DNA of 64,000 nucleotides, taken from positions 14,241 through 78,240 of the forward strand of contig CACXMR010000004.1 of assembly GCA_902768825.1 (NCBI GenBank), in the 5' to 3' direction. The DNA comes from an uncultured Ruminococcus sp. Its GTDB lineage: Bacteria > Bacillota > Clostridia > Oscillospirales > Acutalibacteraceae. The translations under genes were made by a program, and so were the position numbers. The notes beneath the pieces are model-generated. The model saw only the letters and a program-made list of their open reading frames with translations, had not been told where the DNA came from and did not search any database. Below are positions 1 through 64,000 of the stretch, piece after piece. Within the stretch, counting starts at the first letter, position 1. The number at the start of each line of letters is the position of its first letter.

Positions 1-1245
1 GAGGCAATTTTTGCGGCGACAGCAGTGTCGGCAGCCTTTGCAACCATGATAATGGCATTCTTTGCAAACTATCCTGTTGCCCTTGCCTCCGGAATGGGAC
101 TCAACGCCTACTTTGCATATACTGTTGTTCCTCAATTAGCCGAGCACGGGATCACCGAGCCATGGAGGGTAGCATTGACCGCAATACTTGCTGAAGGTAT
201 TGTTTTTATCCTTCTGTCCTTTGTAAAATTCAGGGAAACACTTGTAAATAAGGTCCCGCAGAATCTTAAACTGGGTATTTCCGCCGGCATAGGCTTGTTT
301 ATTGTTCTGGTCGGATTGCACGGAGCTAAAATAGTGGTGAGTGACCCGTCAAATCTCGTGGGACTGGGCGATATCAGCAGTCCGGGAGTCGTGCTGTCTC
401 TGGTAGGAATACTCATTACTGCAGCTCTGTGGCATTATAAGGTCAAGGGTGCTATTCTGATAGGTATTACCATGACATGGGTGTTTGGAATGATTGCAGA
501 ACTGACCGGTTGGTATCAGGTGGACATTGCAAACGGAGTTTATTCTGTGATACCCAATTTTGACGGATACTCATTATTTGCTCCTGTGCAATCTATGGCA
601 ACAGAAACCTTCTGTAAGTTTGATTTTGGCTACATAGGCCTTAATCCGCTCAACTTCATAGTAATAGTATTTGCCTTCCTGTTTGTAGATCTGTTTGATA
701 CTGTGGGCACTCTCATAGGAGTTGCTCAGGAATGTAATATGCTTAACGAAAAGGGTGAGCTGCCCAGAGTGGGACGTGCGCTTATGGCTGATGCGATAGG
801 TACAGTCGCCGGAGCCGCCCTCGGAACCTCAACTGTCTCCTCCTATGTTGAATCCACTACCGGTATCGCGGCAGGAGGCAGGACAGGTCTTACAGCACTT
901 ACTACTGCCCTTCTCTTCCTTTTCTCCCTTACCCTTTATCCAATATTCCTTGCTATTCCCTCCTTCGCAACAGCACCGGCACTGGTTTTTGTCGGGCTTC
1001 TCATGATGAAGAATATCACCAAAATGAAGTTTGACGGGGATATTGCCGATAGTGTCGGCGGGTTTTTTGCGATAATCATGATGCCTTTCTCAAACTCCAT
1101 AGCGACGGGTATTATGTTTGGTATTATTTCATGGGTCATCCTGAAGGTGTTTACCGGAAAGATCAGGGATATCCACCCCATTATGTGGATCTCGTTTGTA
1201 CTGTTCGTCATCAGGATATTTACGATATTAATTGGTGCAGCTTAA
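1..1245 (+). CDS. NCS2/AzgA-type purine (adenine/guanine/hypoxanthine) permease, 5' end cut by window edge
   Basis: Frame is open from nt 1, with no stop before the GTG at 25. Polytopic hydrophobic protein. Motifs ANYPVALASGMGLNAYFAYTVV and SSYVESTTGIAAGGRTGLTA are typical of AzgA/PbuG-like permeases. Confidence 0.85.
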   Translation, partial: EAIFAATAVSAAFATMIMAFFANYPVALASGMGLNAYFAYTVVPQLAEHGITEPWRVALTAILAEGIVFILLSFVKFRETLVNKVPQNLKLGISAGIGLFIVLVGLHGAKIVVSDPSNLVGLGDISSPGVVLSLVGILITAALWHYKVKGAILIGITMTWVFGMIAELTGWYQVDIANGVYSVIPNFDGYSLFAPVQSMATETFCKFDFGYIGLNPLNFIVIVFAFLFVDLFDTVGTLIGVAQECNMLNEKGELPRVGRALMADAIGTVAGAALGTSTVSSYVESTTGIAAGGRTGLTALTTALLFLFSLTLYPIFLAIPSFATAPALVFVGLLMMKNITKMKFDGDIADSVGGFFAIIMMPFSNSIATGIMFGIISWVILKVFTGKIRDIHPIMWISFVLFVIRIFTILIGAA

Positions 1246-1269
1246 TGGCTTGCTTGCCTATGTAAAGCA

Positions 1270-1326
1270 AAAAGAAAGCGGGATCTCACGCAAGACTGAA
1301 ATGCTTGTGTGAGATCCCACTTTTTA
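1270..1326. terminator. Bidirectional intrinsic terminator between convergent permease and K+ channel genes
   Basis: 15-bp stem GGGATCTCACGCAAG (1280-1294) / CTTGTGTGAGATCCC (1304-1318) with one G-U pair. A-rich 5' flank and TTTTT 3' flank. Confidence 0.8.
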
Positions 1327-1353
1327 TACAATCCTGTAAAGCCGAATACCTTT

Positions 1354-1851
1354 TCATTCGCTTTTTTTGCGGATCTTCTTTATTCTCTCTGAAAGCTCCT
1401 GCAATTCTTCTTTTGACAAATCCTGCAGGTGTTCAAGATCGTCTATTATTTCCTGTGAGCTCTCCTCTGCTCTGAATCCTGACAGATCCGTGAAGAAGCT
1501 CGCTACCACAGCAGTAAAGATAGCTACTACTGCCAATGAATAAATGGAGAGAGCGATTGTAATTATCCTTCCGATGAGGGTAACCGCCGAAACGTCTCCG
1601 TAGCCTATCGTAGTCGCTGAAGCAAAGCAGAACCACAGGCTGTCTCCATAGCTGTTAATATTCGGCTCCCATATCCAGATGGGTACCGCAGCAAGAAAAA
1701 ACCATGCAATATAACCAAAGATTATTTTATCTGCGCCTGCGATCCTGAAGGCAGTTCTCAGCATCCTCAGGGTCTTTCTCTTACTTCTTTTTTTCTTCTT
1801 TGTTTTATTGTCTATAGCGTCCACCTTCTTGTGAAAATGCTTTTTATTCAT
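1354..1851 (-). CDS. Small two-TM potassium channel (KcsA-like pore domain)
   Basis: K+ selectivity filter TTIGYGD flanked by two hydrophobic helices. Lys-rich N-terminus and acidic C-terminal tail. ATG at 1851. Confidence 0.8.
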   Translation of the reverse strand: MNKKHFHKKVDAIDNKTKKKKRSKRKTLRMLRTAFRIAGADKIIFGYIAWFFLAAVPIWIWEPNINSYGDSLWFCFASATTIGYGDVSAVTLIGRIITIALSIYSLAVVAIFTAVVASFFTDLSGFRAEESSQEIIDDLEHLQDLSKEELQELSERIKKIRKKSE

Positions 1852-2026
1852 TGAGCAGCATCAGAATCTTAGGAACATTGATACTGTTTCCTTGGTAGTA
1901 TATCACTATTTCTAAAACACGTCAATACAACAGGCATGAACATAACCATGTTTATTATAATTATTATCGGTCGGCTACACTCCCCGAAGAAAAATAATTC
2001 CATATTTACATTTTATTTTATAACTA

Positions 2027-2055
2027 TTGACAAATCCATAATATGAGTATATTAT
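2027..2055 (+). promoter_or_regulatory. Sigma-A-type promoter of the aroF leader
   Basis: TTGACA (2027-2032), 17-nt spacer, TATTAT (2050-2055). Confidence 0.6.
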
Positions 2056-2094
2056 CGTACTATCAATTACCGGAAAGGAGTTTTCGGCTTGAAG

Positions 2095-2217
2095 ATGTTC
2101 AGCGCACGATTTTTTAATTACTTTACAAGCTTTTCATGCTTTTATTGGTATGGAAAAATCTTTTGTGCTGCGTCGATCTCCGAAAAACTGCCGGTAGCTG
2201 TGAGATGTCCATTGTAA
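2095..2217 (+). CDS. Aromatic-rich leader peptide (40 codons) of a putative transcription attenuator
   Basis: Translates to MFSARFFNYFTSFSCFYWYGKIFCAASISEKLPVAVRCPL; 11 of the first 23 residues are F/Y/W. AAGGAG at 2075-2080. An in-frame TTG at 2089 would give better spacing. Not in the supplied ORF track because it is under 60 aa. Confidence 0.6.
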   Translation: MFSARFFNYFTSFSCFYWYGKIFCAASISEKLPVAVRCPL

Positions 2218-2257
2218 TCAGCAATGTGGTTTCTGACATTACAATAGGGTGCATTTA

Positions 2258-2285
2258 ACGGGATCCGCAGGGGTCCCGTTTTTTG
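2258..2285 (+). terminator. Attenuator terminator between leader peptide and aroF
   Basis: 9-bp stem ACGGGATCC / GGGTCCCGT (one G-U pair), 4-nt loop GCAG, then TTTTTT. Lies 95 nt upstream of the aroF ATG. Confidence 0.75.
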
Positions 2286-2379
2286 TTTGCCTTTCTTTGT
2301 GGGTTTTCATAAGAATCACGGCCGGATACGAACTGAAAGCTCCAAAGCTAAAAGATCTATAATTTTGGAGGAAAAGAAA

Positions 2380-3402
2380 ATGATCATCATTATCAAACAA
2401 AATGTTTCAAAGGACCAGCTCACTGTTTTTAAGGCAAATCTTGAGGAAAAGTATAACGTAAAGGTCAATACATGGGTGGGTGTTGGGTCAACCGTCCTTG
2501 GACTTATCGGTGACACGACACAGATCGATGAGGATTGGGTCAACGCTCAGGATGTTGTGGAAAAAATCAAACGTGTGCAGGAACCGTATAAAAAAGCAAA
2601 CAGAAAATTCCATCCGGATAACACTGTGATCGAGCTGCCCACAGGCCAAAAGATCGGTGACGGAAATCTTTGCATTATGGCCGGTCCATGCTCTGTGGAG
2701 AGCGAGGAACAGATCAACTATGTAGCCCAGAGAGTCAAGGACAGCGGTGCAACCTTCCTCAGAGGAGGAGCCTTCAAACCGAGGACATCGCCTTATTCAT
2801 TCCAGGGGTTGAAGGCTGAGGGACTTGACCTGCTTAAAGGCGCCAGAAAGGTTACCGGCCTTCCGATTGTGACAGAAATAATGAGAGCTTCACACATAGA
2901 TATGTTTGAAAGCGTTGACATAATCCAGGTAGGCGCCCGCAATATGCAGAATTTTGAGCTGCTGAAGGAGCTTGGACGTATTGACAAACCCATTCTCCTA
3001 AAGAGAGGTCTGTCAAACACTATCGAAGAATGGTTGATGAGCGCAGAGTATATTATGGCAGGCGGTAATTCAAAGGTAATACTCTGCGAAAGAGGAATCA
3101 GAACCTATGAGACAGCAACGAGAAACACCCTTGACCTTTCCGCTGTACCGGTAATAAAAAAGCTCTCGCACCTGCCTGTGATAGTAGATCCGAGCCATGC
3201 AACGGGCAAATCCTCGCTGGTCGAGCAGATGTCACTTGCCGCTGTAGCCGCCGGCGCAGACGGTCTTATGATAGAGGTGCACAACGATCCAAAGCATGCA
3301 CTTTCAGACGGTGCACAGTCGCTGACACCTGATCAGTTTGACAGTGTTGCAAGGAAGGTTTTTGCCTTAAAGAAGGCATATGATTTGATAATGGCTGAAT
3401 GA
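2380..3402 (+). CDS. aroF: 3-deoxy-7-phosphoheptulonate (DAHP) synthase, type I-beta with N-terminal regulatory domain
   Basis: Motifs MAGPCSVESEEQ, FKPRTSPYSFQGL, VIVDPSHATG. GGAGG at 2367-2371, 8 nt before the ATG at 2380. The track ORF starting at TTG 2287 overlaps the terminator T-tract and is unlikely to be the real start. Confidence 0.9.
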   Translation: MIIIIKQNVSKDQLTVFKANLEEKYNVKVNTWVGVGSTVLGLIGDTTQIDEDWVNAQDVVEKIKRVQEPYKKANRKFHPDNTVIELPTGQKIGDGNLCIMAGPCSVESEEQINYVAQRVKDSGATFLRGGAFKPRTSPYSFQGLKAEGLDLLKGARKVTGLPIVTEIMRASHIDMFESVDIIQVGARNMQNFELLKELGRIDKPILLKRGLSNTIEEWLMSAEYIMAGGNSKVILCERGIRTYETATRNTLDLSAVPVIKKLSHLPVIVDPSHATGKSSLVEQMSLAAVAAGADGLMIEVHNDPKHALSDGAQSLTPDQFDSVARKVFALKKAYDLIMAE

Positions 3403-3421
3403 ATCCGAATTGCAATAGAAA

Positions 3422-3447
3422 GGCCCGGCACAAAAACCTGCCGGGCT
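3422..3447. terminator. Hairpin between convergent aroF and hydrolase genes
   Basis: Stem GGCCCGGCA / TGCCGGGCT with an 8-nt loop. T/A tracts on both sides are weak. Confidence 0.45.
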
Positions 3448-3480
3448 GTAATGATCTTGCTTTGTCTTCGGTCTGGATCG

Positions 3481-4443
3481 TCAGTTTTCTTCAAGCCATT
3501 TGAACATACTTGTGATATCCTCATCGTGTACTCCGTGGAAGTCGTCATCATGGGTGATCAGAGTGCAGTTATTATGATCCTTGAGCTTCTCATACATCTG
3601 CTGGGCATGACTGAATGATACCTGCTTGTCCATTTTGCTGTGAATGATAAGGACCGGTATGTTGATCTCATCAGCCCAATACACTGCCGATCTCCTTTCA
3701 TACTCCTCAGGCACTTCTTCAGGTGAACCTCCGATAAATCCTCTCAGTCCTTCCTTCATATCATCCCGCTCCTGATAGCTAAGGAACAGATTACTGATAC
3801 CGGAGCAAACTATTATCTTCTTGACACGAGCATCCCTTCGGGCAGTCATATAGGTCATCATGCCCCCTCTTGATTCACCCTCAACGCAGAGGTCATCCAT
3901 GTCAATAAAATCAAAACGCTTGTCGCACAAATCTATAAGCTTGACTACATCGTTAAGATCATCCCCACCAAACTGCTCTACTCCTTCAGTCCCGTTGCAG
4001 CCCCTCAGCTCGCAGCCGACAACAACACGTCCGGAATAGTAGCACCTCAAAGCGGTAGCCCTATCATCAAGGGTACCGTATCTGCTGTTCCCGCCTCTGC
4101 AGTAAACTAAACATTTTGTAGGTTTTTGCGATTCTATGCTTGCAATGGGGATCGAAATATAACCGTTTATCCTGTATCCGTCTGACATAAAAGTGAACTG
4201 ATATGTTTTGCAAGCCTTTTCCAGCTCGCTGCCCAACTCTATCCTTTCAAAGTCAAAAACCTCTTCGTTAACGTATGCGGAAGGGTCAAATAATCCATCG
4301 TTTTCGGTGCTTATTTCAGAACTCATCACCGAGCTTAATGAGGTCTGGGAAGCCGAAGAAGTATTGCTCTGATCACTTTTAGCGCAGCCGTAAATGGACA
4401 ACAACATCATGGCAGACAACAAGATACTCAAAGTCTTTTTCAT
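3481..4443 (-). CDS. Lipoprotein, alpha/beta-hydrolase (S9 prolyl-oligopeptidase-like) family
   Basis: Signal peptide with lipobox LSIYGC. Nucleophile elbow GESRGG. C-terminal Asp/His region (IHSKMDKQV, HDDDFHG). Confidence 0.7.
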   Translation of the reverse strand: MKKTLSILLSAMMLLSIYGCAKSDQSNTSSASQTSLSSVMSSEISTENDGLFDPSAYVNEEVFDFERIELGSELEKACKTYQFTFMSDGYRINGYISIPIASIESQKPTKCLVYCRGGNSRYGTLDDRATALRCYYSGRVVVGCELRGCNGTEGVEQFGGDDLNDVVKLIDLCDKRFDFIDMDDLCVEGESRGGMMTYMTARRDARVKKIIVCSGISNLFLSYQERDDMKEGLRGFIGGSPEEVPEEYERRSAVYWADEINIPVLIIHSKMDKQVSFSHAQQMYEKLKDHNNCTLITHDDDFHGVHDEDITSMFKWLEEN

Positions 4444-4528
4444 TATAGATCATCTCCCTCATTTTAGTGATAGCTATGTCAACAATATATATTAGGATTT
4501 TATCATATTTCTTGTTGAAATTCAATGC

Positions 4529-4565
4529 AAAAAAAGAAATGCCCTCCCAAACGGAAGAGCATTTC
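4529..4565 (-). terminator. Intrinsic terminator of the surface-protein gene
   Basis: On the minus strand, GAAATGC...GCATTTC stem followed by TTTTTTT. Confidence 0.7.
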
Positions 4566-4606
4566 AGATAAGATAGCATTATCACCGGGACGTCATCAGT
4601 AATTCT

Positions 4607-7075
4607 TTAGTCCTTCTTACGCTTAACAGCAAGGAACAGGGCTGCGGTAAGACCGCTGAGGATCATCATTGCCACAGCTGCAGGAGATGCTGAGGTACCG
4701 GTTTTGGGGAAGTCGGGGTCCGGAACAACTGTAGAGCCTTCGTTTGTAACGTAGACTATTATTTCAATAGTACCGTCCGAGAATACAAGGTGGAGATGGT
4801 TTTCGCCGTCCTTCAGGATTCTGTCGGCAAGCTCCTTGCTGATGCTGACAACACCGTTGTCAATGCTCAGGCCTTCGGTGCCTTCTGTTGCCGCTGTACC
4901 ACCGTCTATGCGGATCGCCACAGTATCGGACTTTGATGTGGCGCGGATAGCGAAGCCGTCACCCTTTCTGTCATAGGTTATCGTGGTGTGCTCGGCAAGT
5001 ATCGGCTCTTCAACATCAATCTTCTCAAAAACAGCCACCAGGCTTTCAGGACAATGCACAGAGAAGATGTACACTTCAGAGGTTGTCAATATCTGATCTG
5101 TAAGGGCATCCAGCCAGTAAAGGAATTTATAGCCTTCATCGGCCTTTGCACCAAGGAATACATCTTCAGTCATAGGAACACTCATGCTGATGGACTGTAC
5201 AGGCATATCAGTATGGAATACCGGCTCTCCGTCTACAAAATCACAGGTGATCTGACCCTTGCCAATAGTATTGACAAGAATAGAGCAATTTTCAAGGCTC
5301 AGATAATCAAATTCTGCGATAAGCTCGATGCTCTCAGTGACATCAATAGTTATTGTCTGGTCATAGGAATAATGCTCACCGGTAGTTGCATTTGTCCAGC
5401 GGATGAATTTATAATTATCCTCATCTGTCTTTGCACTTAAAACAACTGTATCACCAACATTTACGGAAACCGAAATGCTCTGCGAGGGGTGCTTGTCGTC
5501 AAAAACAGGCTCTGACCCATCGTCAGAAAAAGCGATCCATCCCTCACCTATTGTATAAGCAGAGACAACAACAGATGAATTATCAGCAAAAACGGCAGTC
5601 AGATTAAGAGCTTCATTTGCTTCGATGTAAATTGTTTCGTCTGTTGAATAGACCATCTGCTTATCCTCATCGATCCAGTTAACAAACCTCCAACCCTTGT
5701 CAGCTTTTGCACCCAAAGTAACCTTTTCTCCAACGCCTATGCTGGTTGATACACTCTGAGCAGGGTGCTTGTCGTCGAATACAAGCTCTGAGCCGTCATC
5801 AGAAATGGCAAGGGTTCCGTTACCTGTTGTTGAGGCTGAAATTGTCACGAGAGAAGCATCAGCAAAAACTGCTGTCAGGCTTTTGTTGCCTGTTACTGAC
5901 ACAGTGACGGTATCCTCCATTGAGAAAACAGACTGTTCATCATTATCCACCCAATAAACGAATTTCCAGCCCTCTACAGGCTTTGCACTGAAGGTAATAC
6001 TGTCTCCGACATCAGCATTCACCGAAATAATCTGAGTCGGGTGCTCGTCATCAAATACCGGCTCTGACCCATCGTCAGAATATGCAAGTATTCCTTCTCC
6101 GTCAACATTAGCCATAACAGTTACAAGAGCAGTATCGGCAAATACCGCTGTCAGGTTAAGGTCACTCTCCGCTTCAATAGCCACTGTTGCTTCCTCAGAA
6201 CAGATTTCACCTGTATCGGCATTGACCCAATAAACGAACCTCCAGCCTTCCTCTGCCTTTGCACTTAATGTGATGGTATTTCCTTTGTCCGCACTCACTG
6301 ACGCACTCTGTGCCGGATGTTCGTCGTCAAATACCGGCTCCGATCCGTCGTCCGAAACTGCAAGTATACCATTGCCCTCTACGTTGGCTGTTACGGTTAC
6401 AAGAGCTACATCGGCAAAAACCGCTGTAAGGTTAAGGTCACTCTCCGCTTCAATAGCCACTGTTGCTTCATCGGAATAGAACTCACCTGTATCAGCATTG
6501 ATCCAATTAACAAATTTCCAGCCTTCCTCAGCCTTTGCACTAATAGTTATTGTGTTACCTTTGTCAGCACTCACCGACGCACTCTGTGCCGGATGTTCAT
6601 CGTCAAATACCGGCTCCGATCCGTCATCCGAAACCGCAACTATACCATTGCCATCTACGTTGGCTGTTACTGTTACAAGAGCGATATCAGCAAAAACCGC
6701 TGTCAGGTTAAGATCACTCTCCGCTACAACCGTTACTGTAGCTTCCTCTGAGTAGACTTCACCAGTATCATTATTCGTCCAGCAAACGAATTTCCAGCCT
6801 TCCTCAGCCCTTGCGCTGATGGTTAAAGTATCACCCATATTTGCGCTTACTGACATGCTCTGGGCAGGATGTTCATCGTCAAATACCGGCTCCGATCCGT
6901 CATCTGAAACGGCAAGCCGACCATTGCCAACAGTATCCGCAGTCAGCATCATCTGTTTGCTCTCCGCATTCATCTGATCATTTGTCCCCTCTGTTGCTGC
7001 AGGAGCCGCAAATGCCGTTGTGGTCATAACACCTGCAAGCGAGAGTACAAGAAGAACTGTCAGAAACTTTTTCGT
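4607..7075 (-). CDS. Sortase-anchored surface protein with seven InlB-B-repeat-like domains; apparent ACG initiation codon
   Basis: C-terminal FPKTG motif, hydrophobic helix, then KRKKD. Seven ~92-aa repeats (..DDGSEPVFDDEHPAQS..EGWKFVNW..LTAVFAD). The signal peptide (x)KKFLTVLLVLSLAGVMTTTAFA is only in frame upstream of the first ATG (7027). AGGAGG at 7087-7082 lies 6 nt before ACG at 7075-7073. Confidence 0.75.
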   Translation of the reverse strand, partial: TKKFLTVLLVLSLAGVMTTTAFAAPAATEGTNDQMNAESKQMMLTADTVGNGRLAVSDDGSEPVFDDEHPAQSMSVSANMGDTLTISARAEEGWKFVCWTNNDTGEVYSEEATVTVVAESDLNLTAVFADIALVTVTANVDGNGIVAVSDDGSEPVFDDEHPAQSASVSADKGNTITISAKAEEGWKFVNWINADTGEFYSDEATVAIEAESDLNLTAVFADVALVTVTANVEGNGILAVSDDGSEPVFDDEHPAQSASVSADKGNTITLSAKAEEGWRFVYWVNADTGEICSEEATVAIEAESDLNLTAVFADTALVTVMANVDGEGILAYSDDGSEPVFDDEHPTQIISVNADVGDSITFSAKPVEGWKFVYWVDNDEQSVFSMEDTVTVSVTGNKSLTAVFADASLVTISASTTGNGTLAISDDGSELVFDDKHPAQSVSTSIGVGEKVTLGAKADKGWRFVNWIDEDKQMVYSTDETIYIEANEALNLTAVFADNSSVVVSAYTIGEGWIAFSDDGSEPVFDDKHPSQSISVSVNVGDTVVLSAKTDEDNYKFIRWTNATTGEHYSYDQTITIDVTESIELIAEFDYLSLENCSILVNTIGKGQITCDFVDGEPVFHTDMPVQSISMSVPMTEDVFLGAKADEGYKFLYWLDALTDQILTTSEVYIFSVHCPESLVAVFEKIDVEEPILAEHTTITYDRKGDGFAIRATSKSDTVAIRIDGGTAATEGTEGLSIDNGVVSISKELADRILKDGENHLHLVFSDGTIEIIVYVTNEGSTVVPDPDFPKTGTSASPAAVAMMILSGLTAALFLAVKRKKD
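5020..6950 (-). repeat. Seven tandem ~276-bp coding repeats inside the surface-protein gene
   Basis: Protein repeats of ~92 aa. Copies 2 and 3 are nearly identical at nucleotide level: the antisense track ORFs 6270-6479 and 6498-6755 give almost the same peptide at a 276-nt offset. Confidence 0.85.
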
Positions 7076-7277
7076 TTTGTACCTCCTGTATTATTCATAG
7101 ATTATGACACAAAAACCTGTGTACATGATAATTATAACACATCTTACTTAACAAAAATGCAACAAAACTGTGAATTTTGCAGATTATGGGAAAATATAAA
7201 GCAAATTTGGAATATCTGCTAAATATCAGCAAAGTTCATTGGATGTTTTGGTCTATTTTTCTAAGATAAATCCTTTC

Positions 7278-7306
7278 TTTACTTTTCTTAGACTAAGTGC
7301 TATAAT
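7278..7306 (+). promoter_or_regulatory. Putative luxS promoter
   Basis: TTTACT (7278-7283), 17-nt spacer, TATAAT (7301-7306). Confidence 0.45.
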
Positions 7307-7343
7307 TCCAATTATGATACAAAATTAATAAGGAGAGAATACT

Positions 7344-7868
7344 ATGGATCTGATACCAAGCTTTTCTGTGGATCATACCCTGATCATTCCCGGAATTTTT
7401 ACAAGCCGGGTGGATACTGTAGCAGGTGAAATGATTACTACCTACGATATCCGGCTCACAAGGCCTAACAGAGAACCGGCAATTGATGTGGCTGCAATGC
7501 ACTCACTTGAACACATTATCGCTACTTTTCTGCGCAACGACCCCGACTGGAAGGATGAGATAATCTACTGGGGTCCCATGGGATGCCTTACGGGATTTTA
7601 TCTGATCCTCAAGGGCAATCGTGCTCCGAGTGAAATATTTGACCTGATACTGAGAGCGTTCCGTTCTGTGGAGAGCGTCTCAGTCGTCCCCGGTGCAACG
7701 GCGGAAAACTGCGGTAATTACCTTATGCATAACCTTGGCATGGCTAAATGGTACGCATCAAGATTTGCTGACTATCTTGCCGAAAACCAGGGAAAATCTG
7801 AGATATTTGAGTATCCCAAAACGGAGCGTCTCGTAACTGAGGACGGACAGCATTTTTATGATTCATAA
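7344..7868 (+). CDS. luxS: S-ribosylhomocysteine lyase (AI-2 synthase)
   Basis: Metal-binding HSLEHIIATF motif and GPMGCLTGFY. Length 174 aa. AAGGAGA RBS. Confidence 0.92.
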   Translation: MDLIPSFSVDHTLIIPGIFTSRVDTVAGEMITTYDIRLTRPNREPAIDVAAMHSLEHIIATFLRNDPDWKDEIIYWGPMGCLTGFYLILKGNRAPSEIFDLILRAFRSVESVSVVPGATAENCGNYLMHNLGMAKWYASRFADYLAENQGKSEIFEYPKTERLVTEDGQHFYDS

Positions 7869-7890
7869 TATAACAATGCACAATAGCAAA

Positions 7891-7927
7891 GCCACCAGAC
7901 AGAATTGATCTGCCTGATGGCTTTTTG
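7891..7927 (+). terminator. luxS terminator
   Basis: GCCACCAGACAG / CTGCCTGATGGC stem (two mismatches) followed by TTTTTG. Confidence 0.65.
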
Positions 7928-7996
7928 TTTATAGCTTGTCAGGGGACTTAGTATTATTATGCAAATAAGAATCTCATCTAAGTCCCACAGCACTGA

Positions 7997-8293
7997 TTAT
8001 TCCAAATTGAAAATATCTGCAAATCCTGTTAATTTGAAGATATCCATTATTTCCATCGAAGCACCTCTGACGATCATCTCACCACGGTCCTCCATAGTCT
8101 GATATGCAGCCAAAAGCACACGAAGCCCCGCACTTGAGATGTATTCGAGGCCACTGATATCAAATATCAGCTTTTCTACATCGTTAAGCTTATCCCCAAG
8201 CCTGCTCTCAAGTTCAGGCGCTGTACGAGTATCAAGTCTGCCCGTAATCATAATAGTAAGCTCGCTGCCATTTTTTATTTCTTTAATTTCCAT
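7997..8293 (-). CDS. STAS-domain anti-sigma-factor antagonist (SpoIIAA/RsbV-like), 98 aa
   Basis: MEIKEIKNGSELTIMITGRLD... with the phospho-serine motif DISGLEYISSAGLRVLL. AGGAGGA RBS upstream of the ATG at 8293. The 62-aa N-terminal extension in the track ORF has no support. Confidence 0.85.
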   Translation of the reverse strand: MEIKEIKNGSELTIMITGRLDTRTAPELESRLGDKLNDVEKLIFDISGLEYISSAGLRVLLAAYQTMEDRGEMIVRGASMEIMDIFKLTGFADIFNLE

Positions 8294-8397
8294 GTTAATC
8301 CTCCTGAATGACACAAGGGTCAAAAATATTACCGTACCTATATATTCTACCATAAGTGAGCTATAAAAAGCAACTGCTTTACTGCAATTATCAACGC

Positions 8398-8436
8398 AAT
8401 AAAATAAAAAACAAGCCTTTCCAAGCTTGGGAAGGC
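8398..8436 (-). terminator. Intrinsic terminator after the secreted-protein gene
   Basis: Palindrome GCCTTTCCAAGCTTGGGAAGGC (8415-8436), followed on the minus strand by TTGTTTTTTATTTTATT. Confidence 0.75.
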
Positions 8437-8462
8437 CTGTTTCTTGTACCAAGAAGGTGTTT

Positions 8463-8939
8463 TCAAAGAGAACATTCAACGCTGTAGATCTCTCTATCTA
8501 TAACTACAGGTACTCTGAGCATTACTTCGCCCTGCTGATCGTAAGCAACATAGGTAACTGCGTTGAAGCCGTCTTTGTAGTTGAGGAATATTTTTGCTGA
8601 CAGCTCATTATACTTGAAGGCGCCCTGGGGATCATTACCTTTGCTTGCACCGAGATATACCGCAAAGGTGCCGTCCTCGTTGAATACAACACTATGGGCA
8701 AGCCTGAAGGATGTGCCGAACATCAGATAGGGATTCACCTGATTTCCATTTGCGTCAAGAATCCTACTGACATTCCATTTATTGCCGGTAATGAAGCTGA
8801 GGTCGAAGGTATTTACCTTTTCTGTGATCGCTGACGTATCTGCCGGAGCTGCATTTGCTGTAGCTGCTATTGCTGCACCTGCAGTGATTGTTAATGCTGC
8901 GGAAAGAATGAGAGCTGAGAGCTTGAGTGACTTTTTCAT
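8463..8939 (-). CDS. Small secreted protein of unknown function
   Basis: Sec signal MKKSLKLSALILSAALTITAGAAIAATANA. AAGGAG RBS upstream of the ATG at 8939. No family recognised. Confidence 0.6.
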   Translation of the reverse strand: MKKSLKLSALILSAALTITAGAAIAATANAAPADTSAITEKVNTFDLSFITGNKWNVSRILDANGNQVNPYLMFGTSFRLAHSVVFNEDGTFAVYLGASKGNDPQGAFKYNELSAKIFLNYKDGFNAVTYVAYDQQGEVMLRVPVVIDREIYSVECSL

Positions 8940-9056
8940 AATAATAATCTCCTTTGAGTAAATAATTTTTTTGTTGGTCAATTATTGATTGGTTAACCTG
9001 TGCCTATAATATAGCATGTTATTTAATATGAATCAATTTACAATTTATACTCAAGG

Positions 9057-9123
9057 TGTTCAGTTATGTACAATCTAAAGGAGATCTGTTCAGTTCTGAA
9101 CATTTTTGACTACAATTGTTCAG
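9057..9123. repeat. Three direct TGTTCAG repeats phased at exactly 30 bp, the middle one part of a 7-2-7 inverted repeat
   Basis: TGTTCAG at 9057-9063, 9087-9093 and 9117-9123. CTGAACA at 9096-9102 gives TGTTCAGTTCTGAACA. Confidence 0.8.
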
Positions 9124-9206
9124 ACTTTATGCTTTGGGTTCCGTGTTTTATATGTGAAAAACGTCCTGCCGATAAAGAACGACAGGACGACGATTCCACT
9201 ATGCAA

Positions 9207-9785
9207 TTATTCTGACCTGACAGCGATGAGCTTTTCCATATAACCATTCAATTCGGCAAGGCTCTTCATGATAAGATCCTTTGACGGAGTGAAATCATTC
9301 CTCACCCACTTACCGATAACAGCTACATAGCCGCTCGACCAGAATGCCGATAAATAATCCAGCTCATTATCATTGATGTCAACATGACATCTCTCAGTCA
9401 GTATCAGGCGAAACACACCCTCTATCATATTGGTGAACTTGAATCTGAGCTCACCGGTACTATGGGGGCTGAATATCATTTTAAAGATTTCAGGATTCTG
9501 CGTGATATAATCAAAAAGCTGGTCCCAGAAGTCTGCCGAAAACCCATCGCTGTATTTAAGTGTCAGCATTCCGATTTCGGTCAGCACTTCCCTTTCGATC
9601 TGCTCGTAAATATCATATACATCGTAGAAATACTTATAGAGTGTTGTTCGGCTGATCTCAGCCTTATCTGCTACCTCCTGAACGGTAATATCCTTTAGCG
9701 CCTTGTTTTCCATGAACTGTGCAAGAGCAAGCTTTATTGATTTTATAGTTTTAAGGGTTTTTCTGCTGAGCTTTTGTTCAGGCAT
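9207..9785 (-). CDS. TetR/AcrR-family transcriptional regulator
   Basis: N-terminal HTH ITVQEVADKAEISRTTLYKYF. The ATG at 9785 has a better RBS spacing (AAAGGTG) than the GTG at 9794. Confidence 0.85.
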   Translation of the reverse strand: MPEQKLSRKTLKTIKSIKLALAQFMENKALKDITVQEVADKAEISRTTLYKYFYDVYDIYEQIEREVLTEIGMLTLKYSDGFSADFWDQLFDYITQNPEIFKMIFSPHSTGELRFKFTNMIEGVFRLILTERCHVDINDNELDYLSAFWSSGYVAVIGKWVRNDFTPSKDLIMKSLAELNGYMEKLIAVRSE

Positions 9786-9848
9786 TTTTTTCACACCTTT
9801 ATATTAGCATAGTCCTATTACCGTACAACACAGATTTTTCAAGATGCT

Positions 9849-12800
9849 TTATGATTTTTCCTTGGGGCTGCTATCGTCTTTACTGCTCCTGTATTCAAAA
9901 CAAAGCATTGTCAGATCATCAAACTGTTCCTCATGCTGAACAAACCTGTCAACAGCCCTGCGCACATTATCAAGAAGTTGTTCGGGAGAGCAATTGGCAT
10001 TTTCATTAAGAGCATCCAACATTCTTTCTGTTCCAAAGAAATTGCGTTCACCGCAGCTGGCTTCGGGGAGACCGTCTGTATATAAAAACAATCTTGAGCC
10101 AGGTTTCATGTCAATTACATAATCCATGTAACACATTTCATTCAGGCCACCAAGCACAAAGCCATGCTTATCCTTGTATAATTCATATTTGCCTCCGGGC
10201 TCCCTTATTACAGGATATTCATGTCCCGCATTTGAAGCGGTAAGCTTTCCGGTGGAAAACTCGAATATTCCCAGCCATACCGTTACAAACATACTGTTTT
10301 TGCTGTGCTTGTAAAGCTCAGAATTGGCCGCTTGCAGAATATCCGCAGGAGTTTTTCCCGATACGGCAAAGTTGTGGAGAATGATATTTGCACTCATCAT
10401 GAAAAGCGCAGCAGGTATTCCCTTGCCGCTGACGTCAGCCATTATCATACACAAATGATCGTCGTCAATAAGGAAGAAATCGTAGAAATCTCCGCCTACC
10501 TCCTTGGCAGGAGACATCTTTGCATAAATATCAAAATCATCCCTATCAGAAAAAGCAGGAAATGTATTGGGCATCATGTCGCTTTGAATATCACTCGCGG
10601 TTTTTAGCTCGGTGGTTATTCTCTTTTTTTCCATTTCCTCACGGTGCTTTTTCTTCAGCTTCTTCTCCCTGAAATGAATAAACAGATACACAAACAGCGA
10701 GATCAAAAGCAAGCCGGCAACAATAATGAAAATATAAAACCATAACTGCTCATAAAACGCTTTATCCTTAATAATCGTCACCGAGATGATATCACTGTCA
10801 TTCTCAGTAGGGGGATTTATCTTCATAACGAATCGATATTCGCCGCCGCTAAGATTTGTATAGTCAAAAGGATTGAGGTCGCTTATATCAATAACAGTGT
10901 CATTCTGTTCAAGACCTTCAAGACGGTAGGATATTTTAGGAGTCGAAAGTGAATAGTTGCAGACACTGCAGTATACTGTCAGCTTAACAACGTTTGAGGA
11001 TACCCTGAAATTGCCCTCCTCATCGGGATAAATCCTTTTTCCGTCTGCCTCTATATATGGGATAACCGCCTTTATTTCAGGAGAGCTGCTAAAAGCAGTT
11101 TCGATATTTATCTTGGTCACGCCCGTATTGCCGCAAATGTAAAGATCGCCCTCATCTGTCAGCTCACTGTGGGAGTTTGCTGTTGTAACGCAGGGCAGGC
11201 CGTTTGCAATGCCATAATGGAGAAATGTCATGTCCTTTTGGTTTTTGACCATCTGTTCAGTCGGAACGACATAAATGCCGTCACTGCTAAGTACCCACAT
11301 CTCATCCTTGCTGTTCTGATAGAGGTCAAAATTGTTCGGATAAGGGAAATTGGTCACAGTAGTAATCTCATAGTCTCCATTCATATACCCAATGGAATCA
11401 CCGGTTACGATCCAGAAAATATCCCTTGTTCTGTCCTTTTTAATGCGCATTACGGCTCCAGATGTCAAGCCGGAATCCTTGCCTAAACACTGTGTTGAAC
11501 CTTTGCTGTCCACAATGTAGATGCCGTTGCCGTCAGAGCCGATAAAGACGTCATTGTTAAGTCCTTCCTCAGCTGTAAGCAAAGCAATATTATTAATTCC
11601 GTCCTTTTGGGTGTATGAGTATATGATCTTATCGTTTTTTATCGAGTCAACTCCGCTATACTCCACTGCCAGAATTGTTCCGTCTTTTTTCTCAAGAATA
11701 TCCCGTATATAATTTGATGATAGCTTATACTCCGTTTTGTTTGATTCGTTACTGTATTGATATAGTTTTTTTCCTTCGAGACAATACAGTCCCTTTCCCC
11801 AGGTCGCTATCCAGAGCCTTTGATGGCTATCACATAAAAGGCAACGAATACGGACACCGTCCAGGTAATCATAGATAGTTAAGGATGAATCATAAATTAC
11901 TGATGGTTTTCCTTCGTAATATATTTCTTCAAGGTAAATATCATCAATCGAGCCATTAAGAGACTTGCAGCGCAAACCTGTGTCTGTTGCGATAATAAGT
12001 TTGTCGTCATATAAGCATGTAGAATTGACTACATCATTACTCATTCCGTATTTTTCATAGATATCATCAAAAAAATCGGGCACTACCTTCAAAACACCCT
12101 GACGACTGGAAGTAAACCAGAGATTTCCCTGATAATCCTTCATAACATGGGCTGTGGCACTTGTCAGAGGGATATTTCGGAGATAATGAATGTTACCAAG
12201 ATCACCCAGTTCGCAAGCAGCAACGCCGTTACCTGCGCAGAGCCATACCTGCCCGTCTATATATTCCATATTATGAATATATGTCAGAAATTCTGTATAA
12301 TAAACTACTTCATCAGAAAAAGTATCTCCCTCCGACAATCTTCCGTATGTCTGAAAATCAGAATTGCTCAGATAAACACAATCAGGCTTTTGAGGATCGG
12401 GAAGTAAACAAACAACATCATTTAATCTAGAATGGCAATACTTTTGTATAGAGCCATCCTTTATAGTAAACACATTACTATCCGCATTCAAACCATATAC
12501 AAAACCATCACAGCCCTTTTTCACATCACTGATATTTTTGCTCTTTACCCTATCATCATCAATTGTTTTTACGTGCAAATCCTTGTCTATGATCAACAAC
12601 CCACACTTTGAAGCTATATATATATTTCCGCTGCTATCCTCGGAAATAGCCTGAACAGCGCCTGTTACCATTCCATCGTCTTCGCCGAAATAGCGGATAT
12701 CTCCGTTTTTCATCATCGCCACTCCGTTATTGGTGGAGCCGATCCAGAGTCTGTCCTGACTGTCGGTATAAAGAGACTTTACACCTGTTATGCCGTCAAT

Positions 12801-13184
12801 CTTGATACGATCAAAACCATTGCCGTCATAACGCACAAGACCGCCATAGCTGCCTATCCATATAAATCCTTCACTTGTCTGAGCGATGGCGTTTGCTTCC
12901 GAAGTCGGCAGACCGTTTGTATTATTGTATATTATAGCAGAATACTTGAAGTCATTATTGAAAGGATCCAGGTTTCCGCCCCTGTCATCAATATCAGCAG
13001 TCTTTTGCGGATTTGTGCTGCTCTTATTGTTTCCGCTATTTTCTTCAGGCTCTTTATTTTCTGGAACAACAATCGAAGCTTCGTTCTCGGCATTGACGCT
13101 CAGCGAAAAGCAGGCACTGCTAACAGTCAATAGAGCCGTAAATAATATAATTGACAAAAAATATCTAATATATTTTTTTACCAT
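9849..13184 (-). CDS. Membrane sensor PP2C (SpoIIE/RsbU-type) serine phosphatase with extracytoplasmic beta-propeller (Reg_prop / Y_Y_Y-like) domain
   Basis: N-terminal signal/TM. About 750 aa of repeated propeller-like blades (e.g. GFIWIGSYGGLVRYDG, DRLWIGSTNNGVAMM). One TM helix LWFYIFIIVAGLLLISLFVYLFI. PP2C motifs GGDFYDF, MADVSGKGIPAALFM, LYTDGLPE. Start taken at the ATG at 13184 (GGAG upstream); the track start is 13214. Confidence 0.85.
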   Translation of the reverse strand: MVKKYIRYFLSIILFTALLTVSSACFSLSVNAENEASIVVPENKEPEENSGNNKSSTNPQKTADIDDRGGNLDPFNNDFKYSAIIYNNTNGLPTSEANAIAQTSEGFIWIGSYGGLVRYDGNGFDRIKIDGITGVKSLYTDSQDRLWIGSTNNGVAMMKNGDIRYFGEDDGMVTGAVQAISEDSSGNIYIASKCGLLIIDKDLHVKTIDDDRVKSKNISDVKKGCDGFVYGLNADSNVFTIKDGSIQKYCHSRLNDVVCLLPDPQKPDCVYLSNSDFQTYGRLSEGDTFSDEVVYYTEFLTYIHNMEYIDGQVWLCAGNGVAACELGDLGNIHYLRNIPLTSATAHVMKDYQGNLWFTSSRQGVLKVVPDFFDDIYEKYGMSNDVVNSTCLYDDKLIIATDTGLRCKSLNGSIDDIYLEEIYYEGKPSVIYDSSLTIYDYLDGVRIRCLLCDSHQRLWIATWGKGLYCLEGKKLYQYSNESNKTEYKLSSNYIRDILEKKDGTILAVEYSGVDSIKNDKIIYSYTQKDGINNIALLTAEEGLNNDVFIGSDGNGIYIVDSKGSTQCLGKDSGLTSGAVMRIKKDRTRDIFWIVTGDSIGYMNGDYEITTVTNFPYPNNFDLYQNSKDEMWVLSSDGIYVVPTEQMVKNQKDMTFLHYGIANGLPCVTTANSHSELTDEGDLYICGNTGVTKINIETAFSSSPEIKAVIPYIEADGKRIYPDEEGNFRVSSNVVKLTVYCSVCNYSLSTPKISYRLEGLEQNDTVIDISDLNPFDYTNLSGGEYRFVMKINPPTENDSDIISVTIIKDKAFYEQLWFYIFIIVAGLLLISLFVYLFIHFREKKLKKKHREEMEKKRITTELKTASDIQSDMMPNTFPAFSDRDDFDIYAKMSPAKEVGGDFYDFFLIDDDHLCMIMADVSGKGIPAALFMMSANIILHNFAVSGKTPADILQAANSELYKHSKNSMFVTVWLGIFEFSTGKLTASNAGHEYPVIREPGGKYELYKDKHGFVLGGLNEMCYMDYVIDMKPGSRLFLYTDGLPEASCGERNFFGTERMLDALNENANCSPEQLLDNVRRAVDRFVQHEEQFDDLTMLCFEYRSSKDDSSPKEKS

Positions 13185-13394
13185 AAGACCACACTCCAAG
13201 AATTGTTTTATCAAACAAGCAGGTATTTAACAGGTAATTGGGAATATTTCATATAAAAAACCTTTTTACTTATCATGTTTTATAGTAAGATTATATCATT
13301 AATCGACAAAGCGTGTCAAGATTTTGCTCCAGAAGAACCTCTTGTTAAAACATGGATATCGGAAGCCTGAAAAAACTACTCTTCCATACATAAG

Positions 13395-13449
13395 CCGAAA
13401 AAGAAAGACCATTGAGGCATCTCTTATACCGGGAAGCCCCAATGGTCTT
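13395..13449 (-). terminator. Possible terminator after the NRPS gene (large loop)
   Basis: 10-bp stem AAGACCATTG (13405-13414) / CAATGGTCTT (13440-13449) with a 25-nt loop. T-rich tail on the minus strand. Confidence 0.4.
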
Positions 13450-13501
13450 TTCACTATTTGACAGATTATGTGCGATTCAGGAGCTTTCCCTATCACATTA
13501 C

Positions 13502-16500
13502 TTATCTGTTCAGATTTTTTTCATCAAAGAAACCCAGCCCCATCAGTGCTTTGATAAAGCGACGGATATAAGCCATATCGGTATTGTTCCAATAGAAGCC
13601 CATACACGAGAGTATCCTTGAAGTATAATCAAATCTTGCGGCAACGGGTATAGTGTTTTTGCCGTTCATGTTTTTGTATGCCAGCATACTTGACAATATC
13701 GCTGCCTTGACAGGATCCTGCTCAGCTTTTTCCAGTGCAGCATCAAATTCGGGTTTATACACGAAATCAATTTTGATCCCCAGCTCCTTCATAGTACGGA
13801 TAATGTCAACAAGCGGAACCGAATGATTATTGATGGCATTGAAAAGGCAGCATTCACCGGGAGTCTGAGCAAGCAGCAGGAATGCCTTTGCGCTTTCGTC
13901 TATGGATCCCATGCGTACAGGATTATTTATCATGTCGTGGGGGAATGCCTTCAGCAGGGCAAAGCTCCTCAGGCGACCCATAAAGTTATTTGTGAGCCAG
14001 TTGATCTGGAACTCACCGTCGCTCTCACGGGGTGCAAGGGTGCCCACTCGGATGACCTTTGCGTCAAGTCCGTTTTCTACCACGTTCTCAAAGACCTCAC
14101 GCTCTGCTAACAGCTTTGAAGAAGTGTACTGGTTTTCAAGTATCTGCCCGAAATATAAAACGTGCTCGTCAAGGAATGGCATAGACTTGCCCGGCTGGGC
14201 TGCAACCGCACCTGAAACTGAGGTGGTTGAGAAGTGGATAAGTCTTGCGCCCTTTTCCAGACAATAGCGGATACAGTTTTTAGCACCGCCCACGTTGATA
14301 TCCTCGATATCTGTGCCGCTGGAGAAATGCTTAACGCTGGCAGCGCAGTTGAATACCGTATCAATCGGCATTGAAAGCAGGGAGCTGAAGCTCTCGTAAT
14401 CTGTTACGTCACCGTCGAATGCTTTGATACGATCCAGCATTCCCTCAAACCTGTCGTCAAAATAATAATACAGCATATTTCTGACACGGCTGAATGCGGT
14501 ATCATAACGCCCTTTACGCACCATGCAATAAACAGTGCCGGTATAGCTCTTCAGGTATTCCGCAAGAACGTGTATTCCCATAAATCCTGTGGCACCGGTC
14601 AGGAGAATATTTCCCAATGGTCGTTTTTCACCATTGACAAAAGAATCAACGCTGTTGGATCTCAGCATCTGATGTATCTTGGTGTAATCATAGCTGTCAA
14701 AGCGGGCAGCCGAGAGCGATACGTTGTCTCCTTCTCCCGTGAATCTGGAAGCAAGCTTTCGTGGTGTAGTGTATTTGAACACATCGCCGTAGGTCAGCTC
14801 GTAGCCCTGTTCATTCGCCTTTATCATTACGCTTGTGACAGCAAGACTGGTGCCGCCGATGGAGAAGAAGTCATCATTTGCACCCACCTTGTCAAGTCCG
14901 ACGATCTCGCCAAACAGCTTGCAGAAGAATTCCTCCGTATCGTTGGCAGGCGGTTCATATTCGCCGCTTTCTACAAGTTCAGGATCAGGCAGTGCCTTTA
15001 CATTGGTCTTGCCATTGGGTGTCACCGGTATATTATCTACCTGCATCATGGCGGCGGGCACCATATAGTGGGTCAGCTTCTGGGCAAGAGCTTCTCTGAG
15101 TTCTGCCAGATCAACCCGCATATCCGCAGTGAACCATGCACAGAGGTTTTCTCGTCCACCTATCCTGCGGACAGCTGCGGCTGCTCGCTTGATGTGAGGC
15201 TGCTGCTCCATCAGACCCTCGATCTCACCCAGTTCTATGCGAAGACCACGAAGCTTGATCTGGCCGTCCATTCTGCCGATAACCACCGCATTGCCCTCTG
15301 CATCCCATTTAGCATAGTCGCCTGAGCGATAGACACGCTGTCCGTTATACTCAATAAAGCGCTGCTTCGTCTGCTCCGGCAGATTACGGTAGCCCCTTGC
15401 AACACCCGGACCTCCGATAAGCAGCTCACCAATCACGCCACGGGGCAGCATATTAAGGTCGGAATCAACTATATATTCACATACATTGAGCAGCGGTCTG
15501 CCTACGGAAATATGATCCGCATTCTGAAGATATGCCATATTACAGGAAATAGTCGTTTCCGTGGGGCCGTAGGTATTGATAACATTTTCTATATGCAATT
15601 CCTTCAGGCGTTTGAGCAGGGTTTCGGAAAATGCCTCACCGCCCGCCAAGACCATTCTGCACTGCTTTAGGGCATCTGCAAAGGGTGCATACTCCATGTA
15701 TTGCTGATAGCGTGAAGGTGTGGCATTCATGGCGTCCACCCCGTTTTCGGTGATCAGCCTTGTAAGCTCCAGAGGATTGTTCATCTGATCCTCATTTGCA
15801 AAGACAACGGTTTTTCCGTTGCAGAGGATACCCAATGTATCCTTAAGTGACAGGTCGAAGGATACGCTGGAAACTGCCAGCATTTTACTGATCCCCTTGC
15901 TCAGAGTATCATACAATATATTTGCCGGGTGGGTAATGCAGTAGTTGCAAATGCCCTCATGCATCAGCATAACTCCCTTAGGCTTTCCTGTTGAACCTGA
16001 GGTGTATATCATATACGCAAGGTCCTGGCCTGTCAGCGGCACATCCGGATTCTCTGTATTGCTGCTGTCAAAAAGAGTATCTATCAGCAGCACCCGTTCA
16101 GCGGGATAATCCGAAGAATGTTCCTCTGTTGTGATAATAAATCTGGCTCCGGAATCCTCCGTGATATGACTAATTCTGTCAGCTGGATATTCAGGGTCAC
16201 AGGGCACAAACGCAGCACCTGCCTTCAGCACACCAAACACTGCTTCAAAGTAGTAGCTTCTGCGAGGCAGCAGCAGCACTATGCTGTCGCCGGGTCTGAC
16301 ACCCTTTTCCATAAGGCTGTGGGCAATACGGTTTGCATCTTTGTTCAGCTCAGAATAAGTAAGTGTCTTGTCGCAGGCGATCAGGGCTGTTTTATCGAAA
16401 GCATCTGCCGCTGTCTTTTCAAAGACTCTGTGGAGCAGCACTGTCTCGACCTCAAGCTGTGCCGAACGCCCCAGCTTCACCAGAGCCTGCTTTTCTTCGT

Positions 16501-19500
16501 CGGTAATCAGCGACAAAGCACATACAACAGTGTCACTTTTATCTATCATCCTGTCGGTCATGGTTTTGACAGAATCAGCAAGAGTCTGCATATACTGCTT
16601 TGAATAAAGAGCATCGTTATACAGCACCCTGACGGCATATTCTCCGCCTCTCTCCACGATCGAAAATACTATCCTGAACTTTGGCGCTTCAAAGCTTAAC
16701 CTCACCTGCTTATAAGCATTTCCGCCGATCGTGCCTCCTTCAGTAATGACACCAAGCTGGCATTCATACATTATTTCTGTCTTGTATCCGTATTTTGCGG
16801 CGATCTCAGCAAAGGGATAGATCTCATTTTTAATGCTTCCCCTCATGACGCTGTTTGAAGCCTTGACAAGCTCCAATACATTCATGCTCTTGTCAAATTC
16901 CATTGCAAGGGGCAGGGTATGTACAAACATTCCGAGAGTGTTTCTTGTCTTAATGCTTTCCCGCCCCGATGAAATAGTGGACAGATAGACATTCTTTGTT
17001 CCGGCATAGCGTGAAGCAGTATAGAACACTGCCGCAAGGAAAAATGCAGATGCCTGCACGTTATTCTGACGACAAAAAGCATCAACCGCCTGCTTTGACA
17101 CAGTGCAGGAAACCTCACCGATCACGCCGTTTTCTTCATTTCCTGATCTGTCGAAAGGAATCCCTGTAGGTGCCTCATAGCTTTGGAACAGCCTGTCAAA
17201 ATACTTTTCAGCTTCCGAATATTCATCCGTCTGCTTGAGTTCCTCCCCTTCCTGGGAATAATCAAAGTAGGTGTAGCTTTCCCCTGACAACTCCTTGCCT
17301 GAATAAGCCGCATCAATATCCCTGAGCAGTATGCCTCTCGACAAACCATCAAATATCAGGTGATGAACATCAAAGAACAGATAAGTCTTTCCACCGGAGT
17401 TGACAACTGACGATCTGAAAAGCGGACCCTTGTGAAGATCAAAGGGACGGATAAAGCTGTTTTTGAACTGCTCAAGCTCCTCAGAATCCATTGTAAGGAC
17501 ATCCACCTTTACAGGGGCATCATCGTTTCTGACCTGCACAAGCCTGCCGTCACACAGCTCGATATGGGTGTTGAGATAGCTGTGAGCGACAACGGCCGAT
17601 TTTACTGCATCCGCAAGTCTCTGGCCATCAAGCTGTTCAAATTGCAGACACATGGGCAGATTATACACTATGTCAGCCTCGTTCTTCATTGCATCGTAGT
17701 AAACGGCAATCTGTACATCAGATAGCGGAACCTTGTCTGACTTAGGCTTTTCTTCAGTGATATCCGCCTGCATCTCCGATTGTTGTGAAAATCCCTTTTG
17801 CATCCAGCTTTTAAAGATAATGTTTTCTATATCGATTATGCTTGCGCCGTCAAGGAGCATAGAGGCGGATACCTCGGCGTTAAACTTGTCAGCGAGAGTG
17901 GCAACGAGACCTATAGCGCTGATGCTTGTCAGTCCGTAATTAATCAGAGGCTCTGCAGGGTGAATATCAATATCCCCCAAAAGACGTTTTGCAACCCCTG
18001 CGATCTCTTCCTCAAAAAGGGTCAGCGGACGAGCCTGCCGCTCATTATCGTTGGTATTGGTTGTTTTGACAGGCTCCGGCAGTGCACGCTTGTTGACCTT
18101 CTGGTTCTGGTTCAGAGGAATACGGTCGATCTGCATTGTCACAGCGGGAACCATGTAAGCAGGCTTGTCTTTCCTGATAAACTCGCCCAGTGCGTCTACA
18201 TCTACAGGCTCATCTGCTACCACGTAAGCCGCAATAAACTTTCCGCCGGTCTTTTTGTCGAATGCCTGTACGGTGGCGTCCTTGATACCCGGGAACTTAC
18301 GAATAACACTCTCAACCTCAGACAGCTCAATACGGAAGCCGCGCACCTTGACCTGACCGTCGTTTCTGCCTATGAAATCAGCCGTGCCATCCGGCATGAT
18401 ACGCACTATATCACCTGTCCTGTATGCGTGGGTATAGCCCGGTTCATCTGAGAACGGATTGCGTATGAACACCTCGGCATTTTTCTCCGGGCGGTTAAGA
18501 TATCCTCTTGCTACCTGGTGACCTGCTACAATCAGCTCGCCGGGCATACCGAATGGCAGGCGGTTGCGGTTCTTATCCACGATATACTGCTTCATGTTGT
18601 AAAGCGGTTTACCTATGGGCACACGGGTATAAAGCCTGTCAACTGTAAACATGTGGGTAAAGAATGATTCCGTGGGACCGTAGCCGTTGTATAGCGTAAA
18701 ACCCCGAGGCGGCTCCACAGGGACTAATTTCTCACCGGCAACAATCAGATGATGGGGATAAGCAGCATCCGGGAACAGGTCGGCGTACTGTCTGCCTACC
18801 TGCGTTGTCATAAAGGTATGTGTAATGCCGTATTTGTGGAAATAGTCCTTTATTGCGATAAGATCAAGACGAATGCTCTCATCAATAATGTGGAGCTGAC
18901 CGCCGCAGAAAAGCACCGGGTACATATCCAGCATATGACAGTCAAAACCGTAGCTGGCGTAAGCGGATGAGCGGCTGTTTTCGTCTATATCATAATTTTT
19001 GATGTACCACTCGCAGAAACAGCGCAGATTATGATGTTCAAGCATGACACCCTTTGGAACGCCTGTTGATCCGGAGGTATAAAGCATGATGAACAGATCA
19101 CTGGGCTCCGGGTTTTCGGTTATCCTCTCGGCATCAGGAAGAGATGGTATTTCATCAGTGTAGAGCACCGGTCCCTTATAGTCAGGGAGCTTGTCCATCA
19201 GGTTCCTGTCAGCGATCAGATATTTGGCGTCTGCATCTTTTATCATAAATTCAAGACGTTCGGAAGGATAGCTGGGGTCAAGAGGCTGATATCCCGCACC
19301 TGACTTGAGAACACCGATAGAGGCTATGGGCATATATTCACAGCGGGGTATCATGACAGAAACCGCCTGATTCTTCCCCACGCCCTTGGCTTTTAGGAAT
19401 GCTGCGATATTCTCAGTAATGCGGTCTACATCTCTATAGGTATAAGTATGGTCAAGATAGACAACGGCTATATTATCAGGTGTTTTAGCTGCCTGACGGC

Positions 19501-22500
19501 GGAACGGAGTCACCATATCCGTGATCTCATAGTCGTGTTCAAAGTGGTTTACAGCTTCAAGACGGGCTTCGGTTTCATCATCCACAAGCTGAACCTTGTC
19601 AGTACTATCCTTGACAGCAAACTCTAACAGTGCCCGCTCATAGGTCAGGATCATCTCCCTGATAAAATTCTCTGTATAGAGATCGGAAGCGTAGGAGCAA
19701 TGGTAAGTCAGCCTGTTGCCATCAGGATAAATGAGGACTTCTATCTTTGCCTTGTCTTCCTCAAAGGTCAATGGAATGCTCTCAGCCTTTGCTCCGCAGA
19801 AATCAAACCTGCTGCCGTCTGTCAGGGTACTCTGATATACAAACAGCACATCTGCGGTCACGCCCAGATCATGTCTAATTTCCGCAAAGGAATATACGTC
19901 ATAGTGCAGGCTGTCGGCAAGCTGACTGCCAATGTCTTTGATGTAGCTCTCGGTGTCAGTATTATCAAGTCTGCAATGTACAGGATAAGTGCGCACAAAC
20001 ATGGAGATACTGTCGTTAAAACGAGGATCGTTCCTGCCGTTATTAACAACCGTAAAGACTGAATCCTCTCTGTCACAGTATTTTCCCAACAGCCAGCCAA
20101 AAACAGAGGTACAGAAAGCGTTTTCACTGACATGGTGCTTACCGCAATAGTCCCTGATTACGGCAGGGATGTTCTCTCTGCCGGTAAGGTTCAGCATCCT
20201 GCTTCCCTTCTGCGCCCCGGCGGAAACCACGTTGTTAATCGGAACGCAATCACTTTCTACGCCGTCCAAAAGCCTTGTGTAATATTCCTTAGAAGCATTA
20301 TAGTGTTCGCTCGCCCTGAGCTTTTCCTCTACAAGTGCCGCCTCATATCCGCTGTATTTTTCGGGGGTGAGTGTTTTTCCGTTATATGCAGCGGTGATAT
20401 CACGCAGGAAAATATTCTTGGAGCCGCCGTCAAATACGATGTGGTGAATGTCATAGAAGAAATAGTTTTCCTTATTGGTCCTGATAAGCTTGAAACGTAG
20501 CAGCCTTTCCTTTTGAATATCAAAGGGAACAACCAGATCATTCTGTATTTCATCGATAGAGTCACAGCGGATCTCTTCTATATCCTCTTCTTTAAATGTT
20601 TTGTCCCTTCTACGCTGACGGATTTCGCCGTTTTTGTTGATAAACATTTCAGTCATCATGTAGGGGTGCGCATTGACCGCTGCGGTAATAGCTGTTTTTA
20701 GCTTCGGCAATTCTATGGCGTCATCCAGCTTCAACAGACCCGGAACATTATAAACAGGAGTGTCAGGGTGCGACAGCGTCTCAAAGAAAATGCCCTCCTG
20801 GGTCTTGGTTATTGCGTATTCATCATAGATTTCAAAGTCCTCGCTGCCCTTATCCGCAAGAACCTTAATGAAGGCTTCAAGCTTTTTTATTGTGTCGTTT
20901 TCTCTCAGGTCACGGATCTGTACGTTTACACTGAAAGCATCGCTCAGCTTTATACAGAAGCCCACGCTGTTGAGGGAAGTCAGACCTGCCGAATAAAGCT
21001 CGGTGTCAATGCCGAAATCGCTGCTGCCAAGAACCTCTGCCGCAATATCGAATATACGCTGCTGCACTTCATTCTGCGGGGGAATTATGGTTTTATCAGC
21101 TGCAGCAGGCTCAGGAAGTCGTTTTGTATCAGTCTTGCCGTTAGCTGTCACCGGCATCTCATCCATCTGAAGGTAAGCTGTAGGAACCATGTAATGGGTA
21201 AGGTGCTTTTTCAGCTCGTCGCGGAGATCGTCGATTTCGATCTTCTTATCGGCAGTAAAGTAAGCGCACAGATTGTCCTGTCCGCCTATCTTGCGGATGA
21301 TAACCGACGCCTTTTTGATATGGGGCTGGGCTGCAATCAGCTCTTCGATTTCTGAAAGCTCTATTCTCAGTCCACGAAGCTTAACCTGACTGTCAAGTCT
21401 GCCTAAAATGAACACGTTTCCGTCCTTGTCGTATTTAGCATAGTCGCCGGTGCGATACATTCTCTGTCCGTTGTACTCCACAAAGGACTCTGCGGTTTTT
21501 TCGGGTAGGTTGCGGTAACCCTTGGCAACTCCTACGCCGCCTACATACAGTTCGCCGATCACGCCCCAGGCCGCAAGGTCGCCGTATCTGTCAACAATAT
21601 ATTCGCTGTAGTTAAGAAGCGGTCTTCCTATAGTAACATAATCCGCATCCGTCAGGTCAGCTGCATTGCATGAAACGGTTATCTCTGTGGGGCCATAGGT
21701 ATTGACGATCTTTATCTCATCGGAGCAGGCTTTGATAGCGTCCCTCAGTGACATGGGATAACCCTCACCGCCGGACATGACAAGCTTACACCTTGCAAGC
21801 TCTTTTCTGAAGGGCTCATATTCCATATATTGCTGCAATCTTGACGGTGTGGCATTCATGCAGTCAACACTGTATTTCTCCATCAGGTCGGCAAGCGCTC
21901 TCGGGTCGTTCATTTCCTCCTCGGAAGCGAAAACCAGCGTTTTGCCGTTGCAAAGGGCTGCCGTGTGCTCCTTGAAGGACATATCAAAGGATACTGTTGT
22001 CACGGAAAGATATGTCTCAACATGATTTTTGATATAATTCATGTGGATATTTGCAGGGTGCGGCATCAGATAGTTGCATATTCCGATGTGACTCAGCATA
22101 ACTCCCTTGGGCTTGCCCGTTGAGCCGGAGGTGTAGATCATGTAGGCAAGCTCATCGCCGGTCATTTCTATTTCGGGGGCTGAGGTATCGCTGCCCTCAA
22201 GAATATCCGATACGTTTATGGCGTTGTATGCTGCGTAGTCTGCAAGCTTTTCCTGGGTAGTTATTATGCACACAGCTCCGCTGTCCTCAATAATGGAGCG
22301 TATACGGTCAGCCGGATACTGCGGATCGCAGGGAATAAATGACGCACCGGCCTTGTTGACACCGAAGAGACAGCTGAAGAATGTGCTTTCTCTTGGGAGA
22401 AGAAGGACAACACTGTCACCCTTGCGAATGCCCTTATCAATCAGGTTGTTTGCAACGATGTCAGAACTCTTGCTGAGCTCATTATAGGTCATTGTTTTGT

Positions 22501-25500
22501 CCTTGGCTATCAGGGCGATTCTATCCGGATTTTCGTTTGCGCTTTGCTCAAAAAGCCTGTGCAGAAGCTTTATGGGAATATCGGCCTTTGCAGTGGATGA
22601 AAACTCATTAACAGTCTTTAGCTGCAGAGCAGGCAGTGCAAGGGCATCCCTGACTGTAGCAGACTGAGGTTCACAGAGTCTCTCAGCGGTACTAAGGAAT
22701 TGCTCGATAAAGCCTTCGATCACGGTATCTTCAAACAATTGGCTGGAATACTGAAGATAGCAGTCAATGCCCTGCTCCTTAACCTGCATGACCAGATTAA
22801 TGTCCTTGCCGGAGGTTTGCAAACGATATGATGATTTTATTGCAACTCCGTTTCCGCTCATATCATTCTGTATGGGAATATAGTTAATACCCACATCGGA
22901 CAGCAGACTGCGTGAAGCGTCCCTTTCTTTGGCAAACGCCGCCACCAGACGGTCAAAGGGGCAGGTATTCTCCTTGATATACTCAGAAACAGCTTCCTTT
23001 ACTTCACTGATGTAGTCGTCAGATCTTTTGGATCGAACCGGTCTGAGGCGCAATAGCGCAGTATTTACAAACATACCGATGGTATTGCTTGTCTTTGCGT
23101 CACGGGTATTAACAGGTACACTGACCACTATATCCTCTGACGCAGTATATTTTGCAGCCGTCATGGAATATGCCGATAGCAGCAGATCAAAGGGCGTCAC
23201 TGACTTTTGGCGGGCTGTCTGTTTTATGGCTTGCAGAAGGTCGTTTCCTATGACAAAGAAACGGTCGGTATCTGATTCGGGATGCACCTTGGGACGTGGA
23301 GCTTTGGTGGTAAGCTCTGTGACCGGAACACCGTCCGCAAAGAGTGCCTTGTATTTTTCAAAGCCCTTCTGATAGGAGGCTTCGTGATTTACCTGAGAAG
23401 CACCGCTCAGGTCAAAGCTGTCAAGGACAGGAGCATTGCCTGTAAGCCTTGCAAAAAGCTCTTTTCCAAACAGTATATCGCTGCCGCCGTCAAACATAAT
23501 GTGATGATAAAACAGGACAAGCAGGCATTGTTTTGTGTCCGTGTAGATAACAGCACTGGCAGGAATGCCAGCGGAAAGATCGTATGTCTTGTCCTGAGCT
23601 TCCGCCATAGAACGGGCTGCCTGAATATCGCTGATCTGACAAACGGTGATTTCGGGTATTTCGTCAACCAATACTCTAAGAAGCCTGCCGTCCTTTTCAC
23701 GATAGACCGAATGGAAGGCTTCGTGGCTGCGGAAAATATCTTCCACTGCATTTTTTATCTGCTCCGCTCCTGAGCCGTTGACCTCATAATAGCCTATCAG
23801 GTTATACATCCTCGATTCAGGATTCAGCTTCTGCTCAAGATACATACCTGTCTCAAAGGTGCTCAGGGGGTATTCATTCAGCTGGGCTTTCTCTGACGAT
23901 TCCTGTGTTACTGCCATTTCAAGCATTGCTGAGATCCTTTTGGGAGTTTTTCCGGAGAAGATGATCTCCGAAGAAAGTGACGCTATGCCGCATTCCGCCT
24001 GGAGCGTCATTGCCAGCAGTGAATCGCCGCCCAAAGAGAAGAAATTATCGTTAACTCCTACCTGACCGCATTTCAGTATTTTTTCAAAAGCGGAGCAAAG
24101 AACCCTTTCATACTCCGTTTCAGGCGCTGCATATTCCTCCTTGAAGGATGCAGCCATCGGCGGCTTTATCGCCTTGCGGTCGATCTTGCCGTTGGTGTTA
24201 AGCGGAAAAGCTTCCACCTCCACAAAGAATCGGGGGATCATATAATCCGGCAGCTTCCGGCGGAGTGATGCTTCGATGACTTCGGATGATATGGACATAT
24301 CGTTTTTTACTTTATAGTATGCGGCAAGATAGGTAAGTCCGTATTCGTTCTCAAACGCCTTGACAACGGCTGCTTCAACCTCCGGATGATCCGTAACCAT
24401 CCGGACTTCTATCTCTCCGGTCTCGACACGCTGACCGTTGATCTTCACCATCCAATCCTTGCGGTTGACATAGACGATATTCCCGTCCGGCAGCATCCTG
24501 CCTATATCGTTAGTGTGATAAAGTGTCAGACCGTCCGCAGGATCAGAGAAGGGATCAGCAGCAAATGCTTCCTTTGTTTGCTTTTCCAGCTTCCAATATC
24601 CCTTTGAAAAGCTTCCGGCAAGGCAAATCTCTCCCTCCTCGCCCATCGGGACCTGCTTGCCGCTGTCATCAAGGAGATATACGGATACTCCATCGGCAGG
24701 CCTTCCTATGGGTGTATTGTCATAGGCTTTATCAACATTGAAGGTGAGAGAACAGAGCGCCTCGGATGAACCGTATGTATTGATTATCCTGTATTCGTTG
24801 GAATAAAAGTCGGATAATCTCTCGCCCACCGTCTGAACGAACCGCAGGGATGAATTGTGGATATCCAGACGCTTGAGCATATTGGGATTGATATACAAAG
24901 CGGTAATTCTGTAATCTATTATGGCTTTCCTGACATAGGAAAGCTCCTTGCGCTCCTGATCGTTGAGTATCAGGAGATGCGCTCCCGAAAGAATGGTGTC
25001 ATACACCTCTGCAACGGACAAAGCAAAGCTAAGGCTCACAAGCCCGAGTGTTCTGTCGCTGTCTGTCATTCCGTTGATGCAGGTGTTCTTTTGCACTGCC
25101 TCAAATAAAGATCGGTGTGTATGCACAACACCCTTGGGATTCCCGGTGGAGCCTGAGGTGTAGATCAACAGAGAAATATCCTCGTCAGTAGTCTCAGCGT
25201 CCTCAGTTGCCGGCTCTGCACTCATGGCATCACGCATAAAGGCTTCATCTATCACTATCTGTGCCTGACAGTCATTTTTTATATAATCAATACGTTCCTG
25301 AGGATACTCCTGCAGAAGCGGCACATAACCGCAGCCGGCTCTTAGCACACCGATCTCTGCAGCTATATAATCAATACCCCGTGGCAGAATAACCGGAACA
25401 AGACTTCCTCTCTCCGTGCCCTTTGACCTCAGTAACGCAGCAATCCTTCCGCTGAGGGTCATCAGCTCTCCGCCTGTCAGACTGCGCCCGGTAAAGCTCT

Positions 25501-25567
25501 CTGTAAGCAATACTTTATCCCGGTACCGTTCAAATATGGTTTTAAACCTTTTTGTTAATCCGCTCAT
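13502..25567 (-). CDS. Four-module non-ribosomal peptide synthetase, A-T-C-A-T-C-A-T-C-A-T-R (terminal thioester reductase)
   Basis: Uninterrupted 4021-aa ORF. A-domain cores LIYTSGSTGNPKG, MIYTSGSTGKPKG, MLYTSGSTGVPKG, MIYTSGSTGKPKG. Carrier motifs GGDS, GLTS, GLTS, GGTS. C-domain motifs HHIMFDGGS, HHIVFDGGS, HHLIFDGLS. C-terminal ~369 aa is an SDR reductase (LLTGATGFMG, YTSSK; about nt 13505-14611). AAGGAG RBS. Confidence 0.95.
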   Translation of the reverse strand: MSGLTKRFKTIFERYRDKVLLTESFTGRSLTGGELMTLSGRIAALLRSKGTERGSLVPVILPRGIDYIAAEIGVLRAGCGYVPLLQEYPQERIDYIKNDCQAQIVIDEAFMRDAMSAEPATEDAETTDEDISLLIYTSGSTGNPKGVVHTHRSLFEAVQKNTCINGMTDSDRTLGLVSLSFALSVAEVYDTILSGAHLLILNDQERKELSYVRKAIIDYRITALYINPNMLKRLDIHNSSLRFVQTVGERLSDFYSNEYRIINTYGSSEALCSLTFNVDKAYDNTPIGRPADGVSVYLLDDSGKQVPMGEEGEICLAGSFSKGYWKLEKQTKEAFAADPFSDPADGLTLYHTNDIGRMLPDGNIVYVNRKDWMVKINGQRVETGEIEVRMVTDHPEVEAAVVKAFENEYGLTYLAAYYKVKNDMSISSEVIEASLRRKLPDYMIPRFFVEVEAFPLNTNGKIDRKAIKPPMAASFKEEYAAPETEYERVLCSAFEKILKCGQVGVNDNFFSLGGDSLLAMTLQAECGIASLSSEIIFSGKTPKRISAMLEMAVTQESSEKAQLNEYPLSTFETGMYLEQKLNPESRMYNLIGYYEVNGSGAEQIKNAVEDIFRSHEAFHSVYREKDGRLLRVLVDEIPEITVCQISDIQAARSMAEAQDKTYDLSAGIPASAVIYTDTKQCLLVLFYHHIMFDGGSDILFGKELFARLTGNAPVLDSFDLSGASQVNHEASYQKGFEKYKALFADGVPVTELTTKAPRPKVHPESDTDRFFVIGNDLLQAIKQTARQKSVTPFDLLLSAYSMTAAKYTASEDIVVSVPVNTRDAKTSNTIGMFVNTALLRLRPVRSKRSDDYISEVKEAVSEYIKENTCPFDRLVAAFAKERDASRSLLSDVGINYIPIQNDMSGNGVAIKSSYRLQTSGKDINLVMQVKEQGIDCYLQYSSQLFEDTVIEGFIEQFLSTAERLCEPQSATVRDALALPALQLKTVNEFSSTAKADIPIKLLHRLFEQSANENPDRIALIAKDKTMTYNELSKSSDIVANNLIDKGIRKGDSVVLLLPRESTFFSCLFGVNKAGASFIPCDPQYPADRIRSIIEDSGAVCIITTQEKLADYAAYNAINVSDILEGSDTSAPEIEMTGDELAYMIYTSGSTGKPKGVMLSHIGICNYLMPHPANIHMNYIKNHVETYLSVTTVSFDMSFKEHTAALCNGKTLVFASEEEMNDPRALADLMEKYSVDCMNATPSRLQQYMEYEPFRKELARCKLVMSGGEGYPMSLRDAIKACSDEIKIVNTYGPTEITVSCNAADLTDADYVTIGRPLLNYSEYIVDRYGDLAAWGVIGELYVGGVGVAKGYRNLPEKTAESFVEYNGQRMYRTGDYAKYDKDGNVFILGRLDSQVKLRGLRIELSEIEELIAAQPHIKKASVIIRKIGGQDNLCAYFTADKKIEIDDLRDELKKHLTHYMVPTAYLQMDEMPVTANGKTDTKRLPEPAAADKTIIPPQNEVQQRIFDIAAEVLGSSDFGIDTELYSAGLTSLNSVGFCIKLSDAFSVNVQIRDLRENDTIKKLEAFIKVLADKGSEDFEIYDEYAITKTQEGIFFETLSHPDTPVYNVPGLLKLDDAIELPKLKTAITAAVNAHPYMMTEMFINKNGEIRQRRRDKTFKEEDIEEIRCDSIDEIQNDLVVPFDIQKERLLRFKLIRTNKENYFFYDIHHIVFDGGSKNIFLRDITAAYNGKTLTPEKYSGYEAALVEEKLRASEHYNASKEYYTRLLDGVESDCVPINNVVSAGAQKGSRMLNLTGRENIPAVIRDYCGKHHVSENAFCTSVFGWLLGKYCDREDSVFTVVNNGRNDPRFNDSISMFVRTYPVHCRLDNTDTESYIKDIGSQLADSLHYDVYSFAEIRHDLGVTADVLFVYQSTLTDGSRFDFCGAKAESIPLTFEEDKAKIEVLIYPDGNRLTYHCSYASDLYTENFIREMILTYERALLEFAVKDSTDKVQLVDDETEARLEAVNHFEHDYEITDMVTPFRRQAAKTPDNIAVVYLDHTYTYRDVDRITENIAAFLKAKGVGKNQAVSVMIPRCEYMPIASIGVLKSGAGYQPLDPSYPSERLEFMIKDADAKYLIADRNLMDKLPDYKGPVLYTDEIPSLPDAERITENPEPSDLFIMLYTSGSTGVPKGVMLEHHNLRCFCEWYIKNYDIDENSRSSAYASYGFDCHMLDMYPVLFCGGQLHIIDESIRLDLIAIKDYFHKYGITHTFMTTQVGRQYADLFPDAAYPHHLIVAGEKLVPVEPPRGFTLYNGYGPTESFFTHMFTVDRLYTRVPIGKPLYNMKQYIVDKNRNRLPFGMPGELIVAGHQVARGYLNRPEKNAEVFIRNPFSDEPGYTHAYRTGDIVRIMPDGTADFIGRNDGQVKVRGFRIELSEVESVIRKFPGIKDATVQAFDKKTGGKFIAAYVVADEPVDVDALGEFIRKDKPAYMVPAVTMQIDRIPLNQNQKVNKRALPEPVKTTNTNDNERQARPLTLFEEEIAGVAKRLLGDIDIHPAEPLINYGLTSISAIGLVATLADKFNAEVSASMLLDGASIIDIENIIFKSWMQKGFSQQSEMQADITEEKPKSDKVPLSDVQIAVYYDAMKNEADIVYNLPMCLQFEQLDGQRLADAVKSAVVAHSYLNTHIELCDGRLVQVRNDDAPVKVDVLTMDSEELEQFKNSFIRPFDLHKGPLFRSSVVNSGGKTYLFFDVHHLIFDGLSRGILLRDIDAAYSGKELSGESYTYFDYSQEGEELKQTDEYSEAEKYFDRLFQSYEAPTGIPFDRSGNEENGVIGEVSCTVSKQAVDAFCRQNNVQASAFFLAAVFYTASRYAGTKNVYLSTISSGRESIKTRNTLGMFVHTLPLAMEFDKSMNVLELVKASNSVMRGSIKNEIYPFAEIAAKYGYKTEIMYECQLGVITEGGTIGGNAYKQVRLSFEAPKFRIVFSIVERGGEYAVRVLYNDALYSKQYMQTLADSVKTMTDRMIDKSDTVVCALSLITDEEKQALVKLGRSAQLEVETVLLHRVFEKTAADAFDKTALIACDKTLTYSELNKDANRIAHSLMEKGVRPGDSIVLLLPRRSYYFEAVFGVLKAGAAFVPCDPEYPADRISHITEDSGARFIITTEEHSSDYPAERVLLIDTLFDSSNTENPDVPLTGQDLAYMIYTSGSTGKPKGVMLMHEGICNYCITHPANILYDTLSKGISKMLAVSSVSFDLSLKDTLGILCNGKTVVFANEDQMNNPLELTRLITENGVDAMNATPSRYQQYMEYAPFADALKQCRMVLAGGEAFSETLLKRLKELHIENVINTYGPTETTISCNMAYLQNADHISVGRPLLNVCEYIVDSDLNMLPRGVIGELLIGGPGVARGYRNLPEQTKQRFIEYNGQRVYRSGDYAKWDAEGNAVVIGRMDGQIKLRGLRIELGEIEGLMEQQPHIKRAAAAVRRIGGRENLCAWFTADMRVDLAELREALAQKLTHYMVPAAMMQVDNIPVTPNGKTNVKALPDPELVESGEYEPPANDTEEFFCKLFGEIVGLDKVGANDDFFSIGGTSLAVTSVMIKANEQGYELTYGDVFKYTTPRKLASRFTGEGDNVSLSAARFDSYDYTKIHQMLRSNSVDSFVNGEKRPLGNILLTGATGFMGIHVLAEYLKSYTGTVYCMVRKGRYDTAFSRVRNMLYYYFDDRFEGMLDRIKAFDGDVTDYESFSSLLSMPIDTVFNCAASVKHFSSGTDIEDINVGGAKNCIRYCLEKGARLIHFSTTSVSGAVAAQPGKSMPFLDEHVLYFGQILENQYTSSKLLAEREVFENVVENGLDAKVIRVGTLAPRESDGEFQINWLTNNFMGRLRSFALLKAFPHDMINNPVRMGSIDESAKAFLLLAQTPGECCLFNAINNHSVPLVDIIRTMKELGIKIDFVYKPEFDAALEKAEQDPVKAAILSSMLAYKNMNGKNTIPVAARFDYTSRILSCMGFYWNNTDMAYIRRFIKALMGLGFFDEKNLNR

Positions 25568-25789
25568 AACATTTCTCCTTTCATATCGTACAAATGGGAC
25601 TGTCAGTTTCTTATACTAATACGAAAAAACTCATAATTCTAATTAATCATACCAGAAATTTTAATAATTGTCTATTATTTTTTGGCAATTTCTTAACTAA
25701 ACAGTGGACAACGACTGTTTTTTTTGATATCATCTTATCAAGGCTTTCACCCTGAGATCGGAATATTCTTTACAGAAAAGGTGGACAAC

Positions 25790-27532
25790 ATGGAGCGAAG
25801 CGGAAGACTGATCAATCATAAATATAACGAATATTTCTTTACAACGCTGGCAATGAGCGGATGTGCTTCCATTGCCTCGATCGTGGACAGGATCATGGTC
25901 GGGCACCTTTTGACTGCCAATGACCTGAATGCTACCAACCTTATAGGTCCGCTGATCTACATACTTAATATGATTTTCGGATTATTCATCTATGGCGGAA
26001 ATACGCTGGCTGTGACCTATAAGGGAAAACGAGATCAAAAAACAGCTAACAAATGCTTCACAATTTCAATTATTGTCGGATCCGGCTTTATGGCCGTTTT
26101 TGCGATAGTAGGCCTGATTTTGCAGGCTCCTCTTTCCTATTGGCTCTGCTCAGGTAAGGAGGAATTATTAAAACCTGTTTCAGATTACCTTATCCCTGTA
26201 TTGTTCCTGGGAATCCCTATGATATTGCTTAACGGCACGTCTGCTTTCGTCAGAGTAGACGGTCTGCGAAAGCTTGCCATTGCAATGCCAATTGTTTCCA
26301 ACGCTATAAACCTACTGCTGGATTACGTTTTTATGGGGGTATTAAAGCTTGGCATTGCCGGAGCCGGCTGGGCAACAAACATCGGTTTTACTGCGGCACT
26401 GGTTCTGCTGATACCCTATTTCCGCTCACAAAAGCGCACTGTGTTCTTTACTAAGGTCGGGTTAAAGGATATCCGTCTGATGTTCAACGCCTTTCATCTG
26501 GGGCTTGCAACGGCAATGATGTATCTTTGTATGTTCATCAAAACAAAATTCCTCAATACGATAGTTCTTGGTGTGCTGGGTGCAGTAGGCGGTCAGATCC
26601 TTGTGGTGTGCGCATCTGTAACCAGTGTAGCAAATATCTTCTTTACGGGAACTGCTCAGACAATGCTGCCTATCAACGGCGCACTGTACGGTGCAAAGGA
26701 TTATAAAGGCATCCGTCAGCTTTTCAAACGTGCGATGATCGTGATGGAGATCATCTGTGTTGCCATAATGGTTGTGTTTATGCTGTTTCCCATTCAGACC
26801 GGTGCGGTGTTTAATGTCACAAGTCCCGAAGCTCAGGAGCTTTTGCCCGGAGCAATTTTCCTGTTCTCACTTTGTGTTCCTCCCACGGGTATGCTGTTCA
26901 TCCTCCGCTCTCATTATCAGTCAACCGGTCACCGTAACGCAGCAACGGTGCTGACCATTCTGGAAGGAACGGTTTTCTTTATTCCCGTGCTCTGGATACT
27001 GTCTCTGATTGATCCCAATCTTGTCTGGCTGTGCCACGTTATCTCTATCCTATTGGCAATTGTATCCGTTTTGCTTGTAATGGGAATAATCGCAAAACGA
27101 AAAGGAAGGTCTGCTTTTTTGCTGCTGCCTAAGCAGGAGGACGGAGATATTATTGATTTCAGCATCGAAAACAACGTGGACTCGGCTGTAGAAGCGTCTC
27201 ACAAGGTAGTCGATTACTGCAAGGAAAGAGGCGTTGAGGCTGATGTTGCAAACAAAATCGGTGTTTCTGTTGAGGAGCTGTGCGTAAATACAGCACAGTA
27301 CGCCGCAAGCTCTAAATCTGATATGGTGGATATTTTCGTGAATATCACGCCCGAAGCGGTTATTCTTAAGGTGCGGGATAACGGAAAGATATTCAATCCC
27401 ACGGAGTATATTAATAATTCCGGCGAGATGATAACCGGACTAAAACTGATAAGAAGCATTAGCTCAAAAGTAGAATATAACCGTGTTATCGGCTTTAACA
27501 CCACAATCGTCACGATTAACAGAAGGAAATAA
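25790..27532 (+). CDS. MATE-family efflux transporter fused to a C-terminal SpoIIAB/RsbW-like HATPase (anti-sigma-factor kinase-like) domain
   Basis: About 450 aa of MATE-like polytopic region, then ~130 aa (nt ~27143-27529) with N-box-like VSVEELCVNTAQYA, G1-like LKVRDNGKIF and G2-like EMITGLKLI. AAGGTGG RBS upstream of the ATG at 25790. Confidence 0.75.
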   Translation: MERSGRLINHKYNEYFFTTLAMSGCASIASIVDRIMVGHLLTANDLNATNLIGPLIYILNMIFGLFIYGGNTLAVTYKGKRDQKTANKCFTISIIVGSGFMAVFAIVGLILQAPLSYWLCSGKEELLKPVSDYLIPVLFLGIPMILLNGTSAFVRVDGLRKLAIAMPIVSNAINLLLDYVFMGVLKLGIAGAGWATNIGFTAALVLLIPYFRSQKRTVFFTKVGLKDIRLMFNAFHLGLATAMMYLCMFIKTKFLNTIVLGVLGAVGGQILVVCASVTSVANIFFTGTAQTMLPINGALYGAKDYKGIRQLFKRAMIVMEIICVAIMVVFMLFPIQTGAVFNVTSPEAQELLPGAIFLFSLCVPPTGMLFILRSHYQSTGHRNAATVLTILEGTVFFIPVLWILSLIDPNLVWLCHVISILLAIVSVLLVMGIIAKRKGRSAFLLLPKQEDGDIIDFSIENNVDSAVEASHKVVDYCKERGVEADVANKIGVSVEELCVNTAQYAASSKSDMVDIFVNITPEAVILKVRDNGKIFNPTEYINNSGEMITGLKLIRSISSKVEYNRVIGFNTTIVTINRRK

Positions 27533-27783
27533 TACTGTTAAAAGCATGGTACAATTCCCGATCTATACTATTGTTAAACAAGTCTGTCAGGAAAAAATCA
27601 ATTGAAGAGAGATGTTGCAAATCATAGGTGACCAGATCAAAAAAGATCGTTCAAAAAAAGGAATGTCCCAGCCGGTCGGAGCTGACAATATCATTTTCAA
27701 TTCCGGTCTCACCGATCAGGAGATCGCAGGCGGAGCAATATCCTATCAGACATCAGATATTATCTTTGATGAAAAGGCCAATG

Positions 27784-27831
27784 ACCGTCGGCAGGACAGG
27801 GTTTAACCCTTTTGCCGGCGGTGATTTTTTA
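27784..27831 (+). terminator. Intrinsic terminator in the MATE / cohesin-like spacer
   Basis: 10-bp stem ACCGTCGGCA / TGCCGGCGGT (one G-U pair) with an inner AGGG/CCCT helix, followed by GATTTTTT. Confidence 0.6.
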
Positions 27832-27840
27832 TGGATTGAT

Positions 27841-27869
27841 TTGACTCGGATATAACAAAATGGTATAAT
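27841..27869 (+). promoter_or_regulatory. Strong sigma-A promoter of the cohesin-like gene
   Basis: TTGACT (27841-27846), 17-nt spacer ending in TGG (extended -10), TATAAT (27864-27869). Confidence 0.65.
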
Positions 27870-27953
27870 TATGGAAGCACTTAGCAGTCCGTTTTTTTCA
27901 AGCACTACTATCAAGTCCAAAATAGCGTTATTCTGACATGGAGAGGTGATCAC

Positions 27954-28721
27954 ATGAGATTCCTGAAGCAATTTGCAATAATATGCACATTGTTTTGCCT
28001 CCTTATGCCGCTGACACTTTCATGCCTTGCTTCCGAACCTGAGCTTGACATCTATATCGACCAGGCTGACTACACAGTCCGTGCCGATATATCAACAGTC
28101 AACGTAAATGTCCTTGCATTTCTCCCATACGGAGTTGCTGAAGGTACGTTTCACTATGACCCGAAGCTCCTGACTCTAAAGAATGTCAAATACAACAAGC
28201 AGGCCCTGGAACTCTCATTCCATGAAAGCGAGAACGAAAAAGGCATTATCAAAATATGTTGCTACGGCAAGGTGCCGATGGAGAGCCCGGAAACAATTTG
28301 TTTTGTGTTTAATGCCGACAGCTCATACAACGGAACAAGTGAGTTTGCTCTTGGAGAGTTTACACTTTGCGACGACGAGCAAAATATTACCATCCTACGG
28401 CCTGAGGCACCTCTTGTTCTCAGATTTGAAAAGAACGCAGTAGCTGTTAATTCACAAATCAGTTCCGACAATAGCAGAAAGACTGTGAGCAAGAGTGCCT
28501 CTAAGGATTCCTCGCTCAATTCTTCCTCAAAGAAAACGAGTGCCGCAGTTACAGATGCCGATGCAAGCAAAAGCTCTCAGCGTGAAAAGGACATCTACGT
28601 TTTCCATGACAATGACAATTCCGAAAACATTATCATTTACCTATTGATCGGGCTGATTGCCGTTATCATATTATCATCAGTAATAAGTGTTTTCCGCTCA
28701 AGAAACAAAAACAGCAAATAA
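27954..28721 (+). CDS. Secreted, C-terminally membrane-anchored protein with a cohesin-like domain and Ser-rich linker
   Basis: Signal peptide. About 140 aa resembling type-I cohesin strands (GVAEGTFHYDPKLLTLKNV, GIIKICCYG). Ser-rich low-complexity linker. Terminal TM helix IIIYLLIGLIAVIILSSVISVF. Confidence 0.45.
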   Translation: MRFLKQFAIICTLFCLLMPLTLSCLASEPELDIYIDQADYTVRADISTVNVNVLAFLPYGVAEGTFHYDPKLLTLKNVKYNKQALELSFHESENEKGIIKICCYGKVPMESPETICFVFNADSSYNGTSEFALGEFTLCDDEQNITILRPEAPLVLRFEKNAVAVNSQISSDNSRKTVSKSASKDSSLNSSSKKTSAAVTDADASKSSQREKDIYVFHDNDNSENIIIYLLIGLIAVIILSSVISVFRSRNKNSK

Positions 28722-28723
28722 AT

Positions 28724-28756
28724 AAGCGTTCCATGACTTTTTATCGTGGAACGCTT
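28724..28756. terminator. Bidirectional terminator between the cohesin-like gene and queF
   Basis: 12-bp stem AAGCGTTCCATG / CGTGGAACGCTT. T-rich on the + side and TATTTATTT on the minus side. Confidence 0.8.
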
Positions 28757-28759
28757 GTT

Positions 28760-29257
28760 TTATCGGTTTCTGATAGTCTCCGGGTATAGATCGTGGGTTG
28801 AAAGCCTTTCCCAGGCGAGCTTTTCATACTTTGTACCGGGTTTGCCATAGTTACAGTAGGGATCTATGGATATTCCGCCACGAGGCAGGAATTTTCCCCA
28901 GACCTCAATGTATTTCGGGTCCATAAGAGCGATCAGGTCCTTCATGATTATATTCACGCAGTCCTCGTGGAAATCCCCGTGATTTCGGAAGCTGAACAGA
29001 TACAGCTTTAACGACTTGCTCTCTACCATAAGCTTATCAGGTATGTAGGATATATAAATGCAGGCAAAATCCGGCTGTCCGGTAATAGGACACAGGCTTG
29101 TAAACTCAGGACAATTAAACTTTACAAAGTAATCGTTGTCCGGATGCTTATTCTGAAATGTCTCAAGCACCTCAGGGGTATACTCAAAGCCGTAGGAGAC
29201 ATTTTTATTTCCAAGCAGTGTGATGCTGTTTCTCTCTGATTCCCTTGATTTTTCCAA
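28760..29257 (-). CDS. queF: NADPH-dependent 7-cyano-7-deazaguanine (preQ0) reductase
   Basis: Collinear with unimodular QueF as I recall it. QueF motif [16 protein letters not shown] and Cys-containing [17 protein letters not shown] start at 29257, 6 nt after GGAGGAGG. The track start at 29311 overlaps queC. Confidence 0.9.
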
Positions 29258-29258
29258 A

Positions 29259-29948
29259 TTAATCCTCCTCCCGAAATGCCGGGTCCTCGATACCGTTTGC
29301 CCTGAAAGCATTCAGTCTGTCACGGCAGGTGCCACACAGTCCGCAAGGCTTATCCCCGCCCTCATAACAGCTCCAGGTCATCTCATAGGGCACTCCTATT
29401 TTCAGCCCCTCTGCAACCACCTGGGCTTTTGTCATGCCAATAAACGGCGCAACTATCCTTAATTGCTCACCGCTGCCTACATAAACAGCCCGTCCGATGG
29501 AGTCGTTAAACTCACTGCTGCAATCCGGATATGCATTGCCTGCGGCATCATCACTGTGAGCACCGTACCATATTTCTGTGCAGCCGTTTGACAGTGCAAT
29601 GGCTGCCGCACATGAAATAAACAAACCGTTTCTGAAGGGAACGTATGTTGACACCGGCTTGCCCTCTCTTTTGTCAAGCTGATCCTTATAGCTTTCCTTG
29701 GGCACCTCTTCTGTGCTTGATGACAACAACGAGCAGTCAGAGCCCTCGAATATTCCTGCAAGATCAAGGGACCTGAGCCTGACAGAATAATAGTCCGCTA
29801 TTTTTTTGGCAGATTCAAGCTCACGGGTGTGCTTTTGTCCATAACCGATGGAAAGGGCGAGAACCTGCTCCGATCCGTATTTATCTATTGCCAGTGCAAG
29901 AGCCGTTGTGCTGTCAACACCACCGCTGAATAATACAAGCGCTTTCAT
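29259..29948 (-). CDS. queC: 7-cyano-7-deazaguanine synthase
   Basis: PP-loop [14 protein letters not shown]-terminal Zn cluster [10 protein letters not shown]. Confidence 0.92.
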
Positions 29949-29965
29949 TTCTTCATCCCCGATCC

Positions 29966-30535
29966 TCAATCAAACTTAACATATTGTCTTAGCTCTTTCT
30001 CTGTTTTGAACCTTCCCTTAAAGGTAGCCGTAAGGGTTTTTGCCGAAGCGTTTTTGATACCCCTGGCGGTCATACAGCTGTGGCAGCCGGATATCATAAC
30101 AGCCACATCCTCTGTTCCCGCAGCCTCGGAAATAATATCAGCAATATCCTTTCCCAGCTTCTCCTGGAGCTGCAGACGCTTTGCCGCCATCTCACAGATC
30201 CTTGCTATCTTGCTCAGACCAAGAACCTTGCCCTTTGGGATATACGCCACATTGACCTTCATATCATACATAAGTGCAAGATGATGCTCACAATAGCTGA
30301 AAACCGTTATATCCTTCTCAACGATTATGCTGTCCTCGTCATATCCGTCTGGTGCATCAAAAACCTTTCCAAACATGACCGCTATATCGTGGTTTGAATA
30401 TGCTGTGCCTTCAAGGACCTCGGCAAGCATTCTTGCAACTCTCTCAGGGGTTTCCCTCAGACCTTCACGGTCAGGATCCTCCCCTATTGCTTCCAGCAAG
30501 CCCCTCACATGATATTCTATCGCTTTTTTATCCAT
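29966..30535 (-). CDS. folE: GTP cyclohydrolase I
   Basis: GEDPDREGLRETPERVA, SYCEHHL and HSCMTARG motifs. 189 aa. Confidence 0.92.
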   Translation of the reverse strand: MDKKAIEYHVRGLLEAIGEDPDREGLRETPERVARMLAEVLEGTAYSNHDIAVMFGKVFDAPDGYDEDSIIVEKDITVFSYCEHHLALMYDMKVNVAYIPKGKVLGLSKIARICEMAAKRLQLQEKLGKDIADIISEAAGTEDVAVMISGCHSCMTARGIKNASAKTLTATFKGRFKTEKELRQYVKFD

Positions 30536-30539
30536 TCTC

Positions 30540-31199
30540 TCACACTCCTCTTTTATCAGGGTCCCAGATAAACTTGTGCATCTGGAGCTGCAGTCTTACA
30601 TGGTTCATGTTATTGCTTATCAGGTAGCTTACGATCTCCGCAGGAGAAATGCTCCCGAATACAGGGCTGATAAACACATGGCACCTGTTTGTAAGGTCAT
30701 ATTCCTCGATGATTTGCTTTGCTCTGTCAAGATCCTCTTTAGTGCCGGACACGAATTTTACGCTGTCATGCCTGCCCAACACTTGGAAATTGCTTTTATT
30801 CATTGCCTTTTCCATTCCACTGGAAGGAAGCTTATAATCCATGGTATAGCATACACGCTCCCTGTTTTTGAAGCATTCCGCCAGCTCGATACTCCCGTTT
30901 GTTTCGATCTCAACACGGCAGCCCAAAGCTGCAAGACTATCAATTATGGGAACAATATCCTCCTGCAGCAGCGGTTCGCCGCCCGTAAGGGTAACATTAT
31001 TACAAGCGGTCTGTCTGATCCATTCCGTCAGCTGCTCTACACTTTCCTCTGTATAAGGCACATCATCGCAGTTTGCCCATCTGGTATCACAATAGGAGCA
31101 GTTGAGATTGCATCCCTTAAACCGGATAAAGGCAGCTATTTCACCTGCGTGAGGACCTTCGCCGTTAATGCTTACAAATTTTTCTACGACCTTAGCCAT
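30540..31199 (-). CDS. queE: 7-carboxy-7-deazaguanine synthase (radical SAM)
   Basis: SINGEGPHAG and the CNLNCSYCDT radical-SAM cluster. AAGGAGG 5 nt before the ATG at 31199. The track GTG at 31217 overlaps the queD stop. Confidence 0.9.
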   Translation of the reverse strand: MAKVVEKFVSINGEGPHAGEIAAFIRFKGCNLNCSYCDTRWANCDDVPYTEESVEQLTEWIRQTACNNVTLTGGEPLLQEDIVPIIDSLAALGCRVEIETNGSIELAECFKNRERVCYTMDYKLPSSGMEKAMNKSNFQVLGRHDSVKFVSGTKEDLDRAKQIIEEYDLTNRCHVFISPVFGSISPAEIVSYLISNNMNHVRLQLQMHKFIWDPDKRGV

Positions 31200-31213
31200 A
31201 ACTGCCTCCTTAG

Positions 31214-31633
31214 TCACCTTTCATAGGAAGCACAGTTTTGAGGCGTCTCATAAACAGTCACCTTTATTACCGGCAGTCCTCTTTTATTCAGTTCCTCAAA
31301 AAACATCCTTGCAAGGTTCTCAGCTGTCGGACGACAGGGGATCTCAATTATACGAAATCCCTCTTCCATGAGAGCTGCGAAAGTTTTGCTTTTTAATGAA
31401 CCCTTTTCAATTATGAGTGCGTGGTCATAGCCGTCAGCAATAGCTCTGACCTCTCTTTTCAGATCTCCGAAATCAATAAGCATTCCTCTCTTATCGCCTT
31501 GCGCACAGAGACTCTCTCCTGCCACTTCAGCTTCTATCAGCCAGCGATGTCCATGGATATTGGCACATTTTCCCTCATATCCTGACAAAAAATGCGCACT
31601 GTCAAAAGCTGCACTGGTTTTAAGAGTATACAT
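31214..31633 (-). CDS. queD: 6-carboxy-5,6,7,8-tetrahydropterin synthase
   Basis: FDSAHFL...CANIHGHRW motif. The start at ATG 31633 (MYTLKTSAAF) is preferred because the track start at 31681 lies inside a terminator hairpin. Confidence 0.88.
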   Translation of the reverse strand: MYTLKTSAAFDSAHFLSGYEGKCANIHGHRWLIEAEVAGESLCAQGDKRGMLIDFGDLKREVRAIADGYDHALIIEKGSLKSKTFAALMEEGFRIIEIPCRPTAENLARMFFEELNKRGLPVIKVTVYETPQNCASYER

Positions 31634-31644
31634 TTCATCACCCC

Positions 31645-31678
31645 AAAAAATAAAGCGCCTGCAGTCAGCAAGCGCTTT
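31645..31678 (-). terminator. Second terminator-like hairpin in the que leader
   Basis: AAAGCGC (31678-31672) / GCGCTTT (31658-31652) with a 13-nt loop, then ATTTTTT. Lies 12 nt before the queD ATG region. Confidence 0.6.
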
Positions 31679-31700
31679 CATCGTTGTATATCAGGTACAG

Positions 31701-31736
31701 CAAAACAGGCACACACCTCATCAGCGTGTGCAGCCC
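31701..31736 (-). terminator. Expression-platform terminator of the preQ1 riboswitch
   Basis: GGCTGCACAC...GTGTGTGCC stem followed by TGTTTTG. Its 5' arm overlaps the 3' tail (ACCAGGG) of the aptamer. Confidence 0.65.
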
Positions 31737-31777
31737 TGGTTTTGTTTAACGACAGGATGGCGCAAGCGAACTGTCCT
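31734..31777 (-). promoter_or_regulatory. preQ1-I riboswitch aptamer
   Basis: Minus-strand RNA is GGACAG UUCGCUUGCGCCAUC CUGUC GUUAAACAAAACCAGGG. It has a 5-bp P1, a loop beginning UUC, and an A-rich tail very like the Thermoanaerobacter aptamer tail as I recall it (UUAACAAAACAAGG). Sits upstream of a queuosine-precursor operon. Confidence 0.75.
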
Positions 31778-31797
31778 ATTCAACTATTCACCCATTA

Positions 31798-31825
31798 ATT
31801 ATAACATACATGAGTTTTTTGTCAA
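31798..31825 (-). promoter_or_regulatory. que operon promoter
   Basis: Minus strand: TTGACA (31825-31820), 16-nt spacer, TATAAT (31803-31798). Confidence 0.7.
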
Positions 31826-31861
31826 GACGTGAAAGCTGGTTTCAAGCTCCCCTCGGCTTAT

Positions 31862-31897
31862 CAACAAAGAAACAAAGCGCCCCAAACGGAGCGCTTT
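31862..31897 (-). terminator. glgB terminator
   Basis: AAAGCGCTCC / GGGGCGCTTT stem (one mismatch) with a 4-nt loop. T-rich tail GTTTCTTTGTT on the minus strand. Confidence 0.65.
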
Positions 31898-31906
31898 AAA
31901 GAATCA

Positions 31907-33685
31907 TCATTCCTCAATAGCAAGAAGTGCTGCTGAATAAGGCGGAAGGTTGCTGATAAGCTTTTGACCTGCGAGGGTAAAGAGCTCATGGGGCGCCGCA
32001 ATACTGCCACCAAATCTGACATCCTCTGAACAGAGCAATAGCTTTGCATTCTTTACCTTTTCAAGCTCAAGGGTATAGCCCGACTGAACAGTATTTCCGA
32101 AATTGAACAGTGCAAGCAGAGTTTCCTTCTTGCTGCGGCGTATGACAGCATAGATAAGCCTTGATTCCTGGTGGCAATCAGCCCATTCAAAGCCTGAATC
32201 AGAATAGTCATCCTCATACATAGCCGGATGCTCCAGATAAGCATTGTTAAGAGCGATCATATATTCGTTGAAGGTCTTATGCTTGAAATCCTCCAGCAGG
32301 AAAAAGTCAAGCTCTCTCTTTTCATCCCACTCACGGAGCTGCCCAAGCTCATTGCCCATAAAATTGAGCTGTTTTCCGGGATGGGTGAGCATATACATAT
32401 ACAGAGCTTTTGCCTGGCTGAGCTTTTCATACTGCGAGCCATACATCTTGTTTACTATAGTGCCCTTACAGTGAACAACCTCGTCGTGTGAAAACGGCAG
32501 GAGATACTGCTCATCACGGAAATACATCATTGAGAAGGTAAGTTTGTGATACTTTTCAACACGCTTCTCCGGCGGAAGAGCAAAATAGCTCAGTGTGTCA
32601 TTCATCCATCCCAGATCCCACTTATAGTCAAATCCGAGACCGCCTTTACTTGCGGGTGTTGTGATGCCCTTGAAGCTTGTGCTGTCCTCTGCAATGAGCA
32701 TACAGCCGGGATTCATGGTTTTAAGCTTACTGTTCATGTTTTTAACAAAATCCAGAGCGTTGCTGTTGACTCCACGCCTCTCGTCGCCCTGCCAGAATAT
32801 AATTCTGCTGATAGCATCCATTCTCAGACCGTCAAAGTGGAACTCCTTCAGCCAGTAATTTGCAGATGACTGCAGGAAGCTCTTTACTTCACCTCTCGAA
32901 TGCATGAAATTGCAGCTTCCCCACTCGCTCATTCCAACATCGTTGTTAGGATACTCATACAGTGCGGAGCCGTCATATCTTGCAAGTCCATAAGCATCCA
33001 CAGCAAAATGAACAGGAACGAAGTCAAGGATCGCACCAATGTTATTCTTGTGCAGCATATCTATAAGCTTCATCAGCTTTTCGGGTGTACCATACCTGCT
33101 GGTGGGCGCAAAATAGCCTGTTGTCTGATATCCCCAGCTCTCATCACTGGGATGCTCACAAAGGGGAAGAAACTCTACATAATTATATCCGCTCTTTAAA
33201 AGGTAAGGAATCAGCACCTCACCAAGCTGCTCATAATCATACCAGCTATCAGGGGCACTGCCGGGCTTTTTAAAAGAGCCTGCATGGAGCTCATAAATAT
33301 TCAGCGGCTTTTTGAGCATATCAGAACGTTTCTTCATCCAGTCACCGTCTTTGAATGTGTATGACGAAAGGTCAACTGTGATTGAACGATGATTCGGACG
33401 AAGCTCCATTGAATAGCCGTAGGGATCACAGTGATCAACCTGACCGTTGTTGCCGCGAATACGATATTCATACTTTGTACCCACCGGAAGATTCTCTACG
33501 CTGATCTCGTAGAACTGACCGTTATATACCTTCTCCATAGGGATAACCTTATCTTCAAGAACCAACTCAACTCCGGAAGCCTGCGGTGCAAACGTCCTGA
33601 AGGTAGTTTCCTCCTGGGTACAGTGAGCACCAAGCCAGTTATAAGCATCAAAGATCGCACCAGTGTAAAAACCGTAAAAATCCAT
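31907..33685 (-). CDS. glgB: 1,4-alpha-glucan (glycogen) branching enzyme, GH13
   Basis: 592 aa. N-terminal CBM48-like region and GH13 catalytic signatures (GAILDFVPVHF, FDGLRMDAI, MLIAEDST, FSHDEV). Confidence 0.92.
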   Translation of the reverse strand: MDFYGFYTGAIFDAYNWLGAHCTQEETTFRTFAPQASGVELVLEDKVIPMEKVYNGQFYEISVENLPVGTKYEYRIRGNNGQVDHCDPYGYSMELRPNHRSITVDLSSYTFKDGDWMKKRSDMLKKPLNIYELHAGSFKKPGSAPDSWYDYEQLGEVLIPYLLKSGYNYVEFLPLCEHPSDESWGYQTTGYFAPTSRYGTPEKLMKLIDMLHKNNIGAILDFVPVHFAVDAYGLARYDGSALYEYPNNDVGMSEWGSCNFMHSRGEVKSFLQSSANYWLKEFHFDGLRMDAISRIIFWQGDERRGVNSNALDFVKNMNSKLKTMNPGCMLIAEDSTSFKGITTPASKGGLGFDYKWDLGWMNDTLSYFALPPEKRVEKYHKLTFSMMYFRDEQYLLPFSHDEVVHCKGTIVNKMYGSQYEKLSQAKALYMYMLTHPGKQLNFMGNELGQLREWDEKRELDFFLLEDFKHKTFNEYMIALNNAYLEHPAMYEDDYSDSGFEWADCHQESRLIYAVIRRSKKETLLALFNFGNTVQSGYTLELEKVKNAKLLLCSEDVRFGGSIAAPHELFTLAGQKLISNLPPYSAALLAIEE

Positions 33686-33703
33686 AATTGCTCCTCCTTT
33701 TAA

Positions 33704-33732
33704 TTGACAGTGGTTTATTAATGTACTATAAT
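33704..33732 (+). promoter_or_regulatory. Promoter of the TetR gene at 33828
   Basis: TTGACA (33704-33709), 17-nt spacer, TATAAT (33727-33732). Confidence 0.65.
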
Positions 33733-33781
33733 ATATATACTACCTTTTTACGGATTTTTCAATCTACGATTTTGTACAACA

Positions 33782-33795
33782 GTCAATTAATTGAC
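33782..33795. promoter_or_regulatory. Perfect 14-bp palindrome, candidate TetR operator
   Basis: GTCAATTAATTGAC lies between the promoter and the TetR start. The half-site TAATTGACA recurs at 33701-33709, overlapping the -35. Confidence 0.55.
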
Positions 33796-33827
33796 ACTAT
33801 TCAAAAATCGTCAAGGGAGTTTTTGCC

Positions 33828-34355
33828 ATGGACATGAGAGCAATGAAAACAAAACGCAGCATCCACAACGCTTTTCTTGCCATCAGATCAAAAAAGAATC
33901 TTGAAAAAATCACCGTCAAAGAGCTTTGCGACACAGCAGAGATCAGCAAGGCAACTTTTTATCTGCATTATAAGGATATCTACGATCTGTCCGAACAGCT
34001 CCAGATGGAGGTCGTTGACAGTATTATCAGCTTCGGCAACGACCCTGAGGAGCTTATACACGACCCGCTCAGGGCATCTCACAGCATGATTAATGGTTAT
34101 ATATCCAATAAAGGTCTTGTGACTGTGCTCTTTTCCGGTTCGCAGTTTTCCAGACTGCCTGAAAAAATCGAGGATGGCATCAAACAGCATCTTTTCAGTG
34201 TCAAACCTGAGCTGAAGGATGATGTTTTCACAAATGTTAAGATCACCTACCAGCTTATGGGGAGCTTCTATGCCATTTTTGAATATGAAACAAAGTTTGG
34301 CGCCGAAAAGGTTATTGATGCCGTTGACAAAATGACCAGCCGGCTTTACGACTGA
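33828..34355 (+). CDS. TetR/AcrR-family transcriptional regulator
   Basis: HTH ITVKELCDTAEISKATFYLHYKDIYDL. Same subfamily flavour as the TetR at 9207. Confidence 0.85.
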   Translation: MDMRAMKTKRSIHNAFLAIRSKKNLEKITVKELCDTAEISKATFYLHYKDIYDLSEQLQMEVVDSIISFGNDPEELIHDPLRASHSMINGYISNKGLVTVLFSGSQFSRLPEKIEDGIKQHLFSVKPELKDDVFTNVKITYQLMGSFYAIFEYETKFGAEKVIDAVDKMTSRLYD

Positions 34356-34382
34356 CCTGAAAGGCCCGAACAGAACAAAAAC

Positions 34383-34408
34383 AGCCCAACCTGTTTATAG
34401 GTCGGGCT
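34383..34408. terminator. Bidirectional terminator between the TetR gene and nrdG
   Basis: AGCCCAACCT / AGGTCGGGCT stem (one mismatch). AAAAAC upstream and TTGATTGTTTT downstream. Confidence 0.65.
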
Positions 34409-34441
34409 TGATTGTTTTAAAGCTATATAATGCTGAGGCTG

Positions 34442-34984
34442 TCATTTTCTGTTCATCAGAGGAGAAAGCACAATGCTCCCGCTTGATCTTGTCTTTTTCA
34501 CATCAATTATCCTCTGGTTTTCCGAACCTCTGAAGACAAGAGAGATGTTTTTCAGATCCTCCTCAAAACGTCCGTCGACGAGAATATCAATACTGTCGAG
34601 TATCTCATCGGTACACTCTATATACCGGCATCCTCCAGGAACAAGATCCTTCTCATAGGTAAAGCCTGTATACATCCAGATATTCCTATCCGGAAGCTCC
34701 CTTTTCACTCTGCGGATAAGATCTATCAGTCCACGCTGATTTGACAGCTCAAAGGGTTCTCCTCCAAGGATAGTCAGACCGTCATAGTAGCTTTTGGAAA
34801 GCTCCTTTATCAGCATCTCCTCGATCTCCGGAGTATATGGTCTGCCATACTCAAAGTCCCATGTCTGGGGCTGAAAGCAACCTTTACAGTGATTTGTACA
34901 GCCCGATACAAACAGACTTACCCTTATACCTGTACCGTTTGCGCTGTCTGCCGTGATGATCTCACCTACGAACATTTTATTCAC
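34442..34984 (-). CDS. nrdG: Anaerobic ribonucleoside-triphosphate reductase activating protein (radical SAM)
   Basis: SLFVSGCTNHCKGCFQPQTWDF cluster motif. 180 aa. Immediately downstream of nrdD. Confidence 0.92.
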   Translation of the reverse strand: MNKMFVGEIITADSANGTGIRVSLFVSGCTNHCKGCFQPQTWDFEYGRPYTPEIEEMLIKELSKSYYDGLTILGGEPFELSNQRGLIDLIRRVKRELPDRNIWMYTGFTYEKDLVPGGCRYIECTDEILDSIDILVDGRFEEDLKNISLVFRGSENQRIIDVKKTRSSGSIVLSPLMNRK

Positions 34985-35057
34985 CTCTTGTTTCTTAAAA
35001 CAGCTTCAGGGAGTGTCTTTGATTAAGACCCTCCCTTTTTTGCTGTAGAAAAAAGTA

Positions 35058-37274
35058 TTACTCGTTTACTGCCGGTTTCTCAGTCTGAAATGCGTGAGTT
35101 GACAGATGAAGAACTCGCTCCTTGATCTCCTGTGTCCTGCCCTGATTCCAGAACTGGGAGCCGATATATCCGCAGGTACGGCGGGCAACATTCATTTTAT
35201 TCTGGTCACGGTTATGACACTTGGGGCACTCCCATACCAGCTTGCCATCGTCATCGGTGACGATCTGTATTTCTCCGTCATATCCGCACACCTGGCAGTA
35301 GTCGCTCTTGGTGTTCAGCTCTGCATACATGATGTTGTCATAGATAAACTGCATTACCTTGAGCACAGCCTCCAGGTTATTCTGCATATCCGGCACCTCG
35401 ACGTAGCTGATAGCGCCGCCCGGTGAGAGAGTCTGAAACTCTGATTCAAGCTTCAGCTTATCAAAGGCGTTGATCTCCTCGGTCACATGAACATGATAGC
35501 TGTTTGTCACATAGTTTTTGTCCGTTACACCCTTGATAATACCGAAACGCTTCTGCAGGCACTTGGCAAATTTATATGTCGTGCTTTCAAGGGGTGTGCC
35601 GTAAAGGCTATAGTCTATGCACTCTTCCTTTTTCCACTTTGCACAGTATTCGTTGAGCTTCTTCATTATCTGAAGACCCAGCTCTTTGCCCTCTTCCTCG
35701 GTGAGCTTTTTACCGATCAGGCTGTAAACGCACTCCCAGAGTCCTGCATAGCCAAGGGAAAGGGTGGAATAACCGCCATAAAGAAGCTTGTCGATGGTCT
35801 CGCCCTTTTTGAGCCTTGAAATAGCACCGTACTGCCAGAGAATAGGAGCCGCATCTGAAAGAGTACCCTTGAGTCTCTCGTGACGTGCCCTGAGAGCTCT
35901 GTGGCAAAGACCCATTCTGTCATCGAATATCTTCCAGAAGCGATCAATGTCCTTCTCCGCTGAAAGACCTATATCCACAAGGTTGATGGTAACAACGCCT
36001 TGATTGAAGCGTCCGTAATACTTTGGCTTGCCGTTTTCGTCAATATAAGGTGTCAGGAAGCTGCGGCAGCCCATGCAGGTGTAGCAGTGGCCTTCGCCGT
36101 TCTTATCAATCTTGTTCTTGAGCATTACCTTCTCGGAAATATAATCAGGCACCATTCTCTTTGCGGTGCACTTTGCGGCAAGCTCTGTAAGATACCAATA
36201 CTTGCTGCCCTCGGTGATATTGTCCTCTTCAAGAACATAGATGAGCTTCGGGAATGCAGGAGTCACCCACACACCCTCTTCGTTTTTGACACCGATATAA
36301 CGCTGACGAAGAGTCTCCTCGATTATCATAGCAAGGTCTCTCTTCTGCTGTTCGTCCTTAGCCTCATTAAGATACATAAAGACTGTCACAAAGGGTGCCT
36401 GTCCGTTGGTGGTCAGCAATGTGACAACCTGATACTGTATTGTCTGCACGCCCTTGGTTATCTCCTTGCGGAGCCTTTCCTCAACGATGGAGTCGATTGT
36501 CTCCTCCGGGATAGTGCAGTTCATTTCCTCAAGCTCTGCCAAAAACTCACGCTTGATCTTTTCCCTTGATACCTGCACAAAGGGTGCAAGGTGTGTCAGG
36601 CTGATGCTCTGGCCGCCGTACTGATTGCTTGCCACCTGTGCGATTATCTGAGTAGCAATATTGCAGGCGGTAGAAAAGCTGTGGGGCTTCTCAATAAGAG
36701 TTTCGCTGATAACCGTGCCGTTCTGGAGCATATCCTCAAGATTTACAAGGTCACAGTTATGCATATGCTGGGCAAAATAGTCGCTGTCATGGAAATGTAT
36801 GATACCATTCTCATGTGCCTCAACAATGTCATTGGAAAGAAGTATCCTCTTTGTCAGATCCTTGCTGACCTCACCTGCCATATAGTCACGCTGAACGCTG
36901 TTGACAGTGGGGTTTTTGTTTGAGTTTTCCTGCTTTACTTCTTCGTTATTGCACTCGATAAGGCTGAGGATCTTATTGTCTGTTGTATTGGCACGCCTGA
37001 TGAGTGAGCGGTTATAGCGGTATTTGACATATCTTCTTGCAAGATCGAAGGCGCCCTTCGCCATAATCTGATCCTCGACCATGTCCTGTATTTCCTCAAC
37101 AGATACGGCTCTGCCCATCTTTGAGCACTTATACTCGACATACTCGGCAATATCCTTGATCTGCTCGCTGGTCAGATAGCGCTTATCCCCTGCGTTATTT
37201 GCCTTAGTTATTGCATTAACGATCTTTTCGCCGTTAAATACCTCTTCCGAGGAATTTCTTTTGATTATCTTCAT
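35058..37274 (-). CDS. nrdD: Anaerobic ribonucleoside-triphosphate reductase (class III)
   Basis: N-terminal ATP-cone (KIIKRNSSEEVFNGEKIVNAI). C-terminal Zn ribbon CQVCGY...CPKCH. Glycyl-radical motif RRTCGYIG. Confidence 0.95.
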   Translation of the reverse strand: MKIIKRNSSEEVFNGEKIVNAITKANNAGDKRYLTSEQIKDIAEYVEYKCSKMGRAVSVEEIQDMVEDQIMAKGAFDLARRYVKYRYNRSLIRRANTTDNKILSLIECNNEEVKQENSNKNPTVNSVQRDYMAGEVSKDLTKRILLSNDIVEAHENGIIHFHDSDYFAQHMHNCDLVNLEDMLQNGTVISETLIEKPHSFSTACNIATQIIAQVASNQYGGQSISLTHLAPFVQVSREKIKREFLAELEEMNCTIPEETIDSIVEERLRKEITKGVQTIQYQVVTLLTTNGQAPFVTVFMYLNEAKDEQQKRDLAMIIEETLRQRYIGVKNEEGVWVTPAFPKLIYVLEEDNITEGSKYWYLTELAAKCTAKRMVPDYISEKVMLKNKIDKNGEGHCYTCMGCRSFLTPYIDENGKPKYYGRFNQGVVTINLVDIGLSAEKDIDRFWKIFDDRMGLCHRALRARHERLKGTLSDAAPILWQYGAISRLKKGETIDKLLYGGYSTLSLGYAGLWECVYSLIGKKLTEEEGKELGLQIMKKLNEYCAKWKKEECIDYSLYGTPLESTTYKFAKCLQKRFGIIKGVTDKNYVTNSYHVHVTEEINAFDKLKLESEFQTLSPGGAISYVEVPDMQNNLEAVLKVMQFIYDNIMYAELNTKSDYCQVCGYDGEIQIVTDDDGKLVWECPKCHNRDQNKMNVARRTCGYIGSQFWNQGRTQEIKERVLHLSTHAFQTEKPAVNE

Positions 37275-37339
37275 AATTAATACATCTCCGTTCAAAAGTG
37301 TACGCCCTCTATTTTATCCGAAATCAGGCAAAATGTATG

Positions 37340-37368
37340 TTGCATTTGCAACAGTATTAGTGTATAAT
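37340..37368 (+). promoter_or_regulatory. Promoter of the Crp/Fnr-family gene
   Basis: TTGCAT (37340-37345), 17-nt spacer, TATAAT (37363-37368). Confidence 0.55.
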
Positions 37369-37422
37369 ACAAGATATAGCGTTTTGCACAAATTCAAAGC
37401 ACATTATATAGAGGAGTCAACA

Positions 37423-38070
37423 ATGAATAAATATTCTATTTTCAGCGGTCTTAATAGTGATGAAACAGCACAGATAGAAGCTTGTCTGCACTTTGAAAGC
37501 AAATGCTTCCGCCGGGGCGAGACGATACTGTCCTTTTCACAGGACAGCAGCGAAGCAGGTATCGTCAGAAGCGGCCTTGCATACCTGATAAGCATCAACG
37601 ACGCCGGAGAGGAAAATATTCTTGATTACTACGAGGAAGGCAATATATTCGGGAGCTTTCTTTCGCCGGATACAAACGTCAACCTATACTCCGTTGTGGC
37701 AAAGAAGAATTGCCTTGTCAGCTTTGTCCAGGATACATCCATCACGGGCATCTGTGATAAGAGCTGTGCAATGCATTCCGCATTTGTAAGGAACGTGCTC
37801 ACTTCCGTCTCCTGCCGCAGCCAGATACACATTGACATACTGTCCCAGCGCACTATCCGTGGCAAGCTCATGGCATACTTCGCTTACGTGTCGGAAAACA
37901 GAAACAAGCAACGCTTCAGGCTTCCGATACCCTTATCCGATCTTGCAGAATACATCTGCGCAGACCGAAGCTCCATGATGCGGGAGCTGAAGAAGATGAA
38001 CAATGATGGTCTGATCCTCTCAAGAGGCACCGAGATCACCGTCTATGGCTCTGATCCAGAGAACGTCTGA
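37423..38070 (+). CDS. Crp/Fnr-family transcriptional regulator
   Basis: cNMP-binding-like N-terminal domain and C-terminal HTH LSDLAEYICADRSSMMRELKKM. GAGGAG RBS upstream of the ATG at 37423. The track start at 37261 overlaps nrdD. Confidence 0.85.
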   Translation: MNKYSIFSGLNSDETAQIEACLHFESKCFRRGETILSFSQDSSEAGIVRSGLAYLISINDAGEENILDYYEEGNIFGSFLSPDTNVNLYSVVAKKNCLVSFVQDTSITGICDKSCAMHSAFVRNVLTSVSCRSQIHIDILSQRTIRGKLMAYFAYVSENRNKQRFRLPIPLSDLAEYICADRSSMMRELKKMNNDGLILSRGTEITVYGSDPENV

Positions 38071-38261
38071 CCCTCCGACCACCGCTATTTTGTGTCTGAT
38101 TAACATTATAACCACAATATATAGTATTGTCAAGTCTTTACAGATACAATATATACGCTGAACTTTGGTATAAAATGCACATTAACCACAAAACAAAAGG
38201 CTCCGGCAAATGTCCCGCTTTTGGAACAATGTCGGAGCCTTGGATTATTATTGAAAACTGA

Positions 38262-40055
38262 TTATCTCTGAGGGCCGCCCATGCCGCCTCTGCCGCTGAT
38301 CTCTGAATAATAAAGACCTGATGAAAAATCTGCTGTTGCAGTGCTGTCTCCCGCACTGATGGTATAGGTGCTGCCCTGCTTCAGCTCAGGTGATGAGTAA
38401 ACAACCGACGAGAAGCTCTTGTTTGCAGTAAAGGTAAAGCCTGAACCGTCATCTACTGTGATGGTTGTTCCCTCTGAGCCGGAGAGCGAAACGAGCGCAG
38501 AGCACTGAGTGCCGGAATCAAAGTTGATAGCCATGTCTGAAGTGCCTATAGCTATTACGGTGCCGCCGGTTATGCTTGCCACACAATCGCTGCCGTCGCC
38601 CTTGTCAAGAGCTCCGTTGCCTGCAGAGGACGGACCTTCTACTATGACCGTACCGCCGGTGATGTAGATAGAGCCGTTGCTGTCAAGGCCGTCGCCCTCG
38701 GAATTAACGTGTACCTCTCCTCCGTTGATTGTGAGCTTTGCATTGGTGTTTCCGCTGCCCCAGGGGTTGTCGTCCTTGGAAGTCGTATCAGAACCGCCGG
38801 AGCAGTTTATACCGTCATCACTGGCAGTAACGCCAACAACACCGCCGTTAATGGTTATATTCTCCGCCTCAAGACCCTCGTAGGATTTTGTAACAACCAC
38901 TGAGCCTCCGTTTATGGTCAGATCACCGGATGCTGTGATACCGTCATCGCCCGAGCTTAAACCTATGGTACCTGAATTAATAGTAATGCTTGCATTGCCA
39001 TGGATAGCGTCGTCAGCAGCCGAAACCGTGAGCGCAGTCTCGGAGATGATCAGATCGCCGTCGGTTTTGATGCCCTTCTGAGAGGTATTGCTGTCCTTTG
39101 AAGAATCTGAGCCTGAGCCTGACGCCGTGATTACTGTCAGAATACCTCCATTGAGTTCAACCGTCCCTGTAAAGGTTTTATTGTCATCCCCTGCCTTGAC
39201 CGAAATTCCGTCGTAGCCGGAGGAAATCACAAGCTTAGCCTTTTCAAAGTAGAAGCTTGCATCATTATCATCGTTTTCTATCTGTATTCCGTCATGGCCG
39301 GAGGTGACAGCTATCTGACCGCCGCCTATGCGCACAGTACCCTCAGACTTGATGCCGATACTGTCTGCGTTGAGTTCAAGCTGTGAATCAGTGATCTTCA
39401 GATCATTCTTGCACACGATGCCATGCAGATTGGACTTGATTTTTAATGAACCGCTGCCGTTGATCGTAACGTCATCCTTTGCATATATCGCTGCATCCTC
39501 CTTTGCCGAGCTGTTGCTGCTGTTGAAGGTAAGAGCGTTATCACCGGTACACTGGATTATGACCTTGTCAGCATTCTGCACCTTAATACAGGGTGCGGAT
39601 GAGTTAGTCATGGTAACGCCGTCAAGGATGAGATACACATTTCCGGACTTTGTGGAATCATCTATCACGATAGACACGTCCTGGGATGAACCCGTCACCT
39701 TGTAAATCCCCTTTGAGGTTATGGTCACTGTACTGCCGGAAACAGAGCCTCTTGTAGAGTCAGATAGCTCCGCTGCGGAGCCTGAAAGGGTTATCACCGC
39801 ATGGGGCGTTTCGCTGCTCATATCCTTATAGTCGCTGTCTGAAAAATATGAGCTTTCCGACGTCGACTGTGAGCTGTCAGAGGACGTGTCGGATACTGGG
39901 GAAGCACCTTCCCCACTGTTATCTGTTTTTGAATCATCGGATACAGCCGCTGATGAGACTTTGGAAGTATCACCTTCGCTGCCCTGATTGCCGCATCCCG
40001 AAAAGACCGTCAATGATACTACCATAGATAAGAATATTATTAAAGCCTTTTTCAT
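38262..40055 (-). CDS. Lipoprotein with Cthe_2159-like carbohydrate-binding parallel beta-helix domain
   Basis: Lipobox LTVFSGC. Ser/Asp-rich linker. Repeated beta-helix rungs (DGIQIEND, DGISVKAGDD, DDGITASGDLTINGG, DDGINCSGG, GDGLDSNGSIYITGG). Confidence 0.75.
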   Translation of the reverse strand: MKKALIIFLSMVVSLTVFSGCGNQGSEGDTSKVSSAAVSDDSKTDNSGEGASPVSDTSSDSSQSTSESSYFSDSDYKDMSSETPHAVITLSGSAAELSDSTRGSVSGSTVTITSKGIYKVTGSSQDVSIVIDDSTKSGNVYLILDGVTMTNSSAPCIKVQNADKVIIQCTGDNALTFNSSNSSAKEDAAIYAKDDVTINGSGSLKIKSNLHGIVCKNDLKITDSQLELNADSIGIKSEGTVRIGGGQIAVTSGHDGIQIENDDNDASFYFEKAKLVISSGYDGISVKAGDDNKTFTGTVELNGGILTVITASGSGSDSSKDSNTSQKGIKTDGDLIISETALTVSAADDAIHGNASITINSGTIGLSSGDDGITASGDLTINGGSVVVTKSYEGLEAENITINGGVVGVTASDDGINCSGGSDTTSKDDNPWGSGNTNAKLTINGGEVHVNSEGDGLDSNGSIYITGGTVIVEGPSSAGNGALDKGDGSDCVASITGGTVIAIGTSDMAINFDSGTQCSALVSLSGSEGTTITVDDGSGFTFTANKSFSSVVYSSPELKQGSTYTISAGDSTATADFSSGLYYSEISGRGGMGGPQR

Positions 40056-40095
40056 AGATATTACACTCCTTGTCTGTTTACAATTGATCTGAAAG

Positions 40096-40118
40096 CCGCT
40101 GATGAGGTGCATCAGCGG
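40096..40118 (-). promoter_or_regulatory. Intra-operon GC-rich hairpin between the DUF4956 and beta-helix genes
   Basis: CCGCTGATG / CATCAGCGG 9-bp stem with a 5-nt loop. Only a weak T tract (CTTTCAG) on the minus strand. Confidence 0.5.
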
Positions 40119-40150
40119 TCACAGACTTGCCGGATATTCTTCCGGAGATA

Positions 40151-40825
40151 TCAAAGCTGGTTCTGGGGCTCGGTGTAGGGCAGGACTGCTATTTCAAGGT
40201 TACCGTTCTTTGTCCTGAGCTCATCTATGAATTCCTTCTCCTCGGCAGGATCCTTCATTACGATCTTGAATGAAAGCCTGAACATTGATCCCATACCTGT
40301 TGTCTTGACACCTGCATTCTCAAAGCTCTTAAGATAGTGCTTGAAGGTGTCGTCAAAGGCTCCGGTATATTCAAGTGATTCAGGGATTGTTATGCGGAGA
40401 AGACGTTCCTCGCTCATGGACTTATGCTCAAAGATCGGAAGCAAGGACAGCACAAGATAGATAACCGCCATACCGATGAGGATGATAACTCCGTATGCCA
40501 CATAGCCCATACCAAAAGCAATGCCCGAACCCATGGCAATGAGAAGTGAGCTTATCTCGTCTGCGCTTCCGGGTGCGCTTCTGAAACGAATGAGACTGAA
40601 GGCTCCTCCTACTGCGACTCCGGCGCCGATATTGCCGCTGACAAATGTAATTACCGCAGAAACGATAAACGGAACAACAGCCGTCACTATGAAGAAGCGT
40701 TTCTTTGCCCTTATCTTGAAGGACATCAGCCAGGAAAAAACAAAGCCCGAAACGAGGGAAGCCGCCGCCATAATAAAAAACTGTGATGTAGTAACTCCGG
40801 TTGCTGTATAAATTGAATCAAACAT
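40151..40825 (-). CDS. DUF4956-family integral membrane protein
   Basis: Four or five TM helices. Signature GGAFSLIRFRSAPGSADEISSLLIAMGSGIAFGMG. Soluble C-terminal ~90 aa. ATG at 40825 overlaps the VTC stop (ATGTTTGA). Confidence 0.8.
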   Translation of the reverse strand: MFDSIYTATGVTTSQFFIMAAASLVSGFVFSWLMSFKIRAKKRFFIVTAVVPFIVSAVITFVSGNIGAGVAVGGAFSLIRFRSAPGSADEISSLLIAMGSGIAFGMGYVAYGVIILIGMAVIYLVLSLLPIFEHKSMSEERLLRITIPESLEYTGAFDDTFKHYLKSFENAGVKTTGMGSMFRLSFKIVMKDPAEEKEFIDELRTKNGNLEIAVLPYTEPQNQL

Positions 40826-41549
40826 TATATATCTTCCTTTCGTTTTTAACTTTAAGCAATTGCTGTCTATAGGCTTCTCCATATTTAGAAAAGCTGCCCT
40901 TATAGATATGTCCCTTTGTAAGTATATCTGAGAGCCACAGCGGAACTGATTGCTGCACCTTTACTTCCAGTATGGTATAGCCGTCCTTCAGGAGCGAATT
41001 GCCTTCCATAGAGGTTTTGAGATCCAGATTTTCATAGCGGTACCTGGGATCATGGTCAATGGTCAACCTGAGATCACCGTCCGGCTGGAAGTAAGCTACT
41101 CTGTCATAAATAATCAGACAGGCCGGCACAAGAGTCTGATAATAATCACGGAAGGTGGTTATCTCTCTGTTTATCTGACCGCCTGCGCAGATATCTCCTT
41201 CGCCGTAGAAGAATTTGTTGACAAGAGGGATAGTGGACTGGACCCTGCGTTTATATACAATCCCGTAAGCCTTGCGTTTCAGCTCAAGAAAAACCGGCGA
41301 TGTGTCAGTGGCAATGCCATAGGAGCGAAGCCTGATCTTTTCCTTAAAAAGCGGCTTTTCCACTGATGTCCTGATAAGCCTGTAATTAGGGGTATCATAA
41401 TAGAGTGATGCAATTGAGGTCAGACCGTATTTATCGATCTTCATGTGCCCTTCCACACTCTTTTTGAAGTATTCCGTCTGTTCGGGACTCATAATATACT
41501 TCATCTCGTAGCGTTTCATAACTACGATGGGTTTTGTCGCTTCAGCCAT
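40818..41549 (-). CDS. VTC-domain (polyphosphate polymerase / triphosphate-tunnel-like) protein
   Basis: 243 aa. N-terminal KRYEMKYIM, LYYDTPNYRLIR, EKIRLRSY, LELKRK, ILEVKV strand pattern typical of bacterial VTC/CYTH-like tunnel proteins. Confidence 0.75.
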   Translation of the reverse strand: MAEATKPIVVMKRYEMKYIMSPEQTEYFKKSVEGHMKIDKYGLTSIASLYYDTPNYRLIRTSVEKPLFKEKIRLRSYGIATDTSPVFLELKRKAYGIVYKRRVQSTIPLVNKFFYGEGDICAGGQINREITTFRDYYQTLVPACLIIYDRVAYFQPDGDLRLTIDHDPRYRYENLDLKTSMEGNSLLKDGYTILEVKVQQSVPLWLSDILTKGHIYKGSFSKYGEAYRQQLLKVKNERKIYNV

Positions 41550-41564
41550 AATATCACCTTCTTG

Positions 41565-42896
41565 TCACAGATAGAGACTTATGCTCATTTTTCCGTTCTT
41601 GACAGAAGCCGATAATCTTCCGTCGTTTGTGAGGATAATGCTCTTTACCTTTGAAAGTCCAAGACCTGCTCCCGTCGTTCCCTCGGCGTTTTCAAGAGTA
41701 GTAAACCTGTCAAATATCTGATCGTAGCTGCCGTCGGGAAGTGAAGTGTCATTCTGCTGTACAAGCTTTATTCTGTCCTTGTGTCTCGTCAGGGTAAATT
41801 TTGCTTCAGAGACCGAAAACTTCAGTGAGTTTGAAATCAGCTCCCTCATTATTTCCTTGAAGGAATTGTCGTTGATTAAAACCATTATTTCCGGTTCGAT
41901 GTCGAAGCTTAGTTTAATCTTCTTTTCTTCATATTTGCTCCTGTTGTTTTCAAGCATCGCTATCATCAGGTCGGAAATGTCAAGCTTTGTCTTGCTCTCA
42001 GGCTCTTCAAACAAGCTCAGTGCTCCAAGCTCCTTGACAAGACCTGTCATTCGTCTTACCTGTTTTTCTATGGACTTGGTCTGGTCGTTAGGCTCGCTCT
42101 GACGTTCAAGAGCTTCGGTGTCTGCATTGATGATCGTCAACGGCATCTTGAATTCGTTTTCCAGTCGGGCAATAAATTGCTTCTGTTTCCTGTCAGCTTC
42201 CTCAAGAGGCTTAAACAGCTTACGTCCCACAAGCTGGAAGGTCAGGACTATAATCAATATCATCACCGCACCGCCGATAATGGATATAATGAGTATCCTG
42301 TAGCAGGGCCAAAGCTCACGGCTCTGATCTATGACTGTAACATAGGTCTTATGGTTTGCTTCATAAACACGGTAACGGTAGGATGTATTTGTCCAGCCAA
42401 CGCTTCCATACTGCAGGCTCTCAGCCCACTGCTGTGCCTCCTCTTCACTGACCGACGCCATCCTCAGATCTACCTTTTCTACATTTCCGTACTTGTCGAT
42501 GGAGTAGGTAAAGTAACTGAGGGAGGATTCCATTTCAGGGCTGTAGGGGCCGAATTTTCCGAAACCGCCCTCAAGCCGGAAGGGCTTTACATCACCCTTA
42601 TTCTTTTTGTTGGTCTTATCCTTATCCGTCTGAGCCGATGTCTCAGAGGAATTACTGCTCTGGGAGACTTCTTCATCATTCGGAAGCTCGCCGCCGTCAG
42701 GCCGAGGAGATTCATCAGGGAAGTTTTGCGTTCCTTCAAAAGAACCGTTCATCCTGGCTATGCGCTCTGTAACCCTGTCAGCATCCTCGGCGGCCATGGT
42801 AAAACTCAACACATTGATCGACATCAGCAGCAGCGACAGGAGAAGCAGAACAGCTAACTCCGAAAAGAGAATAAATTTTTTTCTTGCCTTATTCAT
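41565..42896 (-). CDS. Histidine-kinase-like sensor with Asn in place of the phospho-accepting His
   Basis: Two TM helices around a ~170-aa extracytoplasmic domain. H-box-like FIARLENEFKMPLTII (expected ..SHELKTPLT..). N-box ELISNSLKFS. G2 box GAGLGLS. G1 (DxGxG) is not recognisable. Confidence 0.75.
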   Translation of the reverse strand: MNKARKKFILFSELAVLLLLSLLLMSINVLSFTMAAEDADRVTERIARMNGSFEGTQNFPDESPRPDGGELPNDEEVSQSSNSSETSAQTDKDKTNKKNKGDVKPFRLEGGFGKFGPYSPEMESSLSYFTYSIDKYGNVEKVDLRMASVSEEEAQQWAESLQYGSVGWTNTSYRYRVYEANHKTYVTVIDQSRELWPCYRILIISIIGGAVMILIIVLTFQLVGRKLFKPLEEADRKQKQFIARLENEFKMPLTIINADTEALERQSEPNDQTKSIEKQVRRMTGLVKELGALSLFEEPESKTKLDISDLMIAMLENNRSKYEEKKIKLSFDIEPEIMVLINDNSFKEIMRELISNSLKFSVSEAKFTLTRHKDRIKLVQQNDTSLPDGSYDQIFDRFTTLENAEGTTGAGLGLSKVKSIILTNDGRLSASVKNGKMSISLYL

Positions 42897-43494
42897 TTTG
42901 AATCTTCACCATCCTATATCCCTCGTTGATGAGGTATTTTATTCTGAAATGCTTGTTCAGTTTTTCAAGCTTATAGTTAAGTGCAGAGATATAAGGAGCA
43001 ATATGCTTACCGCTTACCTGCTCATGCTTTACAATCGAGTCAAACAGCTCAATCTCTCCCTCGGTAACAGGAACGCTCCCACATAGCTTGAAATCCGAAG
43101 GAGTTATGCTTACATCTTCAAAGCTGAGCTTCGACGTGCTGTTTACGTTTTCCGTCACACGCTTTATCAGTCCGGTGAGATCCCCCGGAAGAAACGGCAG
43201 CGACAGATAGGCATTTGCAAGAGGCGAACCCATAAGTCTTGAAGCAGTCAGCTTACCTGAGATCAATACTATAACAGGAACATTCCTTGCTAAAAGAGAA
43301 GGAATAAGTGTTTTGGCGCTGATCCTTGGTATCGACTCATCTACAATTGCAATATCAAAGCTCTGACCGCCTTCAATCCTGGAGATAACCTGGGTCCCAT
43401 CGTATACAGTGGTCACAGTGTTATTATCAAGACCGAGAAGAAACGAAAAAGCCTTTGAAAAATCCCTGTCCTGCTCGGCGATAAGAATATTCAT
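42889..43494 (-). CDS. OmpR-type response-regulator-like protein with atypical receiver
   Basis: Receiver with D52 (IAIVDESIP) and S79, but Leu where the conserved Lys is expected (AYLSLPF). Short winged-helix-like C-terminus. Its stop overlaps the HK start (ATGAATAA). Confidence 0.7.
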   Translation of the reverse strand: MNILIAEQDRDFSKAFSFLLGLDNNTVTTVYDGTQVISRIEGGQSFDIAIVDESIPRISAKTLIPSLLARNVPVIVLISGKLTASRLMGSPLANAYLSLPFLPGDLTGLIKRVTENVNSTSKLSFEDVSITPSDFKLCGSVPVTEGEIELFDSIVKHEQVSGKHIAPYISALNYKLEKLNKHFRIKYLINEGYRMVKIQNE

Positions 43495-43908
43495 CTGTCA
43501 TCCCTCCTTGTAGGCTTTATCTTTATCGTTTGTTATATTTTAAATTATTGATATAAATCCGATGTGAAAATAAAATGAAAATAAAATGAATTGTATCTGA
43601 AAAGATTTCAAGATATTGCTAAATTATAAGTATTACATTATTTTCCTGAACGGAGCCGTAATATATCAAAAAATGCTGAGAATAATAATATCACAGCCAT
43701 ATAGTTGATGCGGCCAAGCACAGAGAACATCATTACCCTGAGCTTCACCGTATCAAATCTTAGGTGAGATCAGGGTCTAAGGCTGCTTTTCAGAGTTATC
43801 CTATCAAACAAAGCTTGCATAAGACGACTGATCCCCTGAATTGTCTTTGAAAAATAAAGACTGACGCAATGGATCATGGCTGTAAAAATTTAAAAAGGAG
43901 CAGTTCTT

Positions 43909-44112
43909 ATGTCAAGCAATAATAACAGCAGCAACTCTATCAACGTCCCCGAAGCAAGACAGGCAATGGATCAGTTTAAGATGGAGTGTGCAAACGAGGT
44001 CGGCGTGAACCTTAAGCAGGGCTACAACGGAGACCTGACATCCCGTCAGGCAGGCTCAGTGGGCGGACAGATGGTCAAGAAAATGATCGAGGCTTACGAA
44101 AAGAGTATGTAA
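43909..44112 (+). CDS. Alpha/beta-type small acid-soluble spore protein
   Basis: 67 aa. EARQAMDQFKMECANEVGV and GSVGGQMVKKMIE motifs. AAAGGAG RBS. Confidence 0.9.
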   Translation: MSSNNNSSNSINVPEARQAMDQFKMECANEVGVNLKQGYNGDLTSRQAGSVGGQMVKKMIEAYEKSM

Positions 44113-44136
44113 TCCGGCTTTTGCCAAGCATTAAAA

Positions 44137-44174
44137 AAATCACCCTCACAGAAATTAATCTGCGGGGGTGATTT
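44137..44174. terminator. Bidirectional terminator between the SASP gene and glnN
   Basis: AAATCACCC / GGGTGATTT stem with a ~20-nt loop. A7 upstream. Confidence 0.6.
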
Positions 44175-44204
44175 CCCTTTGTTGTATGATAGATCTCATC
44201 AGGC

Positions 44205-46292
44205 TCAGACGCTGAAAAGCATAGCTCCATAAGAAGGATAGGGCCAGAGTGTTGCTGACATATTTGATTCCATCTCATCAGCCACAGCACGCAGCTCCTG
44301 CATTGTGTTAAGGACGCTTTCCTTGTAGTACATTGCATTTTCAGCAACGCCCTCCACATCCTTAGCTCCCACAACAGCCTTGTCAAGATCGTCTATCCTG
44401 CTCATAAAGCATGAGAGCAGTCTGGAAAGCTTTTTGAGCAGATCCATCTCCGGTGCAGGAACAAGATTTCCGTCTATAGCCTTCAGCAGAGTAACTGTCT
44501 CGGCAAGCTCCTTGATATATGCCGTAACTGCCGGAACAATATCCTTCTTTGCCATATCGAGAGCAGTAAGTGCCTCGATATTTACTATCTTTGAATAGTT
44601 TTCGAGAATGATCTCAGTCCTGGAGCGAAGCTCGACTTCGGTATAAATCCCGTATTTACCAAACAGCTTGATATTCTTCTCATCTGTATAGTGAGGCAGT
44701 GCCTCAGGAAGAGAACGGAAATTGAGGAGTCCTCTCTTCTTTGCCTCAGCGACCCACTCCTCAGAATAGTTATCGCCATTGAAAATGATCCTCTTATGCT
44801 CCAGAAGAGTCCTTCTCACCAGCTCCTCTGCAGCGGCTCTCACATCCTCCTTGGTCTCAAGCTCATCGGCAAAATCGCAAAGAGCGTCAGCCACAATAGT
44901 ATTTATAATGGTGTTGGTGCAAGCTATGTTTTCAGCAGAGCCTACCATCCTGAACTCAAACTTATTACCTGTGAAGGCAAAGGGAGATGTACGGTTACGG
45001 TCAGAGGTGTCCTTTACAAAGTTAGGAAGCACACCCGCATTAGTCTCCATGATCTGATCGTTTCTCTTAGTATAAGTCTCGTTATACATAATTGAACGCA
45101 GAACCTCGGAAAGATCGTCGCCAAGATACATTGATATAATCGCAGGAGGAGCCTCGTTTCCGCCGAGACGATGATCGTTTCCTGCGCTTGCAACAGCTAT
45201 TCTGAGAAGATCCTGATGGTCGTCAGCAGCACGGATAACAGCGGCAAGAAAGACGAGGAACATGATATTCTCTCGTGGGTTGTTTGAAGGATCAAGAAGG
45301 TTTTTGCCTGTATTGGTGGACATTGACCAGTTATTGTGCTTGCCTGAGCCGTTGACTCCGGCAAAGGGCTTTTCGTGAAGGAGGCAGACAAGGCCATGCT
45401 TATCGGCTATATCCTTCATTGTTGCCATTGTGAGCTGGTTATGATCGGTAGCTATGTTTGAAGAATCAAAAATGGGAGCAAGCTCATGCTGTGCGGGAGC
45501 AACCTCATTATGCTTTGTTTTGGCATAGATGCCGTATTTCCAGAGAGCCTCGTCAAGCTCCTTCATATATGCAGAGACTCTCGGCTTTATTGTGCCAAAA
45601 TAATGGTCGTCAAGCTCCTGACCTTTGGGAGGTCTTGCACCAAAGAGAGTTCTGCCGCAGTAGATGAGATCCTTGCGCTTTTTGAATATCTCCTTATCCA
45701 CAAGGAAATACTCCTGCTCGGGGCCCACTGTTGTAATGACTCTTTCTGTCTCGGTGTCACCAAAGACACGAAGTATCCTGAGTGCCTGGACATTCATTAC
45801 CTCCATCGAACGAAGAAGCGGAGTCTTTTTGTCAAGTATCTCACCGGTGTAGGAACAGAACGCTGTGGGAATGCAAAGAGAGCCGTCCTTGATAAAAGCA
45901 TAGGAGCTGGGATCCCAGGCAGTGTAGCCTCTTGCCTCAAAGGTAGCACGGATGCCGCCGGAAGGAAAGCTTGAAGCATCAGGTTCACCCTTGATGAGTT
46001 CCTTGCCCGAAAACTCCATAATGACTCCGCCGCCCTCTGTGGGAGTGATAAAGCTGTCATGCTTTTCGGCTGTGATGCCTGTCATAGGCTGGAACCAATG
46101 AGTGTAGTGTGTAGCTCCGTGCTCCAGCGCCCACTCCTTCATGGAATGCGCCACTACGTTAGCGACACTGATGTCCAGAGCTTTGCCCTCCTCGATAGTC
46201 TTTTTCAGAGCCTTATAGGTTCCCTTGGGAAGACGTTCCTTCATAGCTGCATCATTGAACACAAGACTGCCAAAAATCTCAGGCACCTTCAT
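44205..46292 (-). CDS. glnN: Type III glutamine synthetase
   Basis: About 695 aa. The N-terminus [29 protein letters not shown] and length are characteristic of GSIII. GGAGAG RBS upstream of the ATG at 46292. Confidence 0.9.
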
Positions 46293-46333
46293 TAAGATAC
46301 ACTCTCCATTCAATACAAATTGGTAATTTTTGT

Positions 46334-46380
46334 AAATAAAAAGAGCGCAGCAGACCGACATTTATCGACCTACAGCGCCC
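46334..46380 (-). terminator. Intrinsic terminator inside the glnN 5' leader
   Basis: Minus strand: GGGCGCTGTAGGTCGA-TAAATG-TCGGTCTGCTGCGCTC (16 pairs including G-U pairs, one mismatch) followed by TTTTTATTT. Lies ~45 nt before the glnN ATG. Confidence 0.7.
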
Positions 46381-46397
46381 TTGCTGTCATTGATTGA

Positions 46398-46426
46398 ATT
46401 ATAAAACACAAAGCTTTTATTGTCAA
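46398..46426 (-). promoter_or_regulatory. glnN promoter
   Basis: Minus strand: TTGACA (46426-46421), 17-nt spacer, TATAAT (46403-46398). Confidence 0.7.
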
Positions 46427-46602
46427 CCTGAAAGTCGAATTATCTGATTTTTCAGAGATTGATATAGTTTTTATTCTCATTTTATATTACTTTTATGTTA
46501 AAATGACCTTGTAACTTCTTTGTAAATTGACTTTTTTGTGGTGTTGTACTATAATTTATTACTAAGAAAGCAAACGGATAATAATATTTATTGGAGGCTG
46601 CC

Positions 46603-49365
46603 ATGCCAAGGAGCTTTTTTTACAGTATAAATCTATTGATAAAAAGTGACTCTCATCTGAATAAAGCTATATCCTCTGTCGTTGCGGATGAAGCGTTTTT
46701 TCTTGAGCACGTCCAGTTGATTCTTATTGATTCTCTGTGCAGTGAACAGAGTCTTTCTGTCTGCTCAGAATTCAACAAAAAGTATCCTAACAATGTGTAT
46801 TTTGTTGACGCCGCAGGAAAATCCGAAGCCTCCGCTTATAATGATGCAAGGATGCTTAATTTCGGAAAATATATTGCATATATAGATAATTACAGCGAGT
46901 ATTCACCAAAGACTCTCAGCACCCTTCAGAGCGGGACTCTCAAGTCACTGAAGATTCCGCTGCTGTGTATAGAGCCTATGATTTCTCCTCCGGGTGAAGA
47001 GCCGAGAGCCTATACAAAAGAAATACCTAAAGGCCTCATCAAACTAAAGGAAACACCGGATAAGTTTATACTCATGCTTGGTTGCTGGTTCTTCCGAAGA
47101 AAAATAGCAGAAATGCTGGTCTTTGATGAGGAAATACCCTTTCAGGCTGACGCAAAGTTTATATGTGAGGCACTATTGCAGACTTATTCATACATATTCA
47201 TCGACAACCATAAGTATACAACCACACTGCCGTCTGACCATGATATGTTCAGATATGTTCCTCAATACAGCAGGTTTTTTTACACTCAGTCCATCAGCTC
47301 TCTTGTCATCCCCACACTCATCAGCTATCCAGGCTCTGCCTTGGCACAGTCGATGATGATGTATCTCATTTGCAGCAGATTTGCACTTAATTCTGACGAG
47401 AAATATAAGCACGTAATAATCGGAAGCTTTGTTGATGAGTTTCTCGATAAGGTTTCGGAAGCACTGAAGTATATCGACAACTCCATTATTCTCAACAGGA
47501 ACATCTACAGGCTGTGCGGTCTTGACGAGGAGATGCCCTTCAGGATGCTGAGGCTGAAATATAAGCAGCCGGATCTGAATCCCACTATCGACCTTGTTCT
47601 TCCCAAGGACCAGGCTGAAAAAAGCTATTACAACTCCTGCATACGGCTGGAAAAAACTGTCCTCAGCGGTGAATTTACAGCCCACCATGAGCTTGCCGTG
47701 GTAGGAACTTCGAGAGACATTACGGCGAACATCACAGCAATCAACTATGACTCTGACGGTCTTTATATTGACGCAACCCTTAACGGATGCTCTTATCTTG
47801 ACGAGGGCACCTTCAGGATCTTCGTCAACGTAAACGGCGAGCGCAGATCAGTTATCAGCTCTCAGGTTTACACCCTGAGGAAATGCTTTGATATCCCATT
47901 CCTCAAGAGATACTCATTCCGGTTTTTTGTTCCTGTGAGCAGCGGAAAGACCATCGATACCGCCTATCTGATAATGAAATATCAAAACCTTTCATTCAGG
48001 ATAGGAATGACCTTTGACGGAATATTCTCCAGACTCTCCACGGAGCTTAAAAACAGCTACTGGAACTTCAGGGACAGAGTTATGCTATATGACCGCAAGT
48101 CTCAATCCTTGGTTATCAGAAGAGCCACAAACAGTCTGCTGAGAATGTGTGAGGCAAAGTTTATGTCTGAAGCGGGATCAAGGGTCACGCTACAGGAATC
48201 CCTATACTACAGACAGCTGCGCAAGAGCATCAAAAACACCGCAGAAGAAAAAACCGACAGCAAATACCTGCTCTTCTATGACGAGCTTGGTATTAATTCA
48301 AACGGAAACATTCTGTTCAGATATTTTTCTAAGCACATCAACAACGACAAAGCAGAAATATTCTATGGTGCAAGGGGCGGCTCGGCGGAGTATGAATTTC
48401 TTATGTCCGGGGAATACAGCGGTGTTCTGGAGCTTGGCTCAAAAAAATCAAAGATAATTGCCGCCTGTGCGGATATCATTTTTGCCACCGACTGCGATGT
48501 GTATGAATCACTCATGTTCAGCAGCACGGACATTATGTTCCTTAAAGATCTCATTAGCGCACAAATCGTTTCTGTCAAGGATTTCTTCATTACCTATGCA
48601 ACTGCACAGTTTGATAACCGCCTGAGAGACAACACTCAATTGTTCTTCTGTTCCTCGGAAAAGGAAAAGGAGCACATCACAAAGGGTATATATGACTATG
48701 ATGAATCTATGATAAAGATTACAGGATACCCGATACTTGACACCCTAAGCAGTAATCCGGAAAAACTTATTCTCATAGCACCAGGAGACAGGAGGCAATT
48801 CTGTATTTACGATAATTCTGACTTTTACCGTTTTTCAGAGAGCCGGTTTTTCAGACTGTATAATGACATACTGACCGATCCCAATCTGCGCAGTGCCCTG
48901 AAGGAAAGGGGCTATCGTATCGCTGTCATAATGCCTTTTACTATAGACAAGTATATCAATCTTTTCCACAGTGACGAGCTTGTCGCGTTATATCACAGCG
49001 ATGACATTAACGAAAACGAATTGATAAAAAAGGCATCCGTCCTGATAACGGACTACTCCGATCTGCAGTTCAAATTCTCATATCTTGACAAGCCTGTAGT
49101 TTATTATTTCCCCCACGGCCTTCCCGTTCAGCAGGAGTATAAAAACGAGGGACTTGCCAAAAACAGCTTCGGCAAGCTGTTCTTTGAACACGATACTCTT
49201 ATAGCACACCTTATTTCTGAGATGGGGAAAGATTTTCCACAATCAGAGCACTATTCACGGATGAACAAGGAATTTTTCAAATTTCACGACAACCACAACT
49301 GTCGCAGGATACTCCGTTCAGTAAAGAGCTCATTCCTTGGAAGCATATTCAAAAACGAGGAATAA
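46603..49365 (+). CDS. Bifunctional-looking GT2-like / CDP-glycerol glycerophosphotransferase (TagF/TagB-family) protein
   Basis: N-terminal ~230 aa GT-A/GT2-like. C-terminal Glyphos_transf-like signatures (ITGYPILDTL, VLITDYSDLQFKFSYLDKPVVYYFPH). GGAGG 5 nt before the ATG at 46603. Confidence 0.75.
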   Translation: MPRSFFYSINLLIKSDSHLNKAISSVVADEAFFLEHVQLILIDSLCSEQSLSVCSEFNKKYPNNVYFVDAAGKSEASAYNDARMLNFGKYIAYIDNYSEYSPKTLSTLQSGTLKSLKIPLLCIEPMISPPGEEPRAYTKEIPKGLIKLKETPDKFILMLGCWFFRRKIAEMLVFDEEIPFQADAKFICEALLQTYSYIFIDNHKYTTTLPSDHDMFRYVPQYSRFFYTQSISSLVIPTLISYPGSALAQSMMMYLICSRFALNSDEKYKHVIIGSFVDEFLDKVSEALKYIDNSIILNRNIYRLCGLDEEMPFRMLRLKYKQPDLNPTIDLVLPKDQAEKSYYNSCIRLEKTVLSGEFTAHHELAVVGTSRDITANITAINYDSDGLYIDATLNGCSYLDEGTFRIFVNVNGERRSVISSQVYTLRKCFDIPFLKRYSFRFFVPVSSGKTIDTAYLIMKYQNLSFRIGMTFDGIFSRLSTELKNSYWNFRDRVMLYDRKSQSLVIRRATNSLLRMCEAKFMSEAGSRVTLQESLYYRQLRKSIKNTAEEKTDSKYLLFYDELGINSNGNILFRYFSKHINNDKAEIFYGARGGSAEYEFLMSGEYSGVLELGSKKSKIIAACADIIFATDCDVYESLMFSSTDIMFLKDLISAQIVSVKDFFITYATAQFDNRLRDNTQLFFCSSEKEKEHITKGIYDYDESMIKITGYPILDTLSSNPEKLILIAPGDRRQFCIYDNSDFYRFSESRFFRLYNDILTDPNLRSALKERGYRIAVIMPFTIDKYINLFHSDELVALYHSDDINENELIKKASVLITDYSDLQFKFSYLDKPVVYYFPHGLPVQQEYKNEGLAKNSFGKLFFEHDTLIAHLISEMGKDFPQSEHYSRMNKEFFKFHDNHNCRRILRSVKSSFLGSIFKNEE

Positions 49366-49370
49366 AAAAA

Positions 49371-49406
49371 GGGGATGTCGCCATTCAAAATGGGACATTC
49401 CCTTTT
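49371..49406. terminator. Bidirectional terminator between convergent genes
   Basis: GGGGATGTC / GACATTCCC stem. A7 upstream and TTTT downstream. Confidence 0.7.
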
Positions 49407-49429
49407 AGTCTGTTTATGAGGGGCTGATA

Positions 49430-50299
49430 TCAGAACAGCGACATCAGGCGTATAAAAAACGAATCGCCATTCGGGTTATTGAAATAACTGAACATAAAAT
49501 ATACCAATGCCGCCATAAGAAACACCGAAGACAAAATCATATAGGCTCGTGCAAAGGAACGTATGCTTTTGTCGGTTCTCGGAGAAAAAGAAAACAAAAG
49601 CGCGAAAAAAACGTTTACTATAGGAAGAATGAATAACAGCTGCAGACCCAACGCTTTTGCTGTGGTAAGGGGCTTTCGGGAGGCTCCGGAGGCATCAGCC
49701 TTTTTCTTGCTCTCGGTGATATAATCAGCCAAAAGGCGTTTGGTGCGTTCATCAGCCTGTTGCTCAAGGATATCAATAGTTTCACCGTCGAACACCTTGT
49801 GAAAAGGAGGCTTACACAGAGCTTCCACCTCCATGCGGGTCCGTTCACGCCGATAGAGCTCCTCTGCCACATCATAGACAATGCCAAAGGACTGATATGA
49901 ACGTCTGTTGTCCGAATAGGAGTAAAGGTCGTTGCTCCTGGCATATTCATCTGCCGCAGTGACCTGCTGGTCTGCTTTACCGCATGACTCACTGTCAGCA
50001 GTTTCTTCATGGGACTGCTCGTCGGATTCAGTCTCAAACGGTTTCCTCTCCTTGGGAAGCGAGTCCGCAGCTTTCTTCTCCGCTGACTCAAACAGCAGAG
50101 TAAGACACCCCTTCTCCCCTGTCGCTTCATCGGCCACGGTGTCGTATGTAAGACCCATGTGACCCGTCCTGGCTTTTTTTCGCTTTTTCCTGTCCGCAGC
50201 GGGTTGCTCAACGTATTCAACGGCAGGCAGTCCGGTGTCATCTATCTCCACCGAAAATACAGCTTCTTGATATTGCTCGTCAATAGTTTTGCAAGGCAT
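49430..50299 (-). CDS. Hypothetical membrane protein (acidic soluble N-terminal part, two C-terminal TM helices)
   Basis: GGAGGG RBS upstream of the ATG at 50299. No family recognised. TM helices LGLQLLFILPIVNVFFALLFSF and YMILSSVFLMAALVYFMFSYF. Confidence 0.55.
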   Translation of the reverse strand: MPCKTIDEQYQEAVFSVEIDDTGLPAVEYVEQPAADRKKRKKARTGHMGLTYDTVADEATGEKGCLTLLFESAEKKAADSLPKERKPFETESDEQSHEETADSESCGKADQQVTAADEYARSNDLYSYSDNRRSYQSFGIVYDVAEELYRRERTRMEVEALCKPPFHKVFDGETIDILEQQADERTKRLLADYITESKKKADASGASRKPLTTAKALGLQLLFILPIVNVFFALLFSFSPRTDKSIRSFARAYMILSSVFLMAALVYFMFSYFNNPNGDSFFIRLMSLF

Positions 50300-50348
50300 A
50301 ATGACCCTCCGAAACGATATTCGGCAGGGAAGCGCTCATCAATGCTTC

Positions 50349-51620
50349 TCAGAATCGGTTCATCACAAATCCCGTGATAAGCTTCGGATAGAAATAGGTG
50401 GATTTCTGGGGCATTTTTTCTCCTGCTGCCGCCACATCACGGATCTCAGTAACCTTTGTAGGATTGAGTATAAAGGCACACTGGGCTTTGCCGGATCTTA
50501 CGCTGTCAACAGCATCATTAAACTGCTTGACATAGGTAAGGTTGATCTGCTTTGCCATGTTCTCTGCGTCGATGCCCAGGATTTTTTCAAGCACAAGAGT
50601 GTGAAGTACCGTAACATCCAATCCCTGAGATGCAGCACTCTTTTCGGGAAGAAGCTTAGCAAGCACGTCAGTATCCCTGAGCACCAGAAGCTCATAGCCC
50701 TTTCCGCCGCTGTAAAAAGCAAAGGCCTTCTTTCCCTGGTCATAAAGCTCCTTGAGATCAGCTTCAGCCTCTGATACATCATCCTTCTCGGAAACATCAA
50801 AGTATTCTCTGCATCCCTCTATCAGCTTGTCGCTGTCAAAGCTCTCCAGATCCCTCACGATCCTGTGCGTGGGCAGCACAACAAGACCCGGATGCTCCAT
50901 ATCCACCAGCATCATCATCACATAATCCTCAGCACCGCTGCCCTTGTTGTTCTCACGGCAATAATTCCGATAGTTAAGGGCAGTCTCATAACGATGATGG
51001 CCGTCTGCAATGTAGAGCTTCTTGTCTGCAAAAGCGGCGCAGATAGCTTCTGTCTCTTTCTTGTCAGTAACGATCCAGAGTCTGTGAGTGACCTCATCGC
51101 TGTCAGTGATCTCATAAACAGGCTTTGATGTGGAAAGCTCATCCAGCTTCTTTGTTACAAAGTGTTGAGGATCCATATAAAGCGAATAGATCTGACTGAA
51201 GTTGCAGTCGGTTGCCTTCATCAGATTAAACCTGTCCTCCTTGGCCTTAGAGAGAGTCTCCTCATGGGGAAGCACGATTCCTTTTGAAAACTCCTCAAGC
51301 TTTACCCTGACTATACAGCCCTTAAAGCTTGTGTGAAGTCCGTTTACGGTAAACTCTTCCTCATAAATATATATACCCTCCTGCTCATCCTGCATCAGGA
51401 TACCTTCTTCAAGCCATTTGTTAAGTGTAGCTCCGGCCTCATTGTAAGGATCCTCGCCCTTTGGAAGCTCCAGTCTGATGATGTTGTTGGGGTTCTTGCT
51501 GAGATAACCTAATCTCTGCTCCTCACTGATGATATCATAGGGCGGGCAAACCAACTCACTGATATCACCTGCATTATCCGTATTGAATCTCAGTGCCCTG
51601 AAAGGCCTTATCTCTGCCAT
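50349..51620 (-). CDS. DUF1015-family protein
   Basis: N-terminus MAEIRPFRALRFN...VCPPYDIISEEQR is the DUF1015 hallmark. AAGGAGAGG RBS upstream of the ATG at 51620. Confidence 0.85.
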   Translation of the reverse strand: MAEIRPFRALRFNTDNAGDISELVCPPYDIISEEQRLGYLSKNPNNIIRLELPKGEDPYNEAGATLNKWLEEGILMQDEQEGIYIYEEEFTVNGLHTSFKGCIVRVKLEEFSKGIVLPHEETLSKAKEDRFNLMKATDCNFSQIYSLYMDPQHFVTKKLDELSTSKPVYEITDSDEVTHRLWIVTDKKETEAICAAFADKKLYIADGHHRYETALNYRNYCRENNKGSGAEDYVMMMLVDMEHPGLVVLPTHRIVRDLESFDSDKLIEGCREYFDVSEKDDVSEAEADLKELYDQGKKAFAFYSGGKGYELLVLRDTDVLAKLLPEKSAASQGLDVTVLHTLVLEKILGIDAENMAKQINLTYVKQFNDAVDSVRSGKAQCAFILNPTKVTEIRDVAAAGEKMPQKSTYFYPKLITGFVMNRF

Positions 51621-51790
51621 TGTCAATCCTCTCCTTTTTTATTTTGGAATAGCTGAGTACTATTTTACAATTTACAAGGAGTCATGTCAAGAGCTTTCTT
51701 TTTATAAGCGCTTCATTCTGCCGTGTTTTTATTATATATCATCCCGGATAAAAAACTGATTGAAAAATGTTGGATAGTATAATAGTGCCA

Positions 51791-51822
51791 AAATAAAAAC
51801 CGTACAGCATAAGCCGCACGGT
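51791..51822 (-). terminator. Terminator after the TSCPD gene
   Basis: ACCGTGC / GTACGGT stem on the minus strand, followed by TTTTTATTTT. Confidence 0.6.
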
Positions 51823-51831
51823 AAAAATAAA

Positions 51832-52080
51832 TTATTTTTCCATAGCCTTTTCCAGTGCAATAGCAAGCTGATCAGGACAAGAGGTGCCCCGGAAACCGCA
51901 CTGGATATTCTTACATCTCCTGATTACCTCTTCGGCCTTCATGCCATCTGCAAGAGCGGCTACTCCACGGGTATTGCCCATGCAGCCGCCATGGAAACGG
52001 ATATTCCTTACAATTCCATCCTCCAGTTCAAACTCGATCGAGCTGGAGCAGGTGGTTTTTGTCTTATAAGTATGCTTCAC
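51832..52080 (-). CDS. TIGR03905-type TSCPD-domain protein
   Basis: 82 aa with TCSSSIEF, FHGGCMGN and GTSCPDQLA motifs. GTG start. Confidence 0.8.
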   Translation of the reverse strand: MKHTYKTKTTCSSSIEFELEDGIVRNIRFHGGCMGNTRGVAALADGMKAEEVIRRCKNIQCGFRGTSCPDQLAIALEKAMEK

Positions 52081-52142
52081 GCTATCACCCCATCAATTTT
52101 GAGTAAAAGAAAACCGATGCCGCTAAGACATCGGTAAAACGA

Positions 52143-52394
52143 TCAATCGCTTGTATAAGGCATCAAAGCAAGGTATCTTGCACGCTTGATAGCAACAGTA
52201 AGCTCTCTCTGATGACGAGCGCAGGTGCCTGTTACTCTGCGGGGCAGGATCTTGGCTCTTTCAGATACGAAACGACGGAGCCTTGAAATGTCCTTATAAT
52301 CAATAACATCAACCTTGTCCACGCAGAATGCGCAAACCTTTTTGCGACCCTTGCGGCCGCCTCTGCGGTTGTCTCTCTCAGGTCTTTCAGCCAT
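52143..52394 (-). CDS. rpsR: 30S ribosomal protein S18
   Basis: [15 protein letters not shown]...LPRRVTG.CARHQR.L..AIKRAR. Confidence 0.95.
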
Positions 52395-52418
52395 TTGTAG
52401 TTCCTCCTTTTTAGTGTG

Positions 52419-52919
52419 TTAGAAAGGCAGATCAACATCATTGGGGAGCTCAAAAAAGTCTCCATCATCACCGTTGGTGTATGACGGCGTCGGCTTGGGT
52501 GCTTCCCGATATTCTGTGCTCTGCTTAGTGTCAGGCTGCGAATAACCGCTGGTTCTTTCTGAATCGCCGCTCCTGCCGGAATAGTTTCCCTTTCCGGAAT
52601 CGGACTTGGAATCACAAAACTCCACATTGTTCGCAAATACCTCAAAGGTATAACGCTTATTTCCTTCTTTGTCAGTAAAGGAGCCTGTCCTTATCTCGCC
52701 GGTGATAGCGATACGTCTGCCCTTTGCAAAATACTTGCAGACAAACTCGGCTGTCTGTCTCCATGCTGTGATGGTGATAAAATCAGCCTGGCGCTCTTCG
52801 CCCTGCTTGACAAAGTTTCTGTCTACTGCGATTGTGAATCTTGTGGTAGCGATACCTGACTGAGTATGCTTCAGCTCAGGGTCAGCGGTCAGTCTGCCAA
52901 TCAAAGATACGTTGTTCAT
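52419..52919 (-). CDS. ssb: Single-stranded DNA-binding protein
   Basis: N-terminal OB fold MNNVSLIGRLTADPELK. Gly/Ser-rich linker. Acidic tip DDGDFFELPNDVDLPF. Confidence 0.95.
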   Translation of the reverse strand: MNNVSLIGRLTADPELKHTQSGIATTRFTIAVDRNFVKQGEERQADFITITAWRQTAEFVCKYFAKGRRIAITGEIRTGSFTDKEGNKRYTFEVFANNVEFCDSKSDSGKGNYSGRSGDSERTSGYSQPDTKQSTEYREAPKPTPSYTNGDDGDFFELPNDVDLPF

Positions 52920-52933
52920 AAAACCCTCCTTGA

Positions 52934-53227
52934 TCAGGCTTCCTTCTTGATGATCATTGAACGGAGAACACCGTCAGTGATCTTTGTGATTCTGTCAAGC
53001 TCAGCAGGGAAAACTGCCTCTGACTTAAATGTGAAAAGAACGTAGTAAGCGTCTGTTTCCTTGTTGATGGGATATGCAAGTCTTCTCTTGCCCCACTCGT
53101 CAACGCTTTCCATTGTTGCGTGCTTTTCAATAAGGTCATTGAACTTCTTAACAGTATCAGCTACAGCCTCTTCTCCACGCTTAAGTGAAACTACGATAAC
53201 TGCTTCATAAGAATTGATAACTGCCAT
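52934..53227 (-). CDS. rpsF: 30S ribosomal protein S6
   Basis: MAVINSYEAVIVVS...RRLAYPI. GGAAGGAGG RBS upstream of the ATG at 53227. Confidence 0.92.
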   Translation of the reverse strand: MAVINSYEAVIVVSLKRGEEAVADTVKKFNDLIEKHATMESVDEWGKRRLAYPINKETDAYYVLFTFKSEAVFPAELDRITKITDGVLRSMIIKKEA

Positions 53228-53465
53228 TTGATTAACCTCCTTCCGGACTAATGACCCCTTTTTAAAGGGGTAAGGATAGTCATGCTTTTGCATAACATAT
53301 GAATTATATCACCCAATCGGGATGATGTCAAGTATATTCGACAAAAATCCAGTGAAATTAATTCTGTCCTGCCCCCCCGAACCCCCTTCCTAAAAAACTG
53401 ACTTAATTAAACGAAATAAAATATAATTAAAGCAAAACTGTATAAGCATGGATTATTTTAACTGA

Positions 53466-53500
53466 CAAAAAATTCGCCCCGGTATTTCTCCGGAGCGAAT
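53466..53500 (-). terminator. rpe terminator
   Basis: Minus strand: ATTCGCTCCGGAGAAATACCGGGGCGAAT hairpin followed by TTTTTTG. Confidence 0.75.
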
Positions 53501-53505
53501 AATGC

Positions 53506-54192
53506 TTATTTCCTGATAATCCTATCAAACAGGCTGTGATCCTTATTGTCTGAATTTCTCAGTATGGTAATAGCCTGTGATGCGTCCTTTGCCTTGAAAA
53601 TACCGGTACCAGAAACACAAATATCAGCCCCGGCCTCAGCCGCTGCAAAAACAGTCTTTTCTGAGATACCGCCGTCAACCTCAAGTAGAACATCAAGACC
53701 CCGTCTTGCGCACTCAGCCCTAAGCTCAACAAGCTTGGGCATCATGTCTGCCATAAACGACTGTCCGCCGAAACCCGGTTCAACAGTCATCACAAGAACC
53801 ATGCCGACTCTGTCAAGGTAAGAAAAAACAGCACTTGCAGGTGTTTTGGGCTTGATGACAAGTCCCGGAACAACTCCCCTGGACACGATCTTATCAATAG
53901 TCTTGTCAATGTCCGAAGCCGCCTCCACATGGAAGGTAATGATATCCGCACCGGCATCGGCAAAGTCGTCAACATACTTCAACGGATGTTCGATCATAAG
54001 GTGCACATCAAAGGGCAGCCTTGTAATAGGGCGAAGCGACTTGATGATTCCAGGTCCGATAGTAATGTTGGGCACAAAATGTCCGTCCATTACATCAAGG
54101 TGAACAAGGTCAGCGCCTGCCCTCTCTATGCGTATCACTTCCTCAGCCATATTAGCAAAGTTGCAAGACAAAAGCGAAGGAGCAACTATCAT
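53506..54192 (-). CDS. rpe: Ribulose-phosphate 3-epimerase
   Basis: IAPSLLS.NF, HLDVMDGHFVPN, DVHLM and VDGGI motifs. Confidence 0.93.
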   Translation of the reverse strand: MIVAPSLLSCNFANMAEEVIRIERAGADLVHLDVMDGHFVPNITIGPGIIKSLRPITRLPFDVHLMIEHPLKYVDDFADAGADIITFHVEAASDIDKTIDKIVSRGVVPGLVIKPKTPASAVFSYLDRVGMVLVMTVEPGFGGQSFMADMMPKLVELRAECARRGLDVLLEVDGGISEKTVFAAAEAGADICVSGTGIFKAKDASQAITILRNSDNKDHSLFDRIIRK

Positions 54193-54231
54193 TTAATACA
54201 GTCCTTTCTGATGACAAATATCCCCGGAACG

Positions 54232-57200
54232 CTATTTCCTGATGGTAGATGCGATTATCGAGGTAACAGACCAGAATCCGATATAGATAAGCATTTCCAG
54301 ACAACCAAGCTTTTCAAAGCCGGAAACGAAGGATATCATGGTTATAGTGACAAGACCGAGAACAAGACCGATGCACTGGAGTATCTTGGAAATGGTCACA
54401 TTTGACTTCATTTTGATACATCCGGAGATCGCCTTGGCAAACGAGGATATCTTTCCCCTGGTGACAAGATAAGCCCTTGAGCGATCCTCTGTCTTTGAGG
54501 TAACATTATTGCAAACCGTTCCAAGGCTTGTAGGAAGCACCGTTATACAGCGATAAAACAGTCCGAAACGATCCGCAAGGCTTTCCCTCGTGATATTGGG
54601 ATCAACGGTGCGGACAATAAAGCTAACACCGTTCTGTTCAAGCTCGTGAAGTTCATTTGCCACATTCTTTGTGGTCTTGTAGGAAAGAATGAACATAGCT
54701 ATAAGGTCACCGCCCACTGAGATGTACATAACATCATTGCCCATCCTGCGGTGCCTTTCCTCCACCTCGATATCGGGCGGATCGATTTTGTGGTAGGATA
54801 AAAGATCCCTGTTGCCGATAAGCACACGGCGGCCCCTCACCCATGCAGAAAGACCGAGTCCATCCTCATAAAAAACATTGTCAACTCTCGGAAGCTGATC
54901 TCTGCTGCACTGAACTATGTTTTCAAACACATGAGTCATGGTGCCGTTGACCTTATACATGATAGCCGCCCCCGAAAGAAGGGCATCGTTGAGCATACTC
55001 TGCTTAAAGGACTTCATTCCGCTGAGAGTAACGGAGCCTGCGGGATAAAGCTGTGAGGAATCTATCATGATAGCGTTGGTATCGGCAAACTGGGTAACAG
55101 TCTCATATCCTGTTATCATAGCGCCGCTTTTGAGAGTATTGCTGCACAGTCTCTTCATGGGAATATTAACCGCAACAAGACATATCATGGGAATACTCAT
55201 ACAGGCGGTCAGTGCAAATGAGGACAGCCCCCCTACAAAGCTCTGATGAATTATTCCATAGGCAACGCCGCAGAGTGCCGAAAATGCAGTAGTCCAGGGT
55301 GCAATCCTTGAAGCGAGCTTCTCGCTGGGGTCGGGAGCATAGGACAGCTGCAGGAAGTTGCTCATAAACTTTGAATGACACATATACCCGATTATTGCGC
55401 TCTGGATGGAAAGCTCAGAGGTCATAAGCTGGGCGTTTTCCCTGTCGGTAAAGATCTTGCCCGCATACTTCGGGAAGGGCTTGACAAGGAAGTTAAAATT
55501 GTAACGGGTCCTGGTTATGATGAGCAGCTTGCCCAGGGAATTGAGTAGCAAACCGAGTATGACCAGCGGAGTATAAACGAACAAGGACCCATCGATGAAT
55601 ACATCGGGGGTAAAAATCGCAGTAATATTCTGCATTGCGGCTGCTACAGCGGCGACAGCCACTGCGGTGTCGGAATTGCCCTTAAAATGCCTTAATGGCA
55701 TGAGGCCGTTGATGATGGGATTTCTTGCGACGATCACCGAGATACCAAAAATAATGAAGCTGATAATGGCAAACCACAGCCAGCCGTTTCTGACAGTTTC
55801 GCTGAAAAGAGCCGTACACTGAGCAATGAGCGATAGCATTATCGATGCAACCGTAGTTGCGGCAAGGGTGATAGTCCTTGCAAAGATCGACTGAAGATTT
55901 GTAGCGATCTCTGTCTTTATAGATTCCGCATCGGACTCCTCAGTATAATCATCAAGCTGGGGTTTTGGTTCGGCCTTTTTTCCAACCACCTCATCGGGGT
56001 CAAATTCCTCTTCGTTTGTGAATATTTCACTGAGACGGATCTTGCTTTTTTCCTTTTTGGCCTTTGCAGCCTTGTGTTTTTCGGCCCGCTTTTCGGCTTT
56101 TTTCCCTATATCGTCAGTTTCAGGCTCCCTGACCTCCTCTAAATCGGCAACCTTAGGCTCAACATCCTTTATCATCTCCTGCAGGGTGTTCCCTTTTGCT
56201 GCAGTGCGGTTTTTATCCGTCACAGGTCCATTGCTGCGCTTTTTATCTGAATGTCCTAAAATGGAGCGCAGCCGTCCGACCGGAGGAGCATTGTTAACAG
56301 CGGTATCTGCATTTGCGGGCTCAGGTTTGCTTTGGGCAGGTTCCTTGATTACCTTTTCTGAACGATATCTGTTCTTATCCAAAGAAATCGAATGGGGCTC
56401 AGGAACAGATTTTTTTGCCGGCTTGGCAGCCTTGGCATTCTCGGCAGCCTGAGCAGCCGCTTCCTGTTGCTTTTTCTTGTCCTCTTCCTCACGCCTGATC
56501 CTGCGAAGAGCCTCATACTCTCCTCTCAGGGTCCTTGTGAACTTTCCTGCCATCACTACGAAGGTATCATTTCCGGGGTAGTGATAGGTAACGGTAGCTA
56601 CCTGAGCCTCGGTAAGATCCTTCGCTTTTTTGGGTTCTTCGTCAGACCCGGATTTGTAGATCATATTGTCCGATACATCAGGAGAGTTGGTCTGAAGCTC
56701 CTGACGGACACCCCATTTTGATGCCTGAACACCAGAAGAATAGCTCTCTGAGTCGGATTCAGCGGACGGCGGTATACTCTGACCCGTCTGAGCAGCATAT
56801 ACTGAGCTGTCCTCATCAAGCGACCCGTTATCCGTGTCGGTGACAGCAAAAGCGGGGGTTTCTGTTGAATCGGAAGCATCTTTTTCGGTTTCTTCCGGCA
56901 TACTGTCAAAGGGCACCGGAAAACTGAATGCTTTGGGATAATCCTCAGATGTCCTTGCGCTACTTTCGGTAATCGAAGCCGTCTCCTGCTCCAGCATTTT
57001 CCTCATATCCGGCTCCGGAGTCTCTGTAGAAGCATCCAAAACAGGCTCAGGTGCCACCTCGACAGGAGTTTGCGGGGCCTGAATGGCAGTTTCCGGTGTA
57101 AAGGCATTGACATTTACACCTGTTGCTTCAGGCTTTTCCTCGACGGAGTCATTCTTAGCCTCGGTTTTTTCAGGCACAGAAGCGGTCTGAACCTCAGCTA

Positions 57201-58659
57201 CAGGTGTTTCGACAGGCTTTTCCTTGGCAGCGGTTTTATCGGAGTTTCCCTTCTGCTCCTTTGCAAACTCAGCAAAAATATCAAATGCCGGAAGCTCTTT
57301 TTTTGCACGAAGATCAACGTGCTTTGCAGGGGGCTTGTACTCAGAAGGTACTCCGGAGCCGACCCGGTGCTCACGCTGATTGGTTTCCGATGCCATCGGG
57401 GCACTTTGAACCGCAGCGGCTGCTGCCTGTCTGTCCGAATCTCTTTCACGCTTGATCTCTTCATCAACCGTTTTTTCAGGTGCTTGTGTGGCTTTGCTGT
57501 CCTCAGGCGTTACAGGCATAGCACCGTTTTCCGGCAACGCCTTACCTGACTGATCTGTTATTTCGGCAGTCAGACCTTTGCTCTCATTGTCGGCTTCTTT
57601 CAGTGCAGGCGCATCGGCTGTCACGGACGTTTCCGCTGTCGTCTCCGATGCACTATCCCTCGGAACAAATACGGTCCTTTCCTTTTCTGCTGACGGCACG
57701 GTTTCTTCTTTTGCCTTGGGCACATCAGTGAAGCTTTCTTCCTTTACAGGAGTGATTTCTATGGGTTCAGCAGACTGTAGAACATTTTCTTCGATATGGT
57801 CAGGAGTTTCGATGGCAGCCTGAGCCGGAAACTGCTGGCCTTCTTCCTTGGCAGGTACAGCGGGAACAGACTCTGTTTCCATGTTATTATCTTCTGCCGC
57901 TGTCATCTGCTGAACTTCCTGACCGGATGCGGGCTTGATTCTTTTCTTTAACAAACGTGAAAGTATATCGTCGTCATAATCAGTTATGTAGCCCTCGTCC
58001 TCATTGTAATCATCATATTCCTCTATGCTAAACCGACTCAGAAAGCCTCTCTTCACAGGGGGCTTGCTTTCCTTTTTGGGCTGTTCTGATGAGGATCTGT
58101 ATCTATCCTTAAAGGAGCTGCTTTTTTCATTTTCATCCTTCTCCGGGACAATAACCTCGTCATCAGGCTCTGGTTCCTCGGATGTTTCCTCGGCCTCAGG
58201 CTGCTGCTTCATGGCATTGAGGACTTTTCCGAATCCCGACCGGAGCTTGCCAAAGAACCCGCCGATTTTTCCCTTTCCCGTTGCATCCCTTTCGGCGGAT
58301 GTCTGCCCGGCTGCACCTGTATCTGCAAAAACCACCTCTCCATCATCATTCTCAGCCTCCATTGACTGAGGACTTTGTGATGATGGCGTGTCCTGCTTGG
58401 GCGCAAGGGCTTCCTCCGGGATCTCCGGGACTGCAGCGTCCATATCAGCCGTTACATTTTCATCGGCTGAATAATCATGGGGATCGTATGAGTCTGCCGC
58501 ATTGGCAACGTAGTCCTTTAGCGAAAAATCACCGGAGCTGTCTGATGTCTGCTGAGAGGATTCCTCTTTTTCCTGCTGATCCTCGCTAAGAAAGAGATTT
58601 TTAAGAGTCGATGCAGACGATCCCTCTGCTGACGGTCTGTTATTATTTGTCTTTGACAT
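54232..58659 (-). CDS. Large membrane protein: ~900-aa disordered acidic/Lys-rich N-terminus plus a P1B-type-ATPase-like C-terminal body with degenerate catalytic motifs
   Basis: The C-terminal ~560 aa is collinear with Cu/heavy-metal P-type ATPases (AWVRGRRVLIGNRDLL, VMYISVGGDLIAMFIL, NGVSFIVRTVDPN). DKTGT is IDSSQ, TGDN is TVDPN, and GDGxND is TRGKIS. GGAGG RBS upstream of the ATG at 58659. Confidence 0.7.
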   Translation of the reverse strand: MSKTNNNRPSAEGSSASTLKNLFLSEDQQEKEESSQQTSDSSGDFSLKDYVANAADSYDPHDYSADENVTADMDAAVPEIPEEALAPKQDTPSSQSPQSMEAENDDGEVVFADTGAAGQTSAERDATGKGKIGGFFGKLRSGFGKVLNAMKQQPEAEETSEEPEPDDEVIVPEKDENEKSSSFKDRYRSSSEQPKKESKPPVKRGFLSRFSIEEYDDYNEDEGYITDYDDDILSRLLKKRIKPASGQEVQQMTAAEDNNMETESVPAVPAKEEGQQFPAQAAIETPDHIEENVLQSAEPIEITPVKEESFTDVPKAKEETVPSAEKERTVFVPRDSASETTAETSVTADAPALKEADNESKGLTAEITDQSGKALPENGAMPVTPEDSKATQAPEKTVDEEIKRERDSDRQAAAAAVQSAPMASETNQREHRVGSGVPSEYKPPAKHVDLRAKKELPAFDIFAEFAKEQKGNSDKTAAKEKPVETPVAEVQTASVPEKTEAKNDSVEEKPEATGVNVNAFTPETAIQAPQTPVEVAPEPVLDASTETPEPDMRKMLEQETASITESSARTSEDYPKAFSFPVPFDSMPEETEKDASDSTETPAFAVTDTDNGSLDEDSSVYAAQTGQSIPPSAESDSESYSSGVQASKWGVRQELQTNSPDVSDNMIYKSGSDEEPKKAKDLTEAQVATVTYHYPGNDTFVVMAGKFTRTLRGEYEALRRIRREEEDKKKQQEAAAQAAENAKAAKPAKKSVPEPHSISLDKNRYRSEKVIKEPAQSKPEPANADTAVNNAPPVGRLRSILGHSDKKRSNGPVTDKNRTAAKGNTLQEMIKDVEPKVADLEEVREPETDDIGKKAEKRAEKHKAAKAKKEKSKIRLSEIFTNEEEFDPDEVVGKKAEPKPQLDDYTEESDAESIKTEIATNLQSIFARTITLAATTVASIMLSLIAQCTALFSETVRNGWLWFAIISFIIFGISVIVARNPIINGLMPLRHFKGNSDTAVAVAAVAAAMQNITAIFTPDVFIDGSLFVYTPLVILGLLLNSLGKLLIITRTRYNFNFLVKPFPKYAGKIFTDRENAQLMTSELSIQSAIIGYMCHSKFMSNFLQLSYAPDPSEKLASRIAPWTTAFSALCGVAYGIIHQSFVGGLSSFALTACMSIPMICLVAVNIPMKRLCSNTLKSGAMITGYETVTQFADTNAIMIDSSQLYPAGSVTLSGMKSFKQSMLNDALLSGAAIMYKVNGTMTHVFENIVQCSRDQLPRVDNVFYEDGLGLSAWVRGRRVLIGNRDLLSYHKIDPPDIEVEERHRRMGNDVMYISVGGDLIAMFILSYKTTKNVANELHELEQNGVSFIVRTVDPNITRESLADRFGLFYRCITVLPTSLGTVCNNVTSKTEDRSRAYLVTRGKISSFAKAISGCIKMKSNVTISKILQCIGLVLGLVTITMISFVSGFEKLGCLEMLIYIGFWSVTSIIASTIRK

Positions 58660-58664
58660 AGGGA

Positions 58665-59438
58665 TCAACCTCCGTTTACTGCTTTTATGCCAAGACGCTG
58701 ACGTGTAAATTCATACATGAGAATACCTGCGGCAACGGATGCATTAAGTGAGTTTATCCGTCCCCGCATCGGCAGCGACAGGATCACATCGCATTTTTCT
58801 CTCACAAGCTTGCCTATACCGTTTCCCTCAGAACCGATCACAAGAGCGGCTGCTCCCTTTAGATCGTTTTCTGCATAGGCCGAGCCTTCCATATCGGCTC
58901 CGTATATCCAGCAGCCCCTTTCCTTCAGCTCATCAAGAGTAGAAGGAATATTGGTCACACGGGCAACAGGCATATATTCATAGGCCCCGGCAGAGGTTTT
59001 GCCCACAGCATAGCTGAGCCCTGCGGCTCTCCTTTTGGGAATAATGATCCCATGAGCTCCGGCACACTCAGCGGTACGAATAATCGCACCAAGGTTATGC
59101 GCATCCTCTATCTCATCAAGCACAATGATAAAAGGAGGTTCGTTTCTGTCCTTGGCAAGCTGAAAGATATCCTCCACTGTAGAATATTCCTTGATGGCAG
59201 CCAGAGCCACCACCCCCTGATGTGACGAACCAGAGCACATCATATCCAGCTTCTTACGGTCAACCTCCTTGATGGGAATATGCATAGCCTTAGCCTTGGC
59301 GGCTATGACCTTCACGGAACCGTTCAGCTCTCCCTTAGCGATCAGCAGGCTGTCAATAGCCCTGCCTGAACGAAGAGCCTCAGTGACAGGGTTTCTGCCC
59401 GCAATAATGTCGCTTCCTTTTTCAAACTTATCGTTCAA
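58665..59438 (-). CDS. rlmB: TrmH/SpoU-family 23S rRNA 2'-O-methyltransferase (RlmB-like)
   Basis: N-terminal substrate-binding domain plus SpoU motifs (LDEIEDAHNLGAIIRTAE, LVIGSEGNGI, INSLNASVAAGI). TTG start. Confidence 0.85.
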   Translation of the reverse strand: MNDKFEKGSDIIAGRNPVTEALRSGRAIDSLLIAKGELNGSVKVIAAKAKAMHIPIKEVDRKKLDMMCSGSSHQGVVALAAIKEYSTVEDIFQLAKDRNEPPFIIVLDEIEDAHNLGAIIRTAECAGAHGIIIPKRRAAGLSYAVGKTSAGAYEYMPVARVTNIPSTLDELKERGCWIYGADMEGSAYAENDLKGAAALVIGSEGNGIGKLVREKCDVILSLPMRGRINSLNASVAAGILMYEFTRQRLGIKAVNGG

Positions 59439-59565
59439 ATTATTTCACCCTATTCGGTAATAATACTATAGCGTTAGTCAGGACAGAACAGCTTCCCCAT
59501 TCTGCCATATAACTTTTTTATTATAACACAAACAAGTCTTAAAATGAATAGATTTAAAAAAAATT

Positions 59566-59604
59566 TCAAAAAAAATTCTCCGCATCGTTTCCGACACGGA
59601 GAAT
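59566..59604 (-). terminator. groEL terminator
   Basis: TTCTCCG / CGGAGAA stem with a 14-nt loop. Long T run on the minus strand. Confidence 0.7.
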
Positions 59605-59629
59605 AAAACAGCGTTATTGCTTTTTGATA

Positions 59630-61261
<1,632 letters not shown>

Positions 61262-61281
61262 TTACCTCCGTTATGATAAAA

Positions 61282-61566
61282 TTATTCTACGATAGCAAGA
61301 ATATCAGACTGACGAACGATGGAATACTCCTCACCGTCAAGCTTCACATCTGTGCCTGAATATCTGCTTGTGATGACCTTCTGTCCGACCTCCACGAACA
61401 TGGTGACCTCGTTTCCGTCAACCATTCCGCCGGGACCTACTGCAACGATAGTTGCAAACTGCGGCTTCTCCTGTGATGCTGCAGTAAGAACGATGCCGCT
61501 CTTTGTGGTCTCTTCTGCTTCCTCTGCTTTTACAACTACTCTGTCCAGCAACGGCTTGATAGTCAT
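61282..61566 (-). CDS. groS: Co-chaperonin GroES
   Basis: 94 aa. IKPLLDRVVVK...SGIVLTAASQEKP. Confidence 0.97.
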   Translation of the reverse strand: MTIKPLLDRVVVKAEEAEETTKSGIVLTAASQEKPQFATIVAVGPGGMVDGNEVTMFVEVGQKVITSRYSGTDVKLDGEEYSIVRQSDILAIVE

Positions 61567-61635
61567 AATAATTGCCTCCTTGATCCTTTTAAAAAATTAT
61601 CCGAGAGTCTCCGTCAACCGGAGGGTGCTCTTGTA

Positions 61636-61662
61636 TTAGCACTCTCACTCTCTGAGTGCTAA
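61636..61662. promoter_or_regulatory. CIRCE operator (HrcA binding site)
   Basis: Perfect TTAGCACTC-N9-GAGTGCTAA, immediately downstream of the groES promoter. Confidence 0.95.
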
Positions 61663-61666
61663 ATAC

Positions 61667-61695
61667 ATTGTAAACTCTTTTAGAAAAAAAATCAA
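61667..61695 (-). promoter_or_regulatory. groES-groEL promoter
   Basis: Minus strand: TTGATT (61695-61690), 17-nt spacer, TACAAT (61672-61667). Confidence 0.65.
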
Positions 61696-61770
61696 GTGTT
61701 ATTTAAAAGTTTTTTCTCATTTCACTGTATATTATAATATATATTTCTCTTATATGGAAAATATTACTCC

Positions 61771-61812
61771 AAAAGAATACTGCCGCAATTATCAAAAAGA
61801 TAAATACGGCAG
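61771..61812 (-). terminator. Possible radC terminator
   Basis: CTGCCG / CGGCAG 6-bp stem with a 21-nt loop. TATTCTTTT on the minus strand. Confidence 0.4.
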
Positions 61813-61829
61813 ATACATATACATAATCA

Positions 61830-62531
61830 TCAGTAGAAAAAGGTCTCAAACTCCTCCAGCTCCGACATCGGGCAAAACTCCATGTCAGATACGATAATAT
61901 GATCGATCAGCCTGACCCCGATGGAAGCAAGAGCGTTTTTCAGCTTCAGAGTCAGCTTTACATCCTGATCTGACGGCAGCGGGATACCACTGGGATGATT
62001 ATGAGCAAGTATTGCACTATATGCCTGGAACTGTATACATAGCTTCAGGATATCCTTGATATTTACCTCCGACGAGGTAAAGCTGCCCTTGCTGATAATA
62101 TCGCAGAAAAGCCTGTTTCCCTTTGCATCAAGTAGCATGAGCAGCACATGCTCCACATCCTTACCTATAAAAAACGGACGGATACAGTCTCCTATATTAT
62201 CAGCATTGATCTGAGTATTCTTATTGTCAGTCAGGTATTTGTCAGTATAATACCTCTCGCAGAGCGAATGAACAAGCTTTATCATACAGGCACAGCTCCT
62301 GCTCAGACCGCAATCCATAAGACTTTCAAGCGAGGCGTCAAAGACGGCGGACAGGCTGCCAAACCTATTCATCAACACATGCCCCATCTCGTTTGTATCC
62401 TTTCTCGGTATACCATAGAACAAAAGCAATTCCATGACCTGATGATCCTCAAAGCCTCTGAGACCTTCCTTCAAAAAGCGATCCCTCACACGATCACGGT
62501 GGCCATCATGTATTCCTTTATTTTCAGCCAT
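61830..62531 (-). CDS. radC: RadC-like JAB-domain protein
   Basis: N-terminal HhH region and JAMM motif ILAHNHPSG. Confidence 0.88.
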   Translation of the reverse strand: MAENKGIHDGHRDRVRDRFLKEGLRGFEDHQVMELLLFYGIPRKDTNEMGHVLMNRFGSLSAVFDASLESLMDCGLSRSCACMIKLVHSLCERYYTDKYLTDNKNTQINADNIGDCIRPFFIGKDVEHVLLMLLDAKGNRLFCDIISKGSFTSSEVNIKDILKLCIQFQAYSAILAHNHPSGIPLPSDQDVKLTLKLKNALASIGVRLIDHIIVSDMEFCPMSELEEFETFFY

Positions 62532-62663
62532 AATTGTTCTCCTTTGCGAGATGTAATATTGGAATAATTATACACTAATAATCACCACAATTCAATTATT
62601 AAATCTATATTTTGCCAATTATTTTGTCAGACAATCCGCACATTCTGATAAAGATTCACAGAC

Positions 62664-62708
62664 AAAAAAGAGCACGAAGCTAACCAAAAAAACTGATTAG
62701 TTTCGTGC
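62664..62708 (-). terminator. purD terminator
   Basis: Minus strand: GCACGAAACTAA...TTAGCTTCGTGC stem followed by TCTTTTTT. Confidence 0.7.
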
Positions 62709-62719
62709 ATAATAATGCA

Positions 62720-63985
62720 TTATTTTGTTTTGCCGATATCCTTCCTGTAATGAGCACCCTCAAAGGATATCTTTTCAACAGCAGCGTAGGCTTTGGCAAG
62801 TGCATCGTCAAGAGTCCTGCCTTCGGCTGTCACGCCCAGCACACGGCCGCCGTTTGTATAAAACTTGCCGTTTTCCAGCTTTGTTCCGGCATGGAAGACC
62901 TCAACACCCTCAAGCTGACCGTTTTCGTCAAGACCTGTGATCTCCAGACCCTTTTTATAAGCAAGCGGATAGCCGCCGGAAGCCATAACGACACAGGCTG
63001 TAGCCTCCTCGCTCCATTCGATGGTAAGCTGAGACAGCCTCTCATCGATCACAGCCTCGATGATATCCACAAGGTCGGTCTTGAGCCTTGGAAGCACCAC
63101 CTGAGCCTCAGGATCACCGAAACGTGCGTTATACTCGATGACCTTGGGACCATCGGGAGTGATCATAAGGCCAAAATAGAGACAACCCTTGAAGGTCCTG
63201 TTTTCGCTGTTCATAGCTGCGACAGTCGGCTCAAAAATGGTCTTGCGGCATATCTCGGCTATCTCCTTGGTATAGTAGGGATTGGGACTTATAGTACCCA
63301 TACCGCCGGTATTAAGTCCCTCGTCGTTATCATTGACACGCTTGTGATCCTTGCTGGAAACCATCGGTACAAGAGAGATGCCATCCGTAAAGGCGAGCAC
63401 AGAGACCTCAGGTCCGGTCAGAAATTCCTCAACAACAATATTGTTTCCAGAATCGCCGAATTTCTTATCCTCCATTATTTCCTTTACAGCTTCTCTTGCT
63501 TCCTTCTGGGTCTGTGCAATAATGACTCCCTTGCCAAGAGCAAGACCGTCCGCCTTGATGACTACGGGATACTTGTTTCTTTCCTCTATGTATGCCATTG
63601 CCTTTGAAGGATCGTCAAACACCTCGTAATCAGCGGTAGGTATGTGATACTTTTTCATAAGGTTCTTTGAAAAAACCTTGCTGCTCTCGATCACAGCGGC
63701 CTCGGCACGAGGACCAAAGGCTCTTATGCCGTTTGCGATAAGGGTGTCAACCATACCCGCCGCAAGGGGATCGTCAGGAGCTACAAAAACCAGATCAACC
63801 GCATTTTTCTTGGAAAACTCAACAATGGCAGCCTTATCCATAGCTCCTATGTCAAGGCACTCCGCATCCTTTGAAATGCCGCCGTTGCCGGGAGCTGCGT
63901 AGATCTTATCTACCTTTGGACTCTGTCTGAGCTTGCGGATGATCGTATGCTCACGTCCTCCGCTGCCGATAACAAGTATTCTCAT
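62720..63985 (-). CDS. purD: Phosphoribosylamine--glycine ligase
   Basis: MRILVIGSGGREH, ATP-grasp core, 421 aa. AGGAGG RBS. Confidence 0.96.
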   Translation of the reverse strand: MRILVIGSGGREHTIIRKLRQSPKVDKIYAAPGNGGISKDAECLDIGAMDKAAIVEFSKKNAVDLVFVAPDDPLAAGMVDTLIANGIRAFGPRAEAAVIESSKVFSKNLMKKYHIPTADYEVFDDPSKAMAYIEERNKYPVVIKADGLALGKGVIIAQTQKEAREAVKEIMEDKKFGDSGNNIVVEEFLTGPEVSVLAFTDGISLVPMVSSKDHKRVNDNDEGLNTGGMGTISPNPYYTKEIAEICRKTIFEPTVAAMNSENRTFKGCLYFGLMITPDGPKVIEYNARFGDPEAQVVLPRLKTDLVDIIEAVIDERLSQLTIEWSEEATACVVMASGGYPLAYKKGLEITGLDENGQLEGVEVFHAGTKLENGKFYTNGGRVLGVTAEGRTLDDALAKAYAAVEKISFEGAHYRKDIGKTK

Positions 63986-64000
63986 TGGAATATTCCTCCT

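What the first reader, a model, noticed from the sequence alone, without database searches (positions are those of the whole stretch)
13502..25567. Single-gene four-module NRPS ending in a thioester reductase: predicted capped tripeptide aldehyde
One 12,066-nt ORF encodes A-T-C-A-T-C-A-T-C-A-T-R. The motifs are listed in the feature entry. The R domain has an intact GATGFMG NAD(P)H site and a YTSSK catalytic pair. There is no epimerase domain, thioesterase, MbtH or PPTase gene in the window. Terminal R domains release the chain as an aldehyde (or alcohol). As I recall it, published work on human-gut clostridial NRPS-R clusters (dipeptide aldehydes/pyrazinones acting on host proteases, and the predicted Ruminococcus 'ruminopeptin') makes a protease-inhibitor-type peptide aldehyde the most likely product class. 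The neighbouring genes are an exporter and signalling proteins rather than tailoring enzymes.
Basis: partly seen in the sequence, partly recalled or inferred. Interest (0 to 1): 0.65.

Follow-up and report, generated by a model that had tools for sequence, protein, structure and literature searches.

The report
Rumen four-module NRPS for capped peptide aldehyde
This is an intact gene from a rumen bacterium for a four-module peptide assembly line that most likely makes an N-capped tripeptide aldehyde; such genes are very common in gut and rumen microbes, and no product of this one or its close relatives has been identified.

Summary
ORF 13502-25567 (-) encodes a 4021-aa NRPS with the order A-T-C-A-T-C-A-T-C-A-T-R, and all catalytic motifs are intact. 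The window holds no E, TE, MbtH or PPTase.

The 'cap' is supported. The starter A domain has Ala in place of Asp235, the residue that binds the alpha-amino group. All 80 relatives examined also lack Asp235.

Modules 2 and 4 carry Lys239 pockets (DMKNMGTVSK and DLKNLGTISK), which points to an acidic, Glu-like residue. Module 3 has a hydrophobic pocket.

The T-R end is most like the PCP-R of Methanobrevibacter ruminantium Mru_0351 (PDB 6VTJ), then the aldehyde-forming AusA R domain.

The gene belongs to a large gut and rumen family, A*-T-(C-A-T)n-R with n = 1-3. It is a recombinant of two lineages, it recurs in cattle, sheep and goat metagenomes, it is under purifying selection, and fragments appear in metatranscriptomes.

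The neighbouring 'exporter and signalling' genes are conserved cluster parts: a MATE transporter fused to an RsbW-like domain, a STAS protein and a PP2C phosphatase.

Verdict: a new member of a known kind. The product and its function are inferred, not shown.

The parts
13502..25567 (-). NRPS gene, 4021 aa, A*-T-C-A-T-C-A-T-C-A-T-R
   Evidence: ORF; Pfam domains; motifs; gene called at the same length in the public assembly
24128..25567 (-). Starter A domain (aa 1-480). Pocket ALAYQVTCSK, no Asp235. Core motifs A3, A5 (NTYGSSE), A7 (YHTND), A8 and A10 Lys are present.
   Evidence: Best PDB hits are NRPS A domains (LgrA, TycA). TIGR01733 scores 292.8, below its cut-off of 317.4.
23903..24115 (-). 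T1 carrier domain (FFSLGGDSL)
22583..23890 (-). C1 condensation domain (HHIMFDG at aa 688)
   Evidence: Best PDB hits are TycC6 and LgrA C domains.
21098..22570 (-). A2, pocket DMKNMGTVSK (Lys239)
20852..21070 (-). T2 carrier domain (YSAGLTSL)
19523..20830 (-). C2 condensation domain (HHIVFDG at aa 1708), subtype unresolved
   Evidence: Best PDB hit is bacitracin synthase 3 (9rde, 88 bits), against 60 bits for TycC/LgrA.
18068..19510 (-). A3, pocket DCLFIAGFTK (hydrophobic)
17798..18025 (-). T3 carrier domain (INYGLTSI)
16448..17755 (-). C3 condensation domain (HHLIFDG at aa 2735)
   Evidence: Best PDB hits are TycC6 and LgrA.
14978..16435 (-). A4, pocket DLKNLGTISK (Lys239)
14723..14935 (-). 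T4 carrier domain (FFSIGGTSL)
13505..14620 (-). Terminal thioester reductase domain (GATGFMG; TTSV ... YTSSK)
   Evidence: Pfam NAD_binding_4, E = 5.8e-29. The T4-R stretch (aa 3540-4021) hits 6vtj_A at E = 3.9e-90 and AusA 4f6l at 1.6e-48.
25790..27532 (+). MATE transporter with a C-terminal RsbW-like HATPase_c_2 domain, transcribed divergently from the NRPS. The ORF opens at 25724; the called start is ATG 25790.
   Evidence: Pfam MatE + HATPase_c_2. The same 580-aa product is in the protein collection. Adjacent to the NRPS in 49 of 80 related loci. Conserved N box and G1 box. Best PDB hit RsbW.
9849..13214 (-). Membrane sensor phosphatase: signal/TM segment, Reg_prop/Y_Y_Y ectodomain, TM segment at aa 828-846, PP2C (SpoIIE) domain at aa 866-1109
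   Evidence: A PP2C homologue lies near the NRPS in 39 of 80 loci.
7997..8293 (-). STAS anti-sigma-antagonist-type protein. The likely start is Met63 of ORF 7997-8479. It carries the conserved DISGLEYISSAGLR serine motif.
   Evidence: STAS homologues occur in 43 of 80 loci.
9207..9794 (-). TetR-family regulator between the phosphatase and STAS genes. Membership of the cluster is uncertain.
   Evidence: Found in only one related locus, L062. A terminator-like hairpin lies at 9189-9162.
25646..25674 (-). Promoter-like site TAGACA-17-TATGAT (with TG) upstream of the NRPS
   Evidence: This is a consensus match only.
13290..13319 (-). Perfect-consensus promoter-like site TTGACA-18-TATAAT between the NRPS stop and the phosphatase gene
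   Evidence: This is a consensus match only.

Best explanation
The gene encodes a functional, single-polypeptide, four-module NRPS.

Proposed assembly. Module 1 has an NRPS-type A domain whose amino-group-binding Asp235 is replaced by Ala. It adenylates a carboxylic acid without an alpha-amino group (identity unknown) and loads it on T1. C1 joins this acyl cap to the residue loaded by A2, whose Lys239 pocket suggests an acidic, Glu-like residue. C2 adds a hydrophobic residue from A3. C3 adds a second Lys239-pocket residue from A4. The terminal SDR-type R domain then cleaves the T4 thioester with NAD(P)H and releases cap-Xaa-Yaa-Zaa-H, an N-capped tripeptide aldehyde. Because the N terminus is blocked, the aldehyde cannot cyclise to a pyrazinone or imine, so it should persist as an electrophilic warhead. 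The likely activity is protease inhibition with an acidic P1 residue.

Proposed export and control. The product is probably exported by the co-conserved MATE transporter. The RsbW-like cytoplasmic domain of that transporter, the STAS protein and a membrane PP2C phosphatase with an extracytoplasmic beta-propeller sensor form a partner-switching module without a sigma factor. This module plausibly gates export or production.

What is shown: the architecture, the intact motifs, the missing Asp235, the family, the conserved neighbours, the mosaic origin, purifying selection, and presence in RNA libraries.

What is inferred: the substrate identities, aldehyde rather than alcohol, the protease target, and the regulatory logic.
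For: Architecture and motifs.

Starter domain: Asp235 is absent from A1 and from every starter A domain in 80 related loci. A1 is nonetheless an NRPS-type A domain.

Lys239 pockets: the code DMKNMGTVSK is nearly universal as the last module in the family. Lys239 is the hallmark of the Glu code DAKDLGVVDK (own knowledge: Stachelhaus 1999, Eppelmann 2002). Ruminococcus ruminopeptin is described as an N-acylated Leu-Glu aldehyde (PMC8518294).

R domain: the T4-R stretch hits 6VTJ at 3.9e-90, AusA-R (aldehyde-forming) at 1.6e-48 and MxaA (alcohol-forming) at 5e-11.

Related chemistry: AusA performs a 2-electron release, and an N-acyl tail stabilises gut dipeptide aldehydes (PMC8210680).

Selection: of 37 listed population SNPs, 29 are synonymous. 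Indels inside the ORF are 3 nt and 15 nt.

Presence: the gene recurs in more than 10 ruminant metagenome studies. Fragments at 95-100% identity appear in 4 metatranscriptome runs.

Neighbours: the MATE~HATPase_c_2 fusion lies within 500 bp of the NRPS in 49 of 80 loci, and in 34 of the 42 loci with flanks on both sides. STAS is found in 43 loci and PP2C in 39. The same cassette occurs in a cultured Ruminococcus genome (L053) and in L084. The same association was noted for M. ruminantium (PMC2812497).
Against: No product has been observed for this gene or its close relatives. The Mru_0351 product was still unknown in 2021.

None of the four pocket codes matches a published code (no literature hits), so every substrate call is by analogy.

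The R-domain sequence cannot distinguish 2-electron from 4-electron reduction.

C2 is atypical and its stereochemical subtype is unresolved.

There is no PPTase in the window, so activation depends on a gene elsewhere. One relative, L084, carries a PPTase in its cluster.

Metatranscriptome contigs can contain residual DNA.

The G2 box of the MATE-fused domain is reduced to G-L, so kinase activity is uncertain. The match to RsbW in the PDB is weak (E = 0.042).
Confidence: 0.6

Rival explanations
1. The assembly line is the same, but the R domain performs two reductions and releases an N-capped tripeptide alcohol, as in myxalamid, myxochelin or the peptaibols. An alcohol would not be a covalent protease inhibitor.
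For: NRPS R domains of both kinds share the same motifs. The authors of the 6VTJ structure state that the extent of reduction cannot be predicted (PMC8024701). The NCBIfam MxcG model aligns to the end of the protein.
Against: The R domain is far closer to aldehyde-forming AusA-R (169 bits) than to MxaA-R (46 bits). Characterised gut relatives give aldehydes (PMC8210680; PMC8518294).
Confidence: 0.2
2. Module 1 loads an amino acid after all, for example a beta-amino, N-substituted or otherwise unusual one. The product would then be a free-amine tetrapeptide aldehyde that cyclises to a macrocyclic imine.
For: A1 is an NRPS-type A domain by overall similarity. Some non-alpha-amino-acid A domains bind the amine through other residues (own knowledge).
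Against: Position 235 is Ala in the window and V, I, A, G or S in all 80 relatives. No Asp appears at neighbouring pocket positions. This pattern is typical of domains that activate keto, hydroxy or other carboxylic acids (own knowledge).
Confidence: 0.07
3. The chemistry is as proposed, but the molecule acts mainly as an interspecies or population signal, for example towards methanogens or other rumen bacteria, rather than as a protease inhibitor.
For: The cluster is wired to a sensory partner-switching module with an extracytoplasmic sensor. LuxS lies beside the cluster in the window and in L050, L054 and L084. The family crosses phyla and reaches rumen methanogens. A role in syntrophic interaction has been proposed (PMC2812497; PMC8241843).
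Against: No receptor or response is known. Peptide aldehydes with a blocked N terminus, such as leupeptin-type compounds and ruminopeptin, are classic protease inhibitors (own knowledge). LuxS adjacency may be simple synteny.
Confidence: 0.25
4. The gene is a decaying or silent relic that makes nothing.
For: There is no PPTase, MbtH or tailoring gene nearby.
Against: The 12-kb frame is intact with every catalytic motif. The synonymous-to-nonsynonymous SNP ratio is 29:8, and indels are in frame. The gene is conserved across cattle, sheep and goat samples. Fragments appear in RNA libraries.
Confidence: 0.03

Closest known systems
Mru_0351 NRPS of Methanobrevibacter ruminantium M1 (PCP-R crystal structure, PDB 6VTJ/6VTZ)
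   Same: It lives in the rumen, has four modules and a terminal R domain, and has a MatE gene directly downstream. Serine phosphatase and anti-sigma-antagonist genes accompany the M1 NRPS genes (PMC2812497). It is the best PDB match to the window's T4-R stretch (E = 3.9e-90, 306 bits).
   Different: The host is an archaeon. Only the PCP-R sequence could be compared here, so the starter module and pocket codes were not compared. Its product is also unknown.
Ruminopeptin (rup) pathway of Ruminococcus bromii (Schneider and Balskus 2018)
   Same: It is a gut Ruminococcus NRPS with a predicted N-acylated peptide aldehyde carrying a C-terminal Glu (PMC8518294; PMC12327764). The three-module relatives found here (A*, then a hydrophobic pocket, then DMKNMGTVSK, then R) fit that product type.
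   Different: The window enzyme has one more module, giving a tripeptide with a Lys239-pocket residue at two positions. Its starter pocket (ALAYQVTCSK) is seen in none of the 80 relatives. The rup sequence and paper were not available, so orthology is untested.
Gut clostridial dipeptide-aldehyde/pyrazinone NRPSs (Guo et al. 2017) and S. aureus AusA
   Same: They have a terminal R domain that performs a 2-electron release to a peptide aldehyde (PMC8210680). AusA-R is the second-best solved match.
   Different: Those enzymes start with an amino acid and have two modules, so the free amine cyclises to a pyrazinone. Here the starter lacks Asp235 and there are four modules. The NCBIfam AusA equivalog model scores 2422.5, below its cut-off of 2500, and does so only through repeated partial matches.
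Leupeptin-type N-acyl tripeptide aldehydes of actinomycetes (own knowledge)
   Same: The predicted chemotype is the same: a small acyl cap, three residues and a C-terminal aldehyde warhead.
   Different: The organisms and the enzymology are different. The residues are basic or hydrophobic rather than the acidic ones predicted here. No sequence comparison was made.
Partner-switching systems with outputs other than a sigma factor, such as RsbU/V/W-like modules and Vibrio SypE/SypA
   Same: They combine a PP2C phosphatase, a STAS protein with a conserved serine, and an RsbW-type HATPase_c_2 domain.
   Different: Here the RsbW-like domain is fused to the C terminus of a MATE transporter, and no sigma factor is in the cluster. 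I found no description of this fusion in the papers searched.

Membership tests
Modular NRPS with terminal thioester reductase | A domains with core motifs A3-A10, including the catalytic Lys517 | tested here: met
   Four AMP-binding domains. Motifs are present in all four. A1 has divergent but complete motifs.
Modular NRPS with terminal thioester reductase | A carrier domain with a phosphopantetheine serine after each A domain | tested here: met
   Four PP-binding hits, with GGDSL, GLTSL, GLTSI and GGTSL.
Modular NRPS with terminal thioester reductase | C domains with HHxxxDG between modules | tested here: met
   aa 688, 1708 and 2735.
Modular NRPS with terminal thioester reductase | C-terminal extended-SDR domain with a GxxGxxG motif and a Thr/Tyr/Lys triad | tested here: met
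   GATGFMG, TTSV and YTSSK. These align with the same motifs in 6VTJ.
Modular NRPS with terminal thioester reductase | NAD(P)H-dependent reductive release of the chain | not testable with these tools
   This needs an enzyme assay.
Gut/rumen A*-T-(C-A-T)n-R family with a MATE~RsbW-like neighbour (includes Mru_0351-type clusters) | Starter A domain without Asp235, followed by T and C | tested here: met
   Window code ALAYQVTCSK. All 80 relatives have V, I, A, G or S at position 235.
Gut/rumen A*-T-(C-A-T)n-R family with a MATE~RsbW-like neighbour (includes Mru_0351-type clusters) | Terminal T-R didomain of the Mru_0351 type | tested here: met
   6vtj_A at E = 3.9e-90. R-domain identity to relatives is 39-80%.
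Gut/rumen A*-T-(C-A-T)n-R family with a MATE~RsbW-like neighbour (includes Mru_0351-type clusters) | Adjacent MATE~HATPase_c_2 gene, with STAS and PP2C genes nearby | tested here: met
   Window genes at 25790-27532, 7997-8293 and 9849-13214. Conserved in 51, 43 and 39 of 80 loci respectively.
Pyrazinone-forming dipeptide aldehyde NRPS (AusA; Guo 2017 type) | Two amino-acid modules, with a free N-terminal amine that cyclises onto the aldehyde | tested here: not met
   There are four modules and the starter lacks Asp235. The AusA equivalog model scores below its cut-off.
Ruminopeptin (rup) pathway | N-acyl cap and a C-terminal Glu aldehyde | tested here: inconclusive
   The cap is supported (no Asp235). 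The last pocket, DLKNLGTISK, has Lys239, which is compatible with Glu, but no assay or reference code is available.
Ruminopeptin (rup) pathway | Dipeptide length and orthology to R. bromii rupA | tested here: not met
   Length is not met: the window enzyme has three amino-acid modules. Orthology could not be tested because no rup sequence or paper was available.
RsbU/V/W-type partner-switching module | PP2C phosphatase, STAS protein with a phosphorylatable Ser, and an RsbW-type kinase domain | tested here: met
   SpoIIE at E = 6.7e-49. STAS matches TIGR00377 at 63 bits, above its cut-off of 53, and has the YISSAGL motif. HATPase_c_2 at E = 1.3e-11, with a conserved N box and G1 box.
RsbU/V/W-type partner-switching module | A sigma factor as the output | tested here: not met
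   No sigma factor gene was found among the window ORFs scanned, or in the cassettes of L053 and L084.

The most novel reading that the evidence does not exclude
The MATE exporter with its fused RsbW-like domain is itself the output of a sigma-independent partner-switching circuit (STAS protein plus sensor PP2C phosphatase). That circuit gates, after translation, the release of a reactive peptide aldehyde in response to an extracellular cue. In this reading the cassette travels with NRPS-R genes across Firmicutes, Bacteroidota, Acholeplasmatales and rumen methanogens as a self-contained unit that makes, senses and exports.
Probability: 0.3. Interest if true: 0.65.

Novelty: new member of a known kind. 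Interest (0 to 1): 0.45.

Why it matters
NRPS clusters are the most numerous class of biosynthetic cluster in rumen genomes: 5,346 in 8,160 genomes (PMC8241843). The papers I could search report no rumen NRPS product, and the Mru_0351 product was still unknown in 2021. This window gives a complete, recurrent and selected example with a concrete structural prediction: a non-amino acyl cap, then an acidic, a hydrophobic and an acidic residue, ending in an aldehyde. That compound could be synthesised, or searched for by mass in rumen fluid.

The comparison also makes a family-wide rule visible. The starter never has Asp235, and the last module is nearly always DMKNMGTVSK. It further shows a conserved MATE~RsbW-like/STAS/PP2C cassette, which gives a directly testable hypothesis for how release of such compounds is controlled.

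If the products inhibit Glu-specific or other proteases, they could affect protein breakdown and microbial competition in ruminants.

Tried and rejected
- A full-length protein search against the 5.8-billion-protein collection timed out. A search with the starter module returned only unnamed or generically named fragments of at most about 980 aa, and no characterised relative.
- The two key papers, Guo 2017 in Cell and Schneider and Balskus 2018, are not held. Their content is therefore cited only through reviews or marked as memory.
- A literature search for the pocket codes found nothing. A search for dipeptide aldehyde, cathepsin and NRPS together also found nothing.
- The attempt to type the C domains against solved structures was only partly informative. 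C1 and C3 resemble the LCL references. C2 best matches a C-type domain of bacitracin synthase 3 whose subtype I could not establish. Three earlier calls failed on a frame error.
- There is no Rfam family (riboswitch or leader) and no tRNA in the window.
- I considered and rejected assembly chimerism as the cause of the mosaic. An independent 10.8-kb contig from a sheep metagenome spans the junction.
- I considered and rejected a FAAL-type or aryl-acid-ligase identity for A1. Its best matches are NRPS A domains.
- The organism could not be named. The source contig is a rumen metagenome scaffold. The nearest relatives are uncultured Ruminococcus, Acutalibacteraceae and Clostridiales rumen MAGs, whose best-matching segments reach 58-74% identity.
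Full report
**Observation**

The window contains one uninterrupted ORF at 13502..25567 on the minus strand, encoding 4021 aa. An AAAGGAG Shine-Dalgarno sequence lies 7 nt before the ATG. A promoter-like TAGACA-17-TATGAT site lies about 80 nt upstream.

Pfam finds four AMP-binding, three Condensation, four PP-binding and one NAD_binding_4 domain. Motif mapping gives the order A-T-C-A-T-C-A-T-C-A-T-R:
- TSGSTGxPKG at aa 137, 1146, 2164 and 3189.
- HHxxxDG at aa 688, 1708 and 2735.
- Carrier serines in GGDSL, GLTSL, GLTSI and GGTSL.
- GATGFMG at aa 3658 and YTSSK at aa 3814.

There is no dual E/C motif. Pfam scans of all other substantial ORFs of the window found no thioesterase, MbtH or PPTase, and a motif search found no MbtH.

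**The starter module**

A1 is an NRPS-type adenylation domain. Its best solved relatives are the A domains of LgrA, TycA and GrsA. It falls just below NCBI's amino-acid-adenylation model (292.8 bits against a cut-off of 317.4).

Its A4 motif reads FALS instead of FDxS, so the Asp235 that binds the substrate alpha-amino group is replaced by Ala. Its ten-residue pocket is ALAYQVTCSK. The other catalytic motifs, including the A10 lysine, are present.

By established knowledge of A domains, loss of Asp235 marks activation of acids without an alpha-amino group, such as keto, hydroxy, aryl or alkyl carboxylic acids. This is the sequence basis for calling the product 'capped'. Which acid is loaded cannot be said.

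**The other modules**

- A2 (DMKNMGTVSK) and A4 (DLKNLGTISK) are 56% identical to each other. Both carry Lys at position 239.
- A3 (DCLFIAGFTK) has a hydrophobic pocket.

None of these codes appears in the searchable literature. Lys239 is the signature of the classical Glu code DAKDLGVVDK, and a K239Q change converts Glu to Gln specificity (own knowledge). A Ruminococcus NRPS-R product, ruminopeptin, is described as an N-acylated Leu-Glu aldehyde (PMC8518294). I therefore rate an acidic, Glu-like residue at positions 1 and 3 of the tripeptide as the best guess, at about 45% confidence.

C1 and C3 resemble the LCL-type references TycC6 and LgrA. C2 is atypical and its subtype is open.

**The reductase**

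The T4-R stretch is most similar to the PCP-R didomain of Mru_0351 from Methanobrevibacter ruminantium (6VTJ, E = 3.9e-90). Next comes AusA-R, the aldehyde-forming domain of the aureusimine synthetase (1.6e-48). MxaA-R, which forms an alcohol, is much more distant (5e-11). The Rossmann motif and the Thr/Tyr/Lys triad align with those of 6VTJ.

The authors of that structure state that the extent of reduction cannot yet be predicted from sequence or structure. 'Aldehyde' is therefore an inference from the nearest characterised relatives.

**Family**

A scan of one genome per species returned 271 relatives.
- All follow A*-T-(C-A-T)n-R with n = 1, 2 or 3.
- They come from rumen and gut Ruminococcus, Acutalibacteraceae, Lachnospiraceae, Bacteroidales, Muribaculaceae, Alistipes, Fibrobacter, Synergistaceae and Acholeplasmatales.
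- Nine loci share the four-module form.
- Every starter A domain lacks Asp235.
- DMKNMGTVSK is almost universal as the last module.

The window's starter pocket is not found in any of the 80 relatives. The closest A1 domains are 68% identical and carry AWAYKAICAK.

**Mosaic origin**

Domain-by-domain identities show two parents.
- A1-C1-A2-C2-A3 is closest to the L002/L011 lineage (65-83% identity).
- C3-A4-R is closest to L001 (68%, 72% and 80%), and only 27-44% identical to L002/L011.
- The MATE gene follows the C-terminal half: 78% identity to L001, 30-44% to L002/L011.

The junction lies at the end of A3. Metagenome assemblies also branch there, at 18078-18118. An independent 10.8-kb contig from a sheep sample runs straight through the junction, so the mosaic is biological and not an assembly artefact.

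**Is it alive?**

- Source. The source contig is a 77.9-kb scaffold from a rumen metagenome.
- Recurrence. The NRPS sequence recurs, with 44-99% of its sampled words, in 20 runs from 13 studies. These are labelled bovine, sheep, goat or unspecified gut metagenomes.
- Selection. Of 37 listed population SNPs inside the ORF, 29 are synonymous. The two indels seen inside the ORF are 3 nt and 15 nt long, while single-base indels occur only in the flanking intergenic DNA.
- Transcription. Short contigs at 95-100% identity from four metatranscriptome runs (three studies) are scattered along the gene. This is consistent with transcription in situ, although residual DNA cannot be excluded.

**Neighbours**

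These are conserved members of the cluster.
- **MATE fusion.** The divergent gene at 25790-27532 encodes a MATE transporter with a C-terminal HATPase_c_2 domain.
- **Its kinase-like domain.** The N box (EExxxN) and G1 box (RDxGxxFNP) are invariant in an 8-sequence alignment and at least 90% conserved across 79 homologues. The G2 box is reduced to G-L. The best solved match is RsbW, and it is weak.
- **Phosphatase.** Downstream of the NRPS lies a 1121-aa membrane protein. It has a Reg_prop/Y_Y_Y ectodomain and a cytoplasmic PP2C domain, and its own perfect-consensus promoter-like site.
- **Other genes.** A TetR gene, a small secreted protein and a STAS protein with the conserved serine motif follow.
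- **Conservation.** By tblastn, the MATE~kinase fusion is present in 51 of 80 related loci. It lies within 500 bp of the NRPS in 49 of them. It is present in 34 of the 42 loci that have at least 2 kb on both sides. STAS is found in 43 loci and PP2C in 39, across phyla.
- **Examples elsewhere.** In the complete genome of Ruminococcus sp. JL13D9 the order is NRPS, MATE~kinase, PP2C~kinase, PGA_cap, STAS, MATE. In L084 an Sfp-type PPTase and a STAS gene precede the NRPS.
- **Family size.** An exhaustive search with the 150-aa kinase-like domain finds 929 cluster representatives at E <= 1e-3. Half of the best 150 have the size of the MATE fusion, with the domain at the C terminus.
- **Earlier report.** The genome paper on M. 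ruminantium noted in 2010 that its NRPS genes sit with MatE, serine phosphatase and anti-sigma-antagonist genes (PMC2812497). I found no description of the fusion of the kinase-like domain to the transporter.

No sigma factor is in the cassette. The simplest reading is a partner-switching circuit whose output is the transporter, or production itself. This is inference only.

**Comparison with what is known**

The gene belongs to the well-populated gut and rumen NRPS-R class. NRPS clusters are the commonest class of biosynthetic cluster in rumen genomes (PMC8241843).
- It is not an AusA or pyrazinone-type enzyme: the module number is wrong, the starter is blocked, and the AusA model scores below its cut-off.
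- It resembles ruminopeptin in its logic but has one more residue. Orthology to rup could not be tested because the sequence and the paper were unavailable.
- Its nearest documented counterpart is Mru_0351, which has four modules, an R domain and a MatE gene downstream. The product of Mru_0351 is also unknown.

**Verdict**

It is a new, mosaic member of a known and very common family, not a new kind of system. Its value is as a clean, selected and transcribed example with a specific product prediction, and as a view onto a conserved and little-described MATE~RsbW-like/STAS/PP2C cassette. Interest is 0.45.

Noticed in passing
window 54232-58668 (-): A 1478-aa ORF with no Pfam family. The N-terminal ~930 aa are an acidic Ala/Glu/Ser/Lys-rich low-complexity region. 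The C-terminal ~550 aa contain several hydrophobic segments. The DNA at 56-58 kb has a strong AT skew of -0.26.
   Followed up: partly
window 7344-7868 (+); L050 23391-23912; L054 9106-9627; L084 1469-1993: A LuxS gene lies next to the NRPS cassette in the window and in at least three related Ruminococcus-type loci (78-81% identity in L050 and L054). This could be synteny or a functional link to AI-2 signalling.
   Followed up: partly
window 18078-18118: Metagenome assemblies from four independent samples break or branch here, with raised depth and many loose ends. The site is the C-terminal end of A3. It coincides with the junction between the two parental lineages of the mosaic NRPS, so it may be a recombination hotspot shared among NRPS paralogues.
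   Followed up: partly
L001 1-23771: The closest four-module relative sits in tandem with a second NRPS-R gene. Each NRPS is followed by its own MATE~HATPase_c_2 gene, and a STAS gene lies between the two pairs.
   Followed up: partly
L084 2126-2728: An Sfp-type PPTase (AASDHPPT_N + ACPS) lies inside a related two-module cluster, whereas the window has none. In the window organism the activating enzyme must be encoded elsewhere.
   Followed up: no
window 28760-31681 (-): A five-gene queuosine-precursor operon (PTPS/queD, radical SAM queE, GTP cyclohydrolase I, queC, queF) lies near the MATE gene, about 1.2 kb beyond its end. No preQ1 riboswitch or other Rfam family was detected.
   Followed up: no
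window 38262-43494 (-): A block of five genes: a Cthe_2159 carbohydrate-binding protein, DUF4956, a VTC-domain protein, a histidine kinase and a response regulator. It may be a polyphosphate-related module under two-component control.
   Followed up: no
proteins P0074 and P0084 (Bacteroidales): These are stand-alone A-T-TE proteins of about 795 aa. Their A domain is about 39% identical to the window's Asp235-less starter domain. The same kind of starter unit may therefore feed other pathways.
   Followed up: no
L053 17726-19528; L084 10748-12739; L085 2789-5605: In relatives the PP2C phosphatase is itself fused to a second HATPase_c_2 domain, and its N-terminal sensor differs (for example 5TM-5TMR_LYT). 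The window version instead has a Reg_prop/Y_Y_Y ectodomain and no kinase domain. The input domains of the cassette are variable.
   Followed up: partly

Follow-up and report, generated by a model that had tools for sequence, protein, structure and literature searches.

Introduction

Partner switching is known chiefly for sigma-factor control. SpoIIAB and RsbW, the kinases of the SpoIIAB-SpoIIAA-SpoIIE and RsbW-RsbV-RsbU modules of Bacillus, are homodimers and, together with UsfX, are taken here to be STAS-binding anti-sigma kinases. Partner switches without a sigma output are represented by SypE-SypA of Vibrio fischeri, BtrU/V/W of Bordetella and HsbR/HsbA of Pseudomonas, with SypE uniting RsbW-like kinase and PP2C phosphatase domains within a single protein. 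STAS-containing transport systems include the SulP/SLC26 proteins, which carry a C-terminal STAS domain, and MlaB-MlaFE. MATE pumps are usually seen as constitutive, substrate-driven antiporters and, to our knowledge, none has been reported to possess a dedicated regulatory domain. Related gut non-ribosomal peptide synthetases (NRPSs) ending in a reductase produce protease-inhibiting peptide aldehydes. The 2017 Cell study of Guo et al. reportedly assigned dipeptide aldehydes and pyrazinones to an A-T-C-A-T-R family of NRPSs from gut Clostridia and is said not to have studied regulation and export. Gut Clostridia NRPS clusters for dipeptide aldehydes and pyrazinones are cited in a passage of PMC8210680.

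Leahy et al. (2010, PMC2812497) described a related gene neighborhood in Methanobrevibacter ruminantium M1, where the products of mru0066-0071 are a MatE protein, an anti-sigma factor antagonist, two serine phosphatases and an NRPS, for which the legend of Figure S8 lists a thioester reductase domain. The authors suggested that these genes take part in sensing, in export and in controlling expression of the NRPS (PMC2812497). Here we analyze a 64-kb stretch of DNA (the window, meaning the whole stretch) encoding a MATE transporter with a C-terminal HATPase_c_2 domain. A sequence-only reading of this DNA had held that no MATE regulated in this way was described. In the literature searched, this stands for the fusion and the gating idea, as no description of a MATE with a cytoplasmic regulatory GHKL domain was found there; it does not stand for the gene neighborhood, known since 2010. 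We propose, with a probability of about one half, that the fusion protein is the dedicated exporter of a reductase-released non-ribosomal peptide and that its pump forms the output of a partner-switching module lacking a sigma factor.

The MATE-HATPase_c_2 fusion is genuine and abundant in rumen and gut Clostridia

The genes and intergenic elements of the cluster in the window are:

7997 to 8293, reverse strand: single-domain STAS protein of 98 aa (Pfam STAS, E 5.2e-16), with Ser54 at nt 8132-8134
8463 to 8939, reverse strand: secreted protein with signal peptide, 158 aa (from the translation), window-specific
9207 to 9794, reverse strand: TetR-family regulator (Pfam TetR_C_8 / TetR_N), window-specific
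9849 to 13214, reverse strand: transmembrane sensor PP2C phosphatase of 1121 aa (Pfam SpoIIE, E 6.7e-49, Reg_prop and Y_Y_Y; hydropathy)
13502 to 25567, reverse strand: four-module NRPS of 4021 aa, A-T-(C-A-T)x3-R (Pfam domains)
25568 to 25789, no strand: 222-bp intergenic region separating the divergent NRPS and MATE-HATPase genes (gap size)
25705-25733 (forward strand) and 25674-25646 (reverse strand): back-to-back promoter-like sites, from a consensus scan only
25790 to 27532, forward strand: MATE-HATPase_c_2 fusion gene, an ORF of 580 aa plus stop with ribosome-binding site AAAGGTGG (Pfam MatE and HATPase_c_2)

The fusion ORF ends at 27532 and can start at TTG 25724 or ATG 25790. The Shine-Dalgarno sequence AAAGGTGG is positioned 6 nt 5' of ATG 25790, which is likely the start of the fusion protein and yields the 580-aa product. 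Pfam finds both domains in the open frame from 25790 to 27532, confirming the sequence-only reading of a MATE and a HATPase in one ORF; the domain boundaries given there, residues 474-602, were counted from the upstream TTG and become 453-577 when counted from the likely ATG. The AF2 model of the full-length protein has a pLDDT of 87.3 and a pTM of 0.85.

Such a fusion could be an artefact, as the same reading had cautioned, with an assembly, frameshift or gene-calling error merging a MATE gene and a separate small RsbW-like gene. We found no point supporting this explanation, and it is refuted because the reading frame is unbroken in the window, the same protein sequence is present on 5 independently assembled rumen contigs and the architecture is common to ~90 clusters at 90% identity and to 95 GTDB species loci, including one complete genome and cultured isolates. 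At 50% identity, hundreds of clusters share the architecture, as do most of the best 150 representatives. Carriers are rumen and gut Clostridia, among them the cultured Ruminococcus strains JL13D9 (locus L054), FB2012 and FC2018 and Pseudobutyrivibrio ACV-2.

The window encodes a minimal triad of sensor phosphatase, STAS protein and MATE-kinase

The NRPS and the fusion are transcribed divergently from the 222-bp region, and the STAS and PP2C genes lie on the far side of the NRPS, an arrangement already noted from the sequence. PDB matches of the STAS protein are SpoIIAA and RsbV. Its Ser54 aligns with SpoIIAA Ser58, a column with Ala in 1tid, and is unchanged in all five cluster-linked STAS proteins, and is predicted from these alignments to be the phospho-acceptor. 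The PP2C protein consists of a transmembrane segment (residues 16-34), an extracytoplasmic Reg_prop/Y_Y_Y region, a second transmembrane segment (819-837) and a SpoIIE/PP2C domain (917-1108), with no kinase domain found by Pfam. The NRPS contains four AMP-binding, three Condensation and PP-binding domains followed by a terminal thioester reductase (NAD_binding_4, residues 3656-3859), and its product is probably a reductase-released peptide aldehyde.

The window thus combines a sensor-PP2C, a STAS protein and a MATE-kinase as a minimal triad. Because PP2C and STAS proteins are present but the 64 kb contain no HATPase_c_2 domain other than the MATE tail, no further candidate for the kinase is encoded locally. 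No Rfam RNA family was found anywhere in the window. The TetR and secreted (172-aa) ORFs were rejected as conserved cluster members, with no homologue of either in 80 genome loci; the secreted protein also has no Pfam family. LuxS adjoins the cluster in the window and in locus L004, but was likewise rejected, as just one of the 80 genome loci has it.

The transporter body is by sequence a divergent member of the MATE family

The membrane part of the fusion protein comprises:

25790 to 27109, forward strand: MATE (DinF-subfamily) 12-helix transporter body, residues 1 to ~440 (PDB sequence matches, Foldseek, AF2)
25886-25888, forward strand: invariant D33 of the MATE body
26321-26323, forward strand: invariant D178 of the MATE body
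27110 to 27145, forward strand: short basic linker (…AKRKGRSAFLLLPKQEDG), residues ~441-452 (AF2 secondary structure, sequence)

Pfam MatE (PF01554) matches the fusion in two stretches with an E-value of 1.3e-14 (54.7 bits vs a gathering score of 24.9), and the AF2 model contains 12 long helices, consistent with the full MATE-type body of ~450 aa first read from the sequence. The best PDB sequence matches are DinF-BH (5c6o, E 1.8e-16) and PfMATE. Foldseek returns PfMATE, VcmN and DinF with target TM-scores of 0.84-0.90; also among the fold matches is 4z3n, a structure of ClbM, the MATE exporter of the colibactin cluster. The fusion passes the Pfam threshold but misses the cut-off of the NCBIfam model TIGR00797 matE (94.7 vs 147.4 bits), and by sequence the body is a divergent member of the family. 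The coupling aspartates of TM1 and TM5, D33 and D178, align with D40 (Asn in the 5c6n variant) and D184 of DinF-BH, respectively, and are unchanged in 54 of 54 family sequences, as expected for a functional transporter. In the AF2 model, helix 12 ends at ~438 and the first strand of the tail begins at 453, leaving a linker of ~12-14 residues whose positive charges would agree with a position on the cytoplasmic side.

The tail resembles the SpoIIAB/RsbW kinases in profile and predicted fold

The features of the tail are:

27146 to 27520, forward strand: SpoIIAB/RsbW-like HATPase_c_2 (GHKL) domain, residues 453-577, 125 aa (Pfam, AF2, Foldseek)
27272 to 27304, forward strand: N-box EELCVNTAQYA with invariant E496 and N500 (alignments, conservation)
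27368 to 27400, forward strand: G1 box KVRDNGKIFNP with invariant R529 and D530, and G532 in 52/54 (alignments, conservation)
27401 to 27457, forward strand: shortened ATP lid and half-degenerate G2 box (TEYINNSGEMITGLKLIRS) (alignment with cluster kinases, conservation)

The sequence-only reading had likened ~130 cytoplasmic residues to anti-sigma kinases by eye. A profile search of the tail alone finds HATPase_c_2 (PF13581) with an E-value of 4e-13 (49.9 bits vs a gathering score of 27.4), covering residues 460-572 of the fusion; the NCBIfam RsbW and RsbA models give weak, sub-threshold matches. The AF2 model of the tail has a pLDDT of 92.1 and its top 18 PDB matches in Foldseek are all SpoIIAB, RsbW or UsfX (E 2.6e-8 to 7.7e-6), with TM-scores of 0.67-0.81 on query length. 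Single-sequence PDB searches yield only sub-threshold matches to Hsp90 and VraS; the kinship becomes visible by fold and by a family profile, which finds RsbW 6m36 (E 1.5e-4). A histidine kinase was rejected, as Pfam detects no HisKA/DHp domain and histidine-kinase CA domains score lower in the fold comparison (TM 0.5-0.6). By profile and predicted fold, the tail is a SpoIIAB/RsbW-type GHKL domain.

The N-box Glu/Asn and G1 motifs picked out from the sequence do occur in the tail, and they are conserved among 54 family members reaching down to 20% identity. E496 and N500 line up with 'SEACTNA' of RsbW; in anti-sigma kinases, the N-box Glu and Asn act as catalytic base and Mg2+ ligand, and Asp-x-Gly of the G1 box contacts adenine. 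The second G1 glycine is indeed missing, but it is also missing in RsbW of B. subtilis ('DEGDSF'), a bona fide kinase. The G2 box, correctly described as partly degenerate, reads (I/V)TGL (ITGL in the window) for canonical GGLG and retains only the second glycine (G550), which is invariant; G545 is found in 51/54 members. For the lid and G2 box, the tail was aligned with SpoIIAB and RsbW and with HATPase_c_2 domains, both standalone and PP2C-fused, from the same clusters. Its ATP lid lacks 8-13 residues relative to SpoIIAB, RsbW and the clusters' own canonical kinases, and GGLG is intact in these cluster kinases. Due to the shortened lid and half-degenerate G2 box, catalysis by the tail may be weak or lost. 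The invariance of E496, N500 and D530 and near-invariance of G532 are at the same time hard to account for without nucleotide binding.

Linkage of the fusion to NRPS, STAS and PP2C genes is conserved across relatives

How often the fusion co-occurs with STAS, PP2C and NRPS genes, a question raised by the sequence-only reading, was surveyed in 80 species-level genome loci and ~90 related loci in all, 38 of which have good flanks. In ~68 of 71 loci, the direct neighbor of the fusion gene is a reductase-terminated NRPS, and STAS and PP2C genes are present in 26 and 23 of the 38 well-flanked loci, respectively. Of the 38, 12 contain neither STAS nor PP2C within 10 kb; in most of these, the flank is taken up by a large NRPS (exceptions are L041, L080 and L082). 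The NRPS of the canonical relatives is dimodular, reductase-terminated and ~1977 aa long. Linkage of MATE-HATPase, STAS, PP2C and NRPS genes is conserved over ~90 loci and survives rearrangement: the arrangement is divergent in the window, in L074 and L083 PP2C-STAS lie upstream and on the other strand, in L090 on the opposite strand, and a fusion of only 22% identity still adjoins STAS and PP2C. Conserved synteny partly reflects shared ancestry and not independent events. Within the window's own sub-clade, the link to STAS and PP2C is found only in the window itself; a metagenome scan with its sensor-PP2C returned 8 loci, none informative on the NRPS. Given the NRPS, STAS and PP2C gene context, export is probably under the control of a phosphorylation-dependent partner switch.

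The same linkage data could be read in the opposite direction. The MATE body may sense or carry the peptide, with its conformational cycle controlling the tail and thereby the phosphorylation or sequestration of STAS in a biosynthetic feedback, an unlikely but credible arrangement; free STAS would in this case act elsewhere, for instance on the NRPS, on the PP2C-HATPase protein or on some distal regulator. In many loci, the upstream STAS gene lies 10-70 nt from the NRPS start, and an ordinary second MATE, which could be the actual exporter, is encoded in the clusters of L054 (a complete genome) and L086. The divergence of the fused body from TIGR00797 would also fit a sensor. Yet L054 and L086 are the only loci of 80 with a second MATE, the coupling aspartates are invariant as for a functional transporter, and no conserved downstream effector gene is visible. 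In addition, the PP2C partners carry sensor modules of their own: that of the window has Reg_prop/Y_Y_Y with two transmembrane segments, that of L090 has 5TM-LytS and that of L005 gives a faint HAMP match, so the partner-switch module already possesses an input.

Since the nearest structural relatives of the tail are all anti-sigma factors, the fusion might instead be a membrane-tethered anti-sigma or anti-X factor from which STAS frees a sequestered protein for transcription of the NRPS operon, leaving the MATE mainly as an anchor. The sigma-factor gene of such a system may be located away from the cluster. With sequence probes, a sigma70-family gene was found in 3 of ~100 loci and never at a conserved position, and there is none among the Pfam-annotated genes of 10 loci or in window positions 1-37 kb, in agreement with the sequence-only reading. 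A 12-TM transporter with invariant coupling residues would also be an extravagant anchor, and we consider this explanation improbable. No transcription factor is conserved in the cluster either, and in the absence of conserved transcription and sigma factors the transporter (or the NRPS) is the only local output.

Most relatives encode a second, canonical HATPase_c_2 kinase

Directly downstream of the fusion, most relatives carry a second, canonical HATPase_c_2 domain, which is PP2C-fused in 29 and standalone in 5 of 54 loci (34/54 together). The MATE tail may consequently be a receiver or heterodimer partner and not the kinase. Tandem MATE-HATPase-HATPase fusions, with a first domain of the MATE type and a second, canonical one, support a pairing of the two HATPase_c_2 types. 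The proposal of a complete partner-switching triad therefore needs qualification: the STAS serine, the PP2C phosphatase and the linkage stand, whereas the tail is atypical in lid and G2 box and most relatives possess a second kinase.

These observations, together with the short lid and half-degenerate G2 box relative to the canonical kinases of the same clusters, are what would be expected if the tail were a non-catalytic docking domain, a pseudokinase that by heterodimerizing brings STAS and the canonical kinase (PP2C-HATPase_c_2 or standalone) to the membrane beside the exporter, making any control of the pump indirect. We regard this as distinctly unlikely in view of the nucleotide-binding residues conserved down to 20% identity, the G1 box no more degenerate at its second glycine than that of RsbW, and the window, where PP2C and a phosphorylatable STAS occur with no other kinase domain in 64 kb.

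Discussion

STAS-dependent gating of export is the best-supported reading of the fusion, and the covalent attachment of a kinase-like domain to the transporter itself points to the transporter as output. What we infer is binding of STAS to the tail, kinase activity, the direction of the signal, the consequences for transport and the kind of substrate. In the window, the transmembrane sensor PP2C (9849-13214) would sense an extracellular cue and dephosphorylate the 98-aa STAS protein at Ser54. Unphosphorylated STAS would then bind the kinase-like domain tethered ~14 residues from TM12, and binding may shift the position of the tail at the cytoplasmic face of the transporter, turning H+-coupled export on or off. 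Re-phosphorylation of STAS by the MATE-fused domain using ATP would reset the switch. In relatives, the downstream canonical HATPase_c_2 probably heterodimerizes with the MATE tail, comparable to the homodimers of SpoIIAB and RsbW. Tentatively, and at somewhat less than even odds, the fusion would represent the first secondary-active transporter switched directly by a STAS/Ser-kinase/PP2C system, with its built-in kinase-like domain heterodimerizing with a canonical kinase-phosphatase.

If this is true, transporters would be a new output class of partner switching and a dedicated post-translational regulator would be known for MATE pumps for the first time. In abundant rumen and gut Clostridia, PP2C could then respond to an extracellular cue and control the release of reactive peptide aldehydes within seconds and without transcription. 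A switch that gates export would account for clusters with STAS and PP2C but no transcription factor, and would offer both a handle to activate silent NRPS products from the rumen and gut and a compact membrane system in which to examine the coupling of a GHKL/STAS switch to an alternating-access transporter. With one sensor-PP2C, one STAS and one MATE-kinase, the minimal version in the window represents the cleanest test case.

Compared with the Bacillus modules, the system shares the kinase-like fold (TM 0.75-0.81) with N-box Glu/Asn and G1 Asp-x-Gly, a STAS serine at the position of SpoIIAA Ser58 and a PP2C/SpoIIE-family phosphatase in the cluster. It differs in having no linked sigma factor, a kinase-like domain on the C-terminus of a MATE, a short lid and a cluster dedicated to an NRPS. 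The PP2C-HATPase_c_2 proteins downstream of the fusion in 29 of 54 loci resemble SypE, but the output of SypE-SypA-type systems is soluble or unknown whereas here another kinase-like domain is built covalently into a transporter. The M. ruminantium M1 cluster contains the same gene set; its description regards MatE simply as an exporter and the switch genes as transcriptional regulators, and does not mention a fusion (PMC2812497). As in the NRPS family of Guo et al., the ~1977-aa NRPS of the canonical relatives is dimodular, reductase-terminated and from gut or rumen Clostridia, while the window NRPS has four modules.

On the transporter side, the 12-TM fold is shared with DinF-BH and PfMATE, and the TM1 and TM5 aspartates correspond to those of DinF-BH (D40 = D33, D184 = D178). 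Like the gene for ClbM in the colibactin cluster, the MATE gene adjoins biosynthetic genes. In the literature searched, none of the described MATEs is known to carry a cytoplasmic regulatory GHKL domain as the fusion does, and the fusion scores low against curated MATE models. SulP/SLC26 and MlaB-MlaFE likewise couple a partner-switch-type domain physically to a membrane transporter. In those systems, however, STAS is attached and there is no GHKL kinase, whereas in the MATE fusion the kinase-like domain is attached and STAS is free.

The MATE-HATPase fusion is a single gene and is common in rumen and gut Clostridia

An uninterrupted open reading frame extends from 25724 (TTG) to 27532 on the + strand, and the ATG at 25790, with the Shine-Dalgarno sequence AAAGGTGG six bases 5' of it, is its likely start. 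Within this single frame Pfam identifies both MatE (E 1.3e-14) and HATPase_c_2 (PF13581, residues 460-572), as the sequence-only reading had proposed; the second domain stands, and its proposed numbering of 474-602, counted from the TTG, becomes 453-577 when counted from the ATG. No specific NCBIfam model was found for the fusion protein, generic MATE models match below their cut-offs, and the RsbA/RsbW models match the C-terminal domain (the tail) weakly.

Features of the fusion gene and its neighbourhood in the window
7997-8293, - strand: STAS protein, 98 aa
8463-8939, - strand: secreted protein, function unassigned
9207-9794, - strand: TetR regulator
9849-13214, - strand: PP2C phosphatase with transmembrane sensor
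13502-25567, - strand: four-module NRPS, A-T-(C-A-T)x3-R
25790-27532, + strand: MATE-HATPase_c_2 fusion gene, 580 aa (likely ATG start, Shine-Dalgarno, Pfam)
27146-27520, + strand: HATPase_c_2 (SpoIIAB/RsbW-type GHKL) domain, residues 453-577 (Pfam PF13581)

The identical protein is encoded on five independently assembled rumen contigs, adjoined by the same divergent NRPS. This argues against an assembly or frameshift artefact, an origin whose probability is practically negligible. Fusions are also common among relatives: about 90 clusters at 90% identity carry MatE and HATPase_c_2, down to 34% identity, with two more at about 22%. A scan of GTDB species representatives returned 95 relatives, 80 of which were kept for locus counts and are nearly all from rumen or gut Clostridia (Ruminococcus, Lachnospiraceae, Oscillospiraceae, Acutalibacteraceae). 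Carriers include Ruminococcus sp. JL13D9 (complete genome) and the isolates FB2012, FC2018 and Pseudobutyrivibrio ACV-2. When the tail profile was searched exhaustively against 1.84 billion representatives, 1,722 matches reached E <= 1e-10. The best 150 of these (to 1e-22) are mostly 575-600 aa long with the domain at ~455-585, the rest being mostly shorter and some, judged by length, too short for more than the domain. Among public names, the only one found for a member was NCBI's 'ATP-binding protein'. The fusion is thus real and common.

Several genomes (RUG475, RUG135, RUG11818, RGIG3564, RUG10988, RGIG4846) contain two MATE-HATPase/NRPS clusters; in RUG475 a single contig (ONNU01000158.1) carries both (L012 and L019), separated by about 15 kb and each with its own large NRPS. 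One 937 aa relative, P0199, combines MatE, HATPase_c_2 and a PBP-like Transglycosylase domain, either as a genuine fusion or through a gene-calling merge.

The tail is a SpoIIAB/RsbW-type domain with a short lid and an altered G2 box

The isolated tail matches HATPase_c_2 at 49.9 bits (E 4e-13; Pfam gathering score 27.4). Its AlphaFold2 model, based on an alignment of 32 family sequences, is confident (mean pLDDT 92.1, pTM 0.87), and all 18 best PDB fold matches are STAS-binding anti-sigma kinases, including SpoIIAB (1til, 1l0o, 1th8; E 2.6e-8, TM 0.81), RsbW bound to RsbV (6m36, 6m37) and M. tuberculosis UsfX (8ih8, 8jzt). Next in rank comes the RsbW domain of Rv1364c, and histidine-kinase CA domains score clearly lower (TM 0.5-0.6). 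The best PDB sequence for the tail profile is B. subtilis RsbW (E 1.5e-4). By sequence and fold, the tail belongs to the GHKL domains of SpoIIAB/RsbW type.

Among 54 family members sharing 20-84% identity with the window protein, the invariant positions include E496 and N500 (N-box), D514, R529, D530 (G1), G550 (G2) and N570; G532 and G545 are nearly invariant. The second G1 glycine, noted as missing by the sequence-only reading, is indeed absent, as it also is from the bona fide kinase RsbW (DEGDSF in the profile alignment). The tail was further aligned with PP2C-fused and standalone HATPase_c_2 domains of the same clusters and with SpoIIAB/RsbW sequences; relative to these its ATP lid is 8-13 residues shorter, and its G2 box reads (I/V)TGL instead of the GGLG or SGMG of all other domains aligned, in line with the partial G2 degeneracy seen earlier. 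Pfam score, fold, N-box and G1 agree with HATPase_c_2; the shortened lid, the G2 box and the lack of a linked sigma factor depart from it. The tail is not fully canonical; nucleotide binding looks to be under constraint and catalytic competence is uncertain. That the tail acts as a docking pseudokinase and serves only to localise the module, to which the short lid and altered G2 would be suited and the invariant N-box and G1 residues less so, seems rather improbable.

The MATE body retains the coupling residues of DinF-type transporters

The nearest solved sequences to the MATE body are DinF-BH (5c6o, E 1.8e-16) and PfMATE. Invariant D33 and D178 align with DinF-BH D40, a column holding Asn in the 5c6n variant, and D184; in that family these are the proton-coupling and substrate-site aspartates. 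The full-length AF2 model (pLDDT 87.3, pTM 0.85) has 12 long helices, a ~14-residue linker (…AKRKGRSAFLLLPKQEDG) and the alpha/beta domain, with PfMATE, VcmN and DinF as best fold matches and ClbM also listed. Scoring as MatE in Pfam, though below the NCBIfam matE cut-off, and keeping the coupling Asp residues, the transporter half looks functional. That the body instead serves as the input, a transceptor with the STAS target elsewhere, is unlikely. MATE proteins usually have N-in/C-in topology, which together with the basic linker would place the tail in the cytoplasm, close to the cytoplasmic face of the transporter.

Tandem variants suggest pairing of the tail with a canonical kinase domain

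Some family members, 750-790 aa long, have two HATPase_c_2 domains after MatE. In two of these (P0128, P0179) the first domain is a short-lid MATE-type tail and the second has canonical motifs (DNGTPYDPL…GGLG…YEY..G.NVLTL), shared with the kinases, standalone or PP2C-fused, that lie downstream in canonical clusters. Since SpoIIAB and RsbW work as homodimers, fusions pairing both domain types suggest that the MATE tail joins the canonical kinase domain in a heterodimer. In another tandem variant, P0187, the N-box Asn is missing from the second domain.

The fusion is linked to NRPS, STAS and PP2C genes

In the window, the fusion gene is divergent from a co-directional minus-strand series of NRPS, PP2C, TetR, secreted protein and STAS genes; the STAS and PP2C genes first noted beyond the NRPS are both present. 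The PP2C comprises TM 16-34, a Reg_prop/Y_Y_Y region of ~780 aa, TM 819-837 and a cytoplasmic SpoIIE domain (917-1108), and lacks a kinase domain. Ser54 of the STAS protein falls on the SpoIIAA phospho-acceptor Ser58 (Ala in the 1tid chain) in HMMER alignments and is invariant in 5/5 cluster-linked STAS proteins. HMMs built from the STAS proteins, tail, full-length protein, PP2C and NRPS were run against every ORF in the window and in 99 loci; within the 64-kb window they detect no HATPase_c_2 domain other than the MATE tail.

A reductase-terminated NRPS lies directly upstream in 6/6 Pfam-annotated relatives (40-51% identity; P0058, 42%), several with the order STAS, NRPS, MATE-HATPase, then PP2C-HATPase_c_2 or a second STAS. 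Among the 80 genome loci, an NRPS adjoins the fusion gene in 64/71 by automatic count and ~68/71 allowing for ORF-start overlaps. Where at least 4 kb downstream is available, a PP2C follows immediately in 29/54 loci and a standalone HATPase_c_2 of 140-150 aa in 5/54. Amply flanked loci contain STAS in 26/38 and PP2C in 23/38; the 12 with neither mostly have a flank filled by a large NRPS. The canonical order, as in JL13D9 (L054), is NRPS (A-T-C-A-T-R, 1977 aa), MATE-HATPase, PP2C-HATPase_c_2 (600 aa), CapA-like and STAS. Linkage is conserved and survives rearrangement, as seen in the divergent window, in L074 and L083 (PP2C-HATPase and STAS upstream on the opposite strand) and in P0091, a fusion of only 22% identity whose neighbours are a gene for a 98-aa STAS protein and one for a 5TM-LytS-SpoIIE-HATPase_c_2 protein.

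No sigma factor was found in window 1-37 kb, as first noted, and neither a sigma factor nor another transcription factor is conserved in the cluster. Sigma70-family genes occur at unrelated positions in 3 of ~100 loci, matches that served as positive control for the sigma probes. A membrane-tethered anti-sigma or anti-X factor, which the anti-sigma kinase fold of the tail might bring to mind, is very unlikely.

Several further features accompany the cluster. The 396-aa CapA/PGA_cap-like gene (metallophosphatase family; L054:13551-14741 and 24 other genome loci) is conserved between PP2C-HATPase_c_2 and STAS in one sub-clade (25/80 loci). The beta-propeller input joined to SpoIIE/PP2C is unusual, Reg_prop/Y_Y_Y sensors being typical of Bacteroides hybrid two-component systems; locus L093 encodes a full-length relative (47% identical). 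LuxS (AI-2 synthase; 7344-7868, +) adjoins the cluster here and in the 41%-identical relative L004 (2469-2993 and 14767-15147, including a second LuxS fragment), probably by coincidence since only 1/80 genome loci has LuxS. Directly 3' of the fusion gene are a 64-aa ORF (27612-27806, +) and a Ser-rich 255-aa protein (27954-28721, +) that begins with a signal-like segment and has a TM segment at its C-terminus; the same two genes are predicted in contigs L091 and L092 of the same species, and neither has a convincing Pfam family. A queuosine precursor operon follows (28760-31681, -; QueF, QueC, GTP cyclohydrolase I, radical-SAM QueE-like, PTPS/QueD-like), and neither a preQ1 riboswitch nor any other RNA family is detected in the 64-kb window when Rfam is applied at its gathering threshold. 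Large InlB B-repeat/Listeria-Bacteroides-repeat surface proteins flank the cluster (window 4607-7027, -; L007:1-2018 and 11938-14157) and are probably unrelated cell-surface gene content.

A proposed sigma-free partner switch with a transporter as output

Our main reading, with a probability of about 0.5, is that the fusion protein exports the reductase-released peptide and also forms the output of a partner switch that operates without a sigma factor. Domain identities, conserved residues and gene linkage are established; we infer binding, catalysis, signalling direction and the effect on transport as follows. The sensor-PP2C would determine whether STAS is phosphorylated; in its unphosphorylated form STAS would bind the kinase-like domain that is linked to TM12, altering transport; and the switch would be reset when STAS is phosphorylated, in the window by the tail and in most relatives by a paired canonical kinase. 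To the extent that computation allows, the sequence-only interpretation is supported, with gating as its proposed mechanism and with a short lid, a second kinase, a probable heterodimer and an earlier-noted neighbourhood as refinements.

The gene neighbourhood is not new, having been known since 2010. For the M. ruminantium NRPS mru0068, two serine phosphatases, an anti-sigma antagonist and a MatE protein were noted as flanking genes and proposed to act in sensing, expression regulation and export, with no mention of a fused kinase domain (Leahy et al., 2010; PMC2812497). The NRPS/phosphatase/STAS/MatE gene set of this archaeal methanogen (strain M1; mru0066-0071 and mru0513-0516) is reported to be probably of bacterial origin (PMC2812497), which implies that the module as a whole moved horizontally within the rumen. 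In relatives, the dimodular NRPSs (A-T-C-A-T-R) are similar to a family from gut Clostridia whose reported products are dipeptide aldehydes (Guo et al., 2017, as cited in PMC8210680). We found no description of the fusion or of a partner-switch-regulated MATE in the searchable literature; what is new is a probable partner switch with a kinase-like domain embedded in a transporter, in a large, unstudied family from an important ecosystem. Cultured carriers and the window's minimal triad make the system directly testable. In its proposed working the module resembles SpoIIAB/RsbW modules, and more closely those switches that act without a sigma factor, among them SypE-SypA, in which SypE likewise unites an RsbW-like kinase with a PP2C.

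Follow-up and report, generated by a model that had tools for sequence, protein, structure and literature searches.

The five co-directional genes on the minus strand between positions 38262 and 43494 of the window (the whole 64,000-nt stretch of DNA analysed here) form a conserved operon in which a stand-alone VTC-type tunnel protein is paired with a DUF4956 membrane protein (Table 1). The reading that we tentatively favour is that of an autonomous cell-envelope module, in which a Vtc4-type tunnel enzyme and the DUF4956 protein would pass a product to the outer membrane face, together with a surface lipoprotein and a phosphorylation-independent sensor/regulator pair.

Table 1. Features of the operon and its flanks, in window coordinates.
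Feature	Position	Strand	Size or property
Degenerate OmpR-type response-regulator-like protein (RR)	42889..43494	-	201 aa
Membrane histidine-kinase-like protein (HK) without phospho-accepting His	41565..42896	-	443 aa
Stand-alone VTC / triphosphate-tunnel domain protein, candidate polyphosphate polymerase	40818..41549	-	243 aa
DUF4956 membrane protein	40151..40825	-	224 aa
Inter-cistronic hairpin between DUF4956 and lipoprotein genes	40087..40126	-	-27.7 kcal/mol
Cthe_2159-family right-handed beta-helix lipoprotein with Ser/Asp/Thr-rich linker	38262..40055	-	597 aa
Intrinsic terminator closing the operon	38187..38241	-	hairpin + U-tract
11-bp tandem direct repeat, candidate regulator-binding site	43565..43590	-	TTCATTTTATT x ~2.5

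The coordinates and junctions given in a preliminary description of this locus agree exactly with the window sequence. An 8-nt overlap joins the RR stop to the HK start (ATGAATAA), a 15-nt gap separates the HK TGA from the VTC ATG (caagaaggtgatatt), and the VTC stop overlaps the DUF4956 start by 8 nt (ATGTTTGA). This last overlap places the true DUF4956 start at 40825, and an upstream in-frame ATG at 40882 was therefore rejected. The hairpin previously noted ahead of the lipoprotein gene lies 3' of the DUF4956 stop (z = -3.8; none of 200 shuffles equally stable); because its U-tract is weak, partial termination or stabilisation is a likelier role for it than complete termination. The operon is closed by a hairpin at 38197-38241 (-25.1 kcal/mol, z = -5.05) followed by the U-tract UUUUGUUUUG. 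Approximately 70-95 nt 5' of the RR start is the 11-bp tandem repeat, variants of which (TTCATTTTAATTTCATTTTGTTTT and similar) occupy the same position in the close relatives L005-L007 and can still be recognised as remnants in L012, L014, L032 and L034. The repeat may be a regulator-binding site, the one ground for this being that an 11-bp periodicity is typical of OmpR/PhoB-type sites.

The gene arrangement is not due to chance, because its order and spacing recur across species-level rumen Clostridia genomes. More specifically, about 75 of 80 such genomes have RR, HK, VTC and DUF4956 in this order, co-oriented and closely spaced, and most of them also retain the 8-nt RR-HK overlap. Median intergenic distances in these close loci are -8 nt from RR to HK, 16 nt from HK to VTC, 17.5 nt from VTC to DUF4956 and 24 nt from DUF4956 to the Cthe_2159 gene. 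Supporting the favoured reading, VTC and DUF4956 overlap or are separated by at most 30 nt at 57 of 78 loci, and VTC is immediately 5' of DUF4956 in all 10 distant loci. Also in its favour, this pair is far better conserved across the 80 species (identities of 71-95% for VTC and 64-94% for DUF4956, with one locus at 48%) than the neighbouring HK (32-69%) and RR (24-71%), and neither PADLOC nor Rfam gave any signal for another role of the operon. The fast evolution of HK and RR, and the HK gene that is split into two ORFs on one metagenome contig (L002), are what might be expected if the five genes were chance neighbours or if the kinase and regulator genes were decaying pseudogenes. This explanation is contradicted by the conservation data, as well as by the intact ORFs and by the invariance of the N-box, F-box, G2 box and further motifs, and is very improbable. 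The only apparent VTC-DUF4956 fusion, P0285, contains truncated versions of both domains and is likely to be an artefact, which counts against the favoured reading.

The VTC protein matches Pfam PF09359 (144 bits, E = 6.5e-42), its sole Pfam match at E <= 0.01, and a diverse profile of bacterial VTC proteins matches Vtc4 (3g3q) with E = 3.9e-10. The basic and acidic tunnel residues are in place: all nine that are essential in Vtc4 are found in the window protein (K17 = K200, R73/R75 = R264/R266, K91 = K281, Y148/R150 = Y359/R361, E195 = E426 and S221/K222 = S457/K458), and among 15 sequences with identities down to 37% these positions are invariant save Tyr148, which is kept in at least 90%. 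The roles of these residues are established for Vtc4, and the inactive Vtc2/Vtc3 have Ile or Leu at the Lys458 position (10.1101/2023.01.27.525886, PMC9911596); S457/K458 are specifically needed for polymerase activity and are lost in the non-catalytic Vtc2/3 (10.1101/2023.01.27.525886). The presence of the full set, including the Lys458 equivalent, favours a Vtc4-type enzyme, and polyphosphate synthesis by the window protein is plausible from its residues.

Two points count against this reading: no activity data for bacterial VTC proteins were found in the literature searched, and the bacterial proteins have a glutamate (Glu15, motif R-x-E-x-K) where Vtc4 has Thr198. Glu15 corresponds to the second Glu of ExExK, a motif that binds metal in hydrolytic tunnel enzymes, and triphosphate hydrolysis is the activity of most tunnel metalloenzymes (PMC9582702); its retention means that hydrolase chemistry is still conceivable. 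The VTC-like protein might then be a hydrolase or signalling enzyme (a tripolyphosphatase, NTPase or cyclase-like protein) that joins DUF4956 and the sensor pair in a signalling unit governing the beta-helix surface protein, as the regulators adjoining the module (a two-component pair or, in L097, a sigma/RsgI-like pair) would suggest. We regard this as unlikely given the match to the VTC family model, the retained polymerase-specific Ser-Lys pair and the first Glu of ExExK, which is Arg as in Vtc4 (R196).

The DUF4956 protein exceeds the Pfam cut-off for PF16316 (37.6 against 30.6 bits). Its AF2 model (pLDDT 91.5) consists of five TM helices followed by a cytoplasmic beta-alpha-beta-beta-alpha-beta (ACT-like) domain at the C-terminus. 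A positive-inside tally gives an N-out, C-in topology, and helix 3 carries an invariant FSL(I/V)RFRS motif at its cytoplasmic end. This topology places both the ACT-like domain and the RFRS motif on the VTC side, a point in favour of the reading put first here. The channel role suggested for DUF4956 in the preliminary description did not receive direct support: a sequence search of the PDB returned no match, and the top 50 Foldseek matches included no Vtc1 or Vtc4 membrane chain. This lack of detectable similarity to the Vtc1/Vtc4 channel helices counts against the favoured reading. The best structural matches of the C-terminal domain were instead ACT, ferredoxin-like and MgtC C-domain folds, among them the M. 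tuberculosis MgtC C-domain (2lqj; target-normalised TM-score 0.64), and the modelled layout resembles MgtC rather than Vtc1. MgtC is a regulator that interacts with PhoR and is not a known channel, so this resemblance also counts against the favoured reading, and translocation of a product through DUF4956 is speculative.

These findings speak for an alternative that is not likely yet deserves serious weight, namely that polyphosphate made by the VTC protein stays in the cytoplasm or at the inner face, DUF4956 being an MgtC-like anchor or allosteric regulator. Its ACT-like domain would bind a ligand and possibly signal to the kinase-like protein as MgtC does to PhoR, and only shared regulation, as part of a response to envelope or phosphate conditions, would link the lipoprotein to the module. 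The module almost always has a kinase or kinase-like gene beside it, sub-threshold Pfam MgtC matches occur in 8 of 81 DUF4956 members, some members carry the JGI name 'YhiD', and the authors of a study of Streptococcus intermedius presumed a cytoplasmic product (10.1101/2024.04.20.589940). However, homology to MgtC is without statistical support (hhalign probability of 0.18% against E. coli YhiD), and a purely cytoplasmic product poorly explains why the pair recurs beside exported proteins, Cthe_2159 here and CotH and exopolysaccharide machinery elsewhere.

The exported partner is a clear member of its family (Pfam PF14262, E = 1.6e-62; phmmer against the Cthe_2159 crystal structure 4peu/4phb, E = 2.7e-24). 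Its gene, preceded by an AAGGAG ribosome-binding site, begins at 40055, and its signal peptide ends in ...LTVFSG|C with the lipobox FSGC; the 4peu/4phb sequence has an N-terminal lipobox too. Of the 55 close loci with room for it, 28 have a Cthe_2159 gene immediately downstream and 5 more have one upstream; such a gene adjoins VTC-DUF4956 in about 60% of close loci and 7 of 10 distant loci, two further distant loci having lipobox proteins without Pfam match in its place. Recurrence of an exported partner favours the cell-envelope reading, as does the secreted CotH kinase reported as the partner inside exopolysaccharide loci of other lineages. Against it, 3 of 10 distant loci and about 40% of the close ones have no such gene next to the pair, and the lipoprotein is therefore accessory to the module.

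Cthe_2159 proteins are polysaccharide-lyase-like, and the family is reported to bind glycans in a Ca2+-dependent manner, including cellulose and polygalacturonic acid; no mention of a link to VTC-DUF4956 was found in the literature searched. Binding of the module's product by the lipoprotein is speculative. Such glycan binding is also consistent with an enzyme that builds or transfers phosphate onto another acceptor, yielding a phospho-polymer or a phosphorylated surface glycan or protein instead of free polyphosphate, with the lipoprotein as acceptor-binding or processing partner. Elsewhere the module does lie inside exopolysaccharide loci with a secreted kinase, and a TagF-like glycerophosphotransferase gene is located 3 kb away in the window and near relatives; yet that gene is on the opposite strand, past two unrelated genes, and syntenic in close relatives only, and such chemistry is without precedent in the VTC family, which makes this explanation quite improbable.

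The two-component pair is degenerate across the clade rather than in this genome alone, being kept in this form in at least 68 genomes. The receiver and kinase-like assignments hold along with those of VTC, DUF4956 and Cthe_2159, with Response_reg (24.1 bits, cut-off 30.2) and HisKA (23.9 bits, cut-off 26.9) below threshold and HATPase_c (37.7 bits) above it. Of 52 orthologues, only 19 have Asp at the RR acceptor position (Asp52), and Leu or Phe stands in for the conserved Lys. Trans_reg_C has no Pfam match in RR; the winged helix has lost approximately 18 residues compared with canonical relatives, which are 222-226 aa long, whereas most clade members measure 197-204 aa. HK has TM segments at 6-37 and 195-229 enclosing an extracytoplasmic domain of about 157 aa, followed by a DHp-like region and HATPase_c domain. 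Its H-box reads ENEFKMPLT, with Asn247 at the His position, and none of 71 orthologues has a phospho-accepting His; the N-box Asn356, F-box FDRF and G2 box GLGLS are conserved among them. More distant relatives have a canonical pair in place of the degenerate one, and their HKs (H-box SHELKTP), encoded beside VTC-DUF4956, are homologous to the window HK (blastp E = 3.5e-32).

The favoured reading would thus have as its catalytic core a bacterial stand-alone Vtc4-type enzyme in fixed stoichiometric coupling with DUF4956. The VTC protein may dock at the cytoplasmic face of a DUF4956 oligomer, for which the ACT-like domain and RFRS motif are the candidate surface, and would use ATP (or another NTP) and one divalent metal to make, at the membrane, polyphosphate or a short chain of phosphates; we infer this polymerase activity from the conserved tunnel. 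The product would then pass to, or act on, the outer face, where the Ca2+-dependent, polyanion-binding beta-helix lipoprotein could bind or handle it; polyphosphate export itself is speculative. The kinase-like and regulator-like proteins would be descendants of the true two-component system found with the module in other Clostridia. The versions in this clade can no longer carry out a His-Asp phosphorelay and probably work as a phosphorylation-independent sensor/regulator pair, combining an extracytoplasmic sensing domain, a retained ATP-binding domain and an atypical RR, although the mode of regulation is speculative.

The module had been presented as a candidate undescribed system, which is true only in part. 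VTC (as 'poly-phosphate polymerase'), DUF4956 and CotH have been reported together as accessory genes in Gram-positive pel loci (10.1101/768473), are discussed for S. intermedius SIR_1592-1594 (10.1101/2024.04.20.589940) and also occur in C. perfringens NELoc-2 (PMC2879425). What is new is the variant that includes a (pseudo) two-component pair as well as a Cthe_2159 lipoprotein and lacks CotH; CotH, DUF4832 and polysaccharide synthase genes are absent from the window and from the approximately 90 related loci examined. As the preliminary description had supposed, the searched literature yielded no functional study or biochemical function for this operon type. The pel and NELoc-2 sets are likewise uncharacterised and share the VTC-DUF4956 pair beside genes for exported proteins, whereas the window has Cthe_2159 in place of CotH and includes a two-component pair, degenerate in this clade.

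The eukaryotic VTC complex shares with the window operon the catalytic family PF09359, the nine tunnel residues including the K458 equivalent, and a soluble tunnel domain functionally tied to a polytopic membrane protein. In contrast, the window VTC has neither SPX sensor nor fused C-terminal membrane domain, has Glu15 in place of Thr198 and is partnered by a separate protein of another family instead of the Vtc1/Vtc2/Vtc3 pore; the product would be destined for the cell exterior rather than the vacuole, and control would lie with the (pseudo) two-component pair rather than inositol pyrophosphates. DUF4956 resembles MgtC/SapB/YhiD in size, in its approximately five N-terminal TM helices and in its C-terminal cytoplasmic ACT-like domain, a very common fold, and homology is not established by the sub-cut-off Pfam and hhalign results. 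The window lipoprotein is a clear homologue of Clostridium thermocellum Cthe_2159, from which it differs in being about twice as long and in its Ser/Asp/Thr-rich linker. Finally, HK shares with pseudo-histidine kinases an ATP-binding catalytic domain and no acceptor His, and RR shares with atypical OmpR-type regulators a receiver without the conserved Asp/Lys set; unlike those proteins, both partners here are degenerate together, the RR DNA-binding domain is also truncated, and the pair is co-transcribed with an enzyme module that is accompanied by a canonical pair in related loci.

The operon is made up of five minus-strand open reading frames, which as called fill positions 38262-43494 of the window and encode a response regulator-like protein, a kinase-like protein, a VTC protein, a DUF4956 membrane protein and a Cthe_2159 lipoprotein. 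Direct reading of the strand sequence bore out all of the gene junctions claimed in the preliminary description, and the VTC, DUF4956 and Cthe_2159 domains that it had named are each recovered as Pfam profile matches above cut-off. The genes flanking the operon are unrelated, with NrdD/NrdG and Crp/Fnr regulator genes on one side and small acid-soluble spore protein and type III glutamine synthetase genes on the other. The presence of the small acid-soluble spore protein gene marks the host as a spore former. Cattle-rumen metagenome contigs carry a VTC protein identical to that of the window, and relatives of this protein occur in rumen MAGs labelled Ruminococcus sp., Acutalibacteraceae or Clostridia. 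No Rfam family and no PADLOC defence model was matched in the window, and none of PPK1, PPK2, PPX or CotH is encoded in its 64 kb.

Features of the operon and of the surrounding window
Feature	Coordinates	Strand	Remarks
TetR-family gene	9207-9794		Near NRPS
NRPS flanking gene	9849-13214	-	1,121 aa; Reg_prop repeats and SpoIIE-type PP2C phosphatase domain
NRPS	13502-25567	-	Single ORF, 4,021 aa; AMP-binding x4, Condensation x3, PP-binding x4 stretches, terminal reductase NAD_binding_4
NRPS flanking gene	25724-27532	+	602 aa; MatE transporter repeats and C-terminal HATPase_c_2 (anti-sigma-kinase-like); unusual fusion
7-cyano-7-deazaguanine/queuosine-type gene run	28760-31681	-	PTPS, radical SAM and others; downstream of operon
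Glycogen branching enzyme gene	31907-33685	-	Downstream of operon
Intrinsic terminator	38197-38241		Strong; z = -5.05; operon end
Lipoprotein gene	ATG at 40055	-	After ribosome-binding site; 597 aa, signal peptide, lipobox FSG|C
Hairpin	40087-40126		3' of DUF4956 gene; stable, -27.7 kcal/mol, z = -3.8
DUF4956 gene	40825-40151	-	Start set at 40825 because the VTC stop overlaps it
VTC gene	41549-40818	-	Stop overlaps DUF4956 start in ATGTTTGA
Kinase-like gene	42896-41565	-	15 nt between its stop and VTC start
Regulator gene	43494-42889	-	3' end overlaps start of kinase-like gene by 8 nt, ATGAATAA
11-bp tandem direct repeat	43565-43590	-	TTCATTTTATT x ~2.5; upstream of regulator gene
Small acid-soluble spore protein gene	43909-44112	+	
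TagF-like CDP-glycerol glycerophosphotransferase (Glyphos_transf)	46591-49365	+	924 aa; 3 kb from operon, opposite strand
ORF	54232-58668	-	1,478 aa; no Pfam match at E <= 1e-4

The VTC protein matches PF09359 at E = 6.5e-42 (144.1 bits, cut-off 23) over model positions 1-232 of 235. Its 243 residues are wholly covered by the VTC domain, and it contains neither an SPX domain nor a membrane segment. Pairwise searches against solved structures returned weak matches, and a profile of 15 bacterial VTC proteins (down to 37% identity) matches structures of Vtc4, the catalytic yeast subunit, at E = 3.9e-10 and aligned from the first strand. With Vtc4 numbered as the 3g3q chain index plus 185 and equivalences taken from HMMER alignment, residues R13, K17, R73/R75, K91, K100, Y148/R150 and E195 of the window protein correspond to Vtc4 R196, K200, R264/R266, K281, K294, Y359/R361 and E426, respectively. 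The remaining pair, S221/K222, is equated with S457/K458 through the motif SFSKY (KFSKF in Vtc4), a local alignment that is sub-significant on its own. The triphosphate- and metal-binding residues of the tunnel anticipated in the preliminary description are therefore present by alignment, the S457/K458 pair by motif. Across the 15 bacterial sequences there is no variation at eight of the nine essential residues or at R13 and K100; Y148 comes close to invariance (at least 90%), and K222, the equivalent of Vtc4 Lys458 by motif-based alignment, lies within the invariant motif FSKYG. Mutation of the Vtc4 tunnel residues abolishes polyphosphate synthesis in yeast, and K458 is the single position among them at which the inactive subunits Vtc2 and Vtc3 (Ile/Leu) differ from Vtc4 (10.1101/2023.01.27.525886). 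The Vtc4 R264A/R266A/E426N mutant is catalytically dead (PMC9911596).

One systematic difference separates the bacterial proteins, which have R-x-E-x-K, from Vtc4, which has R-x-T-x-K. The bacterial VTC proteins therefore retain one Glu of the ExExK motif through which hydrolytic tunnel enzymes bind metal (PMC9582702), and this retention speaks for a reading in which the tunnel enzyme is a hydrolase or has a signalling role. We regard that reading as unlikely. It is more improbable still that the enzyme makes some other phosphorylated product. No assay of polyphosphate synthesis by any bacterial VTC homologue was found in the literature searched. Searching with the VTC protein brought back 3,500 protein clusters (90% identity). 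The search for natural VTC-DUF4956 fusions yielded only P0285, a metagenomic protein of 337 aa that covers VTC model positions 35-175 and DUF4956 positions 33-108. Because both of its domains are truncated, P0285 was rejected as a true fusion and probably stems from a gene call that is frameshifted or chimeric.

The DUF4956 protein matches PF16316 with 37.6 bits (cut-off 30.6), as do 81 of 81 diverse relatives. The family comprises 1,706 representative clusters at 50% identity (E <= 0.001), and its members are almost all stand-alone proteins of 220-230 aa. An AlphaFold2 model built from the 81-sequence alignment reached a pLDDT of 91.5, while one built from 23 close homologues reached 59 and was discarded. 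The retained monomer model predicts five helices (13-34, 42-61, 65-80, 88-105 and 109-128) followed by a C-terminal domain (140-216) of predicted beta-alpha-beta-beta-alpha-beta, ACT-like topology. An invariant motif, FSL(I/V)RFRS, marks the end of helix 3, and the distribution of Lys and Arg places this motif and the C-terminal domain in the cytoplasm, with the N-terminus outside. The DUF4956 profile found nothing among PDB sequences at E <= 10, and Foldseek returned no match to the model at E <= 0.001; the matches obtained are generic ferredoxin/ACT-like folds confined to the C-terminal domain, the MgtC C-domain 2lqj among them. Membrane chains of Vtc1 and Vtc4 are absent from the top 50 Foldseek matches, and, with no profile match in the PDB either, homology to Vtc1/DUF202 is unsupported. 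The proposal that DUF4956 acts as a Vtc-style channel is accordingly weakened where it implies a Vtc1 homologue, there being no similarity of sequence or fold; the idea that the protein could form a channel is not lowered. Weak matches to prok_STING in 10 of the 81 members (best E = 0.0038) were taken as noise.

With MgtC/SapB/YhiD proteins the DUF4956 family shares a five-TM N-terminal domain and a C-terminal ACT-like domain, a likeness of architecture only. Some members are labelled YhiD by JGI, and eight of the 81 have sub-threshold matches to MgtC PF02308 (best E = 6.4e-4, 20.5 bits, cut-off 31.4). Homology to MgtC is unsupported, hhalign against E. coli YhiD giving a probability of 0.18%. 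It is somewhat unlikely, in our estimation, that the product stays in the cytoplasm and that DUF4956 is an MgtC-like anchor or regulator. A cytoplasmic polymer was also the guess offered for S. intermedius SIR_1592-1594, for which the authors noted intact catalytic residues (10.1101/2024.04.20.589940).

When each GTDB species was represented by a single genome, the scan turned up relatives of the VTC protein in 299 genomes, from which the 80 best loci (VTC identity 69-95%) were taken as the close set. Within it the kinase-like gene is present in 75 of 80 loci and DUF4956 in 78 of 80, the absences mostly being contig ends, and gene order and strand are invariable. Spacing is operon-like throughout, with medians of -8 nt from regulator to kinase-like gene, 16 nt from there to VTC, 17.5 nt from VTC to DUF4956 and 24 nt from DUF4956 to the Cthe_2159 gene. 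Identity across the close loci is 71-95% for VTC and 64-94% for DUF4956 (48% at one locus), and is much lower for the kinase-like protein (32-69%), the regulator (24-71%) and the lipoprotein (about 50-75%). Of the 55 close loci with sufficient contig, 28 have the Cthe_2159 gene directly downstream; in five more it is found upstream of the regulator. Where it is lacking, the search downstream of DUF4956 found no recurrent substitute partner, and the next genes, judged by eye, are housekeeping genes (RluD-, MnmA- and GlmM-like, V-ATPase subunit I and others).

Ten distant loci (32-51% identity), chosen by means of a profile built from 81 diverse DUF4956 proteins, all have VTC immediately 5' of DUF4956. 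Cthe_2159 adjoins in seven of them, its position being occupied in two further loci by lipobox proteins with no Pfam match, and a canonical response regulator and histidine kinase pair adjoins in five. At one distant locus, L097, a sigma-70-like/RsgI-like anti-sigma pair (5403-7336) follows VTC-DUF4956-Cthe_2159 and replaces the two-component pair; it recalls the sigma/anti-sigma pair that heads C. perfringens NELoc-2. This resemblance suggests that the module has had different extracytoplasmic-sensing regulators swapped onto it. VTC-DUF4956 is thus the obligate core, and the lipoprotein and regulators are frequent accessories. Recurrence in both close and distant loci makes the five-gene theme right as a recurrent pattern.

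The two upstream genes were described at the outset as a degenerate two-component pair, and comparison with orthologues upholds this. The kinase-like protein contains HATPase_c PF02518 (37.7 bits, cut-off 26.4), and its HisKA match is below the Pfam cut-off. The H-box acceptor is Asn247 in the window protein and is His in none of 71 orthologues, where the position is held by Asn (25), Ser (13), Lys (11), Gln (10), Arg (5) and others; at most one His occurs across the 17 columns around it. The N-box Asn (N356), the F-box FDRF and the G2 box GLGLS are conserved. Response_reg scores 24.1 bits in the regulator, below the cut-off of 30.2. At the acceptor position, where the window protein has Asp52, just 19 of 52 orthologues have Asp. 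Leu or Phe stands in place of the conserved Lys. No Pfam match to Trans_reg_C was obtained in the regulator, and its winged helix is about 18 residues shorter than in canonical relatives, with the recognition-helix and wing segments still aligning. The kinase-like protein aligns from outer sensor domain to C-terminus (E = 3.5e-32) with the canonical kinases found beside distant VTC-DUF4956 genes, and its H-box reads ENEFKMPLT versus SHELKTPIT in those kinases. On sequence grounds, the two proteins are a conserved pseudo-kinase/atypical-regulator pair derived from a working system. A decaying remnant was rejected, given the conserved N-, F- and G2-boxes. In L002, a contig from a rumen metagenome that encodes VTC, DUF4956 and lipoprotein sequences 100% identical to those of the window, two ORFs of 173 and 272 aa (8680-9985) stand in place of the single kinase-like gene, owing to a frameshift or to an error in sequencing.

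A candidate regulator-binding site is the tandem repeat TTCATTTTATT, which precedes the regulator gene. Related versions stand at the same place in three related loci (L005-L007), and it is degenerate in other relatives. Just upstream of it lies a second conserved element, CTTGAA...TTTTCAGA / TCTTAAAA.

The lipoprotein matches PF14262 at E = 1.6e-62, and its homology to the crystallised Cthe_2159 is clear (4peu/4phb; E = 2.7e-24). It may bind polyanionic or neutral polysaccharides, or polyphosphate. The nearby TagF-like gene is syntenic in near-identical contigs, and a Glyphos_transf pair lies near the module at one distant locus (L092); this proximity may be coincidence or may reflect an envelope phospho-polymer theme.

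The operon as observed is thus confirmed, and its first interpretation is partly supported. We tentatively favor, as a real possibility, a membrane-coupled Vtc4-type polymerase, controlled by a sensor pair that would work independently of phosphorylation, whose product would act at the surface with the beta-helix lipoprotein. In textbook accounts bacterial polyphosphate is the work of PPK1/PPK2. Extracellular polyphosphate has been reported in some bacteria (e.g. PMC12772234, PMC10653871), no exporter being named in the literature consulted. Taken jointly, the features of the operon would describe a third, VTC-type route to polyphosphate, independent of PPK1/PPK2, in many anaerobic Firmicutes, though we consider the whole of this doubtful. 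In such a route, a minimal Vtc4-like tunnel enzyme would be coupled to oligomeric DUF4956, which would extrude the nascent chain to the cell surface for use by exported partners: Cthe_2159 beta-helix lipoproteins here, and secreted CotH kinases and cationic exopolysaccharides in other lineages. Control in this clade would fall to a sensor pair that gave up His-Asp phosphotransfer.

If the stand-alone VTC proteins are active as polymerases, an enzyme of eukaryotic type would be widespread in gut and rumen Firmicutes. Surface delivery by VTC-DUF4956, if true, would explain both the adjacency to exported beta-helix proteins, secreted CotH kinases and Pel-type loci and the source of the phosphoryl donor for an extracellular kinase. 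The paired, clade-wide loss of His and Asp/Lys offers a clean natural case of a two-component system turned phosphorylation-independent. At about 5.2 kb the operon is small and experimentally tractable, and it opens VTC-type synthesis of polyphosphate in bacteria, and possibly its export, to direct test.

Full-text literature searches found no biochemical or genetic tests of either protein of the bacterial VTC/DUF4956 pair. The operon had been called a candidate undescribed system, and this stands in part: the VTC/DUF4956 pair has been noticed before, and no mention of its linkage to Cthe_2159 or two-component genes was found in the literature searched. Beside Gram-positive pel operons it forms an accessory set together with cotH and DUF4832 (10.1101/768473), in S. 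intermedius it was noted as SIR_1592-1594 (10.1101/2024.04.20.589940), and in C. perfringens NELoc-2 it is duplicated, with DUF4956 mis-annotated as 'tubulin/FtsZ' (PMC2879425). Whereas the cotH-VTC-DUF4956 set of the pel and NELoc-2 loci includes CotH and exopolysaccharide synthesis genes, the window operon has neither, and CotH is absent from the window and from the recurrent neighbors of the 80 close and 10 distant loci. The yeast subunits Vtc2, Vtc3 and Vtc4 have an N-terminal SPX and a C-terminal transmembrane domain, unlike the window VTC protein, which has neither. What is new is therefore a variant of the known set, without CotH, that carries a Cthe_2159 lipoprotein and a two-component-derived pair.
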